This document shows, piece by piece, positions 1-64,000 of a stretch of 64,000 nt of DNA (positions within the stretch are counted from its first letter, which is position 1; the number at the start of each line of letters is the position of its first letter). A model generated the notes under the pieces. The model was given only the letters and a program-made list of their open reading frames with translations. It was not told where the DNA came from and made no database searches. A program made the position numbers and the translations under genes. The stretch lies in contig OZ004615.1 of NCBI GenBank assembly GCA_963924565.1, forward strand, positions 7,502,001 to 7,566,000, written 5' to 3'. The stretch comes from Ascidiella aspersa. Its lineage: Eukaryota.

Positions 1-3000
1 ACTCAAAAACAAGAAAATATTAAATCTGCTAAAGCGAGTCCAAAGACCACACAGGTAACCTCAGAAGAAAGTGTTACTAAATTAGCCTCAAAGCAAGTGA
101 CCGAGACTGAAACGGTACCGAAAGTGGAACCACAGGTTGATTCACTGTCACTTAAAACACACGAACAATCCGAGGTGGTTGTTGAACAGAGGATTGGAAT
201 GACAAAACGATCTCCGACCGCCAAGGAAATGACGACAGCCCTGGCTTCTCTAACCGACAATATGTCGAGAGACGAAAAAGAAGTGCCACCAAAACGTACT
301 CCCGTTATTCCCGGGGCAGAAAAGGTTACCGAAGAAGCTGTGCAGCCTAAAGACAGACGAGAGGCCAGTGTCGATGTTGAGGTTGATGACCTGCCTCCGA
401 AAGAGGTATCCCTCGATCAAAAGCAAACTACTAGAAAGGTGTCTGCGCAAACATCAACCACCGTGACCACTCAGGAAATTAAAACGACCAAACGTGTTTG
501 GAATCCAAAGACCCGGCAATTCGACGAGGTTGCAATCGAAAAGTCGACCAAAACAACTTCGGACACCAAACAGAAACCAAAGAGTGTCACAGAGATTAAG
601 GAAATCAAATCTGACGAATCACGTTTACAGGAATTACACGACGCTACAGCCTTAACGCAAACTGTAGACGAAGTTAGTGTGGAGACATCGTTCACTGACA
701 CTCCGTCTCAACCTAAAGAGTTGGAGAAGTCAAAATCGCAAATCGATATTAAGCATTCAACGCCAGAAGTAAAACTAGAACCGGAAACAAAGCATAATAT
801 TCACGTTGAAACGTCTAAACCGGTCAGTGTTTCAACTAAATCTGAAACAGAAACGGTGCCATCTGCTGAACCGAAACAAAAATCTGACGAAGAGAAGCCA
901 CGAATGACGTGGAATTCTAAAACGCGGCAATTCGAGGAGGTACTTTCCGTTGTTAAAGTTCCAACGTCGAAGGCCACCGCTCAGGAACCTGCCAAAGTAG
1001 ACATTCCAACGGTCGAGGAACCAAAACCAGCCGTGACCAAGCCGCATGCTGAACCAGAGACTGCATTCCAGAAGGTTCCGGTTGCGACCGAACCGCAAAC
1101 TGCTTTAACCGGGGACGAATATGTTCAGCCCGTGTTTCGGGATGTTAAAACCGGGAAGGTAGACAAACAGGACGTGGAAAAAATACCGATTAAGACGTCG
1201 GGCAAGTCTAAAGAATTAACACTGTTTTTAACTGACGCGTTAGTGGTTGATCAACCACAACAGGGAAAAGTTAAACAATCTGAACCCTCCCAAGCTCTTA
1301 AAGTTGCCGAAGAGCCGATTTATAAAAAGGATAGGGAGACGGTTGCAACTAGCATTGATGCACCTACTTCACCAGAGCAAACAATTCCAGCCGCTGTTTC
1401 CAAAAGCGTTAAAATTGGGGAAGTTGCAACTATTGAAGTAAAAGAAACTCATGAAAGGATATCTGGTGATGCTTTATCGCAAGAAGAAAAGAAAACCAAG
1501 AGGGTTTGGAATCCTAAAACGCGACGCTTCGATGAAGTTATAGTTGAAATCTCAACAACAACAAAAACTCAAGATTCTAAACCGAAAAAGACAGCAAAGC
1601 CTTCCCCAGCGAAAACCGAAGAAATAGCTCCAGAAACAACCAAAGCACCAAAAACTGATATTCAAGTAAAAGTGACCGAAATGCCAGAAACTGATACAAG
1701 TGTTCAGACTGAATTGGTATCGTCAACAAAACCTGGTGACGAGGAGATTATACATCCTATTACTTTGGGTGTAAAACCTACGAAAACAAAGGCCATTTAT
1801 AAAACATCCGCTGTGGAATCACTTACCGATGCAATGTCTATAAAGGGCATTCAACCGGAACCAGTTTCATTGCCAAGCGGTGTTGCTGTTACAGAAGATT
1901 TAGTTCAGCCAAAAGATAAAGATTCTGTTGATATTTCTGTCCCATATGAACCTACACCACCCGAGGAAATCCCGGTCGGTAAGTCCCGCGAAGACATTAA
2001 GATGACTGAAGAGGCTGTCGTCACTTCGGAAATTACTACCCAGAAGAAATCTGGCGCCATCGTTTCGCAGGAAGTCAAGAAAACCAAGAGGATTTGGAAT
2101 TCCAAAACTCGGCAGTTTGACGAGATTGAAATTGAAATTTCAAAGACTGTGGAAACCGCCGAAGTTAAACAACCACAAAAAGCGAAACCAAAGAAGGAAA
2201 AGAAGTCCCCAAGTGACACTGCCGCTTTGGATGTAGAACCACAGTTCGATGCGAAACCTGAAGATATCACGCAGCCTAAAATTGCAATTGATGTCGAGAT
2301 TTCATCAGTGCAAAGTGTTTCCGAGGAGGTTTCAACTAAAGTTGGTTCTGAAGAAATCATTCTCCCGGTACGTCAGCATGGCAAACAGGAAAAGTCAACG
2401 AAAACTCTGGACAAAACTTCCGCCATTAACTCTCTGACCGACGTAATGTTTGTGGAGAAAACCGAACCTAAACCGAAATTAGCCAAATCTCCAAGTAGTC
2501 CAACAGTGACCGAAGATACGGTTTTACCGAAGGATAGAGAGTCTATAGAGACTCCTGTTGACTATAAACCGACTCCACCCGAAGATATATCAGTAGCTGA
2601 GTCGCAGGCAGATGATGTTCAAGTTCCCGAGGATACGCAAATAACCAAAGATGTGACAATGCAGAAGCAACCTACTTCTGTTCTCACACAAGAAACCAAG
2701 AAAACCAAGAGGATTTGGAATCCAAAAACTCGACAGTTCGATGAGGTCAAAATTGAAATTTCAAAGACGTTGGAAACCATCGAAGTTGAACAATCAGAAG
2801 AAGCGAAATCTAAAACGAAAAAGAAGGGCCCAAGTGCTTCTGTGACTTTCGAAACCGAGCCTCAAGTCGATATCAAACCTGACGAAACAAAGACGCCAGA
2901 AATTGCAATAGATGTCGAGATTTCATCAGCGACCAGTGTTTCTGCGGTAGTTTCAACTGAATCTGGTAAGGAAGAAACTATTCGTCCAGTCCTTAAGGAT

Positions 3001-6000
3001 GGTAAATCGGAAAAGGCCACCAAAGCTGTTGATAAAACGTCGGCTATTGGCTCCCTCACCGACGTAATGTCTGTGGAGGAAATCGAACCGAAAAAGAAAT
3101 TGGCCAAATCACCAAGCTCTCCAACAGTGACTGAAAATACGGTTTTGCCAAAGGATAGAGCACCCGTTAATATTCCTACTGACTTGGAACCGACACCACC
3201 CGAGGATATATCAGTAGATAAGTCGCGGCCAGATGATGTTCACGTTACCGAGGAGACGCAAGTAACCAAACAAGTGTCAAACCAGAAGAAACCTACATCT
3301 GTTGTTACACAAGAAACCAAGAAAACCAAGTTAATTTGGAATCCGAAAACTCGACAGTTCGATGAGGTCGAAATTGAAATTCCAAAGACGTCGGAAACCA
3401 TCGAAGTTAAACAGCCACCAGAAACGAAATCTAAAAAGGAAAAGAAGGGCCCAAGTGCCTCTGTGACTTCAGAAACCGAGCCTCAAGTCGATATCAAACC
3501 TGAAGAAACAAAGACACCAGAAATTGCAATAGATGTCGAGATTTCCTCAGCGACCAGTGTTTCTGCGGTAGTTTCAACTGAATCTGGTAAGGAAGAAACT
3601 ATTCGTCCAGTCCTTAAGGATGGTAAATCGGAAAAGGCCACGAAAGCTGTTGATAAAACTTCTGCCATTGGCTCCCTTACCGACGTTATGTCTGTTGAGG
3701 AAATCCAACCGAAAAAGAAACTGACCAAATCACCAAGCGCTGTATCCGAAGACACGGTTTTGCCAATAGATAGAGCATCTGTTACCATTCCTACTGACTT
3801 TGAACCGACACCATCCGAGGATAAATCAGTAGCTAAATCACAGCCATATGATGTTCAAGTTACCGAGGAGACGCAAATAATCAAGGAAGTGACAATACAG
3901 AAGAAACCTACTTCTGTTGTTACACAAGAAACCAAGAAAACAAAGATGATTTGGAATCCTAAAACTCGTCAGTTTGATGAGGTTGAAATTGAAATTTCAA
4001 AGACCTCAGCAGCCACCGAAGATAAGAAACCACAAATAGATAAACCAAAGAAAGAAAAGAAAAGCCCTGATGTTCCCTTACTTTTAGAGACAGAGCCACA
4101 AGCTGATGCTCATACTAAAGAAACCATGGAACCCGAAATTGCAATAGATGTCGAGATTTCATCCGCGCCTAGCGTGTTTGCAACCGTATCAACTAAACCT
4201 GGTAAGGAGGAAATAATTCGCCCTGTGCTTAAGGACGGAAAACTGAAAAAGTCCTCCAAAGCTGTAGACAAAACTTCTGCTATTGGCTCCCTCGCTGACG
4301 TAATGGCTGTAGAGGAAATCGAGCCAAAACAGAAAGCAATTAAATCGCCCAGCGCCCCAATGGTGTCTGAAGACACGGTTTTGCCGAAAGATAAAGCGTC
4401 TATCGACACTGCTGCTGACTTCGAACCGACACCACCCGAGGATATATCAGTAGCTAAGTCGCAGGCAGATGATGTTCACATTACCGAGGAGACGCAAATA
4501 ACCAAGGAAGTGACAATGCAGAAGAAACCTATGTCTGTTGTTACACAAGAAACTAAGAAAACGAAGAGGATTTGGAATCCCAATACTAGACAGTTTGATG
4601 AGATTGAAATTGAAATTTCAAAGACCTCGGCAACCGCCGAAGTTAAGAAACCACAAGTAGATAAACAAAAGAAGGAAAAGAAGAGCCCTGATGTTCCCTT
4701 ACTTTTGAAGACCGAACCACAGGTTGATGCTAAATCTGAAGAAACCATGAAGCCGGAAGTTGCAATTGATGTTCAGATTTCTTCAGCGCAAAGTATTTCT
4801 GAGGCAGTTTCAACTGAATCCGGTAAAGAAGAAACTATTCATCCAGTCCTTAAGGATAGTAAATCAAAAAAGGCCACCAAAGCTGTTGATAAAACTTCTG
4901 CCATTGGCTCCCTTACCGACGTAATGTCTGTGGAGGAAACAAAGCCTGAACAGAAATTGACCAAGTTAAGCGCTACAACCGTTACCGAAGATACGGTTTT
5001 GCCAAAAGATAGAGCATCCGTTAACGTTCCTACTGACTTTGAACCAACTCCTCCAGAAGCAATATCAGTTGCTAAAGCACAGGCAGAAGTCGTTCAAGTT
5101 ACCGATGAGATGCAAATAATCAAGGAAGTGACAATGCAGAAGAAACCTACTTCTGTTATTACACAAGAAACTAAGAAAACCAAGATGATTTGGAATCCAA
5201 AAACTAGGCAGTTCGATGAAGTTGAAATTGAAATTTCAAAAACGTCAGAAACTATCGAAGTTGAAAAACCACAAGTAGCGAAATCGAAAAAGGAAAAGAA
5301 AGACACTGATATTCCGGTAATTTTAAAGACCGAACCGCAAGTTGTCGCCAGACCTGAAGATACCAAGAAACCCGAAATCACAATAGATGTCGAGATTTCG
5401 TCATCGCAAAGTGTATCTGAAGCAGTTTCAACAGAATCCGGTAAGGAAGAGACTATTCATCCAGTCATTAAGGAGGAACCGCGTAAATCCACCAAAGGAG
5501 ATGAAATCGTAAAACATAAACCAAAAGACAAAGGGGGAGCGATTTCGACCAACGCTTTATCGGTAACAAAACCTCAATCCGAGGAATTTGAATTAAAGCC
5601 ATCTACAAAGACTCCTATTGTTGACGAAGAACCAATACAATTGGAAAACAAAGATGCAGTCGAGGTTGGCATTTCAGTTCTTGTTACACCGGCATCTCCA
5701 ACCATTGCAGAGGTCAAAACGCCATCGGCGAACGAAAAAATCGAAAGCCTTTCGACAAAGCCAGACATTACAGCTGCTCCTGATTCTACCAAAGTCTTCA
5801 TTGAAACACCACATGTTCCCTCTACAGCTGACAAGAAGGTGGTCACGACTATCGATAAATCCGCAGTAAACGATCTTGTACAGGTTACAAAACCTTTGCC
5901 TGAAGAGAAAACAGCTGTTGTTGTGTCTACTGACGGAAGTGTGCTGACAAACGAAACTACAATCAGCAAAACAAGCCGTTCTGTCGTTACACAAAAAACA

Positions 6001-8866
6001 AAGAAGTCTAAACAGGTATGGAATCCCAAATCTCGCACATTTGACGAGGTGGTTTTGGAAGTTTCGTCCGAAACGTCTAAAGACGAAAAACAAATCCTTT
6101 CACTGGAAAAAGACGAAGCTAAATCGTCTCCCCCTCAGGTAAAGGAACTATCTGCCGCTCAAGCAAAACCTGACACCGTAGTTGTTGGCATAAAACCCCA
6201 AGAGGATAAAGCCTCACCCTCGCCAGCCTCTCTGTATACAGTTAAGAAAGACACGCCTTTAACTGGAACTGAAACGCGTCCTACTGTCCCTCAAGAGTTA
6301 GATGCAGATAGTACACACGACGTTGTATCTACAATAGTCACACAAACGTACTCAGATGACAAGACTCTTTCCAGCAAGGACATGCATCGGTCGACTGAGA
6401 TGGCATCAGTTACCAGCCAGGTTTCTGTTCATACAGATGCGGGTTCGGCGGTTTCGAAAACCGTCCTTAAAACCAAACGAGTGTGGAATCCAGTCGCTGG
6501 GAAGTTTTTCGAAATTACCATTGAGGAACCGGTGCAAAGCGAAGATCACGATGAGCTTGAAGCAGAGAAACAGTCGCCATTATTTGAGGAAACCTCGCTT
6601 CATGGGCTTCCGACGACAGAAATGCAACATGAAAGCAAAGAAGATACACAAAAAAGTTCAAAACTCATGACAGAGAAGCCGAAACGAAGGGTGTCTTTTA
6701 AAGAAGACTTGGTCAGTGAGGAGAGCGACGAACTAAAAGATCGTGACGTCACGGAATCGAAAATGGTAGAAAAATCCAAACAGCCAAAGCTACCGACCGC
6801 AGCCTTAGAACAAAAAGAAGTTCAAATTAAAACATCAATTCCTGGTGAACCAGATACCGCAGTTGCAAAGGGCCAATCGCGACTAGCGACGGAGGTTAAG
6901 GTTGCTGAAACCGCAACAGAGGAAATAGTCAAAGTTAAGGTACGTGAAGAGGAAGTGGCCGCCAAAGTAAAACCAGCGTTATCTGTCAAGGGTAAGACAA
7001 AAATCTTGGATTCCCTCACAGAAGTAATGACAAGCAAACCGGGCGATGATACGCCGAAAAAAATAACGGACATACCAGATGTTAAAGAGGAATCAGAAGA
7101 GAAAATTGAGCCAAAGGACAGGGCGTCTCTTGTGAGCGGCTCTAGCAGCGACGACGTAACACCGTTAAATGACGAGTTTGCTAAAACCTCTATTAAATCT
7201 CAATATGATGATGTTCAACGAACTGAAAAACCAAAGATGGTTTGGAATGCAAAGACAAGGCAATTCGATGAAGTCACCGTTAAGGTGAAAGCTGCTGAAA
7301 CTGAACCTGAGAAGACCAAGGTAAAAACATCCGGTCATGTTAAAAAGGCGACCGATGTCGACACGGCTGAAAAGGCTGTTGTAGAAACCAAGAAAGAGGT
7401 TAAAGTGGCGAAACAGCAAATAAAGGATGTGAGCCCTGATACTACTGAATCAATTATTCCATCTGATCGGAAAAATAAGGAGAGTAAAGCCGAAGTCGCT
7501 GTTACACAATTTGAAGAAGAAAGTGTTGTTTTAACGAAAAAGGAGAGCGTTCGAGAGAAAGAAACCCAACCAGATGAACTTATTGCCCCTGAAACCCTTG
7601 ATTCGACGACCGTCAGCAAATCCCAGTCCGCTGAAGTTAAAATTTCTAGCGAAAAGTCAACAGTCGAAAGTGGCCAACATGTGAAAACCACAACAAAGAA
7701 AACTAAAATGACCTGGAACCCGAAAACTCGTCGCTTTGACGAAACAACTGTGGAAGAAGAGGTTGAAATCACTCTTCCGGTTGACAAAGATGTAAGTTTG
7801 AAACCCTCAGTTTTCACAGAAGCTACTCAGCCTGATGATATTAAAGTTATGACTTCTATTGAGGACATTAAAACTAAGCCCAAGGTGGTTGAACGTAAGA
7901 AAGGTATTGTGGAAAGAACGAAATCGCCTATTGACGACGACGAAGTGTTTGAGGAACGAGTTCGCACCAAAACAGAAAAGAGCGAGGAAAAAGTAAAGCG
8001 CGTTTGGAATCCCAAAACGAGCCAATTCGATGAAGTAAAAGAGAAAGGCTTTGACATAACCGAGTCGCGAGACCAATCCAAAAAAGACTCCAAGAAAAAA
8101 TCGATTGATTCTGACGATTTACTGGAGATGGACGTTCGTGACATTCAACAACCAGTCGTTACAACCACAATAAGCGATATGAAGCAAGGAGGTTTTGACG
8201 GTTTAGGTGACAGCTTTGCCTTCAGCAGCCATTTTAGCAGCACCAGTGAGAGCTTCGTGACCACATCATCGCAGGACGGTGTCAAGCGGACTGAGACAGT
8301 CAAGAAATCGACCCGGGTCTGGAACCCACGAACTGGCAAGTTCGAGGAAACTACATCAGAAGAGCGGCATTACGAAACTGAGGACCGTCGTCAGCAGACG
8401 CCGCAAGTAACCGAGAGGGAGCGTGAAATTCAAATCGATATAGAATCTGCGCCTAGAATTTTAAAGCCCGCCGATGTTGATCGTAGCCAGCCGCATGTAA
8501 CCGATGCAGAGCGCGACATTCCAATCGATGTCGAATCTTCGCATAAGGCCTCTATTGCGCCTGACGTTTCGCAGCCTCCTCTGTTCTTGAGAAACATCCA
8601 AGGCGAGACTGTGGAAGAAGGCTCCATGGTAACATTTAGCTGCAAGATAAGCGGTTCTCCATTGCCGTCCGTGCAATGGTTCGTAAAGGGAATCGAGATC
8701 GTGGCGCCCTGCGACGGTTTCACGCTGGTGTCGGATGACGACACCGGCGTATGCAACCTCGTGGTGCAAAATGCCAGTCTCAGTCAGGACCAGAGCAAAG
8801 TGGAATGCCGCATCGCCAACAATTGCGGCTCGGCTGATTGTAGCGCTCTGCTCCGAGTTCGAAAGA
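1..8866 (+). CDS. Giant titin exon (5' truncated): low-complexity T/E/K/V/S/P-rich repeats plus one C-terminal Ig
   Basis: Frame 1 open from base 1; Ig PPLFLRNIQ..FSCKISGSPLPSVQWF..ECRIANNCG..LRV; donor GTGAGT at 8867 (phase 1). Confidence 0.9.
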
Positions 8867-11800
8867 GTGAGTTTAACCGCGACATCCATCAATTCAAACT
8901 TCGTAACATATGCCGAAAACATATCCAAAAATGTCATAAATTTGAAATCACTAAGGCATATAATTTTTATCCAACTGATTTTTTAAGTAAAATGTCAAAA
9001 AATGCCCAGAAAATAAGTTAATACTATACATATTAAAACTAACTATTTTGTATTCGATTAGTGATTAGACAATACGAAAATTATCCGCTTCCATCTATCA
9101 CTTCATTATTATATTGGTCACAAAAACACAGTCATCTGGAAATAACCATCACTTTATTAAAACTTTGTCATTAACTCCTCAAATTTATACAGAAAAATCG
9201 GCCACGAAAAAAGAAGCGGCAAAGCACTTAGAGGTGGAAAAATTAAAGGCACCTGAGATTGTTAAGCCGCTTCAAAATCAAACAGTCGTCCAAAACACCA
9301 AAGTCGTTCTCGCGTGCGAAATAAACGGCCACCCCGCGCCGCGGGTTACGTGGTTGCACAACGGCCAGCCAATGAGAGGCCGCCACGTCAGGGCCGGTTC
9401 CTCGTCGATCCAATCGGACGAGCCGAGGACTGATTCAGTCATGAAGTTGAATCTGACTCTTGGGCGAGTGACTGACAAGCAAGCCGGCGTTTTTGAATGC
9501 CGGGCCAGCAACGAGCTGGGTACAGTTTCTACAAGCGCGACTCTAGTGGTGGTGGCTGAAAATACCGCTCTTCCGCCAGGTGGCGTTGTCACATCATGAG
9601 TGTTCCATTACCTAAGCTCATGCACGCAGCCATCGCCACTACGTTAGAAATAGAGAAATATAAGAGATTTGTACCGGTGTTGTTTACTGAAAAATTACAA
9701 GATTTATTTTCACTCATACTACATCATGTGTAACTTCACCTCACTGGTAAAGAATATCCAACTTTAATTTGTTCTCTTTGTCGATTCAGGGCTCTTCGAA
9801 TCACCTTTGCAACCAGAGGAGACTGAACAAGTTGAAGAAGGTAAGACGCACAAAAAACATAATCATTTGCAATCATTTTTAGGTATACACGAGTTTGTAG
9901 TTTTACCGCTGCACGTAGGCACATTTTGTTTACGGGTTTAAGGCTGCCCCATTTGCACCTGTGGTTGATACTTTTGCTATAAACAAAATCTGCCTACTTG
10001 CAAAACATTAAAGTTATAAAAACATGTCGCCATTTCATCACCTTTTCTATTCGCTTTGCGTTCTTATTGTTTCCTTTGCTTTGACTACTCTTTTTGCGAC
10101 GCTTTTCGCTTCTTTGATATCAGTTCGGTCAAGAGCAAGAGCAATTTTACAGGGTAAGTGGGGTATCCTTTCCTTTCTTTCTATCTTTGTAAACCTAGTT
10201 GATCTACGCTAGTTATTGTTAACGGTTAGGATGTTGGTCAAATGTGTTTTACCAGTGACAGTAGGTACTTGTTGTTTGTTTACTGATATAAGAACGCATA
10301 CCAAGTTGTTTAACGTTCGGCAGGTTTTTCGATGCAACAGTATGATTCCGATAATCAGTTGCACGTAAGAAGCTCAATGACTGGCAAAGAATTCACAATA
10401 CAAAGGTCGGAGGTTAGCCGCCTGGTCGGCAACTACATTACACAGTCGGATATTGACCCAAGTCTCACGGATATGCCAATTCTGTCGAGGTGAGTTTCCT
10501 TAAAAATTTCGCCTTTAATAATCCCCTTGTGTGAAAATTGAAACCAAACAAAAAGTATACGTTCGGTAAACATTAATATTATAATATGATGTATGGCATA
10601 GTTTGACACTTTATGATTTTTGGGACACTTTTATTTTTTATTTTTTCGTTGAATGATTTAATCATAATGCATCACGCGAATTTTCAGATTAATGAACAAA
10701 AAATGAGTAATTTTAAAGGATTTCCTTACAACCCGTTTTCTACAAAGTAGTAGTTTCTTATTGAAAATCTTTTCAGCGTTTCATTAAACCTTATTGAGAT
10801 TTGACTTACAGTATCCAAAAAATGTTCGGTGTCGATTGCGTTTTACAAGTCTTGATTGTTTTACAGAACGAAGCCAATAACAGAGCTGGACGACGACCTG
10901 ATAAGACCGTCCTTTATACAAAAGCCGAAACTGCAGTCGGTTCTTACCGAAGCACACGTGAGGTTCGATTGCCGATTTGTGGCCTCGCCTCGACCCAAAG
11001 TAATCTGGCTTCATTCCGACGCTGAAATCAAGGTAAGGGGTTTAAAACTAGTCTTAAACATCGGTTATAATAAATGTTGTATGCGGCTTATGTTTTGGAT
11101 CGCTTTTGAATAGTTGAAAATGGGCAATTTATTAATCGGTTATTAAGGTCCCCATAAATCGCGAATAATATTTAATAAATTTAAAAAATATGGCTGCTGA
11201 ATCTCTGGGGTCAAAACGCCAATTTTAGGCTCATATTTGATTTCAAATTTAAAAATTAAATAAATACAAACGCCTAAGACGTTGTAAATTTTTAAGACTT
11301 TCTAATCTATCGTACAATTTAAATATTGTCTAAGCACCCACTAAAACGAATACATCTAAATTCAGTGGCCCATATTTACAAAAAACAAAACTGACTAAAA
11401 TTTTAATTCTTTTTGCAGGCGACCAATACCCGTTACAAAAGCACCCTGGAGCGAGATCTATTCTCCTACCAAGCCTTCCTTGACATTGACGGGTGCCAGT
11501 CGGACGACGCTGGCATCTACAAAGTGGTGGTGCGCAACCGTGAGGGGGAGGCCAGTGCCTCTGTCCCCCTGCTGGTAACTGACAGGGCGCGGTCCCAGGC
11601 GGACCGGGAAAGTCCCGTGGGTGCGAGTGAGCCAAGGCCAGTGTTGAAGCTTAATCTGGACTCAACTACTGAAAGCGACTCCCCTGCTAAAACAGTTTCG
11701 GCCACTGGGATCGCGATTACACCAAGACAGCCTTACTCGGCGCGGAAGTATTATGAGCGGAAAGAACGCGAAAGCAGGTCTAACAACGTTACGGATCTGA

Positions 11801-14800
11801 ACCGAACCAGCAGCTCGTCGCTTTTACGATCCGGAGACATGAACCGATCGCTCTCGTCGCTTTCATCGCTCTCGTCGGCGTCGACGGGCGGGTCGCCGCC
11901 GCGCGAGAAGATCTCGCGACAGGGCAGCGACCCCGAAGCGTTCGAGTTCGAATCAGCGCCGAGAGCGAGCCGAGTCCAGCAAACGGCCGGATACGTCCGG
12001 ACACGGGAATCGAACCAGGGACTCGCGATCGGCATTGTGCGTCAGGCCGTTTCGGACCAGCAGTCGGTCACCACCGGCTCCAACTCGCACAGCAACACCA
12101 GACATTCGGCGTGCGACAGCAGCGAGTCGTCGCGGACTTTGCGCGAATCCTGCGGCGGCAATTCAAGGACCAAAAGCCAGTGCCGCAAAATGCCGCCTGT
12201 CGTGGTCGAACCTCTGCCGGAAAACGTGCGTCTAAACGCCGGGGAGCGTCTCCGGCTTTCTTGCGTGGTCAGCGGGCGGCCACGACCAAAAGTCCTCTGG
12301 ATGCGCGACGCCGAAGACCTCCAGAGCGCTCCCGGGTACTCTTTCGAAGAGGCAGAACACGCGTCGGCCGGCTGGAGCTACCTCCTGTGTCTCGGCGAGG
12401 CTCTTCCGGAACACTCGGGAACCTACACTGTGTCCGCGTTTAACCTCTACGGCGACGTGGCGAGCCACAGCCAAATTTTGGTGGTACAAAAAGGTAGAAA
12501 ACTGTTAATATTTTTGAACATTTTTTGCTTGTTGTGAACCTACAGCTACTGCGTGATGATAAGTTTGCATGTCGGTTGATTGTACTTTTATTTGCTTCAC
12601 ATTATATGAGGGTCATAAAGTTAGTTTTCCGTCAAAAATGTCAGGCTATTACCTATTTATTAACAGTAACGCCTAAAATGGACGCAATAAATGCGTTTTC
12701 AGTTGATTAGCTTTTTTCCAGACAATAGCATACATACTGTTTAAAATAAGACATGTTCTTAGGTTAATAAATGTTATTTCATAACTTTGGGAACATATAA
12801 TAATGTTGGCATGATATGGTTTGCTTTGATTTAAAACAAGAGCATCGTGTTAAGGTTTGAACAGTTAGTCATTTCAAGTTTGAAAAACCGATCTGCTGCA
12901 GTGCATTCTCACACCACTTTAACAAACACACTATAGAGTCGCGTTAAAAGTGTTCATCTTATCCGTTTTGCTACGCTTGCTATCTATGGGCGTTTACTTA
13001 TAAGCATGGATTGTATCTGCACCCGGACTTTTCCTATTCTCACCTGTTTGCATGCGGCCTGCCGGTTCTGCAACGCAAGTCGTCGACCAGGTACGTGTGA
13101 ATGCATGTGTACTTTCGCTTGCATAAAGCACGCGCGAAGTGCTTTTCGCTGTGTGGATGAGAATTAAAATTTCATGAGTCCGCCGCCGCGTCTTGAGCAC
13201 GCCCCCATGAATTCTTAAGGGTTTATTGGTATAAAGAAACGGCACGGGTGCCAGATTGATAACAGCAGTCTGCCATAAACGTTCGCTAAGAAGCTTTTTA
13301 ACTGTATTTGAAAGTTGTAAATTTGCTTTTGTAAAACGTTCAAGGGCCGGTTTAATCGTAAAGTTGGCGAAAAATCGCTTAAAGAAAGCGTAGATCAATA
13401 CGACTTTTAACATATTAAATACGATTATGAATTTTCAAAATTTTTTGACGGTTTTGTTTGGTTTTCGAAGTGTGCATTAAAAATGGGTCTCGTATTCTTT
13501 CTTTTTGATATGTTACTTTGACATTTCGCGGTACACGCGCTTAACTGTGCTTTCTTTATTTAGTTTCAGAGCACAATTGCACTTTCGACCTCGGCGAACG
13601 GGACGAATGTCAAGTGGCATCGATCGAAGAAAGCCAAAGCAAACAAACGGCGGCCGAAACAGCAACAGCAAAAGAAGCAGAAGCAAGTCAATTGGAAGCA
13701 ACTTGCAGCGAGGTCGAAGCGACGGGCGGCCACGTCAACGCTGCTGACCTAGAAAGTTTTCTTGGCGGCGATGCTGCGACGGACAATAAAGAAAGCGCAC
13801 AACTAAGGACGACTGACGTCGATGTTGTCAGTTGCACCGAGTGCGTAGATACAGAGGCGCGCGAATACGACATGGGAAACGGCATTAGGAAGGCTTTTCG
13901 TGGCGAGCGACAACGGGAAACAGCAGATGTTTGCGGCATGGAAAATTTGAAAACATTGAACTACAATGTCGTGATTAATAACAACGAACATGGAGAAATT
14001 AAAAAGAAGGGTTTCGACTTCGGTAGCGATGCTGAAAATGGACAAGAGGCAGATGTTGACGAATTCTCTCTCGATTCCGCATTCGAAACTGGGTTTTGCG
14101 AGGCAGCGGTCGACAGCCACGAAGAAGATAGCAAGTCCGACGTAGACACTACTCAGACTAAAGTTGAACGAGCGTCGGACTTCGAAGACAGAGAAAAGAC
14201 TTCTAATCGTGTTTCCGGTGATGCTGTTCGGGAAATTAGCTTAGAGTCGACGAAGGCAACAGTAACAGGATGTGATCAACACAGTATCAAAGACAATAGC
14301 CAACGGAAAAATCCTGAAGCCGCTATTTCTCCACAAGAAGTCGAAAATGGAGACACATCCGACAAAGCGACGGTAACAGAGTCGAACGAAGCGAATGTCA
14401 AAAATGACGTCACCGAGCCCCTCCGCTTCGTGAAGGAACTTTCCCCGGTCACGGTGATGGAGGGCAACACCGTCGAGCTCGAGTGCCGTACCTCGGGTCC
14501 AGTGGACAAGGTCACTTGGTACAAGAACGCCGAGGAGATTTTCGACGGGCGCGATTGCTACTTTCTGGGTTCGAAAGACGGCTCACATAGGCTCACCATT
14601 CTCGACTCGAGGTGAGATAAACCTTTCGTAACATTGTCTCGTATACAAGGGGCCTCCAAACGTCGCTGAACCAATAGAATTAACATGCACCTTATGGCGT
14701 AGCACAGTTTGCACGGGATGTAGAATTTTAATGAAATTTAAAAGGGACCTTGTTTCAATTGTCCCCACGGTGTTAATAACTCTGCGCAGAAGAAATACAG

Positions 14801-17800
14801 CAATTGGCAATTGGCCAAGTACGGTCGATACTAGTAGGAAGTAGAACAAAGATATATAAAATCGCACACAAAAGTTGACTTAAACAGATTAGTTTAGTAA
14901 CTGAGGCTATCTTAATGATGAACTTATTTAATAGTTTTGTTTACTGTCACAAAATCCAAGCCTAATAATCAACGTATTTATTCCAGATGGTCAGAGGACG
15001 AGGGGGTGTTCAGCTGCCAGGCCGAGAACGTTTCCGACCTAGTCTGCAGCACCACCGAAGTTTACGTCGAGCTACCCAAGGAAAAGTTGCTTCAGATCCT
15101 CAACCTGCGGGAACAAGAGGAGACAACGTCCTCTTCCGATAAGAAAAAAACCTCCACCATCAAAGCGCTGGAAAGCGGTGAAAAAAGCTCAGGGGAGACT
15201 GTTTACTTTTACCCGGACTCCAGTGTCGCTTGCCTTGAGTTTCAGCAGGACTTTGACGAAGACGAAGATGATTACTTGGAGCGTCGCGAGCTCTCGCCCA
15301 TATTGGAAGAGGACGAGGAAAACATGTCGGTGATGTCCACATCCACGAGGACACTGAGCAGTGCTCCTCTTCAACCGTCCATCAGGGTGCGGCGCGCGTC
15401 CTTCGATTCACTCCTGTCATTCGAGGCACACGAAAAACTGGCGTCATGCGAACTCTTAAATTCCGCTGCTCTGGCGCCTGAAGATCCTCCACAAGATGCT
15501 GGGTCGTCAGAGGATTCGGATGAGGGAAGCGACTCGCAGGAGAGAGCTTGCAACTCCAGAGCATCCAGCGCCTGTCGCCCGCTCTTATTTGGCTCCGACA
15601 CCGAATCCCTTGTTGGTTCCAGACCTGGTTCGGCCAACAGACTGCGAGCCGGATTCTCCAGAGTCGGAAGCAGGGGCGACAGCTTTGACCTCGAGATGTG
15701 CCCCGAAGTCGAAGAGGTGGATGCCGACGTCGAAGATGACGTCACATTCGACACGGAAAATGGTGACGTCACGAAAAATGGCAATGCCTATATAGACGAC
15801 AAACATTCAGTTTTCCAAACGCTTGTTCCACGTATACAAACGGACGATGACGTGATGACTGACGAGTCACAATATGACGTCAGTAACGAGAGTCGATACA
15901 GTAATGATGTCACAGAAGAAGACAAAAATACCGAAAACTTTGATGTAATGCAAAACGAAACTCAGTGCTTTGACAAAAAGCAAGATTTGGAAAATAAATG
16001 CGAGGCTACAAATCAAGAATCAAAAAACGAGTATGACGAAAAAGAAAACGATTTTGAAGATTATGATGACGTCGGGTCGGACACTGTCTGCAGCAGCTCG
16101 TGCGATTCGGAGCTGAACTTCGACGGCGAAGAATCTGACTTTCAAGAAGATGGTCACTGTGAAGGCGGCGCAAAACCTAGACTATTAGCAATGGATGCTC
16201 TTGCCCTTAACACGGCAAAGACTTGCGACGATTTGCAGTCAACCAGCGGTCTGGAAGTCAACGAAGACGACTTCCTAGGTTACAGACTGGTCTGTCGCCA
16301 GCGCGAGGACTCGGTGTTCGACTTGCAATCGCTGCATGAGCGTCTCACCAAAAGCGCCAGGGCCCTTCCGCAAAGCGAGCAGGACACCTCTTCTTCGGGC
16401 ACCATTGGCGACAATGCAACTGCAGCAAGCTTTGAAGGCGGACGATTTTCAAATGTCGTTGATTTAAATGGAAACGCAAGGGAGCACGTTGTCGTTGTTT
16501 CGACAAAACACGACAATTTGCCGGTCGTGATTTACCCAGCGGACAATAACAACAAACAGTTCGATATCACCTCCGCAGCTGACACCGCTGATTTCGAGAT
16601 CGCAAACGACAACCTCAATTTGACCAAGTTAATTCGGCTAGGCGAGGCAGCCTTTGACGTCATATCCAGCGTCGACGCCGATTTCCACTCGTGCGTGTCG
16701 TCCAACACCGCGACGCCCACTTGCGGATTTCGCACAGACGAATGCCCCTCCGAGGCCGGGTACGAGACACCGCCCGAAGACGGCTCTAAATGGATCACAA
16801 GTGGGCTTAAGTACTTCGAAACCAGTCAGGGCGTCACTTCCGACGATAAAGACTCTGTGTATGAAGAGTGCTCGACGCCGGTGAACTCACCCGGCCAGTC
16901 GGATCTGACTTCAGTCACCGCTTCTGGTTTCGTGACCCCGCCCAAGTTCTACTACGTCATACCGCCCAAGTTTCTCGGCAAGAAGTCGGTGCAAATCTCG
17001 GTGGTGCGCGGCGGCACGGCCATCTTGGCCTGTTCCGTGATCGCCCATCCCGAGGCCAAAGTGGCCTGGTATAAGGACGGTAGGCTGATGGACATTTACA
17101 ACCGCATTTCGCAGCATATTAGCAACGAGGCGCCACAGGAGTGCCTGGAAGAGCACGGTGACCTCCTCTCATGGAGTCCTCCCTGGCTTCCTGTGCAGAG
17201 AGATTGCGACATCGGCTGCCCGCGTCAGCTCGACGTCCATTACGTACTGAAGATAAAGGATGTTTTGCTCAAGGACGAAGGCGTTTATATTTGCAAGGCC
17301 TGGAACGCGGCCGGGGTTGCCACGCGGATCATAAGACTCGATGTGAAATAAAAACGGAGCCAGTCTAAACACTTGGAAACTTGCATGCTGACTTTTTATT
17401 TTAAAAAATTTATTATTGCGTTTTGTGTGTTTTGTAAAAATATCATTGTGATTCCTTAATATATATATATTGGGACTGTTTTTTTACTATTAAAATTGAC
17501 CACAAAGCATGATATCTTGTTTAGGCCCAGTGTGGAGTGCAATATCAGATTGATAAACCGTTAATAACTTATAATGCTGTATTTCATTTCCTTGCCCAGA
17601 TTCGCTCAGTAGCAGTTTGGACGCGGGTTCGGTTACTTTAGAGGAAAGCGGTTTCTACCAGCATTTCGAGCAGAAGTCAGCGACATTCAGCGAAAGTGAC
17701 CAGTCTCACAACGTTCTGTTCAGCCAGGCCGCCATGACCATGAAAACACAGCGCTCATCGCTGCGCGCCAAACCCATCTTTCTGCGACCTCTATGTGACG

Positions 17801-20800
17801 TCACTGTGCAGGGCGGCCAATCGGCGACGCTCTCGGCCGAAGTCCGTGGCATTCCGAACCCTCTGATAACCTGGTTCCACAACGGCCACGTAATCCGAAG
17901 CGACGAAAACTACCGCTACGTGAAACAGGGAGAAAAGCACCAGCTGGTGGTTCCCCGAGCGAGCGTGAACGATCAGGGCATCATCGGGTGCAAAGCGACA
18001 AATGTGTTGGGCGAATCCACCAGCACTGCTAAGTTAACAGTGCTCGAGTCCATTTTAGAAGGAATCTCGTCGGACTCGGAGCTCAGCGTTGCGCTGTTCG
18101 ACGATTCCTCAATGAACTTAACGGTTGTGGACAGTGTTGAAAGATCTAGAGACTTAACTGCCAGCGAGCTGAACGTGACAGGCGACAGTAAAGTTTCCTT
18201 TGCTGGCTCGTTGTTGATGCAGAACAAAACTTACTCCGAGGAGTTTAGCTTCTCCAGCTTGCCACTCCCGGAACAAAGCGACGGCGTTATTTCCGAGATG
18301 GACGCGTACGGCAATATTTCCGATCAGACCTTGTCCAGTCAACGCGAATCGTTTATCAGCCAAGTTGACGCAAGAACTGATCAAACAGCGAAAAGGTCGA
18401 TTCTAAAGAAGAAGAAGCGCGTCCACATAGAAAAGCGCAGCTTCGGTTCAATGACCGAGAATCTAGTGGAAGAGTCGGCATCTTTGGTCCAGCAAAGCTG
18501 GACCGAGGAAGTGCGGAAAATCATCCGAGAGGAAATGGAGCTGAGAGACGAAAGGAGCCGAGAACTGCTGATAAAAGAATCGAAACAAGAGGATAACACT
18601 CATGCCGATGGAGTTGAATCACTTCCGGTCGCCCAACCGCCGAAATTTGCCAAGGCCATTTCCGACTGTGAAGTATTGGCGGGCGAAACTGCCCACTTTG
18701 TCTACATCCTCGACGCCAGCGCACCGGCGAAGGTGACCTGGCTACGTAACGGTGCCGAAATCGCGCTTTCCCGTGACCCTGCAAACACAACCGACGACGT
18801 GTTTTCGGCGACCGACGGAAACCTGGGGATCATATGCGACGATGAAGCCGGGTGCCTGGTGATCAGTGAAACCGGCCCGAAACACAGCGGGGTCTACGCT
18901 TGCTTCGCTTCCAACGAACATGGCAGCACAAAATGCAGCGGCCGGCTTGTTGTACACGGCGCTCGGAAGCAGCCAAACCTTTCCACGCGAGACGCAGGGA
19001 CATACATAGCAGAGGAGAGCAACGCACAGACTCAAGTGTCAACCCTAGTGGACCAGGAGTCTCAAACCCGAGAGAGTCGCTTGCTGATTGAGGAAGATCA
19101 AATTGAGGTCGCGTTTAAGCAGCTTGAATACGCCGAAAAGTCGCGAGCCGTTTCCGAAGTTATCATACCCTCTTCCTCTCCTCCGCCGCCGAGAGATCCT
19201 CCAACTGATAGTGATCTCAGGAGGAGGAGGAGGAAAAAGAAGAAGAGGCGTGATGGCGACTCGGTCGAACAGAACGTGGGAAGACTGGACGACTTCGAGA
19301 CCGGTGAAGGTTTGAAATGGAGCACCGCTTTAGCGAAGGCAGATTGTCATTGGCATGACTCACCTTGTATAGAAAAAGTAAATTACTCAGCTTTAACGAG
19401 TAAGATCACAGAGGTCTTGGCTCAAATTGCAATGCATTATAACCCAGCAAGAGACAGCACAGCACAGCACAAAATGAGTATAGTTTGTTATGAAAGCACT
19501 TTACCACCATAACCTATACTTGCACTTTACCACCATAACCTATACGTTACAGCACTGATGCCTGACTGTGAAATTAACAACATTCAGGTCTCCAAACAAA
19601 AGGTTAGCTTTACGGCTTAAGCATGTTACCACTTTCTAAGTTAACACAACTCACTTTTATTTCAGTACAATGGAATTGTGTCTAGAGCACTGATTGCTTT
19701 GGCGGTAGTGGCTAGCCTAAAATGGCACCACGTTAAGGTTAGATTTTACCACGCGACGCGCACATATAGGTTACTATAGTTTCGGCTGTTGACTGCACGA
19801 ACCGCACCGGCACACTTCTGATACTTCAGGTGTTGTCACATGTTATAAGGCACCATTTGCACCTTTCTGTGATGCGAGAAAAGCCTACTTTGAGAACTGC
19901 ACTGATGCACCGCTTCGCATTGATACTGTAATTGTTTGATATAAACCGCGTTTCGTTTAAAAGCCCTTCTAACCATCGATAAATTGCTTTACAGAGGAAA
20001 AGCTTCAGCCGCCTGCATTCACTCGCAAGCTGACTGTGACCAAAGCCCGACCGGGCCAAAAGGTTTGATCTCACATTGCATATGCTTATATTTTTGCTAA
20101 AGTTATCCAATGGTTTTTTTGTACCACATCCTGATTACATTATGTTATATTACATTTGGCTATTGGTAAAAACATATAATCTTATAGAAGTATGTCGTAA
20201 TATAAAGATAAAACAATGCGCTTCATTTTTTTGTTATCCTAGATCAAAATAGAGACAGCTTGTTAAATGTTTTGAAATCAAAATGTTTTGTTTTTTAGGC
20301 CAAGCTTTCGTGCACACTGACTGGTTCATCCCCGGTCCAAGTGCAATGGTCACGTGACGATACACCGCTAGAGCATGACGAAACTCGCTACGTCATGAGC
20401 ACCAACGAAGCGGAACCGTTCCTTGAAGTGCGCGAAGTTTCGTTCAGGTAAGCTGCGATAAGTTTCGGCTACAATTTAAAGTAATTTAACTCGACAAGTT
20501 AAAATTCATAATTCCAATTCGTACAAAGAAAGCCTAAAAATTAATAAATGTTTTCTGTACAAAAATGTAGCAAATTTAAATTTATTTTGATGTATTTAGC
20601 GACGCTGGAGAATACACAGTGACCGCTACAAATGTGGCCGGCAGCGCCTCCTGCACAGCGTCTCTAGTGGTCGAAGGTCGGTGATGACGAAATCGACAGT
20701 GACGTCACAGCCACGAGCACGCGTTTTGATTTCTATGTTCGGTCCCAGGAATGCTGCCTTGCGTTGCCGCTTGCTGTTTTACAAAGGGCCTTCGACCTTT

Positions 20801-23800
20801 CGCAAGAAAGTGTCGTGTTTAAAGTTTTTCTTCGCCGCATGCGTCGAATGTTGATTTTCTGCGCAACTGACACTGCTTTTTGTTTGCTCACATTTCACTT
20901 TCTAGCGCAAAGATCGATTTTGTTTATTGGTAAAATGGTGTTATTTGTTTTTTTTGTCACTGTAAAGCCGACGCACTGTGTTGGACGCTCTTTTTCTTTT
21001 GAATTTTTCTTTATTTTATCAATTTTGTTGTTGCACGACTTTGGTTTTGCGCAATTGCGCTTTTTACCCACGCATGTCGCACTGTGTTTACACGTCAACC
21101 GTTTCTACATAATATATAAATATCTCTATTTTGTCGCAAATACAATGATTCCCAGTTTGGCATGGATTCAGCTGCAATTTAAAGTTATTTAACGCTGGAA
21201 TGCAAAATAACACTTTGAACAGTTGTGATGCTGCACGACACCGTGTTGCTACGTAATTTAGAAAGATGCAAGCCAGTTTATACCTTTGGCTATAGAACGC
21301 CACCTTTCTCTTTTTTTAAAGTGAGGCCTTTTTTCTCTATACCTTCTTCTTTTCTTACTTTATTTTCTTCTCTTCTTTTTCACTCTTAGGCGTCGCTCCG
21401 AGCTTTGTGCAAAAGCCGGAAGGTGGCGTGAGAGAGGGCGGCAAGGAGTTCTTACTTGGAGCAGTTATTACTGGGCAACCGGAACCAGATGTGTACTGGT
21501 TTCACAACGTAAGTTCTTTGTTGGCGTTTCAAACTTGCGCAGCCGATATTGGCAATCAAAACCCACTTCAATGTTGGTAGTTAACTACTTAAAGTTCTAG
21601 ACATAAAATCAATAGGTTAAGCCGAATAAAATAAGATTTATTTTCATCCTTTGGCAGAATAACATCCTATTTTGCGGGTTCATCCTAATCGAACTATTTA
21701 CAAATTCTTTTCTCAAATACTCTACTCAACCAAACATTATTTCATACCATTAACCGCCGTTGACGATGTACAGCATTTATACTACAAAAAATGAAATTTC
21801 TCACATGACTTAGCCTCACAACTGCAAAATTATTGCTTAGAGACGAATTAATACCGAAGCATTTCTCTAGGTCTAAAAGCTTAATTAAAATCGCAAGAGA
21901 AGGTAATTTTATAAAATTAATCATACCGTACAACAAGCCTACTTTGAAGCTAAATTAAATATTACGAAAACCTGTAAATAATTTGTCAAAAATGTTTCAG
22001 GATAAACCTTTTGGTATACGATAAAGTGAGCAGGTTAAATTACCAAACATTTTAATTGTCATTCCAACCATCATCAGTGGCTATATTTTTTATTTATTTT
22101 GACACAACTATACTTCTGTAACATTGTAGGTTTACCACAGTAAATCACAATTTTGTCTATATAGTCTTAACGATAAAACAGTGGATTATCATTATTTTAC
22201 GACTTCCCTCGTCCCTTCTGTCGGATCCAACGTCTAAGAGGTATTGTAAAACAGTGGTGGGCCTTTGTTGCATAAACCGTCTGAGTTCCATATCCAGCGA
22301 CCCTCGCATCCTAGCACGGTTTCACCAACACGGCGCGGCACGCGAGCACGCAGCCAGACGTCGTCGCAAATCCAACAGCGTATCGCGCGTTGCGTAACCG
22401 AAGCGTCACCATCTGCGCGGGGCCCTAGTCATGTCGTCACCCCGACGAGGTGCTGACGAAACGATGCGGCATGCTAAAGGCAGCTGACCTAACCCGCGTG
22501 CGTCTTTCGCACCTCCATGCCTCTATATAAGCGACTGATCCATCGCTTTCCTTCATTCGAACAGGGTCAGCCGTTAGCGGAGGACAACAGGAGAAGCCTA
22601 GTCCACGAGGAGGGCGGAGTGTACGGCCTTGAGATTACCGGGCTTACTGTGGAAGACAACGGGGAATACGAGTGCGTGGCCGAGAACGAGGCCGGAGAAG
22701 CGAGATGCAGCGTTAGCTTGAACGTCGAAGGTACACCACCGAAGAATATTAGATGCTAGCTCGGTTGGGTGGGGCGTGCTAGGTTGGGAAAAATAAATGA
22801 TAATAAGTGATGCAGAAGTATTAGGACAATTCCTAAACAATTGTAGGAAAGATACCTAAAAATTGAAATATCTGCAACGAAGTCAATTTCTTGGCTTAGA
22901 GGTTTAAGATGCGCTTGTTGGTAGTTGGTTACTATTCGAAAGAAAAGGCGTCTTCTGTTTTTTTAATATGGTATTAAAGTTGATAATCCTGTGCTTCAAT
23001 TTTAATAGGCCGCTTACCACAATTTTTTGTTTTCTTTAGTCCAAGTTCGATTAGAATTCCCTAAGGTTTTACGTTTAGTTTAGTTTTAGAACGATCTATT
23101 GAGTAAAACATAGCAAATTGAGTAAGTATATAGAGCCCGAAATTAGCAATCAGGATTTAGCCCGCATAGAGTGTATACACCTTTCCTAAAAACTGTTCAG
23201 AAGTGTCTTTGGTTGACGCTTTACGCCAATCTGCTTCGATGGATTCCCAACATCAATCGACATCGGCCGCGGCAGGAATCGAACCACCAACCTTCGTGAC
23301 CGAACCGCGCGGCGAAACCGCAGCAACAGGTAAGGCCTACTGAGCTTACTTAAATGATAAAACATTCCATTAGTAACTATAACGATGATATGTTTCTGAT
23401 ACAATGCAGATAGTGAAAAAAACATTTTTGTAAAACTAAGATGTAGAATTATAATACCACTTAATTGTAATTGTAAACACCGGCAATTTTACTCCAGGCG
23501 ATAGCGTGACGTTTACAGCGGTCGTAGCCGGATCTCCGCAGCCCAAGGTTCAATGGAACAAGGGTAAATGGCGACAGATCAAGAGCTACGGACGCTTCAA
23601 GATCGCGCAGGACGAGGCCACCAACACCCACACGCTCACCATCTCGGTGCTTGACATCCCCGATACTGGAATGTACAGGTCAGGCACCAGAGTGCAATCA
23701 ATAGGCAGTGTTGTGTATCACGCTATAAGCTCAGGCTGATAGTTTATCTATAGAGGCTATAAGCAACTAGGTCGGCTTCAACGACTTGACATGTTTACTA

Positions 23801-26800
23801 TTCCCTAACTATTCTCTTAGTCTTTTAGGCACTTTCAGTTAATCTCCACGTCCATTATTATTTTTTATGCATTGACAATTCAATGGTGAATTTTGTTGTG
23901 TTTAGATGCATCGCGAGAAATAGCGGAGGTGAGGCTTCGTCTCAGTTCGATCTCAATGTGGTCGACGACTACGTGACTGAAAAAATGGACCAGACAGAAT
24001 TGAAAAAGTAAGTGCAACTAACTGATATCCAATAAATCTGTTTGCCAATGCCGATCACAAATTTCAAAATGGTTCGCCTTAAATAACCCTACTCTGAACC
24101 CAGCTAATTCTCCCCTTAAAAACACATTCGCAGAGCACCGGTGAAGGAAAAACAAGTCAGTGACATCGAAACTATCAGCGAGCTGCTGAAGGAAGTGGAC
24201 CCCAAAGAGTACGAAAAATACGCCCGGCATTACGGAATCACCGACTACAGACAACTGCTTTCCCATCTGGAGGAGATGCAGGCTCAGGAAGAGCCGGTAA
24301 ATAATCACCCTTGGCCCTACAGGATAATGTGTATTTTGCAGTGTCCAGCAAACCGTACTTCACATAAGAAAATATATTGATTTTCTATTGTTAAATTGTA
24401 ATGAAGATTATTAAACCGCTTCAAAGAGTCAAAGTCTTGATCCTAACGCTTTACGATTTCAGAAATCGGTTGAGACCGAAGCCGCTGAAGTTCACGACCT
24501 TTACAAGCTGATGACCAGGAGCCTGTCCATCTCGGAGCCGGTCAAGGTTCTCCGCGACCTCACCAACGTCAGCGCCCCGATGGGTGAGGAGGCGCGCTTT
24601 GTCACCGAGCTCCAGATCAACGTTCCAGGAATCGAAGTCAACTGGTTAGTCTAAAAGACGACATTGTTTAAAACAAACTGCTGGTATACACGTAAAAATT
24701 TAATGCGAGTATTTAAGGCCAGGTACGAGTTTAAACACAATTGGGATACTAATACCCGAGTAGCCTGATACAAATGTGACCGAGTAACAAACGTACCGTT
24801 AGTGCTTGCAATTGTTTTATAAACACTGTGCAAATTTGTACTATTGCAAGCGTTAATTGGCTTTTGTAGAAAAGGAATTTGTACAGCTATCTTTCTAAGT
24901 TGGTCAAATAACCGATGTAAACAAATGCCACACAACCGATTCGAGTAGCCTAAGTAATATCCCCTACCTTTGTACAATACACTACTGCTTCGTATGTCTC
25001 CAGGTACCGGGGAAACGAGCGCCTGCACGACTGCAGCAAGTTTGAGCTCGTGCACGACGGCACCATGTACCAGCTAGTGATCAAGAACATGACAGAGGGG
25101 GACGTCGGCGAATACCGCGTTGTTGCCGGAGCACACTGCTCCACAGCCAGCCTAACGCTGTCAGCACCACAAGGTAAAGCCCTTATTGAAGTATTTGCGT
25201 GTTAAATCATTAAATTCGAATTCAGATGTGATTAAGTATACACAAGAAAATAAATCGAGCAACAGGTTTTCATTTTTTGGCCCTCGGTGCTTTTAACGAA
25301 TTTTATCGGTGCTACGAATTATCGATAAATAACAATAGTGTAACATCGAAAAGGCGCCTAAAAATAAAAAAAAAACTTGGTGTTGCGCTTTTTTAAGCAA
25401 AAGCAGCCGAGTCGATTCCTCCCACTGAGGTAAAACCAAAGACAGTGGACAAAGACGAGTCGCCGGTCGTTGCAGTTAAGACCGCAGCCCAGGAGGCAAC
25501 TCAGTCGCTGCCAAAACGCAAACCAGTGATAATGCGGGCTAAGGTGGTCCCGGCCGCCACTACCACCACATCGAAGGACGTTCTTGTGACTTCTAACAAA
25601 TTAAAAACGGTTGAGAAAACAACGCTAGAGCATCTCCATGTGCTTGCTGGCGATGGCTCGGAGCCTCAGCCAACCACTTCGAAAGCGGCTAAAGAACCCA
25701 TTTCGAAACCCGAGGAGGCTGCTGCTGTTGATAAAGATACGTCGACTGCGGTAAAACCAGTGGCTGTAGAGACAGAAGTGGATGGGGCAAAACCGAGGAG
25801 CAGTCCAGAAGCTGCCAAACCTAGTTTGCGTGAGTGTGACACGGTCACCAGTCTCACCCAATACACCACTTGTCATCTCAGCCCTAAACAATTCGGCGTA
25901 AATTATTCTTACCAAACACTTAATCAAACAAACCAAAAATCAGTCTTATTTTTTTAATGGTTTCACTTACCCATCTCCATATTTCATTGCCGCTCCTCGA
26001 CCACAGTCAAAGTATAATCGCTTCTCTTTTTCTTTCATCCGCAGTGAAATTTACAAAGCCGCTGGAGTCGCAGCGCGTCCAGGAGGGCCAGGACGCGACC
26101 TTTGACTGCGAGGTCAACCTCAAGGAGGCAAAGGTCACCTGGCTCAAGGGCGAAGGCAAGTTGCGCAAGTCGCGCAAGTACGAAATCTCGTCGAGCGACG
26201 TAGACAGCGCACCGGGAGCCCGCCATCAGCTGGTCATCAAGGACATGCGACCCGATGACGAGTGCTCAGTGTCGGCGCGCGCTTCGCACGACGAGTACGG
26301 CGATGACGTCACATCGGCCAAGCTGGAATTTTCACCGGAAGGTTGGTCTTTGCGATTTGACTGCGAGATATTAATTTCACAGGTTAAGCGTTTTAGAGAA
26401 ATCAGTGGTCATGCACTGATGTATGATTTACAACACTACAATTACTTTTATTTTTCTTTCCTCAACCCTAAAATTCATCGAATCATCACTCATTTTTTCA
26501 CGATTCTTTCAATACACAAAATCTCGCGCTAAACCGTTAAAACACGAGCAGTCTTCGTGAAGCCCCTTCCCGCCGACCGGAGCATTCACGAGGGCGAGGT
26601 CGTGACACTCGAGTGTGAGCTCACGAACCCGGATCACGACGTGATCTGGCTCAAGGGCGACCGGCGCATCTACCCCGGCTCCAAGTACACCATGGCGCGC
26701 AAGGGCTCGCTTCTTAGCTTGACCATCCACGAGCCGGTTAAGATGGACGAGGCGGTGTACTCGTGCGCCTTAAAGCACAGTCCAATGCGCAGATCCTCTT

Positions 26801-29800
26801 CTGCTGTTGCGATTGACGCAAGTAGGTTTAAGCCACCCCATCCCCCCGAAAAAGCGATTTGATTGCGCAATTTAGAGTAAAATATCGCGCACCGATTTCG
26901 TATAAATTTTTTAGATTAAAATAAAGAGAACCGCACCACAATGTAACCATGGCCGATAAAATTTAACATTTTAAACAGTAATTTAAAGTTTTAAGTTAAA
27001 GCAATGCGATTTGTTTAGTAATTAAACTTACCACAACCTCCAATTCTAAAACAAACAAAATCCACATATCCGAAGCCTCTTTGTCAAAACAACCGTTAAA
27101 GTTTCATTGCCATCGTCATTTCGACCTCCCAGTCCACCACCAAACGTTATACACAGCTGTCAAGTTTACCCAGCCCCTGGATGACGTCATCACTGTGAAT
27201 GAGGGCGCGAGCGTCACACTCCAGTGCTCGGTGTCACGTGACAGGGCCAGAGTCCAGTGGCTTCGAAACGGTTCCAAGTTGAAGCCGGGTCCAAAGTATA
27301 AGACCTCGATATCTGGCGCCACCAGGCGACTGACTATTAATGACGTCACGAGGGAGGTGGATGAGGGGGCGCGGTTCACCTGTCGTATCTTGGACAACGA
27401 CGACGTCACGGAAACGTCAACCGTCGTTTCGGTCCCTTCTATAAGTGAGCGCATTCACGAATATCACACTCACGAGAATGAGAATCAGTCACAAACTTTT
27501 AGTTCGCTTTTTTGTTATATGTGATGACGGCAATGTGCTCATTGAAACAGTAACGAAAAGCATGTTAATCACGAATTAATCAGCCTAAAATGATACAGGA
27601 TGTTTAAGGCATAAAGCACCACTTTTACAAAGTATACATCATCCATCTTAAAGCAACCATATCAAGTTTCTTGCATGCCTTTCCCCTGTTAGTTATGGAA
27701 TTACGCTGAACCTCATGTCTTATTGCAGGCGATGACATACTAAAGGATCTTACGGACCAATCGGTTGTGGAAGGAAAGAAAGCCACGTTTGAGTGCGTTA
27801 TTAGCCGCGAGGACGGCAAAGTATCGTGGTACGCAGGCGAGACTCTTATCGCTGCACAGGTAAATGAAATACTATTTATTAACTAACAAATGATATTGTG
27901 CATGTTGGCTGGAGTTCGTGCTGTTGACTTATACACCTTTACCATTTCTGTGCAATGTTTAGGACAAGAAATACAAAACACTTGCAATGAAAAACCTGAG
28001 AAGGCTGATCGTCGTCGACTGCGCAATGGACGACAAGATGTGCTATTCGTGCTGCTTTGGCGAGAAAAAGTCGTCAGCACAGTTGGAAGTTACTCGTAAG
28101 ATCAGTAGAAACTTAATATATTAACAGTTTTATACCGTTTTCTATATTTGGCTTTAAGCAATTTCATAAAATTACTCCGTTATCTCAAATACAAAATTCT
28201 TTACACCAAGGGTAACAGAAAGATAGAGAAAGTTTTATTTATTTTCTTGCTTGCAGCCGCCAAAGTGGCGGAGGAGCCATCTATTTTGCCGAAGAAAATT
28301 CGCCATATCGAGGCCGAGCCTGAGGCCGCGCCCGAAGAAGTGCAACTGAAACCTATTCCGGGACTGAACTTTACTAAACCATTAGTGGACCAAACCGCAG
28401 AGGTATTCATACAATAACAGCCCATGTTATCTACTTTGTCAATTAAAAATTCCAAACCCAATAACTTTTTCAAATATTGCTGTCCAGCCCAACAATCTTC
28501 TTCTATTTTCTTTTCCAGGAGAAATCCTCTATTATTCTCGAATGCGAGCTGTCGCATCCCGACGTGCCAGTCACGTGGTACAAGGGTGGCGACAAAGTGT
28601 ACCCGACCAAGGCCAGCCAGCCAACTGTCGAGGGAACCTCGCACAAGCTGTGCCTTAATAATTTGACCGCCGCCGATTTAGCGCTTTATAAATGCCAAGC
28701 CATTCCAAACCCTGACGTGATCACTACATGCAAAGGTTCGTGTTTTCAAGTTTCCTTTGTAACGATTGTCATTACCACTGTTTAGTGGTGGCTATTTAAT
28801 AATGATTAATATAATAAAACATATGTTTTTGTTTGCAGTAACGCCCATAAAGACAACAGGTATGCTCTTTAACTTTCTTACATTATTTTAATTATATTAC
28901 TTACGGTAAAGACTTACCGGTTTTAAACTATATTGCGAAAGGTTTGTATCTCATAAAATTGCCCTCAATCACGTCACAACTCGTTGCATGCGCGTTCTAT
29001 CATCTTAACAGCCATTTTCCATTCTAATTTAACCATTTCACCCTGGCAACGCCCCAGGCTTTGTCCAAGACCTGGAAGCAGTGACCTGCACGGAGAAGGA
29101 CACCGTTGTTTTGACCTGTGAGGTCGCCAGCCAGACGACCGAAGTTGTCTGGCTCAAGGACGACCAGGAAATTGATCCTGAAGACAAAAGGTATACTATC
29201 TCTCTTTTTCAGAAGCAACAAGGAACTTTTCGGTAGGGAAACTAACGTTACTTGACTCCTTTAGATACCAAACTATTTCTGACAATACCACGCGAAGTCT
29301 TGTAGTGCAAGAGGCACAGATGGACGACGCTTCAACATACACTTGCAAACATGGAAAAGCAATCACCTCAGCACCGGTTACAGTTGTGGAAGGTATGCAT
29401 TGCTAACTTATTCAGTATTCCATTAGGTACAAAAGAACATCGTAAATCATGACTGTTTTTACCTTTAGCTACCAAATTTTTGAAAACTCTGAAAGACAAT
29501 CATTCCTTGGAGCGCGACAACGTGGTGCTCGAATGCGAAGTTAACAAGTCTGACGCAAATGTCAGCTGGATGTTCAAGGGCAAAGTGGTTACAACGACGC
29601 CAGGTAAACATGTTATATTTGGTAGAAACGTTGCGTTTAGCAGATATGTTAAATGAAACGACTCAAATTTATGTTGCGCATCAATGTTTACCGGGCAACG
29701 ACTTCACCTAAACGATTTCAACTCAGGCAAATACAGCGTCGAGACCAAAGGACGAAAGCACAAGCTCTGCATCGAGAACCTGACAATCGAAGACGAGGGT

Positions 29801-32800
29801 GACTACACGTGCCAGACCGAGGGGGGCAGCACCGTCACCCAGTCGACCCTGACCGTTGAGGAGAAAGAAATCAAGTTACTCAACAAGGCCAGGGACGTAC
29901 ACGCAAGCGAGGGCGAGCGCGTTAACATTGAAATGGAAATTTCCGACGAGAGGGTACGTTAACTACAAGTTAAACTGGTACATTTCAAGCAATATTCAAT
30001 AACTGCAAGTTCATTTTAAGCAATATTCAATAACTAGAAGTATATTTCAAGCAACATTCAATAACTACAAGTACATTTTAAGCAATATTTAATAACTATT
30101 AGTATATCTCAAGCAACATTTAATAACTGCAAGTACATTTTAAGCAACTTTTAACCCATAAATCAACATTAAATAAAAAACTTGTGCGCGCTTATGTCAT
30201 TTAGTTACATTATTCAACTTGTTCTCTTGTATATCCAGGTCCACTGCGAATGGCAGCTCAACGGAAGCGCCCTCACATCCAGCGACAACGTTGAGATCGT
30301 TGAGGACGGACGCAAGCGCACGGTCACCATCAAGAGGATCAACTCCTCGTACCGTGGAGAGGTAACGAAACGCCAAGTTTTCCCTATATATCATATCATA
30401 AAATATGGCCGAATTCTTAACCCCGTGTGTATTTTGTTTCAGCTCGCCATGATGGCCGGTCGCCTTCGCACCAGCGTCGACATTGCCGTGCTGGATTCAC
30501 CGGTGTCTTTCCTGCGGCCGCTGCAAGACCAGGTCGCCCAGGAGCGGGGAACAGCCACTTTCGAATGCGAAGTGAGCCGCCCAGACGCCAACATCAAGTG
30601 GATTCGGTACGTTTTTCATGATATAGAATGCGACTGTCATAAGAAAGACTAAAACCATTAACTGAAGATTAATAATGTCTGTAGACTTTGTCGGCAATGT
30701 GTTCTAAATATTTTATCATGACATATTTAGTTAAAAAACACGTTTACGAAACAATTTAAAAGTCAAATTTAGGCTGTACAAATAGTTTATTTTCAAATCG
30801 CCGAACAGGGACCGAAGGACCGCGATCCAGAACAGCGACAAGTACGAGCTGGTGATCGACGGATGCGTGCGCAAGCTGCTGGTGCGTGACGTCACTTATG
30901 ATGACGAGGTGCCTTTCACCTGCGATGCCGAAGACAGCAAGACCACAGCCAAGTTGTCAGTTACAGGTAAACTTGACTTCTGCAGTTATCTCGACTTAAT
31001 TTAAGAAATGACAATGGAATGAACTCGTTACATAATTAACAGGTAAATAAACTCATATTTACCAATAATTCCGTATTTACTCATAAACTCGTATTTACTT
31101 ATAAACTCGTATTGCAGCCCGCGCGGTCGAGTTCGTGAAGCCCTTCGAGGACCAAACAACACCCGAGGGCGGCGACGCGACCTTTGAATGCGAGCTAAAC
31201 TTTGATGACGTTGCGGTGACGTGGTTCAAGAACGGCGTCAAACTGCAGAAGGGCCGGGCGGTCCGAATCGAGGCCAATGGCGCCCGACATTCCCTAACCC
31301 TGGTCGAGTGCTTGCCAGATGACGCAGGCAGTGTTTCGATCAATGCTGAAAACCTTCAGGTTGTTAGCTAATATATAAAACATCAGTAGAACTTGGAACG
31401 CTCTATTATTCAAATAATGAAATACTTGCTTCGTTATAAGACTGATATCGTAAAAGAAATCAATTAATATTTTCATAGGTTTTATCATGAACAACCTGAA
31501 ATAAGTTTTTGATTGCTGTGAAACGCAAATTAAACAAAGCAAAAAGCTTTCAGAAAAATTGTATATAAATAAACACTTGTTTTTCCCCAGGCCAATGTCG
31601 AACTTGTCGTGGCCACAACCGACCTTGCCATCTTGAAGTGTCTCGAAGATCAGTCCTTAGTTGAGGGCGACAACGTCACTCTCGTGTGCCAACTGAACAA
31701 GAGCAACGTCACCGGTGAGATAAGCGGCAATGCAAACGACTGAGTTTTACCAAACAACAGAATTTTTTTACCAACGTTTTGTTTTTCTCGCGCAGGCTCC
31801 TGGTATCGCAACGGCGTCCGCTTGGCGCGTTCGGATCTCATCGTGATCCGCAGCGAAGGCGACAAGCACACACTTGTCGCCAAGAACTTGACGGTTGACG
31901 ATGCGGCCGAGTTCTCTTTCAGCGCCGACGGGTGCCAGTCGACTGCCAACATCGTCGTCAAAGGTAGGCAAACTCATCTTTTAAGTTTAGAAGGTTTTTG
32001 GAAGATCGTGGGTTATCTAAGTTGAGCGTTTTTTCACTTTACAGAGCGACCGGTGACTTTTACCAAGAAGCTGCAGCCTGCTACCGTTACCGAAATGGAA
32101 GTGGTTGAGCTTTCGTGCGAAGTCAGTCGCCAACAAGGAGAGGTACTGAAGCCCCTTACAAAATTGCCCTAATATTAGATAAAAATTGACGGTCATAAAT
32201 GACCAGCATTAAAAATGTTGTCATACTTTACGATTTTGTTATACTGTGCTTGCATCATTTTACACAATTTAATGTAGGAAATGACACTCAAACCTCATTT
32301 TCGTTTCAAGGTGACTTGGTGGAAGGGCGATGAGCAACTTGCCGAGAGCGAGCGAGTCGAGTTCGTCAAGGAGAACTGTTGGAGGCGACTCGTCATCCTT
32401 AAGGCCGAGTACAGCGACGAGGCCGAGTACTCGTGCAAATGCGAGGCCGACCTAACCAAGGCTGCCCTCACTGTAGGAGGTGGGAAAATGTCAATATTAG
32501 CAATATAGGCAGTCACAGTCGATGTTCATTTCTCTTAAACGCGTATTCAAACAACAGCTTTAGCTAACCTGGAGAACGTTTTGTCTTGGCAGGACGTAAC
32601 ATTAAGATCCGACGTGACTTACGTGACGTAGAGACCACTGAGGGTCTTCCAGTGAGCTTCGAGACCGAGATCTCGCACGATGACGTCAAGACCAGGTGGT
32701 ACATCGGCGACGAACTGGTCAAGGAGGACGAGAACGTGTCGTAAGTGGAAGCTCCAATCTCTTTTCAGTAAACGTTTCATAGAACCTGTCTTTAACTTAC

Positions 32801-35800
32801 CATACTGTAACATACAGGATTTATGTGGTCGGTCGCAAGCACCGCCTCACCATCAACAGGGTGACGGGCGTGCACTCCGGAGCAGTGAAGTTCGTGGCGT
32901 CCAAGGCATCCAGCGAGGCCACCTTGACCGTCATGGAACCCCTCGTGGAGTTCGTGACTCAGCTGGAGGACCTGACGCTAGAAGAAAAAGCGCAAGCGGT
33001 GTTCCAGTGCGAGGTAAACAATCGAACATGGTTAACGATTCAACAACTTAACATTATACAACTAACCATTATCTTTTTTAAAGGTGTCTCGTCCCAACGC
33101 CGAGGTGCGCTGGCTTAAGGGAAGAGCGATCATCCGTGACTCGGAAAAGTACGAGATCCGCTCCGAGGGATGCATGAGGACGCTGGTGATCAAGCAGTGC
33201 GTCTTCGACGACGAAAAGAAGTACACGTGCGACGCCGATGACGCGCGAACCAGCGCCAAGCTCACAGTGCAATGTGAGTCTAGAATCGTGGATTTATTGT
33301 GTTTTATCTAATAAATATCAAGCTTGTTAGTCTTACTATCAAAATGACGCATTTCAACATTTTTAGCAACCCTTAAAGGTTTAAAAAATGTTTTCGAGGT
33401 ACAATGATTTTTCTGTTAGATATTGAATACCAGTCATCAATGCGGCCCTTCTAATATGATTACATAACGGGAAACTACACTAAAATATGCTGCTATATAC
33501 TTGGCAGTGGCTGACAGGATTTCCTCCTTTTTTGATACATGCATAAACAATGTCTGCGCGGACACATCAAAACAAAGAACACTTAAAACAAACTTCCACT
33601 GGTTTCAGCTCGCGCCATCCAGTTTCTGCGCGCGCTCCCGGAGAAGGTGAGAGCGGTGGAGCGCGACGAGATGCAGCTCGAGATCGAGCTGAGTCACAGT
33701 GACGTCGAGGTGATCTGGTACAAGAACGGTGCCAAGATGGCGCGCACCAAGAACGTCGAGCTGGAGACTGAGGGCACCGTCCACCGGATGACCATCCACC
33801 ATGCCGCCATGGAGGACTATGGAGTCGAGATCGTGGCTCAGGCGGAGGAGGAGACCTCCACCACGACGTTGTTTGTGGATGGTAAGTGATTTCAGTTTGC
33901 TGTATAAGAACATAATAGCCTACTCTAGGCACGATTTGAGTATGAATTAAAACGTCAAGGATGGAATTACAATGATGTTTACTTTGATATAGAAATCACG
34001 GTTTCGATTGTCGAGGGCCTTAAAGACCTCACTGTCATCGAAAAGGAAACCGCCGTTTTCACGACCTCGACCAACTACGACAATGTGCCGCACATCTGGT
34101 ACAAGAGTAAGTAGCAAACCTATTAACGCAAAAGCGTGTTCGGATACAAATTTAAATGACAATTTCCCCTCTCAGATGACGTTAAGCTAGTCAAGAACAA
34201 CCAGATCGAGATGACGGACGAGGACACACTTCACACATTGAAGCTCTCTTCTTGCGCCCTTGAGGACTCTGGCGAAATCAAGTTTGTCTCCAAGACAGCA
34301 GAAACAACATCGAAGCTTACTGTGATCGGTGAGTGGTGAAATACATAAATCAACCAAGGTCTTCGCATTTCATACATCCGGGTTTTGCCTGCCCCTTGCT
34401 TAACAGCTTATTAAAGCAATAGAAAAATACAAATAATATTAGCATAAATACAATAACATTAGCATACCTATGTGACATAACATGATGTTGTCTGCAGAGC
34501 CACCTGTCGAGTTTCCCAAGAAGCTTGATGGTGAGATGATCCGCGAAGAAATGGACAGGATCGTTCTCGAGTGTCACGTGAGCAGAGCCAACGCCAATGT
34601 CACGTGGCTCAAGGACAACGCAGCGGTCGAAGCAAGCGACAAGTAAGGATCTTTCATTTATTTTGTATAACATCTACAAACGGACTTTGTTTTTTATGCT
34701 GTTTGCTATTTTCAGATACTTGATTGAGTCTGAGGGTATTGTACGTCGCTTGGTACTTACCGATGCCGCTGTTTGTGACACAGCTTCGTGGACGTGTGAC
34801 GTTGTCGACTCTGTGACCACATGCGTCTTGACAGTGAAAGGTTTGTAAAAATACACAACAATCGCATAACCTGAATAATAACCTGATAAAAGCAACGAAC
34901 AACCACCAACGTCTCGCTTTACATTCGGTCCTAATCATATGTTTTTATTACAGAACTTGACATCAAGTTCACAAAGGAACTGAAGTCGGCCTCGGTGCGA
35001 CAGGGCAAGGACGTTACGTTCGATTGCCACATTTCGACCGATAAGCCGGTTACTGTAGAATGGACCAAGTTCGGAAAACCGATTGAGCAGTCTGACAACT
35101 TGACTGTCCAACGCAACGGCGGCAAAATGCAACTGCAGATCAAGAACGTTTCTGTAAGAGCAATGGTTGAACCTAGTATACAAAAGTCCGATAATAGAAT
35201 ATGTATTAATCAAATTTCCCTAAATTTGATTTCACAATTATATCGTTAACTGATGTATTCCTATATGATCAGATTCGCGACGAGGGTTACTACGCATGTC
35301 AGGTGCGCGGTGTCAAGACAGACGCCCGTCTTGCCGTGACACTAGAGCCTAATAAGGTGGTGGGACAGATGAAGGACCAGGAGGCAGTCGAAGAACAGCC
35401 TTCGATCACATTCACCTGCACTTTGGCAAGGTAAACAATCTACGGTGAAAAGCTTCGCCTTTCTAACCTGAGCCATATGACCACACAAGAAAATTGCACT
35501 TTTACTCGACATAATTATATCCTCCAAATTTCACATGTTATAACTTGTGTCTTGGTAATAGTTGTTAGCCTATTTCTAACTCAGAAAGTCACCTTAAATC
35601 CACCTGTTTGCGCCTTTAGGGAAGTCGGAGCAGTCAAGTGGTCCAAAGACGGAAAGGCGGTCGAGAATGGCGACAAGTACGAGTGTGTAGCGGTCGATTG
35701 CGATCGCTCCCTTATCGTCAAGGACTTGACCAAGGCCGACAAGGGAAAATACACGTGCGTGTGCGGCGACACGAAAACCACAGCACAGTTGACTGTGAAA

Positions 35801-38800
35801 GGTATGTAGAGTATATTTTCATCCGCGATTGGCCAAAGCTTCTGTAACTTATAGTGACACCTTGATGTTACTCCGGCAAGTTTACATTTAGGATTTCCAC
35901 ATTTTGCTACTTATACTAATGTCATAGCAAGGTATAAAATAAAGTACAAAAATAAACGATTTCTTGTTACTCAGACGGCGTCAAGTTCCTGAAACGTCTC
36001 GTCGACTCTGAAACCTTCGAGAAAGAGGAGATCACTCTGAGCTGTCAGATCTCAGACCTGGATATGGCGGTCGGTTGGTACAAGGACGGCTTGCCAGTGG
36101 TGGCCAGCGAGCGAGTAATTATCCAGGCCAACAAGGGCGTTCATACGCTAACGTTACCCTGGACAAGTTTCGCTGACGCAGGCAAATACAAGCTGGTGGC
36201 CGGATTCGCAAAATCAGTCGCGACACTGAAGATCGAAGGTAATATAACGATATATGAATTTATATTGATATTTAGTTGGTTTAATGCGTGTGTGTAACAG
36301 TTTATGAGTTAACAACCAAGAGAGTCTAACATGTCAAAAATTGTGTTTGCAGAGGCGCCTCTTCGTTTCTTGGCCAACATCAGCGACGTTTCGATCGCCC
36401 ATCTGGAAACAGCCGTCTTCCAGTGCGAAGTTTCTCCTCGTGACCAGAAGGTCAACTGGCGTTTAGGCGAGCAGCTCCTGGAAGCCGGAGAGCGATTTCT
36501 GGTAGAGGAAGACGACAAGATCCGCAAACTCACGATCAAGGATTGCACTGTGGAGGACAGTCTCGTTGTTAGCTGCTCTTTCGCTGACCAAACGACTAAA
36601 GCAAGCTTGGAGGTCGGCTACCCGCCCGCCTGGTTTGTGACAGAACTGGAAGCGGTGACGTGCACCGAGCGCGATGACGTCACGATGCAGTGCGAGTTGT
36701 CACGACCCAACGTGAACGTAAGTGTTCATTGTACGATATCATATAAACAATTTGGATCGCAAAATCAGGAGGACTTCTAACGTTAAAAATCAGGCGTATT
36801 TTTAAGAAAAATCATAAAATAATAAACCCTTATCCCATTATTAGGTTTTAAAGCTGTTTTTTCCTCAGGTTGAGTGGCTTTGTGCCGGCAAGTCTGTCAG
36901 CGAAAGCAACCGCCTTAAGTTCGTGGCCGACGGAGTTGTCCGTCGTATGGAAATCGCCGAGGCTCAGATGGACGAGGCTGGCGACTACACTGTGCGTGTG
37001 TGCGACCAAGAAACAGCAACGACTGCCCACTTGACCGTCAACGGTAAGCCGCTGGTTTGCTCAACCCTCCTAACGTTTAAAATGTCCGCATTCTAATATG
37101 TTTTTCGTGTGTCAAAGTTCTTTATTTTTTGTGATGATTAACTTTTAGTAATTTACATACTGCTGTTGATTTTCAGAAATCGCGCCTGGAATTTTGACTG
37201 AGCCGGAAGACGTGCATTGCCGCGCTACTGACGACGCGCTGTTCCAGTGCCAAATCAGCAAGACGCGATACAGCCTCGTGTGGTTCGTCAAGGACGCCGA
37301 AGTCAACGAGGCCTACCTGAAGGACAGCAAGAGCCGGGTCAAGGTCACGGCCACCGAAGGAGGTCTTATCCACACGCTGATCATTAAGGATGCGCTGCTG
37401 TCTGATATCGGAGAGGTGTACGCGGTCTGTGAGGGCGTGGTGAAGTCGACAGTGGTGCAGATGCACGTTGTCCCGCTTGTGTTCGAAGTACCGCCCGTCG
37501 ATGTGAAGGTTTGCGCAAAGGAAACGGCGACGTTCGTCGGCACCACCAACAAGGAAGGAGTAGAGGTAAAGCAAAACGGGATCTATATACTTTGTAAAAG
37601 TTGTTTTAAAGAAACGTTATCGAATCGCATGAACTTCTTGTAAATGATTGGCTAACGCAATATAATCTACAAAATGCCACTAAAAACATTCACTATAAAT
37701 AAATTTACGCCACTTGAAAATTCGTAACGTCACAGTTTTCGCGTGTTGGTACTAAACTTGTGGCATGGATGAAATAAATAGCATAATGCTTTTTATTATT
37801 TAGGTGACATGGTCACGAGATGGCAAGGTTTTGCAAGAAGGAAATGGAGTTTCGATAAGAAGCGAAGGATGTGAATACTTCCTTAGCTTTGCTGATTGCA
37901 CACTGCGAGACGACCATTCAATCATAACGGCAAAGGTTTAATCAATTTAAGACATTGTACAACATGCTTGCTTTTTATTTTTCCACCGCTAACTAAAATA
38001 TCGTTAATATGCTTAAACACTTCCTTTTGTTTCGGTTTACAGGCCAAGCATTTACCTTATGCCGGCTAACAATGGTTGGCCTAACATCGCATTTCCTTTT
38101 AGGTTGCCGACTGCGTCTGTAAAGCGCGCTTGCTGGTAGGACCACCGCCAGCTGAGTTCGCAGCAGACAAGCTCGACGACGTTTCTGTAGAAGAAGGTCA
38201 GCGTGGCTGCTTTGACGTCGAGCTTACCGAGTTGGGCGGCAAGGTACAATGGTTTATGGACGGCCAGCCGATCATTGGCGATTCCAAGCGCCAAGTGGTC
38301 GCCAGCGGCTTAATGAGAACCTTGGTGATTTTGGACAGCAAACGCGGTGACGATGAGGTAATATTCTAGTATTAAAATTTAATTATGTTCAATATTGGTT
38401 ACTTTTGTATAATTCATACCCTCCAAAATTGCAAAACCGCAATTTACGAAAAATTGGGGCACACAATGTTGGGAAAAATGTCGTAAAACCAATATTCGTG
38501 GGAGTCTAACTGCACTAAGCCTGTAAAATCTACCAATCGTTAAAAATGCTGTTTGTTTTGCGCGTGAGAGAGACCACGCTAAAGCGGCGAGAAAAAGGGA
38601 CGCACTTTTTCCTTTCCACGTGTCTAGACTTTTTCCATTGATTTCCTTTTTTCTCGGTTTCCACTCTTTCACGAGCAAGCCTATTAAAATGACTGTTTGG
38701 GCTTAGTTTACGTGGCTGCTTTTCTGCGCTGATATTCAGCACTTGGCGTCAGCTTTAAAAGGCAAGGGTTCGAATCCCGGCCTTTAGGCATGTATCGATA

Positions 38801-41800
38801 TGATGATGAACGATTGGCAAAAATGAATACGGGCGAAAGCTCAGGTTTTCTGAGCCCAGCCTCATAATTGATTCAACATTTGATATGCGCATCACTAATC
38901 TGAAACGATACTTGCCAGTTTTATAGAATAATGTTTGTGTGGTTTACACTGCTTAAGAATTGTTTACCACCTTTTCCTGGCGTTTTTTCGGTAAACAAAT
39001 AGCTTAAAATTGTGTAAATAACTGCACAGCTAACCAAACGGGTGTTTTACCCTTGCTTGCAACTAGTCGCAAATCATGAATTGCTTTTTAGCGAACCTAT
39101 TCTTGCCGCCTGGACGAAAACGAGCTGAGAGCGCGACTGGTTGTTAATGAGGCGCCGCTTAGATTCGACAAAAAGCTTTGGGACCGGGACAGCGAACCTG
39201 GCAAAACCTGTGTGTTGGAATGTTTGCTGAACAAGCCGTTCGCCAACGTCGAGTGGACACTGGATTCCAATATCATCAAAAACGACAGACGACATGCTAT
39301 CAAAGTGGCAAACGAGGTAAGACAATCGTTATTGTGACGCAGAATGAATGCCGAATTAGCTATTGTTTGCACTTACAGTTTCACAGTAGTTTCTGTTTTT
39401 AACGTCAGTGCTTCAAACCTTTAGGTGCGTTGGGAAAATTAATGTGTAATTAGCTTGTTAAATCAACGTTGAGTGCGCCTGGTCACGCTGAAAATGGATA
39501 ACTTCCGTTACAGGGCAAGAAACACTCGCTCGAAATTGCTGAGTTCTCTGCTGACGACCGTGGTCGTTATGCGGCACAATGTGTTGGCACCGAGGTCCAG
39601 ACAACCGCTATTATCGACCTCGCCGTTCCAGCTCTGCTGGAAACCGACATTGATGCGTTTACGCTGAAGGCCGATAGCCCGAGCGAAGTGTCCATTGTCT
39701 ACAAGGGCATGCCTATACCTACAATCACCTGGCTAAAGGTTTGTCTTTCTCGGAATGTAAACCGTGTTGCAAATGTCATTAGTTAAATATATATCAAATC
39801 ATTTAAACAAAACTACCGCCGTTAATTGGATTTTTCTTTACTTAAGTTTGCTAGTGAAATTTAAACTTGTTTTGTCTAACGTAGGAAAAGGAAGACTCCC
39901 TGGTTCGCGTTGGCGACGAGAGTGTGATTACGTCAGACGGTAGCACCAGACTTCATCTCAAAAAGCCTACCAGATGCGATGCTGGGCGCTACAAGGTCAC
40001 AGCCAAGAACAAATACGGGGAAAGCAGCGTTTTCATCAATGTGGAAGTGATCGGTAAGCTATAAATTTATAAAACATTTTACCCGCAACATCACTCCTCC
40101 GACAAATATACATGTGATCACGACTCTTTTCGTTTCCAGATCGGCCACAGCCCCCTGTAAACTTGACCGTGACCGAGATCACGGCCAACAGCGCCACCTT
40201 GCAGTGGGAGGAGCCCGACGAAGACGGTGGTTCCCCGATCACGAGTTTCCAGGTCGAGAAACGCGACGTTAAGCGCAAGATGTGGCAGACCGTGTGCGAC
40301 AATGCAATGGAAACCGAAATCGAGGTGAATATTTGCAGCCTACCAAAGCATTTGTTGACCACCCCGTCAGCTGTAATAAACTTGTTCCCAGTAATTTAGT
40401 TCACATTAAAACAGTGGTGGTTTAACGTGTTTTTGTTGTTTAGGTTGACAAGCTGACCAAAGGCTCGTCGTACTTTTTCCGCGTTTCGTGCGAGAACAAA
40501 GTCGGACTCTCAATGCCGGTGATGATCGAAAACCCAATCACTGCAAAGGCGCAGTTCGGTAAGTTCGTTTCCGTTTTACCACTAAACACTGACTTTAGCA
40601 GTTTGCTGTAAAACGCTGTCCCATTTTTTATACAAGATAGACTATTGCTCATCCCAAAGTTGGTGTAATATTGCATTCGCATATGTTTTTTCTCTAGAAC
40701 TGCCCGAAGCACCGCAGAGTGTGGCCTTGTCCGAAGTGCGTCACGACTACGTCACAGTTACGTGGAAGGCACCCGCGTTCGACGGCGGTGCCCCAGTTTC
40801 TTTGTACGTGGTTGAGTTGAGAGACAAACTCCACACAACGTAAGTTGCAAACAAAATACACAAAGCAAATTTTTTGCTTCAAACCACCAATTCTCGATAT
40901 CCAACAATGCAAGTTATATAACAAATTACGTAAATGTTCTGTTGCGCAACTATCGTTTGACACCTCATTAGTCTGCGATTTAATCCAATCGAACCCGTTG
41001 ACTACATATAAACCCTCACCTTCTTTACTCTGGTATAGATGGACAAGGTGTGCCATTGTGGAAGGAGACCAGTTTCAAGCGCCAGTCACAGAGCCAGAAG
41101 TAACCCCTAACAAGGAATACTGCTTCCGAGTTTTAGCCGAAAACGCAGCAGGAATTGGAAAGCCAAGCGCCCCGACAGGGCTCACCAAGATGCAAGATCC
41201 ACTCGGTAAGACTATAAGTTGTTAAAGCCTATTTTTAAAAGAATTCTAGGTATTTTAAATTGGACAAACTAAGGAATAGCCAGTAACAAAACGCGTATCA
41301 TTAGGAGTTCTATTATATCTTTTCTAAAATATTATCATTCGATTAATAAATATTTAAACAACCTCAGTCATTTTGGGAATTGCCCATCAGAATTTTGTTT
41401 AAGGCATCGCCATCTGCAAAAGCTGTCTTAATTTCTAAAACTGTTTTTTCATTTTAGAAACCCCGTCTCACCCGCGCAACCTTCGCTACGACAACGTCAA
41501 GAAGGGTTCAATCGACCTTACCTGGGACGCGCCCAAGTCGGACGGGGGCAGCCCCGTGACCGAGTACGTCATCGAGCACCAGGACAAGGCCGACGAGAGC
41601 GGCCTGTGGAACCGAGCGGGCCAGATGGAACCGGTCGATAAGCTCGCTTACCAGGTCACCGGCCTCGAGGAAAATCACGAGTACTCGTACCGCGTAAAAG
41701 CGATAAACGCTATTGGAGAGGGAGCGCCGTCTGACGCGTCGCCCTTTGTTGTGGCCAAGGACGAGACGAGTAAGTTTCGTTGATTTTAAAGTGTGAAAAA

Positions 41801-44800
41801 TATGCATTTTTTTATAATGCCGCATACCACATTAGTGCTACGATTTAAAATTTAAAAGTATAGTTTGAGTAATAAACGCAACAGAATTCCGTCAAGAAAA
41901 CAGTAATTTTTGTCGCCTAAACTCTTATATTTAATCTTTTTAAGACTTTAATAAAATTCATCACGTTTAACCGCAATATTTTTACTTCGCAGAAGTGCCA
42001 GGCTTTGAACTGCCCGAATGCCATCGCCACATCACGGTAATCGAGCCCGAAGCGATCAGGATCACGGTCCCGATCTCGGGTCTGCCGGCGCCCGCCGTCG
42101 CCTGGGTTCGAACCCGCGACGGTCGGATCTTGAGCGACGGCGGCGACGAGCGCGCCAAGGCCGACAGCGGCGCCACCTACGCCAGTCTGGCCATTGCCAA
42201 GAGCCAGCGTCAGCTGGACACCGGTGACTACCAGATGATCTTGCAGAACGACCAGGGAAAAATCGAGTGTACTCTCAGCGTCGTTGTATACGGTAAAAAT
42301 GTGTTCATTGTATTTAATGTTAATGGCTTAATAAACAGTGTCAGCAAAAATGTAAGAAAACGCTAGGTTATTAAGTCTTCTTGTACGCTTCGGCGCGTAG
42401 TTTTTCAGTTTGCTCTTATCAGTGACTAATTTTAATCCCGAGGACCGACATTCTGAATAATTTTACCTTAAATAGTCTACTTATGGTTTAGAATTATTTC
42501 CGAAATTTCCACTTAACCCTGTTCTTTTTCACAGGCTTAAGCCGCAGTTCAACGTCCACAGTCCCGCCTTAACCTAAGTTATCATTAATCACTTCACACA
42601 TTATTCACCCTAAATTATTTTATACGACTTTTTCTGTCTCATTGTCACGGCACACCCTTTTGCCTGATAAACTTATAAACCACCCGCTCACATATATACA
42701 CAACGAATGCAGGTAAACCGGGACCGATTGGCAATCTGACGATCGCCGAGGTTCGTAGCACCAGCTGCTACTTGTCCTGGGACGCACCTGGGGACGACGG
42801 TGGTGCTGAGATCACGACCTACCTGGTCGAACGCAACGAGGAGAACCGAAAGGCCTGGACAAAGGTTAGGGTCGTTTTCGGGACACCTCGAGAGCAAAGT
42901 TGCCGTGTTACTGCAGACTTACTAAAAAGCTTTTCTTGGTTCCTCTCTGCTCATATAAAAATAAATTCTTTAAATTTTGTCACAACCTCTGCTGAATTTG
43001 TGGCACACATTGCAACCCGCCCCATATGGCCTGGACAAAGGTTAGGGTCGTTTTCGAATGTTACGAGGGTAACAATTCCGCTACAACGGTGTCAAAAAAT
43101 GTTTTCTAAGTTGTTGTGTTTTCATTTTTTTGTTGTTTTCCACCTGACATAGTTTAAAACCTTTACCAGAATGCGTAATGTCCCTCGTGTTGTTATGAAA
43201 ATCGCAAGCTTTAAGTTTGTAATTGATGCGCAGCTTTACCCAAAAGCTATTAATGGTTCTTTTCTGCTCATATAAAATAGATCACTTTAAATTTTGCCAT
43301 AACCTTCTGACACAAAAAAGGACGGTCGTCGCTGACGCATATTTATATTTAGATGCCCGGCTCTTGCAACGCTTCCGAGTGCAGCGTTGCCGACATGAAG
43401 AACGGCAAGACCTACCGCTATCGGGTGTGCGCCATCAACCGTCACGGCAAGGGGCCGTTCGTGTCCCTGGCCGAGGACGTGCTGGCCGTTGACCCTCCTA
43501 CCGTACCCGACATGCCCAGGAACCTGACCTGCTCGAACGTGAAGAAGGACTCGTGCGCGCTGAGCTGGAGCATGCCCAAGTCGGACGGCGGCGAACCGAT
43601 TACAGGTAGAAGTCGTACGAATGGTTAGACAAACTGTGATTACCTTATAGCTGCATAAGCATTTTTAAACACAGCCAAATCGCGAAGGATAATGGTAACA
43701 CGCATTTTTTTGATATTTTAAAAACATCAGCTACTTTTACTAATCACTCGTAATTTTTTGCAGGATACATCATCGAAAAGCGGCCCGAAGGCGAAGAACA
43801 GGCTCGCTTCAAGGCCGACAACATTACTCCGCAACTCGAGTTGCGGTACACGGTCCGACAGCTGCCCACCGATACCAAGTGGTGCTTCAGGGTCAAGGCC
43901 ATCAACCTCCTGGGACCAGGAGAGCCATGCGACCCAACAGAGCCGATCCTCATTCAATCCGACGAAGGTGATAACCCTACAAATTTAAATAAATTTAGCC
44001 CCAATATATCTTAAATATTTTACCACAATTTAAAAAAATTTGTCTACAGCATACCACGTTTTAGAGTTTCAAAACTAAAACTTTATTTATTTATTTCAGC
44101 CGCTCCTACTGTCGAACTTGACCAGTCGGTCATCGACGGTGTTTCGGTCAAGGCCGGGTCGATGATCGAGATTCCGGCCAAGGTGGCCGGCCGACCGTTT
44201 CCGACCGCCCGGTGGAGCCGCGATGACGTCATCCTGCTTCCAGGGCAACGCGTGACCGTTGACCTGGTGGATGGAGTGTCGACTCTGAGAGTGCTGATGG
44301 TAAATCATACACATTAAATACATTTTATGATATTATTTCAACGAATATTTAAAAAATTGTGCGCGCTTTTGGCTCCTAATTAATCGCCCTTCGTTTTTTG
44401 TTTGTTTTTAGCCAAAACGAGACGATTCCGGCGATTACACAATCTTCGCCCAGAACCAGTTCGGCAAAGCTTCCATCAACTGCCACGTTCAGGTCATGGA
44501 CAAGCCGGGAAAGCCAGCGTCAGTCGGTAAGTAAAAAATCAAATTCCCCGTCACTGTGAGTCAACTAACCTAAAAGACATATTCTATATATTCTGGTTAT
44601 TGGACTAGACACGGCTATAACGTTACCCCCAATCTTTTCCAGATATTGAGGACATCACCAAGAACTCTTGCACCGTGGTCTGGACCCCGCCCACCGACGA
44701 CGGCGGCACCGGCGTGACCCGGTACACTGTGGAACGGCGGGAAACCACCCGGCACGTATGGACCAAGCTGAGCGGCACCGTTAAGCCCGACTCGCTGCGA

Positions 44801-47800
44801 TTCGAGTCGACCAAGATGATAGAAGGGCGAGAGTACGAGTTCCAGGTATATGTCGTAGGAAACGGATTTAGTTATCGTTATGTACAATATTTTATATTGT
44901 CTGTGTTTAAACTGATTTTCATAGCAAACTTTTTTATTAAACTTTATAAAAATGACTTGAATTTGCGTGTTTTTTTTAACTTTAAAGCATATTTCAGTAA
45001 CGTAAAATTCCCTTGTAATTTTTAGGTCACCGCCGAAAACCAAATCGGCGTTGGCGAACCGCAGTGCAGCGCCCCGATCGTGGCCAAGTACCCCTTCGGG
45101 CCGCCGCCGGCGCCGAACGCGCCCGAGTGTTGCAACGTCATCCGTGACGCAATGACCGTGACGTGGCGTGCGCCGTTGTCGGACGGGAGCGGGCCGGTGA
45201 CCGGCTACTACCTGGAAATGAACGTAAAGGGTAACAACAACTGGATGCGAGTGCAAAAGAAGGCGCTGGATGCTGACGAGCTCACATACAGGATGACTGG
45301 ACTGACAAAGGACAAGGTCTACGCTTTTAGGTAAGGAAGCGCAAACCTATGGATTTTTGTGGCTTTGAAACAGATTTATAACCTATCGGTTTGCCTTGCA
45401 GGGTTTCTGCTGAAAACGTGGCCGGATGCGGGCCTGCCAGTGAGCCGAGCGAAGGAACTAGGGCCAGGGACCCGGTCAAGCCGCCAAGCAAGCCTGGAAA
45501 ACCAAATGTCATGGAGGTAAAAAACAATCCTCAAACAAAACCAACCCACCAAAATCACTACCCTTTATTGATCAAGCATTCACCCAAAATATGACAGCAC
45601 CGTTTGTTCGGCTTTCCGTTCAGCTTAACAAGCCGTGATAATGTTTTCTCAGATCACCAAGTGCACTTGCCGCCTGCGTTGGCGCGCCCCGGAGATGGAC
45701 GGGGGAAGTCCCGTGACGCATTACGTCATCCAGCTGCGCAAGCGCGAAGTGGAGACGGAGAGCTGGGAAGAGGACTTCGTGCCCTGGGAGTTGAACGTTC
45801 CCGACGTTGAGTTCGTGGTGGTCGATCTCGTGCCCAACAAGTTCGAGTACATGTTCAGGTAAAACTGACTGTTTGTATTTTTAGGGTAAAATAATGCGAG
45901 GTTAATCCCAATATTCTATGCCTGTTTACGCTGGGTCCATTTGTTATTTAAAAAGCTATTTTTAAAATCGAGGTATTACATCAATGAAAATTCACGCTAT
46001 AAACTTTAATGTTCAATTACTTGTTTTATATTTAATTACGCAGTTTTTTTTTACCCAAAATACCAAATTTTAGTCGAAAATGTCTCATTTACTGCAGCTT
46101 TATTGCGTCACAACATCGCGCCTTGTAATACCAATCAAAACATCCGAGGCTAAAACCTCACTCAAAAGGGCTCCTTTGCATCTTTCAAACTCTTGCGTTT
46201 TCAAAAAATGCAGGATCGTGGCGGTGAACGAGGCCGGCCAATCAGAGCCCGGCGACGAGTCGGAAGCGGTCGTCTGCAAGCCAATCGTGAAGCCGCCCAG
46301 CGCACCACGTGACCTCAAGTCGGCGGGAACGACCAAGGGCAGCATCACGCTTCAGTGGGTACGACCTGATGACGATGGCGGCAGCAAGATTCTGGGTTAC
46401 CAGATCGAGAAACGCGAGCTGCGCCGACAGACCTGGCAGCTGGTGTCCAAGGTTGGTGTTCGTTTGGTTCTTTTGGTTGTTGTTCGAAAGTTGTTGGTGT
46501 TTTAATAGGATAATTGAATCCGATGTACCTTTCGGCCTTTCGTTGCACCCTGAAACAAACAACTGTACTTTTCTATGTAAACTTTGCCCTACTTAGGTCT
46601 TGAATGATGTTGTTGCGTTTTGTACTTTTGCCGTCCATTTGACTGCTTTTGGTGGAGCATAAATTGTATAGTGATTCCCAAAAATGGCAACTTAAACCTG
46701 CTGTTATTTCAAATGACAATTAGCCCAGTTTTTAAAACTAGACTTGCACTGATCTCAAACCCCAACCTGTACACACACTGACGCAGGAAATCCAAACCGA
46801 GAGTTTCGTGGCCGAAGACTTGAAGGAAGGCGGCTCTTACGAGTTCCGTGTGGCAGCCTTTAGCGAAGTAGGCCTCAGTGGCTGGAGCCAGTCGAGCCCA
46901 ATCGCTGCCGTGAGCATGTTCAACGTCCCCGACGCGCCTCGAGCGCTTAAGATCGACGAGATCAGCCGCCGACATGTGAAACTTGTTTGGCGTGAACCGG
47001 TCTTCGACGGAGGCGCCGCGATCAGTGGTTACGTCATCGAAAAGCGCGAGAAGAACGGACAGCGCTGGGCCGGTGTGGCAAACGCCGAAGCCGACGCGCG
47101 CGAACTGAACGTGAGTAAATTCCGTCAGCTCAAGCCCTTTGGTGCAATTTTCCTGATTTTTATTTAAATTTTTAATAAGCAACTTCTTTGTGGTAAACGC
47201 CTAGAAATATTTTTTTAGATTTCGGCTGTAAAGGAAAACACCGAATGCCAGTTCCGCGTCAGCGCCGAAAACGAAGCCGGCGTGGGCAAGTGGAGCGACC
47301 CAACTGAAATGGTCACCATCAAGGACCCCAAACGTAAGAAAAAATGACGAAATATATCCAAAATATTTTGTAAAATTCTGATGGTAATTAATTCTCAAAA
47401 CTTACCGAGTACCACATTATGGTTTCAAAATGTTTTCCAGTTGAATTTCTTGAAATTCGGAAAAAATTGTAGTATGTAATGGCTATTAATACAATATAAA
47501 TATGTGTTTACAGGGCCACCAAGCCAGCCGCTTCACCTTAAAGCCATCATGACCTCGCCGACCGCCATTGTGCTGGGCTGGACATTGCCGGCTCTTAATG
47601 GCGGCGCGGACATTACCGGATACTACCTAGAACGCTGCTTGGAGGGCAGCGAGGATTGGACTCGATGCAACGCTACCCCGTTCAAGACCAGAGAAGGACA
47701 GGTAAAGTGTTTTAGTAGTATTATGAAAAATCAGATTTGTTTGGATTCTAAAGGTTCACGTTTCCAACTTTCCCAGGTCACTGGTTTGCGCGAGGAGCGA

Positions 47801-50800
47801 TCTTACATCTTCCGCTGTTTCGCAATCAATGAAGCTGGAATAAGCGAACCCAGCGTTCCAACCAAACCGATTGTCGCAAAGGAACCAGATTGTAAGTGCA
47901 CAACCTCAAACAACTAATATTTCGTGGTTTAACCGACCGTCAATAATCAAATCGTTGCCTTTTGCTGTACAGCGGCTCCCACAATGGAGATGGTCCGTGA
48001 CGAGATTATTCTCGTCTCCGGCGAGAAGCTGCGCGTCCGTGTTCCGATCACGGGTTCACCAAAACCGACCTTGGAATGGACAAAGGACGATAAGCCCGTC
48101 AAGGAATACGTCAAGGTAATTAAACATATACCGATAATTTTATAATCTTTCTACCGTTTCTAAACATTCTGTAGTTCGTCTCAATTATGATTCTTTAACC
48201 TATTTTATGACGTTTTTGTTTTAGTCTTCCTTCGAGGATAACTGCGTCACCATGTTTATCCCGGCCACTACACGCCAGGATAGCGGGAGATACACGCTGA
48301 CTCTGTCCAATAAGATGGAAACCATCACCGGATGGTGTCTTGTGCGCGTGCTCGGTAAGAATCAGACCAACTCTCATTACCAAGGATTCGCTATTCAGTG
48401 TATAATGCTGTCGTGTTTGTGTTGCAGACCACCCGGGACCACCGACCGACTTTGCTGTTTCCGACATTACGAAGTCGACTTGCCAACTAAACTGGTCTGA
48501 GCCACAGGACGACGGCGGTGCCGAGATTCTTTTCTACTCCGTCGACAGGTACAAAATATAAACTTTACGATAGCTTATATACAATTTTTGTTCATGCTGG
48601 TAAATTAAGGTTTAACATTTTCTTGTTATCGAGGATGACTAATCTGTCCGTATGATGATAATCAACGTTGCCTTTATTTAACAAGGGTTTTGGAACATCA
48701 ATTTTGATGAATTTGTTATGTCTTCTTTCCAGGCGCGAGTCCGGTCGTCGCACCTGGACCCCGGTGGTGGCTGAGGTCCGTAAGACCTCCTGGAAGGTTA
48801 CGGATCTCCTCCACCGCAACGAGTACAACTTCCGTGTGATCGCGCACAACAAGGTCGGAGCCGGAAAGTCGGCCGAGCTCGAGAAAGAGATCATGGCAGT
48901 TGATCCTCTGGCTCCTCCAGGCGCGCCGGAAGAGCTACAGTGGAGCGACGTCCGCTCCAAGTCGGTAATTCTCTCCTGGAAGAGGCCCTTAACTGATGGC
49001 GGATGCGTGATCACGAGCTACATCGTCGAAATGAAAGAGAAAGCGGCTGAGGATTGGAACGTGGTTATCAGAGACCACGAGTCAACTTCGGTTACTGTTC
49101 TCGGACAAACCGAAGGTAAGGAGTACTTGTACCGCGTTGCTGCTGTCAACCGCATCGGAGTAGGACAACGAGCCGAGACCGCCCAGTCAATCCAAGCCAA
49201 GGACCCGCTGGCTCCTCCAACTGTTGTGCTCGCCGAGCACCTTCAGCGAGGAATCGAGGTGCGCGCCGGCAAGCCACTCGTAATCGCCGCCGATTTTACC
49301 GGAGTCCCGCGTCCCACCATTAAATGGACGCAGCAGGACAAGGTGGACAGGCCAGTGACCGACAATAAGGAGCGCGAGATTGCTTTAATTACTGAAGATG
49401 GGAGCACAACGCTTAGCGTACCAGATGCGGCGCGAAAGGATAAGGGCAAGTACCTCATTGTTGCGGAAAACGACCAGGGCAAGGCCTCTTGTACAGCGGT
49501 TGTGAACGTGCTTGACGTGCCGGCCATCTGCAAGCCGCCGTGGTCGTTCGAAGACGGCACCAACGAAGCCATTACGCTGCGCTGGAAGGCACCTGAAGAC
49601 GACGGCGGCGCCGACATCATCAACTACGTGCTCGAGTTTAAAGAGTCAAACAAAAAGATGTGGACCAACATCTCGACCACTGTGCAGTCGACCAAGATGC
49701 GCGTCACCAAGCTGGTCGAAGGCAAGGAGTACGTGTTCCGCGTGTGCGCCGAGAACAAGATGGGCAAGGGCGCGTGGCTCGAAACGGCGCCCTACATCGC
49801 TAAGTTGCCGTTTGACGCGCCAGCAGCGCCCGAAAAGCCAGAGTACGTCGACGTGACGCGTAAGGCCATGACCCTGAAGTGGAACGAGCCGCAGGACGGA
49901 GGAAGCACCATCACCGGTTACTGGCTGGAAAAGAAGGACTCGCAGTCGACACGCTGGACCCGCGTGAACCGCGATCCGATCCGCACCTTGGAGTACCAAG
50001 TGGCAAGCGGTATTACCGAAGGCGCAACTTACCAGTTCCGCGTTTGCGCCGAGAACGAGGCCGGTTGTGGCAAGTTCAGCGCTGAGAGCGACTACCGAGT
50101 CTGTGAAGACCCGGTTACCGCGCCCTCGTCGCCGCGCAAGCCGCACGTGGAGGACACAACAAGCAGTTCCATCCTTCTTGTTTGGGATCGCCCGGAGGCC
50201 GATGGCGGCGACGCCAAGTTGAAGTACTTGGTCGAGCAGCGGCTTTCCGACGGCTCGTGGAGCGTCTGCAGCGACAAAGATCTGGAAGCGACCAGCTTTA
50301 CGGTCAAGAACCTTCAGGAGGGATTCATGTACTCCTTCCGCGTGTCGGCGCTTAACCGCGGCGGCACCAGCAAGCCGACCAACGTCCCAGAGGCGGCGGC
50401 CAGGGAAATGATCGACCTGCCGCAAGTCGAACTGGACGCAAGCGTCGCCGATGGCATCACTGTGATCGCAGGCAAAACCATTTCGCTTCCGGCCAAAGTG
50501 ACTGGACGTCCCTACCCGGAGGTGACCTGGACCAAACAGGGCGACGCTGTTTCCGAGCGATTCGCCATTTCCAAGACCGATCAGGGTTCGCTCGCGACGC
50601 TGAAGAAATGCGAGCGCGCCGACTGGGGCGAGTACAAGGTCACGGCCAAGAACTCGAGTGGCACGAAGAGCGCCACTTGCATGGTTGTGGTCCACGACGT
50701 CCCAGGAGCTCTAAAGGACCTCAAGACGGGAGCCGTAAGCCGCAGCTCGATTACACTGAGGTGGCACGCACCGGAGGACAACGGCGGTCTGCCCATCAAG

Positions 50801-53800
50801 AAGTACCACTTGGAGAAGCGTGATATGTCAATGCGAGCCTGGTTGAGCGTTGGCAGCACTGATAAATTTACATTAGACGTGACCAACGTGCTTGAGGGAA
50901 CCACTTACGCGTTCCGCATCTGCGCTGAGAACGCGATGGGCCGCGGCGCCTTCACCGAGTCGCTGGCCGTGCTTTGCCAAGAGCCAATCATGGCGCCAGG
51001 ACGCCCGGAGAACCTCCGCGTCGAAGAGCGTCGCGACACCGAAATCGCACTGCGCTGGTCGCCACCGCGATCCGACGGCGGCAGCAAGATTACCGGTTTC
51101 GTGATCGAGAGCCAGCTTGAAGGCCAGGAGGAATGGGCCCCGTGCAATCGGCGCCCGGTCACCGAGAACCGCTTTGTCGCCGACGGGCTGGAAACCGGCA
51201 AGAAGTACATTCTCCGCGTTCGTGCGATTAACAACGTCGGCGAAGGTCAGCCAGCCCTGACTGGACTTACACAGGCAAAGGAACCAGACGCGGCGCCACA
51301 AGTCAGTCTCAGCGTCGGCGTCAAGGGCAACTTGCAAGTGCGAGCTGGCGAGAGCGTCTACCTACCGGCTACCATTAGCGGGGTTCCAGCCCCCGAGGTT
51401 ACCTGGCTCAAGGGTGAAAGCCTTCAGGTTACGGAAAGCGACGCGCTCAAGTTGGTGCGCGAAGACAAGCAGCACGCGATCTTCATCGAGAAGTGCGCTC
51501 GCTCGGATGACGGTCAGTACGCAGTGACCGCGGTCAACTCGCTAGGCAGCGCAACAGGCCGTTGCACGGTCACTGTGCTGGACGTACCGTCCGCGCCACT
51601 CGACTTCAAGCCGTCTAAGGTGACTAAGGACAGCATGTTGCTCACTTGGCAAACGATGAGCGACAACGGCGGCGCCGATCTGATGAACTACGTGCTGGAG
51701 AAGCGCGAGGGCAAGAAAAAGGTCTGGGTGCCTATCAGCTCCACCATCATCGACACAAAGTACAGGATGACGAAACTCACTCCCGGCATGGAATACCAGT
51801 TCCGCGTTGCCGGCGAGAACAAGCTCGGAATCGGCGTGTTCGCTGAGACCGAGGTAATCGTCGCCAAGGACCCATTCGACCTGCCAGGACCTCCTTCGAA
51901 GCCCGCGGTTTCCGAAGTCCACAAAACCAGCGCCTTCGTATCCTGGCAACCACCACGCAACGATGGCGGTGCAGAAATCGAAGGATACTGGCTCGAGATG
52001 CGGGAATCCAACTCCGCCCGCTGGAAGAAGATGAGTCGCGCCCCGATCACCAAGCCTCCTCTGGTGGACTGCTCATTCCGAGCCCTCCAGCTTCAGGAGG
52101 GACTCGAGTATCGCTTTAGAGCTTGCGCGGTTAACAAGGCCGGGAGCGGACCCTTTAGCGAAGAGTCGGACGTCGTGGTGGCGGAGGACCCCATCTTCCC
52201 TCCAGGTGAGATTCCAACGCTCACTATTGCCGACATCACCGCCACATCGGTGACTCTGGCCTGGGAGGCTCCTCAGAGCAACGGAGGCAGCGACATCCTC
52301 GGCTACATCGTCGAGTATCAGGACCAGGTATCGTGCGAGTGGAAGAAACACGTGGTCGGCGACCAGGAGCTTGTTAAAGGCACCGGGGTCGAGATCCCGG
52401 AGCTAAAGACCGGGCTCAAGTACAAGTTCCGGGTCACTCCCGTCAACAAAGCTGGAAGTGGAAAGCCGTCGGTTGAAACCGATTTCACTGAAGTCAAGGA
52501 CCAAATTCGTAAGTGCAACCTTTATAAAGTCACTCGGTTTTCATTGCAATCCACCTTGTTTGATTAAATTAACATTCATTTATAAACACTTTAGTTGCGC
52601 CCGATATCACGCTTGACGTGGGCGTCCAGAACAGCTTGGAGGTGACAGCTGGTTCATCGATCAAGCTATTTGCAACCATCAAGGGTCGTCCTGTGCCTGA
52701 GGTAAGTTCACAAGCATGACTCTGCTTTCATCTTTAACTACATAACTGGACATATGCTTAGATTTTATCTGAAAAGCGCCAGATTAATATTCCATAGTTA
52801 CATCTGACGCTAAGTAAAAATGTCGAATATTTCTTATCCGTTATCCAAATTTATAGGCCTCATTAAAATTGTAAGCGCATCGTTTTCTCTATTATTACAA
52901 CCCTATGCTTAATAAACACTTAAAATTATTTCCAGACATCTTGGGAAAAGGACGACAAGCAGCCGCTGCCGACGAGCGCCGTGGTCAAATCGACCTCAAG
53001 CACTTCGGCCGTCACAATCCCCAAGTGCGGGCGTGAGGACAGCGGACGCTACTTCGTCGTGTGCAAAAACGCAGGCGGCACGCGTACCGCTTCCTGCAAG
53101 GTCCTAGTCAAGGATACACCAGGCGCGCCCGAGGCTCTTGCCGTGTCCAACGTTACCAAACGTTCGGCGAAACTCACCTGGAAGCCACCGACCAACAATG
53201 GAGGCTCGAAGATCCAGACCTACATCATCGAGAAGAGGAGAGGTGACGGTCGGGGATGGGTCAAGGTTGAGTCCTCCGTGTCCGCCACGCAATTTAACGT
53301 ATTGGATTTGCTGGAGGGTTTCGAGTACTTCTTCCGCGTCTGCGCAGTCAACGCCATCGGCCAGGGAGTGCACGCCGAAACCAGCGAGCCCGTTTTAGCC
53401 AGGGACCCCGTTTCGGTGCCCGAGCCCCCGTCGCATTTGCGCGTCACCGGGGTGACCGGCAGCAGCGTGACCCTGCGCTGGAACGAGCCCCAGCTTCTCG
53501 GGAATCTCCCGCTCAAGACCTACGTCATCGAGCGTCTGCAGCGCGAGAATTTGTCTGGCGATGTGGCGCTTGAGACGCAAGTGGTTGAAGAACAGGCGTC
53601 GGCACTTCTGGTGGCCGAACAGAAACGACCGGCCGTGAGAAGGCAAAGTTCCCTGCGCGGCGAATCATGGATCAGGTGCTTTAATTATATTATTGTACAA
53701 ATATAAAAGTAGAACTTCAATGAAAAAATTAAAAGGAGTATTTTTAACCAATTTACTAAAACTGATTTTCAACCAATTTACTCAATTGTTTGAAAATTAG

Positions 53801-56800
53801 ATGGCCAGTCGTTTAATCCCCATGTCTCGTTCATTTTGCAGTTGCAACCCGGAGAAGGTGACCGACACCGCTTTCACCGTGACCGACCTAGACTCTTCGG
53901 TTAAGCACACGTTCCGCGTGTTGGCCGAGAACGAGTGCGGAATGAGCCGGCCATCCAACCACGTTGGCCCCGTGCTTTGCAAGGACGACCTCGGTAAGCT
54001 TTGAGGCGGAAAACGGATTAATTTCCCTACTTTGTATCACTAAATGTGTTTTTAACGACATATTCTTCGTAGTCTATCCAACCATTGAGACGGTTGAGTT
54101 CAAGGAACTCGAAGAAGGCGCCGTGATTGATTTGTTCGCCAAGTTCAACGGAAAACCGATGCCGGAGATCAGCTGGAAAATGGAAGACGACGAAGACATT
54201 AAGACGTCGGATAGGTTCGTGTTCCTACAAATACTCTATGACGAGAAACTAAAACTAGGATAGTTTTTCAATTTTTTTGCTAATGAACATTCTTCAACAG
54301 GCTGAGCATCGACACCAAGGAAAACTCTACCAACTTGGTGGTGCAAAAGTCCATCCGCAAGGACACCGGCATGTACCGCGTCATCGCCAAGAACGCGGCC
54401 GGGCAGACGACCAAGAACATCAAAGTCAACATTCTAGGTAAACCAAATCTCTATACGACATACCACAAAAATGTTAATAGTCATCGAAAAGCAAATAGAC
54501 AGATTTCGACTTGCTATTTAACACTATTTTTCAACACAGGCAAGCCTTCGGCGCCTCAGAAGCCGCTTAGTTACAGCTCGGTTACTGCCAGCGAGATCAC
54601 TGTGTCCTGGTGTCCTCCGGAAGATGACGGCGGAAGCCGCATCACCTGCTACACCGTCGAGAGGCGTGAGGAAGATCGCGATTACTGGCATTCGGTTGCC
54701 GACTCAAAGGATCTCAGCGCCACTTCGACCGGACTCAAGAAGGGAAAACTTTACCGCTTCAGAGTCAAGTGAGTACTGATTGTAAAACTGAAATGCAAGA
54801 TTTTCTTTGAAACAAGTTGAGTCAAAAACTACAACTGAAGTTTACATTATATATGCAGCACCTATTATTTCGTACAAGATGCTTTTTCGAAGTGTGGTCA
54901 TAAACTATTGCCGATTTACAAATAGAGTTAGCACTACCAGGCAACATATCAATGAATATAAATCGCTCTTCTGGTGTAAACGAAGTATAAACTTTTGCCG
55001 ATTTACGTTGCATGCACTCTTTATCACAATCAATGACAGTTACTGCAAATGTAGCACACATATTGACAAACAACATGTAGCTTACGAAATCTATATCAGT
55101 TTTTAACACATTTTTTTAATATGTCTTTCCCTATGATAAAATTGAAATCGTTCTGCCTAGGGCCGTGAACAAGTTCGGATCAAGCGCCTGGACCGAGTCG
55201 GATGAAGCGTGCGAAGCCAAGAACGCGTACGAGTGCGCCGACGCGCCAAGCCAGCCGAGCGTGTCGGGCGTAACACGCGACGCCATGACGGTGATGTGGA
55301 ACGCGCCGAACAGCGACGGCGGCGCCGTAATCTCAAACTACGTGCTGGAGAAGCGCACTCGCACCAAGAAGAAGTGGAGCAAGGCGACTTCGGATGAAAT
55401 CGGAGGCACCCAGTACCGCGTTCGTGGCTTAAGAGAAGGCGAGGAGTACATGTTCCGGGTTTCGGCGGTCAACGCAGCCGGTCAGGGCGAGTTTTCGGTT
55501 CCCAGTGAACCGGTGCTGGCCAGCGTGCCCATCACCCCTCCCGGCCCGCCGTTCCCGAGCGTCCGCGACACCACTGCCTCCACCGCGAGCATCTCATGGG
55601 TGGCTCCGGACTGCGACGGAGGTTCCAAGATCAAGGGATACGTTGTAGAGCAGAAGGAAGAAGAAGCCGAAGAGTGGACCAAGGCGACCAGCCACGAGCT
55701 GCGATCGCTTGAGTTCGTTGTACCTAACTTGAAAACCGCGAAGAAGTACTGGTTCCGTGTCATCGCCGTCAACGCGGCTGGACAAGGTGAGCCAGGATGC
55801 GTTGCGGAACCTGTCGTAATCCAGGAGCGTGTTGAAGAACCCGAAATCGTTCTAGACGCTTCCATAAAGGAGCGCATTGTCCTAAAGGCCGGAGGTCTTC
55901 TGAAGATCCCGGTTTCCGTAAAGGGGCGACCAGCGCCTGAAATCACTTGGCAAAAGGACGGCGCCGAGTTACCAGAGGACGCTAGGCTCAGCGAATCCGC
56001 TTCGAGCCCGGTCCTTACCATCCGCGGCTGCCAGCGCAGCCATTCCGGAAAGTACTCGGTTATCGTGAAGAACCAAGCCGGCGAGAGACAGCTCAACGTC
56101 GAGGTAGTAGTCCAGGACGTGCCCGGAGTTTGTGGAGGACCGATAGTGCCTTCCAACGTTACCCGGGACACGATCGGATTCGCCTGGAGCCCACCGGAAG
56201 ACGATGGCGGCTGCGCGATCACCAACTACGTGCTGGAGAAGCGCGAGTCGTCCCGACGATCCTGGACCAAAGTGTCGATGACCGTTACTCGTACCTCGGC
56301 TGTTGTGCAAGACCTTGTCGACGGCGAGTCGTACATGTTCCGCGTCTCCGCTGAGAACTTGATCGGTGTAGGACCTCCGATTGAGACATCGGTGCCGATT
56401 AACGCACGCGATCCAGTTTCGGAGCCGAGCCGCCCGGAGGACCTGCGTGTCACTGACGTTACCAAAGCGACGGTGAGTCTCGCCTGGAAGGCGCCAACAT
56501 CCGACGGAGGACTCCCGATTACGGAGTACACCATCGAGAAGCGCCTGGTCGGCCAGGAGCGCCAGCTTCCCGCTACCGACAAGATGATTCGCGACACCAA
56601 AGTCACACTGGACGGCTTTAACGAGGGAGACAACTACGAGTTCCGCGTTTTCGCCAAGAACGAACGCGGAGTCAGCCTGCCTTCCTTCCCAACGAAGCCT
56701 GTCGTTTGTCGGGACACGATCGAGCCTCCATCACTTCAGCTCGAGGCCAGGGATAAGCTCACGACACGGGTCGGCGAGCCGTTCCGCGTTCTTGCAAAGA

Positions 56801-59800
56801 TCTCCGGCCGCCCGGCGCCCAAGGTTACTTGGGAACGCGACGGGGCAGCTGTTGCCACCGACGAGCGCTTCCAGATTAAGACAAATGCCGCTACATCAGC
56901 GTTGGAAGTACACAAGGGCCTGCGCACAGACAGTGGCTTGTACAAGGTGACAGTACAGAACGACGGCGGCCAGCGCGATGCCAAGCTGCTGATTGCTGTT
57001 GTAGACAAGCCAACTCCGCCTCAAGAGCTCACAGTTGCTGAAGTGACGCGCGAGCACGTTCGACTGACCTGGCAACCACCGCTGGACAACGGCGGCTCCG
57101 AGATCATGAATTACGTGATCGAGAAGCGCGACATCTCGCGTATGATGTGGTCTACAGTAAACTCGTCGACAAACAAGACCGAATTCCGCGTCAGCAAACT
57201 CACGGAAGACGCCGAGTACGTGTTCCGAGTACAAGCCGAGAACGCGCAGGGATGTTCGGACGCCGTCGAGACGCAAGGCGTTGTTGTGAAGGACCGCTAC
57301 CGCGTGCCTGACGCACCCGACGCTTTGACTGTGAAGGAAGTGCGCAAGGACTCAGCCAGTCTGGCCTGGAGCAAGCCCTACGACGGTGGAAAGGCCATTT
57401 TCAACTACGTTGTCGAGAAGCGTGAGACCAAGAGTGAGCGATGGGTGCGAGTCACCAAGGAGCTGATAAACGAGCCGCGCTACACCGTCACCGGGTTGTA
57501 CGAGGGTAACGAGTACGAGTTCCGTGTAGCGGCCGAAAACAGCATCGGCGTCGGCAACAAGTGCCTGCCTTCGAAGCAGATCACAGCCGCCAACCCGATC
57601 TCACAGCCCGGCGCCCCGGTAAACCCTCATGTGACCGGCATCTCGAAGAACACCGTCACCGTTGCCTGGCAGCGACCGCGTCACGACGGCAACTCGCCCG
57701 TGATTGGCTACATCGTCGAGACGCAGAAGGCCGGCAGCGAGGCGTGGAAGATCTGGTGCACTCAGGAAACGCAGAAGGACACCGTGTACACCATTCCCGA
57801 CCTCGTCGAGAACTACGAGTACCGCGTGCGCGTCACAGCCGTCAACAAAGCCGGTCTCAGCGAGCCGGCGCTAGTTAAAGGCACTGTTGTGGTCAAGGAG
57901 CGCCAAGAATCGCCGGAGATCGAGCCACAGGCCAGTATGTGCCGCGAGCAGATCATCAAGGCCGGTACGCCGCTCAAACTCGAGGCAATCGTGCGCGGAA
58001 AGCCGTTCCCTTCTATCGCGTGGAGTCGCAACGATCAGGCAATCCCTCAGGACTCTGAACGCCATCAGGCTAATATCAAGAACGGACTCGTCTCATTGGC
58101 CATCGAGAAGTCGGCCCGCACTGACAGCGGCCGCTACTCGCTGGTGGTTGAGAACGGCGCCGGTAAGAAGACAGTCTCGGTAGTGGCCAACGTTTTGGAC
58201 ACGCCAAGCGCGCCGCAGCATGTGCGCGTTAGCGAGATCCGTGCCGACTCTTGCTACCTGAAGTGGCGCGCTCCGAGCGACAACGGCGGCGCCGTGATCG
58301 CCAGCTACAAGGTTGAGCGCTTCAACGTCGAGGCCAACAAGTGGAAGCCAGTGGCGATGGCAGCTAAGAAAACAAGCCTTACTGCAAAGTACCTCACAGA
58401 GGGCAACCATTACAAGTTCCGCGTCGTTGCCGAGAACCAGTTCGGCGCCGGGCCACACGCCGACTCCGACGAGATCCTGGCCCGCGACCCTATCCACACG
58501 CCCGGGCCGCCTAAGAACCTGGACGTGACCGACGTGGACAAGAACTCGCTGACGCTGAGTTGGCAGAAGCCGGAACGTGACGGCGGCGCTGCCGTGTCAG
58601 GCTACATCGTTGATTACCTCGAACTCGGCCCGGAAAAGGAGCTCGATGAGCGACAGAAGGCTGGGCTCGAGATCGACGTTTCCGATAAGAAGTGGGTTGA
58701 GTTTGGAACCGTGGATAAGACGACGTGCGTGGTTACCGACCTTAAGGAGGAGTTCCTGTACAAGCTACAGGTGCGCGCCGTTAACGAAGCCGGTGAGAGC
58801 CGACCCGACCAGACCATGCCGATCGCGCCGCGCCAGAAGCTGGTGTCGCCGACTATCGAGATTGACGTAAAGACCCTTGAGGGGTTGACAGTCCGCGCCG
58901 GCAGCACGCTACGAATCCCAGCCAAGATCCGCGGTGTACCTGTGCCAGTTGCACAGTGGAGCACTGCCGATGGAAAGCCGATTATTTCAGACGAGCGCGT
59001 GGTCGTAACTGGTGATGCCCAGTCTACTCTTCTTACCATTAAGAGCGCCCAGCGCAGCGACACGCAGGAATACGGCCTGACCGTGAAGAACGACGCCGGC
59101 GCCAAGTCGGCTGGAGTTTACGTCACAGTGCTGGATCGACCCGGAATGCCGATCGGGCCTCTGAGCATCCTCGAGATGACCCCGGAGTACGCCATCATCC
59201 AATGGCTGGCGCCGAAAGACGACGGCGGCTCGCCCATTACCAACTACGTTGTTGAGAAGAAGGACACTTCGAAGCAGACATGGGGCGTTGTGAGCTCCAA
59301 AGGCACCAGGACAAAGTGCAAAGTGCCGCGTCTGATCCAGGGCAAAGAGTATCTGTTCCGCGTGCGCGCCGAGAACAAGCACGGCCTCAGCGACGGGCTC
59401 GAGTCCCAACCAGAGGTGGCCAAGCACACGTTCGACGTGCCCGACGCGCCAACCACTCCCCGCGTGAGCGAGATGACCGAGACCAGCTGTACCTTGCACT
59501 GGAAGGCTGGGGCGAGCGACGGCGGCAGCGCTGTGCTAGGCTTCACAGTCGAGCGCCTTGAAAAGGAGTCGGGAAAATGGACCAAGGTGACCCACGATCC
59601 CTTACTTGGCTTCACGATGCGCGTCAAGGGCCTGTTTGAAGGCAAGCAGTACTCGTTCCGCGTTATCGCCGAGAACCACGCCGGGCTCAGCAAGCCCTCC
59701 GACCAGTCGCCCTTCGCGAAGGCCATGCGACCAATGGTGGCTCCAGGGCCGCCGATCAACCCGAAAGTGACAGACCACGACCGTTCGTCTGCCATCCTGA

Positions 59801-62800
59801 ACTGGAGCAAGCCACTAAAGGACGGCGGTTCGCAGATCATCGGCTACTTTGTCGAGTGCATCCGCGTCGATCTAAAGGACGGCGATGCTGGTAACGAGCA
59901 GTGGGCTCGTATTAACAAGCAGCCAGTGGATAAGTGCGAGTTCCGCGCCCCTGGCCTAAAGGAAAACAGCCAATACCGCTTCCGCGTGTTGGCGCTTAAC
60001 GAGGTTGGCGAGGGCGAGGCACGCGAAGTTCCCGAGCCTTGCATCATCAAGGACATCATTGAGGAACCTCGCATCGACCTGGACGCCTACATGACCGGCA
60101 AAGTGACCTTCCGAGTGGGCCAGACCATCAAGTTGGTCGCCCGAGTACACGGACGCCCAGAACCCGAGATTGAGTGGCTTAAGGATGGGGCACCGATAAC
60201 GGACGACCGCGCCACCGTCAACAGGAGCAAGATTGGCACTGATCTGATTGTCAAGGAATCGCAACGCGCCGACAGCGGCAATTACACGCTTAAGGTAAAG
60301 AACGTGGCCGGCGAGAAATCGGTCAAGATCGCAGTGAACGTTCTTGACAAGCCCGAGCCCTGCCGCAACCTTAAGGTCAGCTACATTACCAAGAAGTCGT
60401 GTGTTGTGACCTGGGATCAACCAGAGGATGACGGCGGCACCGAGCTGCTTAACTACATCCTCGAGGTCAAGGAGCCAACGCTGCCCGGTTTCTCGTCACT
60501 CGGCTGGACGATCGTCAGCGCCGAGGGCACAAAGAAGATGGTGAAGACGCCGATCGTCGAAAACCACGACTACTTCTTCCGCGTGTCGGCCGAGAACAAG
60601 TGCGGCGTCGGGCCGAGCATCGAGCTCGAGGAGCCAGTAACCGCTATGGACCCTGTTCAGAAGTCGCAGGCGCCACGTGACGTCAAAGTGGCTACCACCG
60701 GCGTCGATTACGTGGCTCTAGAGTGGACCAAGCCGGAGTGGGACGGCGGCTGCCCCATCACCGCTTACCAGATTGTGGTGATGAAACGCGGCACCAAAGA
60801 CTGGAAGGAACTGAGCACCGAAAAGCCAGTGTGCAAGTTCACAGTCGGCGAGCTTGAGAACGGCGCCCAGTACCGCTTTGGCGTGATGGCGCGCAACAAG
60901 GCTGGCCTCAGCCAGGTCTGCGTCTCCGGCGAGTATGTCACCGTCTGTGAGGACGTGACCGCGCCTAAAGTGACCGTAACGACGCCGATGACCAAGGGTG
61001 AGGTGCTGGTGCGAGCCACCACTGACCTGGTCATCACCGCTGATGTGTCCGGACGACCGGTGCCCGAAGTCACCTGGAAGCTTGGCGACTTGGATCTCTA
61101 CAAGGTGGCGCGATGCAGCGTGAAAACAAGCGAGGACTCGACCAAGCTTATAATCTCGAACGCGACGCGCGCCGACTGTGGCCAGTACGAGGTGACTGCT
61201 TTTAACAAGGCAGGAAGCGTATCCGCCCAGGCCAAGGTGAACGTGCTCGACAAGCCGGGCCAGTGCAAGGGACCAATGCAGATCCTTTCGCTCAACAAGG
61301 ACCGCTGCACGGTTGCCTGGGAGCCGCCAACTGACAACGGCGGCTGCGACATCTCCAACTACTTGCTGGAAAAGTGCGAGACCAGCCGCATGGTTTGGTC
61401 AGTGGTAACAGCTTCTGTAACCGCGTGCACTTACCCGGTGCCGCGCCTTCTCGAAGGCAACGAGTACATCTTCCGCGTGAAGGCCGAGAACAAGTTCGGC
61501 GTCGGTCCCAGCTTGGAATCATCGCCGGTTGTCGCCAAGAGCCCGTACGACAAGCCAGGACCACCCTTGGAGCCGACAGTCACCAAGATCGGCAAGGACC
61601 ACGCCATGGTAACGTGGAAGGTGCCGGAGAAGGACGGCGGTCGCGAGATCGTCGGCTATTACGTCGAGAAGCGTGAAAAGAAGGGCGTGCGCTGGTCGCC
61701 GTGCAACACAAAGTGCACCGCCGACAAGCGTCTCAACGTCACTGGACTGTCGAACGGCTACGATTATCAGTTCCGCGTCCTGGCCGAGAACGAGATCGGC
61801 ATCGGCGTGGCAAGTGAGCCTAGCAAGATGGTGACCATTGCAGAGCCTGTTGAGGTGCCCGGGCCGCCTTCAAACCCCAAGGTGATCGACACCACTAAAA
61901 ATAGCGTTACGCTGCAGTGGGGAGCGCCGGCTTATGACGGCGGATCAAGGATCCTTGGCTACGTTGTCGAGTCCAGCGTTGAGGGACTTGACGACTGGCG
62001 AAAGTGCAATGTTGGCGTCAGCACACCACGTACAACGGAGTACACTGTGACCGGGCTGCGCTCCGAGCAGACCTATGTCTTCCGCGTAGCCGCGCTTAAC
62101 GGCGTCGGCCAGGGCAAGCACGAGATGGTCAACGGTAGCGTACAGCCTAAGGAGATCCTCGAAGAGCCGGACATCGTTTTGGATGCCGATATGCGCAAGA
62201 ACATCGAGATCAAGGCAGGCGCCACTCTGCGTCTTGTCGCAGATATCACAGGACGACCGAAACCTTCCGTAAAGTGGACAAAACAAGGAGCTACATTGTC
62301 GCGACGCGCCGATATCGACGTGACCGATTTGCGTACCACTGTTGTGGTGCCCGATTCAACGCGAGAGGACACCGGCCGATACAACCTGACCGTGTCCAAC
62401 CCGAAGGGATCCAAATCGGTCAACGTCAACGTCAAGGTGCTGGACACGCCCGGACCGGTCAGCAACATCGTGGTCAAGGACGTGACCGTCGCGTCGGCTC
62501 AGATCTCCTGGACACCACCGGAGCTTGACGGAGGCTCGGAAATTGTCAACTACCTAGTCGAGAAGAAAGAGGCGGACAAGAAGACCTGGTCAATTGCGAC
62601 CACCGAGTGCGCAAAGACCGCCTTCCGCGTGACCAAGCTCATCGAGGGCAAGGACTACTATTTCCGCATCAAGGCTGAGAACAAGCTGGGCGTTGGAATT
62701 CCAGCCGAAACCTCGAAACCTGTGCGAGCCAGGCACCCGATCACCGAACCTGGACCGGTCAACAAGCTGAAGATCGCCGACGTCACCAAGTCATCGGTCT

Positions 62801-64000
62801 CCATGACGTGGATCAAGCCGGATCACACCGGTGGCAGCCGCATCATCGGCTACGTCATCGAGTACCAGGGCGAGGGATCCAGCAACTGGGCCGAGTACCG
62901 CACTGTCAGCGACACAACGGTCACAGTGCTTAACCTGTCCAACAAAAAGTACCAGTTCCGCGTCAAGGCGCGAAACGAAGAGCTCGAGGGCCCAGCTCGC
63001 GAAACCGACATTGTCGACGTTAAAGAGCCCGCCGAGGCGCCCAAGATCACACTTCCCAAGGAGGTGAAGGCGCGCGCCGGCTCGAAGCTCTTTGTCGAGG
63101 CCAGCGTCACCGGCAAGCCACACCCGATCGCTTACTGGGTGCGCAAGGAGAACGAGTTGCAAGAAAGCGAGCGCGTTCTCATCCAGAAAACTCCGACCGG
63201 CGTAACGCTTACACTTACTAAACCCGAGAGAGCCGATAGCGGGGACTACATGCTTCGAGCCGAGAACCACCACGGCAAGAAGCAAGCCACGGTCAAGCTG
63301 GAGATCCTAGACAGGCCGACGATCCCTCGGGGTCCGGTCGAGTTTAAGGATGTCAACGTCGACACTGTGACTCTCGTTTGGGAGGCTCCGGAAGACGACG
63401 GCGGCTGCGCGATCACAAACTACATCGTGGAGCAGTCCGAGGCCGGTCACCCCGGTTTTAAGACGGTCAGCAGCACTGTTACCAGAACCACGCTACGCGT
63501 TGGCAAGCTGACCAAAGACGCCGAATACATCTTCCGCATCAAGGCAGAGAACAAGTGCGGTGTCAGCGATGTGCTGTCATCAACCTTAATCAAGACACGC
63601 TATCCATTCGACGTCCCTGGGGTGCCGCGAAACCTGCGAGTGGTTAAGATCGGCCGAGAGTCGGCGACGCTCGCATGGGAGGTGCCAGAGTCGGACGGCG
63701 GAAATCCGGTGCGCGGCTACAACGTTGAGAAGAAGGAGGTGAACAGCCTGCTCTGGACGCAGATGAACAAGCACCTGGTCAAGCGCCGCGAGATCGTCGA
63801 CAGCAGCTTGCTGGAAGGCATCGAGTACCAGTTCCGAGTACAGGCTTCCAACACAGCCGGTACGTCACCGTTCAGCGCCCCAACCCAGCCCCTTGTGGCC
63901 AGGGAGCCGTGTGACGCCCCAGGCAAGCCTGAGGTCGTCGACGTTACCAACACGACTGTTGAGCTCGGCTGGGCGGCGCCTAGGAGCGACGGAGGAACCA
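1..64000 (+). CDS. TTN: Titin/connectin (TTN-like) gene, partial: I-band through D-zone and start of C-zone; ~93 exons, open at both ends
   Basis: Frame-consistent exon chain encoding I-set Ig and Fn3 domains in titin order; N2A signature VDPKEYEKYARHYGITDYR; run of six Fn3; six Ig-Fn-Fn-Ig-Fn-Fn-Fn super-repeats. Confidence 0.95.
2040..5480 (+). repeat. Coding tandem repeat, ~615-621 bp (~207 aa) unit, about 5.5 copies, with degenerate copies upstream
   Basis: Trp codons of the WNPK motif at 2095, 2716, 3337, 3952, 4573, 5191; recurring blocks PEIAIDVEISS, DKTSAIGSLTDVM, EDTVLPKDR, EPTPPEDISV. Confidence 0.95.
9193..9579 (+). CDS. Titin exon, single Ig
   Basis: ACAG acceptor; APEIVKPLQNQTV..LACEINGHPAPRVTW..AGVFECRASNELG; weak donor GTGGCG at 9580; phase 1-1. 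Confidence 0.8.
9790..9840 (+). CDS. 51-nt linker exon (GLFESPLQPEETEQVEE)
   Basis: TTCAG acceptor, AG|GTAAGA donor, phase 1-1, no stop. Confidence 0.7.
10124..10153 (+). CDS. 30-nt microexon (VRSRARAILQ)
   Basis: Long pyrimidine tract then CAG; donor GTAAGT at 10154; phase 1-1. Confidence 0.6.
10324..11032 (+). CDS. Exons 10324-10489 and 10867-11032: linker and first half of a novex-3-like Ig
   Basis: GFSMQQYDS..PILS|RTKPITELDDDLIRPSFIQKPKLQSVL..FDCRFVASPRPKVIWLH; donors GTGAGT and GTAAGG; phases 1-2 and 2-0. Confidence 0.8.
11419..12493 (+). CDS. Exon: second half of Ig, Ser/Arg-rich unique linker, second Ig
   Basis: DAGIYKVVVRNREGEASAS; MPPVVVEPLP..LSCVVSGRPRPKVLW..HSGTYTVSAFNLYG; TGCAG acceptor, GTAGAA donor. 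Confidence 0.85.
13006..13090 (+). CDS. Candidate alternative first coding exon (MDCICTRTFPILTCLHAACRFCNASRRP)
   Basis: agcATGG start context; 28 codons + 1 nt ending at CAG|GTACGT, phase 1 and in frame with the 13570 exon; I found no phase-1 acceptor that would make it a cassette. Confidence 0.35.
13570..14611 (+). CDS. Exon: acidic unique region plus first part of an Ig
   Basis: TTTCAG acceptor; EPLRFVKELSPVTVMEGNTVELECRTSG..VTWYKN; donor GTGAGA (phase 2). Confidence 0.85.
14987..17351 (+). CDS. Alternative terminal (novex-3-like) exon: end of Ig, long acidic region, final Ig, stop
   Basis: TTCCAG acceptor completes Ig (DEGVFSCQAEN); last Ig ends ..DEGVYICKAWNAAGVATRIIRLDVK then TAA 17349-17351. 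Confidence 0.85.
17347..17352 (+). terminator. Candidate polyadenylation signal AATAAA overlapping the internal stop codon
   Basis: GTGAAATAAAA; T/GT-rich sequence follows at ~17393-17435. Confidence 0.5.
17600..19309 (+). CDS. N2B-like exon: two Ig domains with unique sequences
   Basis: CCCAG acceptor; 1710 nt, phase 1-1; KPIFLRPLCDVTV..ATLSAEVRGIPNPLITWFHNG; QPPKFAKAI..HSGVYACFASNEHG; donor GTTTGA at 19310 (or GTGAAG at 19304). Confidence 0.8.
19995..22730 (+). CDS. Two middle Ig domains; exons 19995-20062, 20299-20447, 20600-20676, 21390-21508, 22565-22730
   Basis: PPAFTRKL..AKLSCTLTGSSPVQVQW..DAGEYTVTATNVAG; VAPSFVQKP..GQPEPDVYWFHN|GQPL..DNGEYECVAENEAG; phases join. Confidence 0.85.
22270..22560 (+). 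promoter_or_regulatory. Putative internal muscle-type promoter
   Basis: GC-rich patch in an AT-rich intron; TATATAAG 22524-22531; Inr-like TCATTC with A at 22555 (TATA at -31); E-boxes 22410 and 22481; CRE half-sites 22404, 22435, 22454; T-box-like sites 22448 and 22507. Confidence 0.55.
23201..25173 (+). CDS. N2A element (I80-UN2A-I81-like); exons 23201-23329, 23498-23678, 23906-24007, 24134-24296, 24463-24644, 25004-25173
   Basis: PPTFVTEP..FTAVVAGSPQPKVQWNKGKWRQI; ISELLKEVDPKEYEKYARHYGITDYRQLL; SISEPVKVLRDL..ELQINVPGIEVNWYRG. Confidence 0.92.
25398..25829 (+). CDS. PEVK-like / A,T,K-rich cassette exon (144 aa)
   Basis: 432 nt, phase 1-1; TTTTAAG acceptor, GTGAGT donor at 25830; low complexity. 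Confidence 0.7.
26045..28095 (+). CDS. Four Ig domains (first is I83-like); exons 26045-26341, 26552-26821, 27157-27444, 27729-27859, 27963-28095
   Basis: KFTKPLESQRVQEGQDATFDCEV..MRPDDE; FVKPLP..LECEL; KFTQPL..LQCSVS; ILKDL..FECVIS; first three exons are symmetric phase 1-1. Confidence 0.88.
28257..33273 (+). CDS. Short PEVK-end linker and distal tandem Ig 1-10; exons 28257-28402, 28519-28735, 28839-28859, 29058-29190, 29265-29392, 29469-29603, 29727-29953, 30239-30361, 30443-30606, 30809-30966, 31118-31359, 31591-31714, 31796-31963, 32045-32142, 32311-32479, 32593-32740, 32818-33013, 33084-33273
   Basis: Repeated F-x-K-P-L..FECEV/LS..V-x-W..D-x-x-x-Y-x-C pattern; every junction is GT..AG with matching phase. 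Confidence 0.88.
29973..30152. repeat. Intronic minisatellite, 31-bp unit, ~6 copies
   Basis: aactgcaagtacattttaagcaatattcaat-like units start at 30001, 30032, 30063, 30094, 30125, with a shorter unit at 29973. Confidence 0.9.
31048..31113. repeat. Short intronic tandem repeat (~18 bp, 3-4 copies) running into the acceptor
   Basis: ataaactcgtatttact-like units. Confidence 0.7.
33609..40053 (+). CDS. Distal tandem Ig 11-23 (last is I105-like); exons 33609-33881, 33993-34106, 34176-34328, 34498-34642, 34716-34840, 34954-35153, 35273-35430, 35620-35801, 35975-36238, 36353-36717, 36869-37043, 37177-37565, 37804-37935, 38103-38357, 39092-39316, 39514-39738, 39885-40053
   Basis: Consecutive I-set Ig motifs; last has YKGMPIPTITWLK..DAGRYKVTAKNKYG; phases join. 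Confidence 0.88.
38696..38790 (+). mobile_element. Possible tRNA-derived SINE remnant in an intron
   Basis: Pol III B-box GGTTCGAATCCC at 38767-38778; no full cloverleaf seen. Confidence 0.3.
40140..47891 (+). CDS. I/A junction Fn3x3-Ig-Fn3x2-Ig-Fn3x6; exons 40140-40324, 40444-40558, 40698-40839, 41039-41205, 41458-41769, 41993-42292, 42713-42864, 43353-43605, 43764-43967, 44100-44299, 44412-44526, 44643-44845, 45026-45330, 45402-45516, 45653-45858, 46214-46451, 46787-47110, 47219-47333, 47514-47701, 47777-47891
   Basis: Titin-type Fn3 motif L-x-W-x-x-P-x-x-DGG-x-x-I-x-x-Y..Y-x-FRV-x-A-x-N; six consecutive Fn3 at ~44500-47891. Confidence 0.92.
42852..43056 (+). repeat. Direct duplication of a 29-nt exon-end/donor sequence
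   Basis: ggcctggacaaag|gttagggtcgttttcg at 42852-42880 and 43028-43056. Confidence 0.9.
47973..48548 (+). CDS. Start of A-band D-zone; exons 47973-48115, 48225-48354, 48428-48548
   Basis: LRVRVPITGSPKPTLEW..DSGRYTLTLSN then Fn3. Confidence 0.9.
48733..52508 (+). CDS. 3.8-kb A-band exon, D-zone super-repeats 1-2
   Basis: Core of ORF 48668..52567; TTTCCAG acceptor, GTAAGT donor at 52509. Confidence 0.95.
52595..54768 (+). CDS. D-zone super-repeat 3 (part); exons 52595-52701, 52936-53675, 53842-53993, 54073-54214, 54301-54437, 54540-54768
   Basis: Ig-Fn-Fn(with insertion)-Ig-Fn; phases join. Confidence 0.9.
55161..64000 (+). CDS. >=8.8-kb A-band exon (3' truncated): rest of D3, D4-D6 and first C-zone domains
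   Basis: CCTAG acceptor; frame from 55162 (AVNKFG..) runs to the window end (..ELGWAAPRSDGGT); missing from the ORF track because no stop falls inside the window. Confidence 0.95.

What the first reader, a model, noticed from the sequence alone, without database searches (positions are those of the whole stretch)
490..8352. Fifteen (R/M)xWNPKTRQFDE motifs in a disordered giant exon, resembling designed beta-hairpins
Seen: 15 copies (Trp codons include 499, 1507, 2095, 2716, 3337, 3952, 4573, 5191; last RVWNPRTGKFEE near 8320). They hold nearly all the Trp in ~2800 low-complexity residues and persist where the flanking repeat has decayed, which implies selection on the motif. Known: aromatic-NPATGK-aromatic is the loop of stable engineered hairpins of the GB1m/HP5 type. 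Inference: natural micro-hairpins acting as force-unfolding elements or multivalent binding sites, a spring design I do not recognise from vertebrate titin.
Basis: partly seen in the sequence, partly recalled or inferred. Interest (0 to 1): 0.75.

Follow-up and report, generated by a model that had tools for sequence, protein, structure and literature searches.

The report
Conserved tryptophan hairpin motif in sea-squirt titin
A 20-28-residue tryptophan motif recurs 17 times in the floppy spring part of a sea squirt's titin muscle protein, is kept in other sea squirts better than the folded domain next to it, and is predicted to fold into a tiny beta-hairpin whose job is still untested.

Summary
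Frame 1 of window 1-8866 is part of a 4297-codon open exon of a tunicate titin gene. All 15 Trp in its disordered part sit in a motif, consensus KKTKR(V/I)WNPKTRQFDEV.IE. Two more copies lie just upstream, making 17.

- **Location:** a profile and a DNA pattern find the motif nowhere else in the 308-Mb genome.
- **Selection acts on the peptide:** Arg uses six codons, and dN/dS is 0.10 in the motif against 0.33 in the rest of the unit.
- **Relatives:** a profile search of 1.84 billion proteins found it in only eight other proteins. These are orthologous exon products, and the only named ones are from Ciona intestinalis. No vertebrate or amphioxus titin was hit.
- **Conservation:** between species the motif consensus is 60-85% identical, where the neighbouring Ig domain is 35-39%.
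- **Structure:** AlphaFold2 predicts one ordered element in a 220-residue unit, a hairpin with Trp and Phe paired across an N-P-K-T-R-Q loop. The loop resembles the engineered GB1m2/GB1m3 hairpins.
- **Known families:** no Pfam family, solved structure or paper matches the motif.

Function is untested. I favour structured docking sites (0.35) over purely mechanical micro-folds (0.30).

The parts
1..8866 (+). In-window part of a giant coding exon of a titin gene. It is open from window -3872 (4297 codons) and encodes K/E/T/V/S/P-rich sequence predicted to be disordered.
   Evidence: Searches show the open frame. One search finds no Pfam family in residues 1-2840. One search gives mean pLDDT 48 with no secondary structure outside the motif. 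The end at 8866 is inferred from GTGAGT at 8867-8872 and was not seen in RNA.
1458..5463 (+). Tandem array of six to seven super-repeat units of 615-621 nt (about 206 residues), each with one motif.
   Evidence: families D1, D2, D3 and D5; unit alignment.
469..552 (+). Motif copy (Trp codon 499), predicted hairpin span -10..+17: KTTKRVWNPKTRQFDEVAIE.
880..963 (+). Motif copy (Trp codon 910): KPRMTWNSKTRQFEEV.
1477..1560 (+). Motif copy (Trp codon 1507): KKTKRVWNPKTRRFDEVIVE.
2065..2148 (+). Motif copy (Trp codon 2095): KKTKRIWNSKTRQFDEIEIE.
2686..2769 (+). Motif copy (Trp codon 2716): KKTKRIWNPKTRQFDEVKIE. This is the sequence folded.
   Evidence: predicts strands 12-18 and 23-29 with pLDDT about 80.
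3307..3390 (+). Motif copy (Trp codon 3337): KKTKLIWNPKTRQFDEVEIE. It is the centre of the 220-residue unit folded.
   Evidence: predicts strands 101-112 and 117-128, with a pLDDT block of 86.
3922..4005 (+). Motif copy (Trp codon 3952).
4543..4626 (+). Motif copy (Trp codon 4573), WNPNTRQFDEI.
5161..5244 (+). Motif copy (Trp codon 5191).
5989..6072 (+). Motif copy outside the array (Trp codon 6019): KKSKQVWNPKSRTFDEV.
6454..6537 (+). Most divergent copy (Trp codon 6484): KTKRVWNPVAGKFFEI.
7213..7296 (+). Motif copy (Trp codon 7243): KPKMVWNAKTRQFDEV.
7684..7767 (+). Motif copy (Trp codon 7714): KKTKMTWNPKTRRFDET.
7975..8058 (+). Motif copy (Trp codon 8005): KVKRVWNPKTSQFDEV.
8290..8373 (+). 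Last motif copy (Trp codon 8320): KSTRVWNPRTGKFEET. Its loop is the closest to the engineered NPATGK loop.
8584..8859 (+). I-set immunoglobulin domain that ends the exon. Its orthologues end P0001-P0004 and P0006.
   Evidence: PF07679, E 2.1e-13; best solved relatives are titin Ig domains 6fwx and 3b43. Also.

Best explanation
Each copy is a self-contained beta-hairpin micro-module set in an otherwise disordered titin spring.

**Predicted anatomy.** A basic strand (..KKTKR-V/I-W) and an acidic strand (F-DE-V-x-V/I-E) are joined by the loop N-P-K-T-R-K/Q. They are clamped by a cross-strand Trp/Phe pair and by Lys/Arg-Glu pairs.

**Proposed function.** The 9-22 hairpins per molecule act as structured, multivalent docking points for a conserved I-band partner. 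The first candidate is the thin filament (F-actin), met by the basic strand and loop tip. The second is a neighbouring titin chain. Because docking would need the folded hairpin, a few piconewtons of tension would unzip it and release the contact. The array would then add load-dependent drag or cross-links to the spring.

**Shown computationally.** The motif, its exclusivity to this exon, selection on the peptide, conservation across tunicates and the predicted hairpin.

**Inferred only.** Folding in solution, the existence and identity of a partner, and gating by force.
For: **Gene identity.** The Fn3/Ig exon at 48668-52567 matches human titin in thick-filament structures 8g4l and 8q6t (E 3.5e-206 and 6.9e-202).

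**Exclusivity.** All 17 profile matches in the genome lie in this one frame. All 13 pattern hits lie there too, against 1 for the control.

**Selection on the peptide.**
- W, N, F and E(+9) are identical in 17 of 17 copies. Meanwhile Arg(+5) uses 6 codons, and Pro(+2) and Thr(+4) use 4 each.
- Among six tandem units dN/dS is 0.10 in the motif (dS 0.61) and 0.33 elsewhere. The lowest dN window lies on the motif.

**Cross-species conservation.**
- 8 of 38 profile hits are orthologous exon products with 1-22 copies each, 82 copies in all counting the window's own 17. The named ones are Ciona intestinalis.
- The only 14-residue windows of the 4297-residue product that score 30 or more in all six larger relatives are the 17 motifs, 17 of 17 peaks.
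- The motif consensus is 60-85% identical to the relatives' consensus. The adjacent Ig domain is 35-39% identical.
- Unit architecture differs between species: 206 residues here, alternating 100 and about 169 in P0001, about 165-190 in P0003. The units were therefore re-expanded independently, but always with the motif.

**Hairpin.**
- AF2 on the 36-mer gives strands 12-18 and 23-29, pLDDT about 80, with 6 residues at 90 or more.
- In a 220-residue unit the only secondary structure is 101-112 / 117-128 with a pLDDT block of 86. No other ten-residue block exceeds 62, and outside blocks 101-120 none exceeds 56.
- 69 of 79 distinct copies have a net positive first strand and a net negative second strand, mean +2.9 and -2.8.
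- The other profile hits are known beta-strand-turn-strand repeats: 28 WD40 proteins and one GBS Bsp-like repeat protein.
- The loop resembles GB1m2/GB1m3, which are 74% and 86% folded at 298 K according to PMC2696411 section 3.4.

**Hint of a partner.** The exposed loop residues are kept: K(+3) in 57 of 79 copies and R(+5) in 64 of 79. Gly at +5, the residue used in the engineered loop, occurs in only 2 of 79.
Against: - No partner was identified, and no tool here can test binding.
- The AF2 alignments are shallow (17 and 15 rows) and made of paralogous copies. AF2 may over-call hairpins in short alternating peptides. Mean pLDDT is only 65.8 and 48.4.
- In a marginally stable two-stranded fold nearly every residue may matter for folding. 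Strong conservation therefore does not by itself demand a partner.
- My register test is weak. The AF2 register ties with a shift of -1 for opposite-charge pairs (0.19 each), and shifts of +3 and +4 give more hydrophobic pairs.
- Spacing between copies is not conserved between species, so no fixed period matches a filament repeat.
- RNA support is thin: 30 read mates, depth about 1-2, tissue unknown.
- Whether the exon is in the main muscle isoform is unknown.
Confidence: 0.35

Rival explanations
1. Purely mechanical micro-folds. The hairpins bind nothing. Each hides roughly 24-28 residues of chain and unzips and rezips at low force. This gives the entropic spring extra hidden length, hysteresis and compaction at rest.
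For: It rests on the same fold evidence as the best explanation. Small autonomous folds need almost every residue, which could explain the conservation. Arrays of identical mechanical units are the rule in titin, as in the Ig and Fn3 exons downstream.
Against: - 17 hairpins hide only about a tenth of the exon's residues (17 x 28 of 4297; my arithmetic), so the mechanical gain is modest.
- Trp and Phe are never swapped for other aromatics, in 79 of 79 copies each.
- Basic residues at the exposed loop positions are kept, although Gly at +5 is the stabilising choice in the engineered peptides.
Confidence: 0.3
2. A long linear motif without a stable fold of its own. It is disordered when free and is recognised in extended or induced form by a partner or a modifying enzyme. 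The predicted hairpin is an AF2 artefact.
For: - The motif sits in a long disordered region, where short linear motifs are typical.
- AF2 confidence is moderate only.
Against: - About 14 conserved positions over 22 residues is much larger than a usual linear motif.
- The charge complementarity of the two halves holds in 69 of 79 copies.
- The aromatic-loop-aromatic pattern shared with peptides experimentally shown to fold is hard to explain without a hairpin.
Confidence: 0.2
3. No selection on the peptide. The copies look alike only because the repeat is young, or because the DNA or RNA is constrained.
For: Six units are a recent tandem array with 67-83% DNA identity.
Against: - Synonymous sites are scrambled: dS 0.61, with six Arg codons in use.
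- Copies persist where the flanks are 23-35% identical.
- The motif is shared with species whose Ig domain is only 35-39% identical.
Confidence: 0.02

Closest known systems
Engineered GB1-derived hairpin peptides GB1m2 and GB1m3 (sequences and folded fractions read in PMC2696411, Table 1 and section 3.4)
   Same: An aromatic residue, then N-P-x-T-x-K, then Phe. There are basic residues at the N-terminal end and an acidic residue at the C-terminal end, and the paper attributes GB1m3's extra stability to charge-charge interactions. AF2 puts the tunicate motif in the same Trp/Phe-across-a-six-residue-loop register.
   Different: The tunicate motif is natural, occurs in 9-22 copies inside a giant muscle protein, and has longer predicted strands of about 12 residues. 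It has Arg or Lys where the engineered loop has Gly (64 + 9 of 79 against 2 of 79). Folding in solution is untested.
PEVK spring of vertebrate titin (PPAK and poly-E modules; recalled knowledge, with only the listing of PMC7691732 seen)
   Same: A repeated short module with patterned charge, inside the disordered extensible segment of titin N-terminal to the A-band.
   Different: There is no PPAK or other Pfam match. P+E+V+K is only 42%. This motif has an invariant Trp and a predicted hairpin. It is encoded in one giant exon rather than many small ones (the latter recalled). No vertebrate titin was hit by the profile.
WD40 repeat (PF00400), the strand-WD-turn-strand stretch
   Same: Sequence pattern K/D-T-x-R-I/V-W-N-x-x-T-G-x. 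28 of 38 profile hits are WD40 proteins matched over profile positions about 3-23. In WD40 this stretch is a strand, a tight turn and the next strand (recalled textbook knowledge).
   Different: There is no GH...WD 40-residue periodicity and no propeller. No WD40 match appears in the window protein. Copies are 97-276 residues apart.
Elastic repeat regions of invertebrate titin-like proteins (C. elegans TTN-1 PEVT and other repeats, crayfish I-connectin, amphioxus connectin; only the reference list of PMC12198301 seen; content recalled)
   Same: Lineage-specific repeat modules in the I-band spring of a titin-family protein.
   Different: None of them was hit by the motif profile at E <= 0.001. 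I know of no Trp-hairpin module described there. The ascidian connectin paper (Hanashima 2012, PubMed 22245513) is not held and could not be checked.

Membership tests
Titin/connectin (the gene that carries the motif) | A-band super-repeats of Ig and Fn3 domains homologous to vertebrate titin | tested here: met
   Window 48668-52567 has 10 Fn3 and 3 I-set stretches. Its best solved relatives are human titin in 8g4l and 8q6t, E 3.5e-206 and 6.9e-202.
Titin/connectin (the gene that carries the motif) | C-terminal kinase domain and M-band region | not tested
   These lie outside the window and were not fetched.
Titin PEVK region (PPAK / poly-E modules) | Match to the PPAK repeat model, or about 28-residue P/E/V/K-dominated modules | tested here: not met
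   No Pfam family at E <= 1 other than one chance row. P+E+V+K is 42.3%. The unit is about 206 residues.
WD40 repeat (PF00400) | Tandem units of about 40 residues matching PF00400 and forming a propeller | tested here: not met
   No PF00400 hit in window residues 1-2840, nor in P0001, P0005 or P0015. Motif spacing is 97-276 residues.
GB1-type autonomous beta-hairpin | Cross-strand aromatic pair flanking a six-residue loop of the N-P-x-T-G-K type | tested here: met
   W and F are present in 79 of 79 copies, N in 78, P in 71 and T in 57 (+16 S). This was compared with the sequences in PMC2696411 Table 1. Gly at +5 occurs in only 2 of 79 copies, so the loop match is partial.
GB1-type autonomous beta-hairpin | Predicted or observed hairpin in that register | tested here: met
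   AF2 predicts strands 12-18 / 23-29 (W17 opposite F24) and 101-112 / 117-128. This is prediction only.
GB1-type autonomous beta-hairpin | Substantial folded population of the isolated peptide in water | not testable with these tools
   This needs CD or NMR of a synthetic peptide.
GBS Bsp-like repeat (PF08481) | Match to the 92-residue repeat model | tested here: not met
   Only P0017 carries it. The window protein has no such match.

The most novel reading that the evidence does not exclude
The motif is a natural, autonomously folding beta-hairpin of about 24-28 residues. That would make it among the smallest natural folding units used as a mechanical element. It would work as a force-gated docking site: folded at slack length, it tethers the titin spring to the thin filament or to neighbouring titin chains. 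Above a few piconewtons it unzips and lets go. The number of engaged hairpins would then report and tune sarcomere strain. This would be a tunicate invention with no counterpart in vertebrate titin.
Probability: 0.2. Interest if true: 0.85.

Novelty: new variant of a known kind. Interest (0 to 1): 0.6.

Why it matters
Titin springs are thought to work through two things: disordered segments (PEVK, N2B unique sequence) and the unfolding of 90-100-residue Ig domains. A conserved, Trp-clamped micro-hairpin repeated along a disordered spring would be a third kind of element. It would be intermediate in size and probably in unfolding force.

It is unusually easy to test, because a 24-28-mer peptide and a few-unit construct suffice. 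It would also be a natural counterpart of the engineered hairpins used as folding models.

For tunicate genomics there is a practical gain. The motif profile recognises the orthologous titin exon, which current Ciona gene models split and name "proteoglycan 4-like" or "uncharacterized".

Tried and rejected
**Searches that led nowhere.**
- Tandem Repeats Finder gave 0 rows because the unit of about 618 nt exceeds its longest period of 500. The repeat finder showed the array instead.
- The search for homologous proteins with window 5689-9021, residues 1-950, scored 8000 candidates and found none at E <= 0.001. The low-complexity words probably swamped the candidate list, so this blank says little.
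- The ESM Atlas gave no usable hit.
- The profile against solved-structure sequences gave 0 matches at E <= 10. Chains under 20 residues, such as hairpin peptides, are not in that set.
- Paper searches for the motif strings returned 4 unrelated papers.
- "titin + ascidian + PEVK" returned 2 papers, neither on this (listings only).
- "beta-hairpin/titin/PEVK/tryptophan" returned 64 papers. None of the 12 listed concerns such a motif (listings only).
- The ascidian connectin paper (PubMed 22245513) is not held. That paper, and supplements in general, could bear on whether the motif was noted before.

**Readings considered and rejected.**
- A calmodulin-type 1-8-14 site (Trp at 1, Phe at 8). Position 14 is Glu in 62 of 79 copies, Pro follows the Trp, and the C-terminal half is acidic.
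- N-glycosylation or a secretory Trp modification. The protein is cytoplasmic, and N-P-x or N-S-K is not a sequon.
- RNA- or DNA-level constraint.

**Inconclusive.**
- The charge-pair register test.
- The lineage-specific blocks of the unit (SLTDxM-like, PKDR-like, PTPPE) occur only in this species, so I did not count them as part of the conserved element.

**Not done.**
Exons were handled one at a time.

Full report
**What is there.** Frame 1 of the + strand is open from before the window's first base to 9021. Reading the 10 kb upstream on the same contig shows one open frame of 4297 codons starting at window -3872.

The last folded element is an I-set Ig domain at about 8584-8859. Its closest solved relatives are titin Ig domains. 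A GTGAGT at 8867-8872 is the likely splice donor, in phase 1 (inferred, not seen in RNA).

Downstream lie further Ig exons. From about 46 kb there are Fn3/Ig exons. The exon at 48668-52567 has 10 Fn3 and 3 Ig stretches and matches human titin in the cardiac thick-filament structures 8g4l and 8q6t at E 3.5e-206 and 6.9e-202.

The gene is therefore a titin orthologue, and the giant exon lies N-terminal to the A-band part. Earlier scan notes call the organism a sea squirt. The only named relatives I found are Ciona intestinalis proteins.

**The observation.** The window translation has 16 Trp. Two more copies lie at window -704 and -50, so the exon has 17 copies holding 17 of its 20 Trp.

The 17 copies align without gaps over 36 residues, with W, N, F and E(+9) invariant. 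Six to seven units of 615-621 nt form a tandem array at about 1458-5463. The other copies lie in sequence that is only 23-35% identical to an array unit.

The motif is confined to this exon. A degenerate DNA pattern gives 13 hits in 308.6 Mb, all here, against 1 for the reversed control. A protein profile gives 17 matches, all in this frame, among 23 scored candidates.

**Selection.** Codons differ freely where residues do not. Arg(+5) uses six codons, Pro(+2) and Thr(+4) use four each, and Phe, Asp, Glu and Asn use both of theirs.

Among the six tandem units dN/dS is 0.10 in the motif (dN 0.062, dS 0.61) and 0.33 in the rest (dN 0.235, dS 0.72). The lowest dN of a sliding window lies on the motif. 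The whole unit is under some constraint, and the motif is under the strongest.

**Relatives.** A profile of the 17 copies was run against 1.84 billion representative proteins and gave 38 hits at E <= 0.001.

Eight are clearly the same exon in other animals: P0001-P0006, P0015 and P0026.
- The long ones start with the same HISHV.TRL stretch and end in the same Ig domain.
- They carry 22, 9, 13, 9, 5, 4, 2 and 1 copies by a strict pattern. Together with the window's 17 that makes 82 copies.
- P0005 and P0026 are Ciona intestinalis XP_026691853.1 ("proteoglycan 4-like") and XP_078489335.1 ("uncharacterized"). The others are unnamed.

The remaining 30 hits are 28 WD40 proteins (28 of 29 scanned), one GBS Bsp-like repeat protein and one other bacterial repeat protein. 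No vertebrate or amphioxus titin appeared.

Sliding a 14-residue window along the 4297-residue product, the only places with an ungapped score of 30 or more in all six larger relatives are the 17 motifs (17 of 17 peaks).

The per-species motif consensus is 60-85% identical to the window's. The neighbouring Ig domain is only 35-39% identical. Consensus smoothing flatters the motif figure somewhat.

Unit length and the number of motifs per unit differ between species. The other conserved blocks of this species' unit are absent elsewhere. The units were thus re-expanded independently, always keeping the motif.

**Structure.** AlphaFold2 on the 36-mer with the 17-row alignment predicts strands 12-18 and 23-29 around the turn P-K-T-R, with W17 opposite F24. 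pLDDT is about 80 there, with six residues at 90 or more; the mean is 65.8.

On a 220-residue unit with a 15-row alignment, the only secondary structure is a hairpin at 101-112 / 117-128. Its pLDDT block is 86. No other ten-residue block exceeds 62, and outside blocks 101-120 none exceeds 56; the mean is 48.4. The rest of the unit serves as an internal control.

Over 79 distinct copies from all species, the first strand is net +2.9 and the second net -2.8, with this polarity in 69 of 79 copies. In the predicted register, positions -2/+9 are oppositely charged in 41 of 79 copies and -6/+13 in 54 of 79. A register-shift control was not decisive.

PMC2696411 (Table 1 and section 3.4) lists GB1m2 and GB1m3 with Y-NPATGK-F. 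It reports them 74% and 86% folded at 298 K and attributes GB1m3's gain to charge-charge interactions.

The WD40 cross-hits cover the strand-WD-turn-strand stretch of that repeat. Its topology is recalled, not tested here.

**What it is not.** No Pfam family covers the motif in the window protein or in P0001, P0005 and P0015. No solved-structure sequence matches the profile at E <= 10. The Atlas gave nothing. No paper in the held library contains the motif strings in a relevant context. The 2012 paper on Ciona connectin is not held.

**Expression.** One RNA run of the same species label gave 30 read mates on window 4000-9700, from about 6% of the run read. All first mates lie on the - strand. 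They cover 19 of 30 bins at depth about 1-2, with no joints. This is consistent with + strand transcription of an unspliced exon, but it is thin and the tissue is unknown.

**Mechanism.** I take the hairpin fold as likely (about 0.65). For function I put three readings:
- Structured multivalent docking, possibly released by tension: 0.35.
- Purely mechanical micro-folds: 0.30.
- A long linear motif without its own fold: 0.20.

The main argument for a partner is the retention of exposed basic loop residues and the near absence of Gly at +5. The main argument against is that a marginal mini-fold may need every residue. No step beyond sequence and prediction was shown.

**Verdict.** The finding is a real, strongly selected, tunicate-wide motif of titin's spring exon. 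It is predicted to form a charge-zippered Trp/Phe hairpin and matches no described family. I class it as a new variant of a known kind, namely repeat modules in titin springs, with interest 0.6.

Noticed in passing
window 1-5463 (unit blocks), e.g. residues aligned: Besides the Trp motif, the unit of about 206 residues carries further blocks (SLTDxM-like 10 times, PKDR-like 9 times, PTPPE 7 times). They occur only in this species' protein and 0 times in P0001-P0006, apart from one PKDR-like hit in P0003.
   Followed up: partly
P0001-P0004; loose relic near window 5698: A different short repeat (R-P-A/S-S-P-I/V-I/V-H-A followed by ..P..E) recurs in the orthologous exon of other tunicates (1, 3, 4 and 3 regex hits). 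It is all but absent here. Unexplained.
   Followed up: no
window 1-10000 versus 48000-64000: Within one gene, the giant exon has GC 0.42-0.45 and AT skew up to 0.30, while the Fn3/Ig exons have GC 0.52-0.60. This is a strong difference in codon composition between the spring and A-band parts.
   Followed up: no
P0005 and P0026 (Ciona intestinalis XP_026691853.1, XP_078489335.1): Public Ciona gene models split the orthologous titin region into separate proteins named 'proteoglycan 4-like' and 'uncharacterized'. P0026 even begins inside a motif copy.
   Followed up: partly
upstream of the window, G000:C9 about 7498100-7501000 (L009): The N-terminal 1000 residues of the same open frame are rich in TQT / QT-type triplets (17 TQT in the whole frame). 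The relatives P0001-P0005 also carry 6-13 TQT.
   Followed up: partly
window 4000-9700: RNA run X4 gave 30 read mates, all with the first mate on the - strand. Of these, 18 are only partly on the stretch and 19 are 95-99% alike, which may reflect allelic or strain differences, or the repeats.
   Followed up: no

What the first reader, a model, noticed from the sequence alone, without database searches (positions are those of the whole stretch)
10324..17352. Novex-3-like alternative terminal branch in an apparently non-vertebrate titin
Seen: a chain of 4 Ig domains and long acidic linkers ends in TAA right after a complete Ig, overlapped by AATAAA, while titin exons resume at 17600 in phase 1. 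Full-length titin must therefore skip 13570-17351, using a phase-1 donor such as 9579, 9840, 10153 or 12493. Known: vertebrate novex-3 is a terminal exon just before N2B. From memory, its first Ig resembles IRPSFIQKPKLQSVL..FDCRFVASPRP. Inference: the truncated isoform predates vertebrates and is split over several exons here.
Basis: partly seen in the sequence, partly recalled or inferred. Interest (0 to 1): 0.75.

Follow-up and report, generated by a model that had tools for sequence, protein, structure and literature searches.

The report
Terminal side branch in sea-squirt titin
Inside a sea squirt's titin gene lies a conserved five-exon stretch that codes for four immunoglobulin-type domains and then stops, so it can give a short muscle protein: either a cut-short titin like the vertebrate novex-3 form, or a small protein of its own.

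Summary
On the + strand, five exons (10324-10489, 10867-11032, 11419-12493, 13564-14611, 14987-17351) encode about 1,600 residues. They hold four I-set Ig domains, one Ser/Thr/Arg-rich linker and two acidic linkers. The chain ends in TAA one residue after the last Ig, and AATAAA lies on the stop. RNA-like contigs of one public run join the last three exons, using acceptor 13564, not 13570. Ten homologues, among them Ciona and Phallusia proteins annotated only as 'uncharacterized', end at the same place. The next exon (17600-19309) is an internal phase-1 coding exon, also in a second tunicate locus. Full-length titin must therefore splice across the branch.

Two things are not shown. The first is how the branch is entered. 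It may be cis-spliced from the titin exons just upstream, giving a novex-3/kettin-like truncated titin (my preferred reading, about 0.5). Or it may have its own start, as public annotation treats it (about 0.3). The second is any sequence kinship to vertebrate exon 48; no vertebrate exon 48 sequence could be fetched. No poly(A) ends and no splice into 17600 were seen in the sparse RNA.

The scan had noted the same stretch once before under another reading (s1-791115). Verdict: real, conserved, and a new member of a known kind. Interest is moderate.

The parts
9193..9579 (+). Upstream titin Ig exon, phase 1 in and out. It is a possible last or second-last common exon.
   Evidence: I-set hit. 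Acceptor and donor were read.
9790..9840 (+). Tiny 51-nt exon (G-LFESPLQPEETEQVEE-G), phase 1 in and out, with no ATG. It is a candidate last common exon.
   Evidence: It is conserved in L002 at about 1255-1304 as GLFESPLESDGQETLE. Vertebrate exon 47 before novex-3 is 45-57 bp (PMC5852582 Table 1). That is a parallel in position only.
10124..10187 (+). Possible 30-nt micro-exon (10124-10153, phase 1-1), followed by a conserved donor and intron start (10153-10187).
   Evidence: blastn gives 80% over 35 nt to L002 1783-1817. It is the only non-coding block conserved between the two loci. The sequence upstream of the donor is not conserved as protein. The acceptor is inferred only.
10324..10489 (+). 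Branch exon 1: a non-Ig peptide, the most conserved piece. In-frame ATG at 10332. In-frame TAA at 10311-10313 in the preceding intron.
   Evidence: 81% aa identity to L002 and 80% to Phallusia P0172. Phases were read by hand (1 in, 2 out). The 5' border is inferred, with no RNA laid there.
10867..11032 (+). Branch exon 2: N-terminal half of Ig-a (phase 2 in, 0 out).
   Evidence: I-set profile positions 1-42. 73% to L002 and 77% to P0172. P0172 reads straight across both junctions.
11419..12493 (+). Branch exon 3: C-terminal half of Ig-a, a 203-aa Ser/Thr/Arg-rich linker, and Ig-b. The donor is phase 1.
   Evidence: Pfam. The joint 12493|GT..AG|13564 is in a contig of run X2. It is collinear with P0172 and P0173.
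13564..14611 (+). Branch exon 4: a 286-aa acidic linker (with conserved MGNGIRK, ATG at 13872) and the N-terminal half of Ig-c.
   Evidence: X2 joints at both ends. Pfam. P0172 residues 476-808. This Ig is absent from L002.
14987..17351 (+). Terminal exon: C-terminal half of Ig-c, a 630-aa acidic linker with conserved short motifs, Ig-d with a conserved insert of about 40 aa, and TAA at 17349-17351.
   Evidence: X2 contig of 2,565 nt covers 14409-14609 joined to 14985-17348, with no joint inside. The 10 homologues end 1-7 residues after the same Ig.
17347..17352 (+). AATAAA overlapping the stop codon.
   Evidence: L002 has AATAAA at 8399, 4 nt before its stop at 8408-8410, and a second one at 8530.
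17388..17435 (+). U-rich then GU-rich stretch (TTTTGTGT type), a likely downstream element of the poly(A) site.
   Evidence: Read. A similar TTTTGTGT follows the L002 stop. The function is inferred. X2 has no depth at 17349-17458, and X5 has none at 17419-17615.
17600..19309 (+). Next titin exon (unique - Ig - unique - Ig - unique), phase 1 in and out. It is internal and coding from its first base.
   Evidence: I-set x2. 41% to L002 8728-10308. Codons upstream of the first Met are conserved with synonymous changes, and the exon starts with the same ATTC. Donor read.

Best explanation
The stretch is an alternative terminal module of the sea-squirt titin transcription unit. A transcript that uses acceptor 10324 runs through five exons and ends at a poly(A) site just after the stop at 17351. 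It encodes a tail of about 1,600 residues. The tail has a highly conserved 55-residue peptide, Ig-a, a Ser/Thr/Arg-rich linker, Ig-b, an acidic linker, Ig-c, a long acidic linker studded with conserved short motifs, and a strongly conserved last Ig with an insert.

A transcript that splices from a phase-1 donor (9579, 9840, 10153 or 12493) to 17600 instead goes on to the A-band exons and gives full-length titin.

I think it most likely that the module is entered by cis-splicing from the titin exons just upstream. The product would then be a truncated titin that keeps the N-terminal and spring parts and swaps the rest for this tail. That works like vertebrate novex-3 and insect kettin.

Shown: the exons, three of the splice sites, the conserved stop, and the need to skip.
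Inferred: the cis link to titin, the use of the poly(A) site, and the choice of skipping donor.
A binding role for the conserved first peptide, the linker motifs and the last Ig is guessed from their conservation only.
For: 1. The reading frame is open across the RNA-supported joints and closes only at 17349.

2. Run X2 has spliced contigs 12493>13564 and 14611>14987, running on to 17348.

3. The exhaustive HMMER search gave 212 hits. Only 7 of the 150 listed align beyond the Ig domains, and all 7 end 5-8 residues before their own C-terminus. In total 11 of 11 sequences, the window included, stop 1-7 residues after the last Ig.

4. Phallusia P0172 (1,513 aa) is collinear with all five exons.

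5. L002, another tunicate, has the same order: tiny exon, conserved donor, branch, stop with AATAAA, then 318 nt to a phase-1 acceptor.

6. Exon 17600 is coding upstream of its first Met in both loci. There is no in-frame ATG after the stop at 17572-17574. It therefore needs an upstream coding exon.

7. For the cis link: in L002 the first branch exon has no in-frame ATG. Yet the codons for LHVRSS upstream of its first Met are kept through five synonymous codon changes. The 29 codons of contiguous DNA upstream hold no Met. The tiny conserved exon upstream also has no ATG in either locus. Translation there must therefore come from further upstream, where the titin exons lie.

8. All junction phases fit.

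9. The module is single-copy in the genome. A-band Fn3/Ig exons follow in the same window.
Against: - No read or contig was seen that joins a titin exon to 10324. The one read-laying run covered only 12100-18000.
- No splice into 17600 was seen. The only X2 contig there runs unspliced from 17459 across the acceptor.
- No poly(A) ends or loose ends were reported near 17360-17440. X5 gave only 22 reads.
- P0172 starts with Met five residues before the first junction. The window has an ATG 8 nt after the acceptor, with an in-frame stop just upstream in the intron. Both fit a protein of its own.
- Ciona annotation keeps the unit apart from titin.
- Phase-1 compatibility is the default for titin-type Ig exons, so it is weak evidence.
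- DNA-like runs show odd joints inside exons 3, 4 and 5. One has a net loss of 73 nt. If these are real alleles, they would break the frame.
Confidence: 0.5

Rival explanations
1. The unit is a gene of its own, nested on the same strand in a titin intron. Its mRNA would start at about 10300-10330, either by spliced-leader trans-splicing at the 10324 acceptor (or one nearby) or from an internal promoter. Translation would begin at ATG 10332 and give a free four-Ig protein of about 1,603 residues (roughly 180 kDa). Titin pre-mRNA would simply splice across it. This could also co-exist with the cis-spliced form.
For: - P0172 (Phallusia, 1,513 aa) starts with Met at the first branch exon and ends at the last Ig.
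- Ciona names the pieces 'uncharacterized protein LOC113474550', and the Phallusia entry points to LOC100184276. Neither is called titin.
- The window has ATG 10332 8 nt after the acceptor, an in-frame TAA at 10311-10313, and a TATAAG about 40 nt upstream of the ATG.
- About half of expressed Ciona genes are trans-spliced (PMC1488885 abstract).
- An earlier agent reports the host's spliced leader in this genome (s1-806516, not checked by me).
Against: - L002 has no in-frame ATG before codons that are clearly under protein constraint.
- No conserved promoter block lies before the exon; only the donor at 10153 is conserved.
- P0172's first five residues could be the tail of the preceding tiny exon, with the ORF cut back to its first Met. 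Public gene models often break giant genes.
- No spliced-leader read was seen, and none could be sought.
Confidence: 0.3
2. Gene boundary: titin is split here into two genes. The upstream gene (Z-disc/spring part) would always end at 17351. A separate downstream gene (A-band part) would start at 17600, for instance as the second gene of an operon resolved by trans-splicing.
For: - The gap between the stop and the next acceptor is very short: 249 nt here and 318 nt in L002.
- Ciona operons have short or no intercistronic sequence (PMC1488885 abstract; PMC2760879 abstract in the listing).
- No splice into 17600 was seen, and the X2 contig runs from 17459 through it.
Against: Exon 17600 is conserved as protein, with synonymous changes, for more than 40 codons upstream of its first Met in both loci. 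It has no in-frame ATG there. It therefore cannot be a first coding exon.
Confidence: 0.07
3. An internal start inside the branch gives a still shorter product. Transcripts would begin in the 'intron' 12900-13563, read through acceptor 13564, and be translated from ATG 13872 (or from the other first reader's Cys-rich exon, ATG 13006 to donor 13090). The result would be a two-Ig protein.
For: - The raw RNA run X5 has its highest depth at 13282-13675, on the + strand. Four reads cover 13440 and four cover 13610, so they run unspliced across 13564.
- ATG 13872 opens the motif MGNGIRK, which Phallusia shares.
- ATG 13006 to donor 13090 is phase 1 and would fit 13564 (read by hand).
Against: - These are only a handful of reads and could be pre-mRNA. 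X2 shows intron depth everywhere.
- The Cys-rich ORF has no match in L002.
- P0172 runs from Ig-b straight into exon 4.
Confidence: 0.08

Closest known systems
Vertebrate titin novex-3 isoform (TTN exon 48)
   Same: Both are a stop-and-poly(A)-bearing coding unit inside the I-band part of the titin gene, on the coding strand. Both encode Ig domains spaced by long insertion sequences and end with an Ig. Both are preceded by a tiny exon (45-57 bp in vertebrates, 51 bp here) and a conserved element in the intron before the unit. Both are followed by a large Ig-unique-Ig exon (N2B in vertebrates). Full-length titin skips it. Sources: PMC5852582 passages and Table 1; PMC13649281 passages.
   Different: - Here there are five exons and about 4.8 kb of coding sequence with 4 Ig (3 in L002). 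Vertebrates have one exon of 6.1-8.0 kb with 6 Ig.
- The distance to the next exon is only 249-318 nt here, against several kb.
- A giant disordered spring exon lies upstream of it here.
- No sequence kinship was tested, because no vertebrate exon 48 sequence could be fetched.
- The link to titin's 5' exons is not shown.
- Obscurin binding is unknown.
Kettin / short Sallimus isoforms of Drosophila
   Same: A short product of a titin-like gene that ends early and does not reach the thick filament. The novex-3 papers themselves name it as a parallel (PMC6098106 discussion; PMC13649281 discussion).
   Different: It is an arthropod gene with a different domain make-up. How kettin's 3' end is made is recalled, not checked here. 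No sequence comparison was done.
Ciona intestinalis LOC113474550 (XP_026691854.1, 504 aa; a 1,296-aa partial model) and Phallusia mammillata 'Uncharacterized protein LOC100184276' (1,513 aa)
   Same: These are direct orthologues of this branch. Over the last 229 residues they are 59% and 70% identical to the window. They are collinear with the window's exons and have the same C-terminus.
   Different: They are annotated as uncharacterized stand-alone proteins. Nothing in the names links them to titin.

Membership tests
Titin novex-3 (exon 48) isoform | A coding unit with its own stop codon and poly(A) signal inside the titin gene, on the same strand, skipped by full-length titin. | tested here: met
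   TAA at 17349-17351 with AATAAA at 17347-17352. The stop position is kept in 11 of 11 sequences. The next exon is internal and phase 1. A-band exons follow. Actual use of the poly(A) site was not observed.
Titin novex-3 (exon 48) isoform | The mRNA shares titin's 5' exons, so the product has a common N-terminus with full-length titin. | tested here: inconclusive
   No reads were laid on 9000-12100. L002 lacks a start codon of its own, which favours a cis link. P0172 starts with Met at the first branch exon, which favours a stand-alone product.
Titin novex-3 (exon 48) isoform | Position between the proximal I-band exons and the N2B exon, after a tiny last common exon. | tested here: inconclusive
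   The order here is tiny 51-nt exon, branch, then an Ig-unique-Ig-unique exon. The vertebrate order is exon 47 - 48 - 49. The equivalence of these exons rests on position and size only. A giant spring exon lies upstream here.
Titin novex-3 (exon 48) isoform | Sequence orthology of the Ig domains and insertions to I18-I23 and is19-is23. | not testable with these tools
   No vertebrate exon 48 protein came back from any search. In one search only 7 of the 150 listed hits align beyond the Ig domains. I looked up names for 30 of the 150 (these 7 among them); only one of the 7 bears a name, and it is Ciona. The other 23 are hemicentin, obscurin/unc-89 and other Ig proteins, plus one bird titin fragment without the novex-3 region. 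In one search, 7 of 39 hits are of the tunicate group, 27 are OBSL1, 1 is DSCAM-like and 4 are unnamed.
Titin novex-3 (exon 48) isoform | One large exon (6-8 kb) with six Ig domains. | tested here: not met
   Here there are five exons, about 4.8 kb of coding sequence and four Ig. L002 has three Ig.
Titin novex-3 (exon 48) isoform | The C-terminal region binds obscurin. | not testable with these tools
   This needs a binding assay. It is also disputed in vertebrates (PMC13649281 discussion).
Stand-alone nested gene (as annotated in Ciona and Phallusia) | Its own start codon in the first exon, conserved among species. | tested here: inconclusive
   The window has ATG 10332 and P0172 starts with Met. 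L002 has no in-frame ATG upstream of conserved coding codons.
Stand-alone nested gene (as annotated in Ciona and Phallusia) | Its own 5' end (cap or spliced leader) at the first exon. | not tested
No 5'-end data were at hand.

The most novel reading that the evidence does not exclude
The short, early-ending titin isoform is ancestral to tunicates plus vertebrates. On this reading the tiny exon, the branch and the following Ig-unique-Ig exon are the true counterparts of vertebrate exons 47, 48 (novex-3) and 49 (N2B). The branch would then be entered both by cis-splicing, giving a truncated titin, and by spliced-leader trans-splicing at the same acceptor, giving a free 180-kDa tail. One locus would thus yield three products from one pre-mRNA.
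Probability: 0.2. Interest if true: 0.75.

Novelty: new member of a known kind. Interest (0 to 1): 0.55.

Why it matters
The novex-3 papers call it a long-standing puzzle why vertebrates keep such a large exon that the main titins do not use (PMC6098106 discussion). They describe novex-3 as conserved 'among vertebrates' only.

A conserved, stop-ending Ig/insertion branch at the matching place in sea-squirt titin would push the short isoform back to the common ancestor with tunicates. It would also make the question testable in Ciona and Phallusia, where muscle genes are easy to knock out and image.

Even if the unit is a gene of its own, it gives a name and a setting to proteins now filed as 'uncharacterized'. 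It also points to three strongly constrained parts as likely docking sites: the first 55-residue peptide, the linker motifs, and the last Ig with its insert.

Tried and rejected
- Word-based protein search with the terminal exon found nothing; its word and length limits explain that. The exhaustive search then found the homologues.
- A word search with P0172 residues 1-130 found only P0172 itself, in the 832-2,647 aa range. It therefore gave no view of how other species begin the protein.
- PDB sequence searches with Ig-b and Ig-d gave only generic titin, Robo, RPTP and obscurin Ig matches.
- The Atlas search with P0172 gave only generic muscle Ig clusters: MYLK, palladin, SPEG, myotilin and titin-like.
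- The bird 'TITIN, partial' P0029 has no novex-3 region and was dropped.
- A hidden intron inside Ig-d (GT at 17081, AG at 17228) is rejected. It would be 148 nt, the X2 contig is continuous there, and the insert is conserved in 11 of 11 sequences.
- A donor at the Val codon before the stop is rejected. It would be phase 0, while 17600 is phase 1 and the two nearby acceptors are phase 2.
- A retrocopy that would show the mRNA's ends: none, since the module is single-copy.
- A bacterial origin of the odd shared piece 15139-15255: no E. coli match.
- Papers: no paper holds both 'novex-3' and 'Ciona'. The searches gave no report of a short titin isoform in tunicates.
- Hanashima 2012 on Ciona connectin and the Kellermayer 2017 review are not held. 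A description there cannot be excluded.
- Supplements are closed. The Supplementary Discussion and Figs S9-S10 of PMC6098106, on novex-3 conservation and evolution, may bear on the claim, and I could not see them.

Full report
WHAT IS THERE. The window is a stretch of a 308.6-Mb genome (contig C9). It carries a titin-type gene on the + strand. There is a giant disordered exon (ORF 97-9021, ending in an Ig), then Ig exons, and further on Fn3/Ig A-band exons (48668-52567). The closest proteins are from the ascidians Phallusia and Ciona, so the animal is a sea squirt, as an earlier agent also wrote.

Between 10324 and 17351 I read five exons:
- 10324-10489 (phase 1 in, 2 out)
- 10867-11032 (2 in, 0 out)
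- 11419-12493 (0 in, 1 out)
- 13564-14611 (1 in, 2 out)
- 14987-17351

Pfam finds four I-set domains, two of them split by introns. Of the three linkers, the first (203 aa) is Ser/Thr/Arg-rich. The other two (286 and 630 aa) are acidic. The frame closes at TAA 17349-17351, one residue after the last Ig, and AATAAA (17347-17352) lies on the stop. U-rich and GU-rich runs follow at 17388-17435. One border needs correcting (13564, not 13570). The 'remembered' novex-3 peptide is in fact the window's own Ig-a.

RNA. One search for runs gave three contig-only runs of unknown kind and one raw RNA run of the same species label. I laid all four on 12100-18000 (the only lay allowed).

X1 and X3 have depth above 100 in most bins and above 60 in all, exons and introns alike, and look like DNA. 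X2 has depth 5-18 on exons and 0.7-4 on introns, and it alone shows GT..AG joints. I take it for RNA, which is an inference.

X2 joins 12493 to 13564 and 14611 to 14987. One 2,565-nt contig runs from 14409 through the joint to 17348 with no other joint. X2 has no depth at 17349-17458. A further contig starts at 17459 and crosses the 17600 acceptor unspliced. No contig or loose end shows a splice into 17600.

The raw RNA run X5 gave only 22 reads, all in the orientation of + strand RNA for a usual stranded library. It has depth on the terminal exon up to the bin 17222-17418, none at 17419-17615, and some on 17616-18000. No starts, ends, joints or loose ends reached the reporting threshold.

So the last three exons are shown to be spliced together in RNA. 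The 3' end and the skipping are neither shown nor contradicted.

RELATIVES. The exhaustive HMMER search with the terminal exon gave 212 hits at E <= 0.001. Seven of the 150 listed (687-1,291 aa) align well beyond the Ig, and each ends 5-8 residues after the match. The rest match Ig domains only.

I looked up names for 30 of the 150, the seven among them. Only one of the seven bears a name: Ciona XP_026691854.1, 'uncharacterized protein LOC113474550'. The other 23 are hemicentins, obscurin/unc-89, unnamed Ig proteins, and one bird titin fragment that lacks the novex-3 region.

A region search with P0007 added three relatives: Phallusia mammillata 'Uncharacterized protein LOC100184276' (P0172, 1,513 aa), a 1,296-aa partial Ciona model (P0173), and two more ORFs. 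The other named hits were 27 OBSL1 proteins and one DSCAM-like protein.

P0172 is collinear with all five window exons, at 80, 77, 45, 29, 42 and 53% identity piece by piece. It reads straight across each junction.

In the 11-row alignment, the last 229 residues are 42-70% identical to the window. The insert in the last Ig is present in all rows. Every sequence stops 1-7 unconserved residues after the last strand.

The conserved short motifs in the disordered part include LSPILEE-acidic, S-DSL-SFEA-EK, DS-FDL-SLH, DF-SC-S, GY-TPPE and GYQTPPK-YYVIPPKF. The module is single-copy in this genome.

It is collinear with window 9790-19315.

In order, L002 holds:
- the tiny exon;
- a donor whose first 35 intron bases are 80% identical, the only conserved non-coding block;
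- branch exon 1 (81% aa identity) and exon 2 (73%);
- exon 3 (35%);
- an unalignable acidic exon without Ig-c;
- the terminal exon, with TGA and an AATAAA 4 nt before it;
- then, 318 nt later, a phase-1 acceptor followed by the same ATTC and the orthologue of exon 17600 (41%).

WHY SKIPPING IS NEEDED. Exon 17600 has no in-frame ATG before its first Met (after the stop at 17572-17574). Yet the 40-odd codons before that Met are conserved between the two loci, with synonymous changes. It is therefore translated from an upstream exon in phase 1. The exon just upstream ends in a stop. Only a splice from 12493, 10153, 9840 or 9579 (all phase 1) can feed it. This also argues against a plain gene boundary or an operon.

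HOW THE BRANCH IS ENTERED. This is the open point.

For a cis link to titin: in L002 the first branch exon has no ATG. The six codons for LHVRSS upstream of its first Met are nevertheless kept through five synonymous codon changes. The contiguous DNA upstream has no Met for 29 codons. The conserved tiny exon also has no ATG in either locus. All phases fit.

For a protein of its own: P0172 begins with Met five residues before the first junction. The window has ATG 10332 only 8 nt after the acceptor, with TAA just upstream in the intron. Ciona annotates the unit apart from titin. About half of Ciona genes are trans-spliced (PMC1488885 abstract).

P0172's first five residues could equally be the end of the preceding exon, in an ORF trimmed to its first Met. 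I put the cis-spliced truncated titin at about 0.5, the stand-alone gene at about 0.3, and note that both could occur from the same acceptor.

COMPARISON WITH NOVEX-3. I saw passages and Table 1 of PMC5852582 and passages of PMC13649281. According to these, exon 48 is 6.1-8.0 kb and encodes over 2,000 residues with six Ig (I18-I23) and long insertions. It ends with an Ig and brings its own stop and poly(A) signal. It follows a 45-57 bp exon 47 and a conserved element in the intron, and it precedes the N2B exon 49.

The sea-squirt branch works the same way on paper and sits in a similar order of exons. But it is split into five exons, has four Ig (three in L002), and lies only 249 nt before the next exon. 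A giant spring exon lies upstream of it.

I therefore do not file it as a novex-3 orthologue. The functional likeness, which also holds for kettin, stands or falls with the cis link.

AGAINST, AND LOOSE ENDS. DNA-like runs show joints inside exons 3, 4 and 5. One has a net loss of 73 nt at 14014/14091, and the sides are only 29-30 nt long. X2 carries the reference form at all of them. These may be alleles or graph artefacts.

All three contig runs hold a contig that shares only 15139-15255 with the window and runs into unlike sequence. Its source was not found.

X5 reads run unspliced from the intron into exon 4. That could be pre-mRNA or an internal start.

LITERATURE. No held paper has both 'novex-3' and 'Ciona'. 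The novex-3 papers I saw speak of conservation among vertebrates and of kettin as a parallel. The 2025 paper on titin evolution does not contain the word novex. Two likely sources are not held, and supplements are closed.

VERDICT. This is a real, conserved, expressed terminal module inside sea-squirt titin. The mechanism is plausible but half shown, and homology to novex-3 is untested. It is a new member of a known kind (early-ending products of titin-type genes). Interest is 0.55.

Noticed in passing
window 10153-10187; L002 1783-1817: The donor after 10153 and the first 34 intron bases (GTRAGT, a G run, then a pyrimidine run) are 80% identical between two tunicates. Their other non-coding DNA does not align, and the sequence upstream of the donor is not conserved as protein. 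This may be a splicing control element at the branch point between the short and long products.
   Followed up: partly
window 10324-10489: The 55-residue non-Ig peptide of the first branch exon is the most conserved piece of the whole region: 80-81% identity, against 35-45% for neighbouring exons. No family or function is known. It is a likely docking site.
   Followed up: partly
window 17080-17230 (inside Ig-d): The last Ig carries an insert of about 40 residues between its two halves. The insert is present in 11 of 11 sequences, with nearly fixed flanks (RISQH before it, DIGC..QLDVHY after it).
   Followed up: partly
window 12888-13675: The raw RNA run X5 has its highest depth in the intron before 13564, on the + strand. 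Its reads cross the acceptor unspliced. This is either pre-mRNA or an internal start. The first in-frame ATG after it (13872) opens a motif shared with Phallusia.
   Followed up: partly
window 15139-15255: In runs X1, X2 and X3 a contig shares only this piece of the acidic linker and continues into unlike sequence on both sides, at depths far above the exon's in X2. It is not E. coli, and the piece is single-copy in the genome. The source is unknown.
   Followed up: partly
window 12162-12368, 14014-14091, 16908-17294: DNA-like runs X1 and X3 show joints that would remove 204, 73 (net) and up to 385 bases from coding exons. The matching sides are only 29-30 bases long. The RNA-like run has the reference form. 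These are possible structural alleles or assembly-graph artefacts.
   Followed up: no
window 17459-18000: The only X2 contig over the 17600 acceptor is unspliced, and X2 has no depth at 17349-17458. The TA microsatellite at about 17454-17470 varies in run X3.
   Followed up: no
L002 4130-6350: The second tunicate lacks the third Ig (Ig-c) altogether. Its fourth exon is an unalignable acidic stretch, so the number of Ig domains in the branch varies among tunicates.
   Followed up: partly
window 10012-10153: In the frame that would join 10153 to 10324 there is an ATG at 10024, followed by a strongly hydrophobic 43-residue stretch. It is not conserved in L002 and is probably just T-rich non-coding sequence.
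   Followed up: partly

Follow-up and report, generated by a model that had tools for sequence, protein, structure and literature searches.

A 64-kb stretch of Ascidiella aspersa DNA (hereafter the window) is ascidian titin, and two large exons within it probably supply a short, Novex-3-like titin with its alternative end; a Cys-rich leader frame in the intron ahead of them is likely to be noncoding sequence that regulates splicing. The two exons are real and are spliced to the preceding titin exon; because they are so joined and end in a conserved stop, we read them as an alternative titin end. Four things are observed: that 12493 is joined to 13564, that the frame stays open through five exons, that the stop is conserved, and where the exons sit in the gene. 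A preliminary description of this DNA had raised a more striking possibility, that of a lipid-anchored mini-titin nested within the gene, which is not supported.

The five exons of the block between 10324 and 17351 (Table 1) comprise 4,820 nt, open for 1,605 aa and encoding four Ig domains. The frame of the model is open back to the first base of the window, with GT-AG ends at 7/7 introns, and further upstream of the block lies a 12.7-kb open frame. In an RNA-derived contig of run X2, 12493 is joined to 13564 with GT..AG ends at a depth of 4.8, the sole joint listed there. The donor of the third block exon is therefore the real partner of the acceptor that the preliminary description had placed at 13569|13570, and the RNA puts that acceptor at 13563|13564, 6 nt upstream; both are in frame. 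RNA also shows the join from 11032 to 11419, and in 6 reads the end of the second exon appears as a loose end before 11417. At the low depth of the RNA data, no read links 10324 to 9790-9840 or to any earlier exon. In the DNA runs X1, X3 and X4 the joints lack GT-AG ends, and we put them down to assembly or repeats.

Homologous proteins share this architecture. Aligned with a 1,513-aa Phallusia protein, the five-exon model has 707 identities in 1,687 columns, and in both Ciona XP_078489334.1 and Phallusia CAB3262861.1 the same titin exons are joined, with no leader between them. The junction that splits the Ig domain of the fourth exon recurs in the homologues P0001 and P0015. The stop (17349-17351) falls 19-25 residues past a CKAW motif in the window and in 11/11 homologues; in all 11 it follows immediately on the last Ig domain. 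As described earlier, both a stop and a poly(A) signal belong to the titin exons themselves, the AATAAA at 17347 overlapping the stop; at this depth there was no pile-up of RNA ends after it and no poly(A) read among the RNA seen. The terminal exon was found in one copy in the genome; its acidic linker carries conserved Ser/Thr-Pro motifs, and its last Ig domain, which has an Ig fold, is unusual in a ~35-residue insertion. Matches to obscurin and hemicentin were rejected, their scores being summed generic Ig. A match to the locus L003 (E 4e-6) covers 42 residues.

Table 1. Features of the titin block and its surroundings; positions are those of the window.
Feature	Position	Strand	Evidence or remark
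In-frame 51-nt titin exon ahead of block	9790..9840	+	48 nt in L002; splices in frame to 10324 or 17600
Block exon 1	10324..10489	+	80% identity to homologue P0015; conserved in L002; a Phallusia protein starts within its homologue
Block exon 2, Ig domain first half	10867..11032	+	77% identity to P0015
Block exon 3	11419..12493	+	Homologous in P0001, P0015, L002; phase-1 donor
1070-nt intron with 5 GCATG motifs	12494..13563	+	Often unspliced in RNA seen
ATG-led 28-codon Cys-rich frame with good donor	13006..13090	+	Unsupported as coding first exon
Block exon 4: acidic linker and Ig domain first part	13564..14611	+	RNA acceptor
Terminal exon: remaining Ig, acidic linker, last Ig, stop	14987..17351	+	
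AATAAA overlapping stop, then U/GU-rich sequence	17347..17352	+	Sequence; L002 AATAAA over last codons too, at 8399
Next full-length titin exon, N2B-like	17600..19512	+	Phase-1 acceptor; 3' end = ORF limit
N2A unique-sequence homologue, downstream landmark	24174..24281	+	7NIP human titin, E 3e-11

The surroundings of the block place it in the gene. The 80 kb upstream map, largely colinearly, to a bird titin, beginning at its first Ig and ending at the last proximal one, which sits 8 kb before the window starts. For the next full-length titin exon downstream, the best single-domain PDB chain is 8OVU, human titin I21 (57 bits vs 48 for Z2), which we take to be the N2B exon's first Ig domain. The block thus lies between the last proximal Ig and the N2B-like and N2A segments, which is the slot of vertebrate Novex-3. 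The 51-nt exon ahead of it is a possible counterpart of vertebrate titin exon 47 (45-57 nt), a homology drawn from size and place only. No close PDB match to the first Ig of the block was found; the first Ig of human Novex-3 may resemble the Ig at 10867-11570. Vertebrate Novex-3 was absent from the best 150 matches of a profile search over 1.84 billion proteins; the best domain score outside the block family was 38 bits, against at least 251 within it, in a comparison set that contained no Novex-3 protein. Two Novex-3 peptide motifs had no match in the literature, and no report of a tunicate Novex-3 was found there, one Ciona titin paper lying outside the coverage.

The preliminary description had taken the leader as the first exon of a self-contained unit. 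Much of what it read from the DNA was reproduced: the ATG at 13006, the 28 codons with 5 Cys, the phase-1 donor CAG|GTACGT at 13090, and a joined product (13006-13090 + 13570-14611 + 14987-17351) of 3,492 nt and 1,163 aa with one stop and two Ig domains, seen as Pfam I-set matches. The Cys residues stand at 3, 5, 14, 19 and 22, and there is no Gly2. The Cys-richness holds for the 28 codons but is not confined to them: the frame runs past the donor to 13167 and adds 5 Cys in 25 codons, giving 10 in 53 for 13006-13167, where the other two frames have 2 and 3. Five Cys in 28 codons were reached in 214/6419 shuffles of local composition. By a codon score trained on a Cys-poor gene, 325/326 coding windows rank above the leader, which falls in the range seen for introns, where 18% of 130 windows score as high.

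The unit itself was not supported. No 13090->13570 junction was seen (14 X5 reads, 5 contigs), and the one junction seen leading into the exon starts at the titin exon upstream of it. RNA passes the 13090 donor unspliced in an X2 contig (12884-13206) and in two full X5 reads (~13008-13158 and ~13053-13203, by bin arithmetic). Since coverage by RNA is very thin (14 reads from X5, a run chosen by its species label, over 1,440 nt, the X5 figures resting on about 6% of the run) and joints require 3 reads, a rare 13090 junction would go undetected. The leader has no homologue in a collection of 5.8 billion proteins, in Pfam, in the Atlas (best 0.76) or in its own genome, and its local alignments to four homologues gave p 0.15-0.81. 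In L002, the one other ascidian-type locus, the frame is closed and there is no open counterpart.

The intron around the leader is, as the preliminary description held, not ordinary DNA. It is GC-richer over 12894-13293 (0.43-0.50, compared with 0.28-0.38 elsewhere in the intron), and besides the TGCATG copies at 13049 and 13102 there is a third at 12566 that had been missed. Five or more GCATG motifs occur in 0.5% of shuffles of this intron; its L002 counterpart has 8, a number reached in 0.14%. We take GCATG to be the Rbfox binding motif, and binding here is predicted from the motif. Sense-strand X5 reads cover the intron at ~1.1x. No variant was found over 12939-13359 in X1, 12884-13206 in X2 or 12945-13157 in X4; the invariance of 12939-13359 is a constraint that fits a coding exon and a regulatory element equally. 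A colinear likeness seen by eye between 12940-13060 and L002 5313-5430 was dropped, being no better than shuffles at the whole-intron level. Taken together, the Cys leader is probably not a coding start but part of the intron with a role in regulating splicing.

An alternative that we consider unlikely, and that is compatible with the Novex-3-like end, is a nested mini-titin of ~1,600 aa and four Ig domains starting at or before exon 10324. A Phallusia protein begins 5 residues before the homologue of this exon and spans exactly the block, but that start ends in a Glu-Gly junction as the 51-nt exon does, and the record may be 5'-truncated. Likewise, a donor at 10153 is conserved in L002 with the 40 nt downstream (p <=0.005 in 4/5 schemes), but it reads as part of an in-frame micro-exon, since a clean acceptor lies 30 nt upstream. 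An apparent hydrophobic leader from an ATG at 10024 was rejected; the stretch is the 10124 acceptor's polypyrimidine tract. A free-standing mini-titin with an internal start, whether at the Cys leader (13006) or before 10324, combined with a Novex-3-like end is rather improbable. If true, such a protein would have neither a Z-disk nor an A-band anchor and would possibly be membrane-bound via a lipidated leader, and the block would date Novex-3 to the tunicate-vertebrate ancestor.

It is also rather improbable that 13005-13090 is an 86-nt frameshifting cassette, inclusion of which would bring a stop near 13750 and cut or destroy the short-titin message, as with vertebrate exon 48' (compared below). 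The element is bounded by an AG and a strong donor, its inclusion shifts the frame, an Rbfox-type motif lies 12 nt past the donor, and RNAs carrying it would be rare if degraded. However, its AAG acceptor is weak, a junction is seen on neither side, it shows no significant similarity at the DNA level to the intron of L002 (p 0.19-0.81 under 5 scoring schemes), and exon sizes make 9841-10323 the likelier counterpart of intron 47.

We regard as very unlikely an internal promoter or SL trans-splicing at 13004 that yields a minor or tissue-restricted mini-titin of 1163/1165 aa whose N-terminus would be Cys-rich and lipidated or metal-binding. Its ATG, open frame of at least 28 codons and phase-1 donor matching 8/9 of the consensus occur together in 0.64% of 5000 intron shuffles (2.2% at 10 codons or more; 7.4% with a 7-of-9 donor), a rarity that is suggestive only, because the thresholds were set post hoc and titin has dozens of introns. 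The intron island is invariant across other individuals, one X5 RNA fragment starts at ~13008, and titin internal promoters are known (Cronos, PMC4720518). Against it, besides the missing junction and homologue, the X2 contig extends 120 nt upstream of the AG at 13003-13004, and no protein found with the same C-terminus (432-3,935 aa) has such a start. That AG, proposed earlier as a trans-splice acceptor, stands in an AAG context as the sole one of 11 scored acceptors with A at -3, and no loose RNA end was found at 13005 at this depth. AT content is 62% before the AG and 46% over the next 100 nt, whereas AU-rich sequence marks trans-splice sites in Ciona (PMC11155486); the TATAAA at 13230 is present as described but lies downstream of the leader exon. 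A free 53-aa, 10-Cys micropeptide made from the retained intron (13006-13167) is exceedingly improbable: the Cys bias of its frame and the RNA read through the donor fit it, but it would require a nearby 5' end and has no relative in the searches above.

For the Novex-3-like end, we propose the following scheme. Pre-mRNA that has passed the proximal Ig region would enter the block and be cut at AATAAA, or alternatively would skip to the phase-1 acceptor at 17600 and run on through N2B and N2A to the A-band. The resulting short protein would retain the Z-disk end, stop before the thick filament and may act as a scaffold at the Z/I junction, with the conserved Ser/Thr-Pro motifs as candidate phospho-docking sites. 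Rbfox could bind the GCATG cluster and slow or gate splicing of the intron 12494-13563, and the Cys content of the leader would then be an accident of the TGC/TGT-rich letters of that cluster. In the literature found, Novex-3 is described only from jawed vertebrates, and what it does remains under debate. With a conserved multi-exon equivalent in that slot of tunicate titin, a short Z-disk titin would either be older than the vertebrates or have arisen twice, and a cheap knock-out of a compact titin end with mapped conserved motifs would be possible in Ciona.

This scheme recalls several known systems. Vertebrate Novex-3 (TTN exon 48) carries its own stop between the proximal Ig region and the N2B exon and is unable to extend to the A-band (PMC5852582, PMC11178842, PMC13649281). 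The block, which likewise lies between the proximal Ig region and the N2B exon and closes with a stop of its own, is probably an alternative terminus too, and in both the Ig domains are set apart by long unique linkers. A Z/I-junction location and binding of obscurin or Pin1 are further marks of Novex-3. In vertebrates, however, Novex-3 is one exon of 6.1-8.0 kb, whereas the block is five exons totalling 4.8 kb with four Ig domains, of which the last carries a long insertion; the likeness is one of position, and the searches above gave no sequence match to Novex-3. The TTN exon 48' is RT-PCR-proven and conserved (PMC5852582). The putative cassette 13005-13090 would resemble it as a small frameshifting exon (86 vs 85/100 nt) within a ~1.1-kb intron ahead of a terminal titin exon, Novex-3 in the vertebrate case, but it was not seen in the RNA, is not conserved in L002 and probably sits in another intron. 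Cronos titin, with chromatin, RACE and morpholino support, starts from an internal promoter and runs to the M-line (PMC4720518). The proposed leader would share its intronic start and short ATG exon spliced in frame, but the leader product would end in the I-band, and neither start nor junction was seen. Finally, Drosophila kettin, the short isoform of sallimus, has been named a functional parallel of Novex-3 (PMC13649281): it is also a short titin-like isoform of the Z/I-band, although its gene architecture differs.

Our results show that the five exons ending at 17351 are a real and conserved terminal module of titin, with a spliced 12493-13564 junction, an open frame, a conserved stop and a set position in the gene. 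Five sequencing runs were compared, X4 being sparse and X1 and X3 behaving as DNA. In X2, a run whose kind is not on record, one contig carries the junction as a GT-AG joint (depth 4.8). In the Ciona protein XP_078489334.1 (a partial RefSeq model) and in the Phallusia protein CAB3262861.1, which we take to be a transcript-derived record, the homologue of 11419-12493 is joined straight to that of exon 13564, and the stop follows the last Ig. Aligned with the Phallusia protein, the block's 1605-aa frame is identical in 707 of 1687 columns. In the window and in 11 of 11 non-redundant homologues, counted without P0005 and the cluster duplicates P0009-P0014, a CKAW motif is followed by the end of the protein within 19-25 residues; although many members were called as ORFs from genomic contigs, such a narrow spread indicates a true stop. 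An 18-kb contig from a more distant relative (L002) has the same five exons, open over 1340 aa, without the third Ig and with an AATAAA overlapping its last codons. The last Ig is predicted to adopt an I-set fold with a low-confidence insertion (pLDDT 72), and the linker keeps short conserved motifs, among them two Thr-Pro-Pro and one Ser-Pro-Ile. The 45-residue stretch at the start of the block found no match in a Pfam search; it is likely a binding motif.

Features of the window and of the homologous contig L002
Feature	Position	Remark
Open frame, ~4250 codons, terminating in an Ig	-3872 (in L004) to 8866	Lys/Glu/Thr/Val/Ser-rich; repeated motif similar to WNPKTRxFDE; may be part of the short isoform, the long one or both
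Small exon	9790-9840	51 nt (48 nt in L002)
Candidate in-frame micro-exon, 30 nt	10124-10153	preceded by a long polypyrimidine tract; donor (10153) and following 40 intronic bases conserved in L002 (~1690-1783)
Block exons	10324-10489, 10867-11032, 11419-12493, 13564-14611, 14987-17351	open 1605-aa frame
Non-Ig stretch, 45 residues	10326-10489	nearly invariant across three species
Exon 11419 frame past its donor	12494 to stop 12535-12537	followed by two AATAAA (12686, 12766)
Read pair	12563-12754	near the intronic AATAAA signals
Tandem in-frame acceptors	13561-13569	TAG at 13563, CAG at 13569; RNA took the first
Last-Ig insertion, ~35 residues	~17110-17230	most homologues have a Trp-x-Pro-Pro and DIGC motif there, semi-conserved
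Exon 13564 homologue	L002 5750-6191	Ig domain lost, frame and phase kept
Match to N2A unique sequence	24174-24281	
Short Pro/Glu/Val/Lys-rich ORF after N2A	25397-25957	all that is seen there; a very small PEVK-like spring

The window is part of a single-copy ascidian titin gene. Domain searches place Ig arrays and then Fn3 arrays 3' of the block, and a genome search finds one matching place for the C-terminal 233 residues. The named relatives of the terminal exon are Ciona intestinalis and Phallusia mammillata; its remaining homologues are probably also ascidian. The bird titin fragment P0056 matches the upstream 80 kb in largely colinear order: its first Ig falls at -47 kb, and the last of the proximal Ig domains, matched with 51% identity (E 9e-13), at -8.2 kb. 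Human I21 is the best single-domain PDB chain for the first Ig of exon 17600. Two papers give the human order as proximal Ig exons 29-47, Novex-3 exon 48, N2B exon 49 and N2A (PMC11040099, PMC5852582). Since the phase-1 donors 9840 and 12493 are both in frame with acceptor 17600, splicing can bypass the block entirely or omit just its final two exons.

The pentamer GCATG is recognized by the protein Rbfox. It occurs five times in the 1070 nt of intron 12494-13563 (0.5% of shuffles reach that) and eight times in the 1619 nt of its L002 counterpart (0.14% of shuffles); the rest of the gene carries 0.6-0.7 per kb. At the sequence level, the two introns are alike in motif content and not in alignable sequence, their similarity being no better than that of shuffles. 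X1 has zero variants in 12939-13359 against 82 over 6901 nt (~5 expected by hand count), a comparison biased by long contigs favouring invariant DNA; the island looks constrained. X5, a stranded RNA run sampled to ~6%, gives 38 reads over 11300-18200 and 14 over 12419-13858, all oriented as sense transcripts would be, with depth ~1.1x across this intron and none in intron 14612-14986. Four X2 intronic contigs (depth 2.3-4.4) could be pre-mRNA or DNA. A splicing element would jointly account for the GCATG motifs, the constraint, the retention of the intron and the Cys codons, which would then be incidental. A still shorter end within 12494-12766 is possible.

The preliminary description had instead proposed an autonomous mini-titin led by a Cys-rich exon (13006-13090 + 13570-14611 + 14987-17351). 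Its coordinates and arithmetic were reproduced, and splicing into the second exon is real, but the RNA joint uses 13564, six bases before 13570; the Cys codons exist, but their frame runs 25 codons beyond the donor and gains five further Cys there. When the intron was shuffled 5000 times with dinucleotides preserved, 0.64% of the shuffles gave an ATG-led phase-1 frame of at least 28 codons together with an 8-of-9 donor, and less strict versions came up in 2-22%; the test was post hoc and covers a single intron out of many. Sequence searches found no relative of the leader. The L002 intron has no open counterpart (it contains six 7-of-9 donors, and the ATG-led phase-1 frame before each is at most 7 codons long), with which a young exon is still compatible because L002 is distant. 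No joint from 13090 is listed in the runs, a weak absence as X5 joints require three reads. One of the four X2 intronic contigs (12884-13206) runs through the proposed AG and donor alike. X5 bins over 12995-13234 total 302 bases, or two full 151-nt reads, and their depths place these at ~13008-13158 and ~13053-13203, both apparently unspliced across 13090; the fragment beginning near 13008 is the sole RNA hint in favour of the autonomous unit, which otherwise found no support and which we regard as very improbable.

We read the block as the likely end of a short titin. Among the literature matches listed, no paper combines Novex with an ascidian term; Hanashima 2012 (Ciona connectin), the Kellermayer review and the Xenopus Novex-3 paper may bear on novelty. 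Background came from PMC12198301, PMC4720518, PMC11178842, PMC12241362, PMC11155486, PMC11040099, bioRxiv 10.1101/2023.06.02.543467, PMC13649281 and PMC5852582. A profile search returned ~12 family members and then generic Ig proteins only, with no vertebrate Novex-3 among the best 150 matches. We propose that the block would be continuous with the Z-disk exons and polyadenylated at 17347, that Rbfox could control the splice, and that the short product may be a scaffold. The C-terminal region of human Novex-3 binds Pin1, according to PMC13649281, and Pin1-type docking could likewise take place on the linker Thr-Pro motifs. Whereas Novex-3 is encoded by one exon, the block has five; it may work like Novex-3 by analogy, the likeness being one of gene position. 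The 9790-9840 exon is similar in size to vertebrate exon 47 (45-57 nt), and if it is exon 47, the candidate micro-exon would lie at the position of vertebrate exon 48', the small frameshifting cassette before exon 48.

Follow-up and report, generated by a model that had tools for sequence, protein, structure and literature searches.

A unique GC-rich block in the intron before the N2A region of an ascidian titin gene is a candidate muscle cis-regulatory module

The titin gene of Ascidiella aspersa carries, at the 3' end of an intron that leads into its N2A region, a GC-rich block that we tentatively read as an intronic muscle cis-regulatory module, with a probability of about 0.4. Our data demonstrate that this block, at positions 22200-22564 of the window (the whole 64-kb stretch of DNA that was analysed, to which all coordinates refer unless stated otherwise), is unique and non-coding and contains a rare motif cluster, and that the exon directly behind it, 22565-22730, is spliced to the exon 21390-21508, in the manner of any internal coding exon. 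The initial annotation had proposed that the block acts instead as an internal promoter, with transcription starting at ~22555 and yielding a C-terminal titin that begins at N2A. Promoter activity at ~22555 is not supported, as RNA joins the exon to the upstream exon and the RNA depths balance. The features of the region are collected in Table 1.

Table 1. Features in and around the intron that precedes the N2A region, in window coordinates.
Feature	Position	Strand	Evidence
Alternative terminal extension via read-through of donor 20676/GT; G-R, then TGA TGA; 3' UTR of ~0.5 kb	20677..~21178	+	translation and reads
Exon, first part of I-set Ig (profile positions 1-37)	21390..21508	+	profile match; X3 RNA-type contig joints 20674>21388 and 21508>22565
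Phase-0 GT..AG intron, 1056 nt, splitting one I-set Ig domain	21509..22564	+	X3 joint skips 1056 nt
Unique GC-rich non-coding block, 365 nt, 3' end of intron	22200..22564	.	GC profile
Candidate motif cluster: 3 CRE half-sites, 2 MyoD-type E-boxes, 1 T-box core	22397..22494	.	motif scan
In-frame ATG, 16 codons ahead of the exon, overlapping TATA; absent from the initial annotation	22517..22519	+	ORF 22517-22759
TATATAAG, TATA-box consensus	22524..22531	+	within-block shuffles P = 0.02
Inr-like TCATTC; A 22555 = putative +1, 31 nt after first T of TATA	22553..22558	+	sequence
GGACA, fits DPE consensus RGWYV at +28..+32 of putative start	22582..22586	+	post hoc observation, absent from the initial annotation
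Exon, second part of Ig (I-set positions 38-90)	22565..22730	+	Pfam E 1.4e-11; spliced joints on both sides
3-codon uORF of hypothetical transcript, ATG CAG CGT TAG	22705..22716	+	sequence
Exon, linker and start of next Ig; in-frame ATG 23239	23201..23329	+	X3 joint 22728>23199 (cut +2)
Tri-helix bundle (THB) exon, titin N2A unique-sequence type	24134..24296	+	PDB 7nip E 2.1e-11, MyBP-C chains; Pfam THB PF18362 E 1.7e-9 (24135-24296)

The intron interrupts the I-set domain at profile position 37/38 (Pfam profile), a split absent from the initial annotation, and the two exons that follow it, 22565-22730 and 23201-23329, have AG/GT borders. Each exon was searched singly against the protein databases. 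Further 3', the tri-helix bundle exon matches PDB 7nip, which is described as 'Isoform 11 of Titin', and is flanked by Pfam I-set matches at 23500-23676 and 25005-25172. This succession of an I-set Ig, a THB/7nip-matching exon and a further Ig confirms the N2A identity that had been assigned to the region 3' of the intron. A search of representative proteins returned giant multi-Ig proteins only, and no paralog of exon 22565-22730 was found in the genome.

Upstream of the intron, an alternative 3' end at 20677-~21178 is well supported and yields a truncated titin ending one Ig short of N2A. Stranded raw RNA reads (X4) reach a depth of 4-6 up to 21178 and zero past it, with 12 reads at 20998. 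Moreover, in the RNA-type contigs (X3) the depth of contig 20648-21327 (9.4) and that of the spliced joint (16.1) together account for the upstream depth of 25.6. This isoform, ending just before N2A, is a better-supported result than either a promoter or an enhancer reading of the block.

The only spliced RNA evidence across exon 22565-22730 is one X3 unitig that runs 21508>22565...22730>23201 at a depth of 12.1, which balances the upstream 16.1 less an unspliced read-through of 4.5. Because these depths balance, ~0-1 is left for any extra input at 22555; contig depths are rough, and a minor input is possible. The coverage step at 22565 that the initial annotation expected is not seen in these rough X3 depths. 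No transcript starts or loose ends were listed at 22540-22570, with X4 amounting to 32 reads across 5.9 kb and the X3 contigs being blind to a 10-nt tip, and no spliced-leader ends were seen in these few reads and contigs. Over the block itself the X3 depth is 0.75-3.5, not above intron level, with no RNA contig over ~22420-22535 and no alternative joint. X4 holds a few reads at 23149-24133 and none in exons 21390-21508 or 22565-22730, numbers far too small to count. All X4 reads on the stretch derive from + strand RNA.

Genome-wide, a 16-nt query that we take to be the Ciona-type spliced leader, followed by GT, gave 884 matches versus 55 for the control, with 584-bp tandem arrays on contig C3; the tandem array structure is what constitutes the evidence. 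These arrays of SL RNA genes agree with the SL trans-splicing and the ascidian-type tunicate genome that had been presumed from the sequence. One ortholog of the region was found, a translated ORF (P0001) whose cluster has a single member. Upstream of the exon, its frame opens with an ATG and continues for 23 codons, with Tyr-Lys (TAY AAR) 36 nt from the acceptor versus 39 nt in A. aspersa. Over 24 codons upstream of the exon, P0001 showed no significant similarity (shuffle P 0.53). The linker exon 23201-23329, which contains the Met, returned no relative when used as query, and P0001 as query returned nothing new.

The block stands out from its surroundings by composition. Its GC content is 0.57-0.63 versus 0.27-0.35 in the remainder of the intron, and introns in the examined part of the window have ~30-35% GC. 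DNA and translated searches found it as a single copy in the 308-Mb genome, and a repeat or transposon was rejected on this ground; DNA contigs from other individuals contain it as well. GC at its three codon positions is 0.57/0.58/0.55, without periodicity, versus 0.66/0.40/0.71 in the exon; its ORFs do not exceed 63 aa and gave no Pfam match, so neither a hidden exon nor an opposite-strand gene is indicated. A decayed duplicate of a neighbouring Ig exon was likewise rejected, as blastn and tblastn of the block against the window found nothing. A structured RNA or tRNA was rejected too, with no Rfam match at E up to 1 in 20000-25000, no tRNA and fold z-scores of -0.12 and +1.24. A CpG island is not a discriminating explanation, because CpG observed/expected is ~1.2 across the whole window. 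In one DNA haplotype (X1), the 365 nt of the block carry 2 SNPs and 1 indel, versus 11 SNPs across 757 nt of the flanking intron; the difference is not significant, and the SNP density of the block is as low as in exons.

A motif scan located candidate E-boxes (CATCTG at 22410, CAGCTG at 22481), CRE half-sites (22404, 22435 and 22454) and T-box cores (22448 and 22510, the second T-box-like site spanning 22507-22514); all features listed in the initial annotation are present, at the coordinates that it gave. Mrf/E-box, Tbx6 and CRE motifs are the set reported for Ciona muscle promoters (PMC6589888), and the description of this trio as typical of ascidian muscle promoters thus matches the literature on Ciona muscle genes. 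A 90-nt cluster of E-box, CRE and T-box was seen once in 264 kb of the locus, and the observed joint counts were reached in 5 of 3000 block shuffles and in 1.5% of the GC-rich 365-nt windows of the locus; each motif class singly is within chance (P 0.06-0.13), and all motif thresholds were set post hoc, after the site was seen. The cluster lies 30-130 nt upstream of the TATA-Inr pair and at -60 to -160 from the putative start. A second unique GC-rich non-coding block occurs in a titin intron ~58 kb upstream (G000:C9:7465900-7466400) and has a similar T-box/E-box/CRE cluster without a TATA, as though such blocks formed a class of intronic modules and were not promoters. Further unique GC-rich non-coding blocks are present elsewhere in the locus. 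The 400 nt upstream of muscle-actin start codons, which possibly do not include the promoters, are AT-rich and motif-poor; in this genome, GC-richness and such motif density are therefore not established as marks of muscle regulatory DNA.

The TATA box and the Inr-like site of the initial annotation are both where it had placed them, with the reported 31-nt spacing. The TATA at -31 and the CA at 22554-22555 match the TSS-seq statistics of Ciona, in which TATA is preferred at -32 to -29 and CA or TA are the start dinucleotides; the DPE has no positional preference there (PMC4691747). The pattern TATAWAWR-N20-26-TCAKTY matches once on both strands of the 64-kb window, versus an expectation of 0.10, and at least one match arose in 8 of 100 shuffles. 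Genome-wide, the pattern gave 4790 matches versus 5640 for a reversed control. Given this lack of enrichment, the single match carries little weight. A promoter family on C1 with TATATAAG and TCATTC, likely genuine, is AT-rich. The start codons of the hypothetical transcript are as had been described: ATG 22705, which opens the uORF, is the sole ATG in 22555-22730, and ATG 23239, the sole ATG in 23201-23260, shares the titin frame, with T at -3 and G at +4. ATG 22517, which overlaps the TATA box, would be usable only if transcription began further upstream, a Cronos-like geometry.

From the sequence, we infer that the block may have regulatory activity. Its candidate Mrf-type E-boxes, Tbx6-type T-box sites and CRE half-sites, set in unique GC-rich DNA, would bind muscle factors, and the module would help to drive or tune titin transcription in muscle. 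The TATA/Inr pair at the 3' edge would then be a coincidence, or no more than a start site that is minor or condition-specific. We favor an intronic module because the block is single-copy, non-coding and unstructured and has no exon copy, yet is GC-rich; because its cluster is unique in the sampled locus and the joint counts are rarely reached in shuffles; because the motif set is that of Ciona muscle genes; and because RNA splices the exon to its upstream neighbour, with balanced depths. The low X1 polymorphism points the same way and is suggestive only. Against a module stand the chance-level frequencies of the single motif classes, the post hoc thresholds, the AT-rich actin upstream regions and the lack of significant similarity in P0001.

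An internal TATA/Inr promoter would make 22555-22730 an untranslated first exon with a uORF, spliced to 23201, and translation from ATG 23239 would give a Z-disc-less titin that begins shortly ahead of the N2A Ig and tri-helix bundle, Cronos-like but more proximal. Its geometry is canonical, with TATA at -31, CA at +1, the only such pair in the window and a DPE-like GGACA at +28, and the motif cluster lies at the distance seen in ascidian muscle promoters of the compact kind. The first in-frame start of any length is ATG 23239, the N2A identity behind it is confirmed, and the vertebrate titin isoform Cronos likewise starts inside intronic sequence, just ahead of an internal exon (PMC4720518). 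The truncated N-terminal isoform ends ~1.4 kb upstream, so that complementary N- and C-terminal products are conceivable, and the X4 reads at 23149-24133 lack counterparts in the preceding two exons, although they are far too few to count. However, the unitig through the exon leaves next to no depth for a new start, and no starts or loose ends appear at 22540-22565. The TATA-Inr pattern is rarer in the genome than its reversed control, and the likely TATA promoters on C1 are AT-rich, as are the muscle-actin upstream regions. Moreover, if transcription began at 22555, the last 53 I-set profile positions, half an Ig, would become 5' leader, ATG 23239 has T at -3, and neither the P0001 upstream region, with its non-significant similarity, nor the linker exon, without any relative, lends support. 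We therefore consider such a promoter unlikely. It is similarly improbable that titin is split in two here, with the 3' end at ~21178 seen in reads giving a Z-disc/proximal I-band product and a muscle promoter at ~22555, or a start feeding 23201, giving a Z-disc-less N2A product, as a pre-vertebrate pair of the Cronos/Novex-3 type at another position.

It is also possible, and in our view only somewhat less likely than the module, that the block is functionless now: an inserted or formerly exonic GC-rich relic that has not yet reached intron composition, its motifs and TATA/Inr pair being coincidental. The intron-level expression over the block, the lack of a significant conservation signal in P0001, the chance-level single motif classes, the unenriched TATA-Inr pattern and the other unique GC-rich non-coding blocks of the locus are all consistent with a relic. 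Such a relic, however, has no detectable source in the genome or the window and no leftover coding periodicity, while its combined cluster is unique in 264 kb and adjoins the only TATA-Inr pair of the window, and its X1 SNP density is as low as that of exons. Far less probable is an unrecognised transcript feature, such as a 5' exon extension (from a Cronos-type start above ATG 22517, or through an acceptor at 22532), a cassette exon or a small RNA hosted by the intron. From 22493 on, an open frame that contains ATG 22517 leads into the exon, P0001 also has an open ATG-initiated extension, and the initiator Met of Cronos sits within the intron, 7-12 codons ahead of its exon (PMC4720518). However, a ~23-codon open stretch is expected in ~1/6 of cases even in AT-rich intron (an estimate), and the Ig domain at the front of a product from ATG 22517 would be incomplete. 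The block also lacks an RNA contig over ~22420-22535, an alternative joint, coding periodicity, an Rfam match at E up to 1 and a fold signal.

Taken together, we favor the intronic module. If the block is only an intronic enhancer, it would be a small, clean candidate for driving a giant muscle gene from within, a useful but ordinary result. If the internal promoter were real, the two-product logic of titin (Novex-3-like plus Cronos-like) would be older than vertebrates and differently placed, echoing flies and worms, where N- and C-terminal titin-like genes are separate, and electroporation of ascidians would offer an easy test of the role of a Z-disc-less titin.

Hybrid first/internal exons are internal exons that double as first exons of alternative transcripts. 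In the promoter model, exon 22565-22730 with 10 additional nt would be the first exon of a shorter mRNA in the same manner; first-exon use is not observed in the available RNA.

Vertebrate Cronos arises within the distal part of the I-band and is backed by 5' RACE, piled-up RNA-seq reads, H3K4me3, DNase and genetic evidence (Zou et al. 2015, PMC4720518). The Ascidiella site differs in having no expression support in X3 or X4, in lying just before N2A, in splitting an Ig and in that its putative Met would come from an exon further downstream, behind a partial-Ig exon left untranslated. Both are intronic sites directly upstream of an internal titin Ig exon with an in-frame Met nearby, and in both a Z-disc-less C-terminal form would complement a truncated N-terminal form (Novex-3 in vertebrates, the read-through 20677-~21178 here).

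Compared with the muscle modules of Ciona (PMC6589888), which lie upstream of the 5' end of the gene and are validated by reporters or ChIP, the candidate module is deep inside the gene; each of its T-box sites is only a core or near match, and CRE is represented by half-sites. It nevertheless shares with them the same three motif classes within ~100 nt, near a TATA and in a muscle structural gene.

The region under study is enclosed by a titin-like gene on the + strand. The local gene model was fixed by contigs from the run X3, which behave as RNA because they carry GT..AG joints, and domain and structure searches were run exon by exon. A profile search assigned one I-set Ig domain jointly to exons 21390-21508 and 22565-22730, so that the 1056-nt intron between them interrupts an Ig domain, in phase 0. 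The tri-helix bundle exon matched PDB 7nip "Isoform 11 of Titin" (E 2e-11), MyBP-C tri-helix bundles and Pfam THB. The succession of I-set Ig, THB exon and more Ig domains (Pfam) agrees with the N2A assignment of the initial annotation.

Features of the titin-like gene and its GC-rich intronic sequences (bare coordinates are window positions; G000 is the genome assembly and L013 a locus cut from it)
Feature	Position	Strand	Evidence
Exon	20299-20447	+	X3 contigs
Exon	20600-20676	+	X3 contigs
Exon, I-set profile positions 1-37	21390-21508	+	X3 contigs, profile search
Exon, I-set profile positions 38-90	22565-22730	+	X3 contigs, profile search
Exon	23201-23329	+	X3 contigs
Exon	23498-23678	+	X3 contigs
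Exon	23906-24007	+	X3 contigs
Exon, tri-helix bundle	24134-24296	+	X3 contigs, PDB 7nip and Pfam THB matches
Exon	24463-24644	+	X3 contigs
Exon	25004-25173	+	X3 contigs
Exon, start only	25398 onward	+	X3 contigs
TATA TATATAAG	22524	+	sequence
Inr-like TCATTC, A 31 nt past TATA start	22555 (A)	+	sequence
E-boxes	22410, 22481		motif scan
CRE half-sites	22404, 22435, 22454		motif scan
T-box cores	22448, 22510		motif scan
3-codon uORF	22705	+	sequence
In-frame ATG	23239	+	sequence
Upstream GC-rich block 1, titin intron	G000:C9:7465900-7466400 (L013:3900-4360)		
Upstream GC-rich block 2, titin intron	G000:C9:7467000-7467900 (L013:5000-5900)		

The 3' end of the intron consists of a GC-rich block (22200-22564). 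Of the approximately 80 GC-rich segments in the window, nearly all are exonic open reading frames, and the block is the clear exception; a scan of the surrounding 264 kb flagged 16 segments that are GC-rich without an open frame, and the block is the largest among them. DNA and translated searches found it in single copy in the genome, ruling out a repeat, and contigs assembled from the DNA of other individuals carry it contiguous with the flanking sequence, ruling out an assembly artefact. The block appears non-coding, with flat codon-position GC (0.57/0.58/0.55 vs 0.66/0.40/0.71 in the adjoining exon), and none of its ORFs (at most 63 aa) matched Pfam. Rfam and tRNA searches gave no match, neither strand folds better than shuffled sequence, and no similarity to the rest of the window was detected. 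CpG observed/expected is about 1.2 across the whole window, and the label "CpG island" is therefore meaningless here. Outside the window, about 56-58 kb upstream, titin introns harbour two further unique GC-rich blocks that also appear non-coding; block 1 holds two T-box cores, one E-box and three CRE halves in 45 nt, without a TATA. DNA of other individuals revealed two SNPs and two single-base indels in the block (22281, 22419, 22475 and 22539), all of which leave the TATA, Inr, E-box, CRE and T-box motifs untouched; 22539 T>C preserves a branch-point-like CTGAY.

The initial annotation had proposed an internal promoter starting at about 22555, and sequence inspection recovered every element that it listed. 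Its premise on muscle motifs is backed by a review that describes Mrf, Tbx6 and CRE motifs as characteristic of the promoters of terminal muscle genes in Ciona (PMC6589888). Taken one by one, the motif classes of the block are unremarkable. With thresholds all chosen post hoc, the site having already been seen, at least two MyoD-type E-boxes, three CRE halves and one T-box core occur within 90 nt once in 264 kb (22397-22494), and the joint motif counts were reached by 5 of 3000 shuffled versions of the block and by 1.5% of the GC-rich windows in the locus.

TSS-seq in Ciona places TATA at -32 to -29 and starts at CA/TA, with TATA in ~15% of promoters and alternative promoters in ~4.5% of genes (PMC4691747). 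The pattern TATAWAWR-N20-26-TCAKTY matched once in the window, at 22524 (0.10 expected; at least one match in 8 of 100 shuffles). Genome-wide, it is not enriched (4790 matches vs 5640 for the reversed control), and thus the lone match is weak evidence. GGACA at +28 to +32 of the putative start agrees with the DPE consensus, an element without positional preference in Ciona (PMC4691747). A likely genuine TATATAAG/TCATTC promoter family on contig C1 resides in 36% GC DNA, and the muscle-type actin genes have 25-40% GC, with few of the block's motifs, in the 400 nt before their start codons; therefore, GC-richness is not shown to be a promoter mark in this genome. The C1 family (G000:C1:3276726-3348925, loci L006-L008) is dispersed or tandem, with a near-identical core promoter in common; each copy combines a ~95-nt leader with a very short first exon (ATGATGAAATCAACAATG|GTGAGT), and the surrounding DNA is AT-rich. 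Muscle-type actin genes (ETALVCDNGSGLVKSGF) form a cluster at G000:C4:30261122-30273663 and lie head-to-head at C1:15135783-15142008; about nine intronless cytoplasmic-type actin genes stand in tandem at G000:C7:22147452-22246021, each preceded by an acceptor-like site.

The X3 contig depths, which are rough values, divide at donor 20676 from 25.6 upstream into 16.1 spliced and 9.4 read-through, and at donor 21508 from 16.1 into 12.1 spliced and 4.5 unspliced. One unitig of depth 12.1 carries 21508>22565, the whole exon and 22730>23201. The depths balance stepwise, leaving little or no room for a second input at 22555; the anticipated coverage step at 22565 did not appear, and the exon is joined to the upstream exon. 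Across the block, depth is at intron level (0.75-3.5). Neither X3 nor X4 showed starts or loose ends close to 22555 or at acceptors 22565 and 23201, contigs being blind to features as short as a 10-nt tip or the 16-nt leader. From X4, a run of stranded raw reads, came 32 reads, all from + strand RNA, with none in 21179-23148 and 2-3 in 23149-24133, too few to test anything. Downstream of 23201, X3 depth is 22.3 vs 12.1 + 5.2 (17.3) entering; the excess can be coverage noise, or could reflect further entry at 23201, for example by a spliced leader. The depth-5.2 contig (22743-23228) covers most of intron 22731-23200 and continues into exon 23201-23329, and the end of the 1925-nt downstream contig (23199) coincides with the 23201 acceptor.

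The premise of an SL trans-splicing ascidian was confirmed: the Ciona-type 16-nt spliced leader plus GT occurs in 884 copies vs 55 for the control (308-Mb genome, 75 contigs), many in 584-bp arrays, which identifies an ascidian-type, SL trans-splicing tunicate. Large tandem arrays of this period, in both orientations, at G000:C3:5218799-5451030 probably consist of SL RNA genes.

The search for orthologues yielded a single ORF, P0001 (6695-nt contig), 63-67% identical to the window ORF; exon 22565-22730 has no paralog in the genome. The P0001 frame is likewise open upstream of the exon, with Tyr-Lys (TAY AAR) 36 nt from the acceptor and 39 nt in the window, and the upstream peptides are not significantly similar (P 0.53). 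Other searches for relatives, including the linker exon and P0001 as queries, added nothing.

Read-through of donor 20676 is translated into Gly-Arg, then TGA TGA, followed by ~0.5 kb of UTR. It takes ~37% of X3 flow, with a contig extending to 21327; X4 depth is 4-6 over 20588-21178 (12 reads at 20998), above the upstream exons, and zero beyond. This alternative 3' end (20677-21178) produces a truncated titin isoform, its last Ig one short of N2A, which is dominant in the X4 sample and is a better-supported novelty of the stretch than the internal promoter. The read-through extension also contains a perfect CRE, TGACGTCA (20700-20707), and a heterozygous 6-nt deletion lies at 20998.

The block is both genuine and unusual. 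Judged from its sequence, the most likely reading is that it may act as a cis-regulatory module (probability roughly 0.4); that it is a functionless relic is only slightly less likely. The internal promoter is unlikely: the exon is spliced to its upstream neighbour with X3 depths in balance, the site falls within an Ig domain, the TATA-Inr pattern lacks genome-wide enrichment and the one orthologous ORF gave no significant conservation signal. The idea is still worth 5'-end mapping because the truncated isoform exists. It is highly improbable that the block belongs to some other kind of transcript feature; among these would be a Cronos-type start 5' of the in-frame ATG 22517, Cronos being the C-terminal isoform of vertebrate titin made from an internal promoter (PMC4720518).
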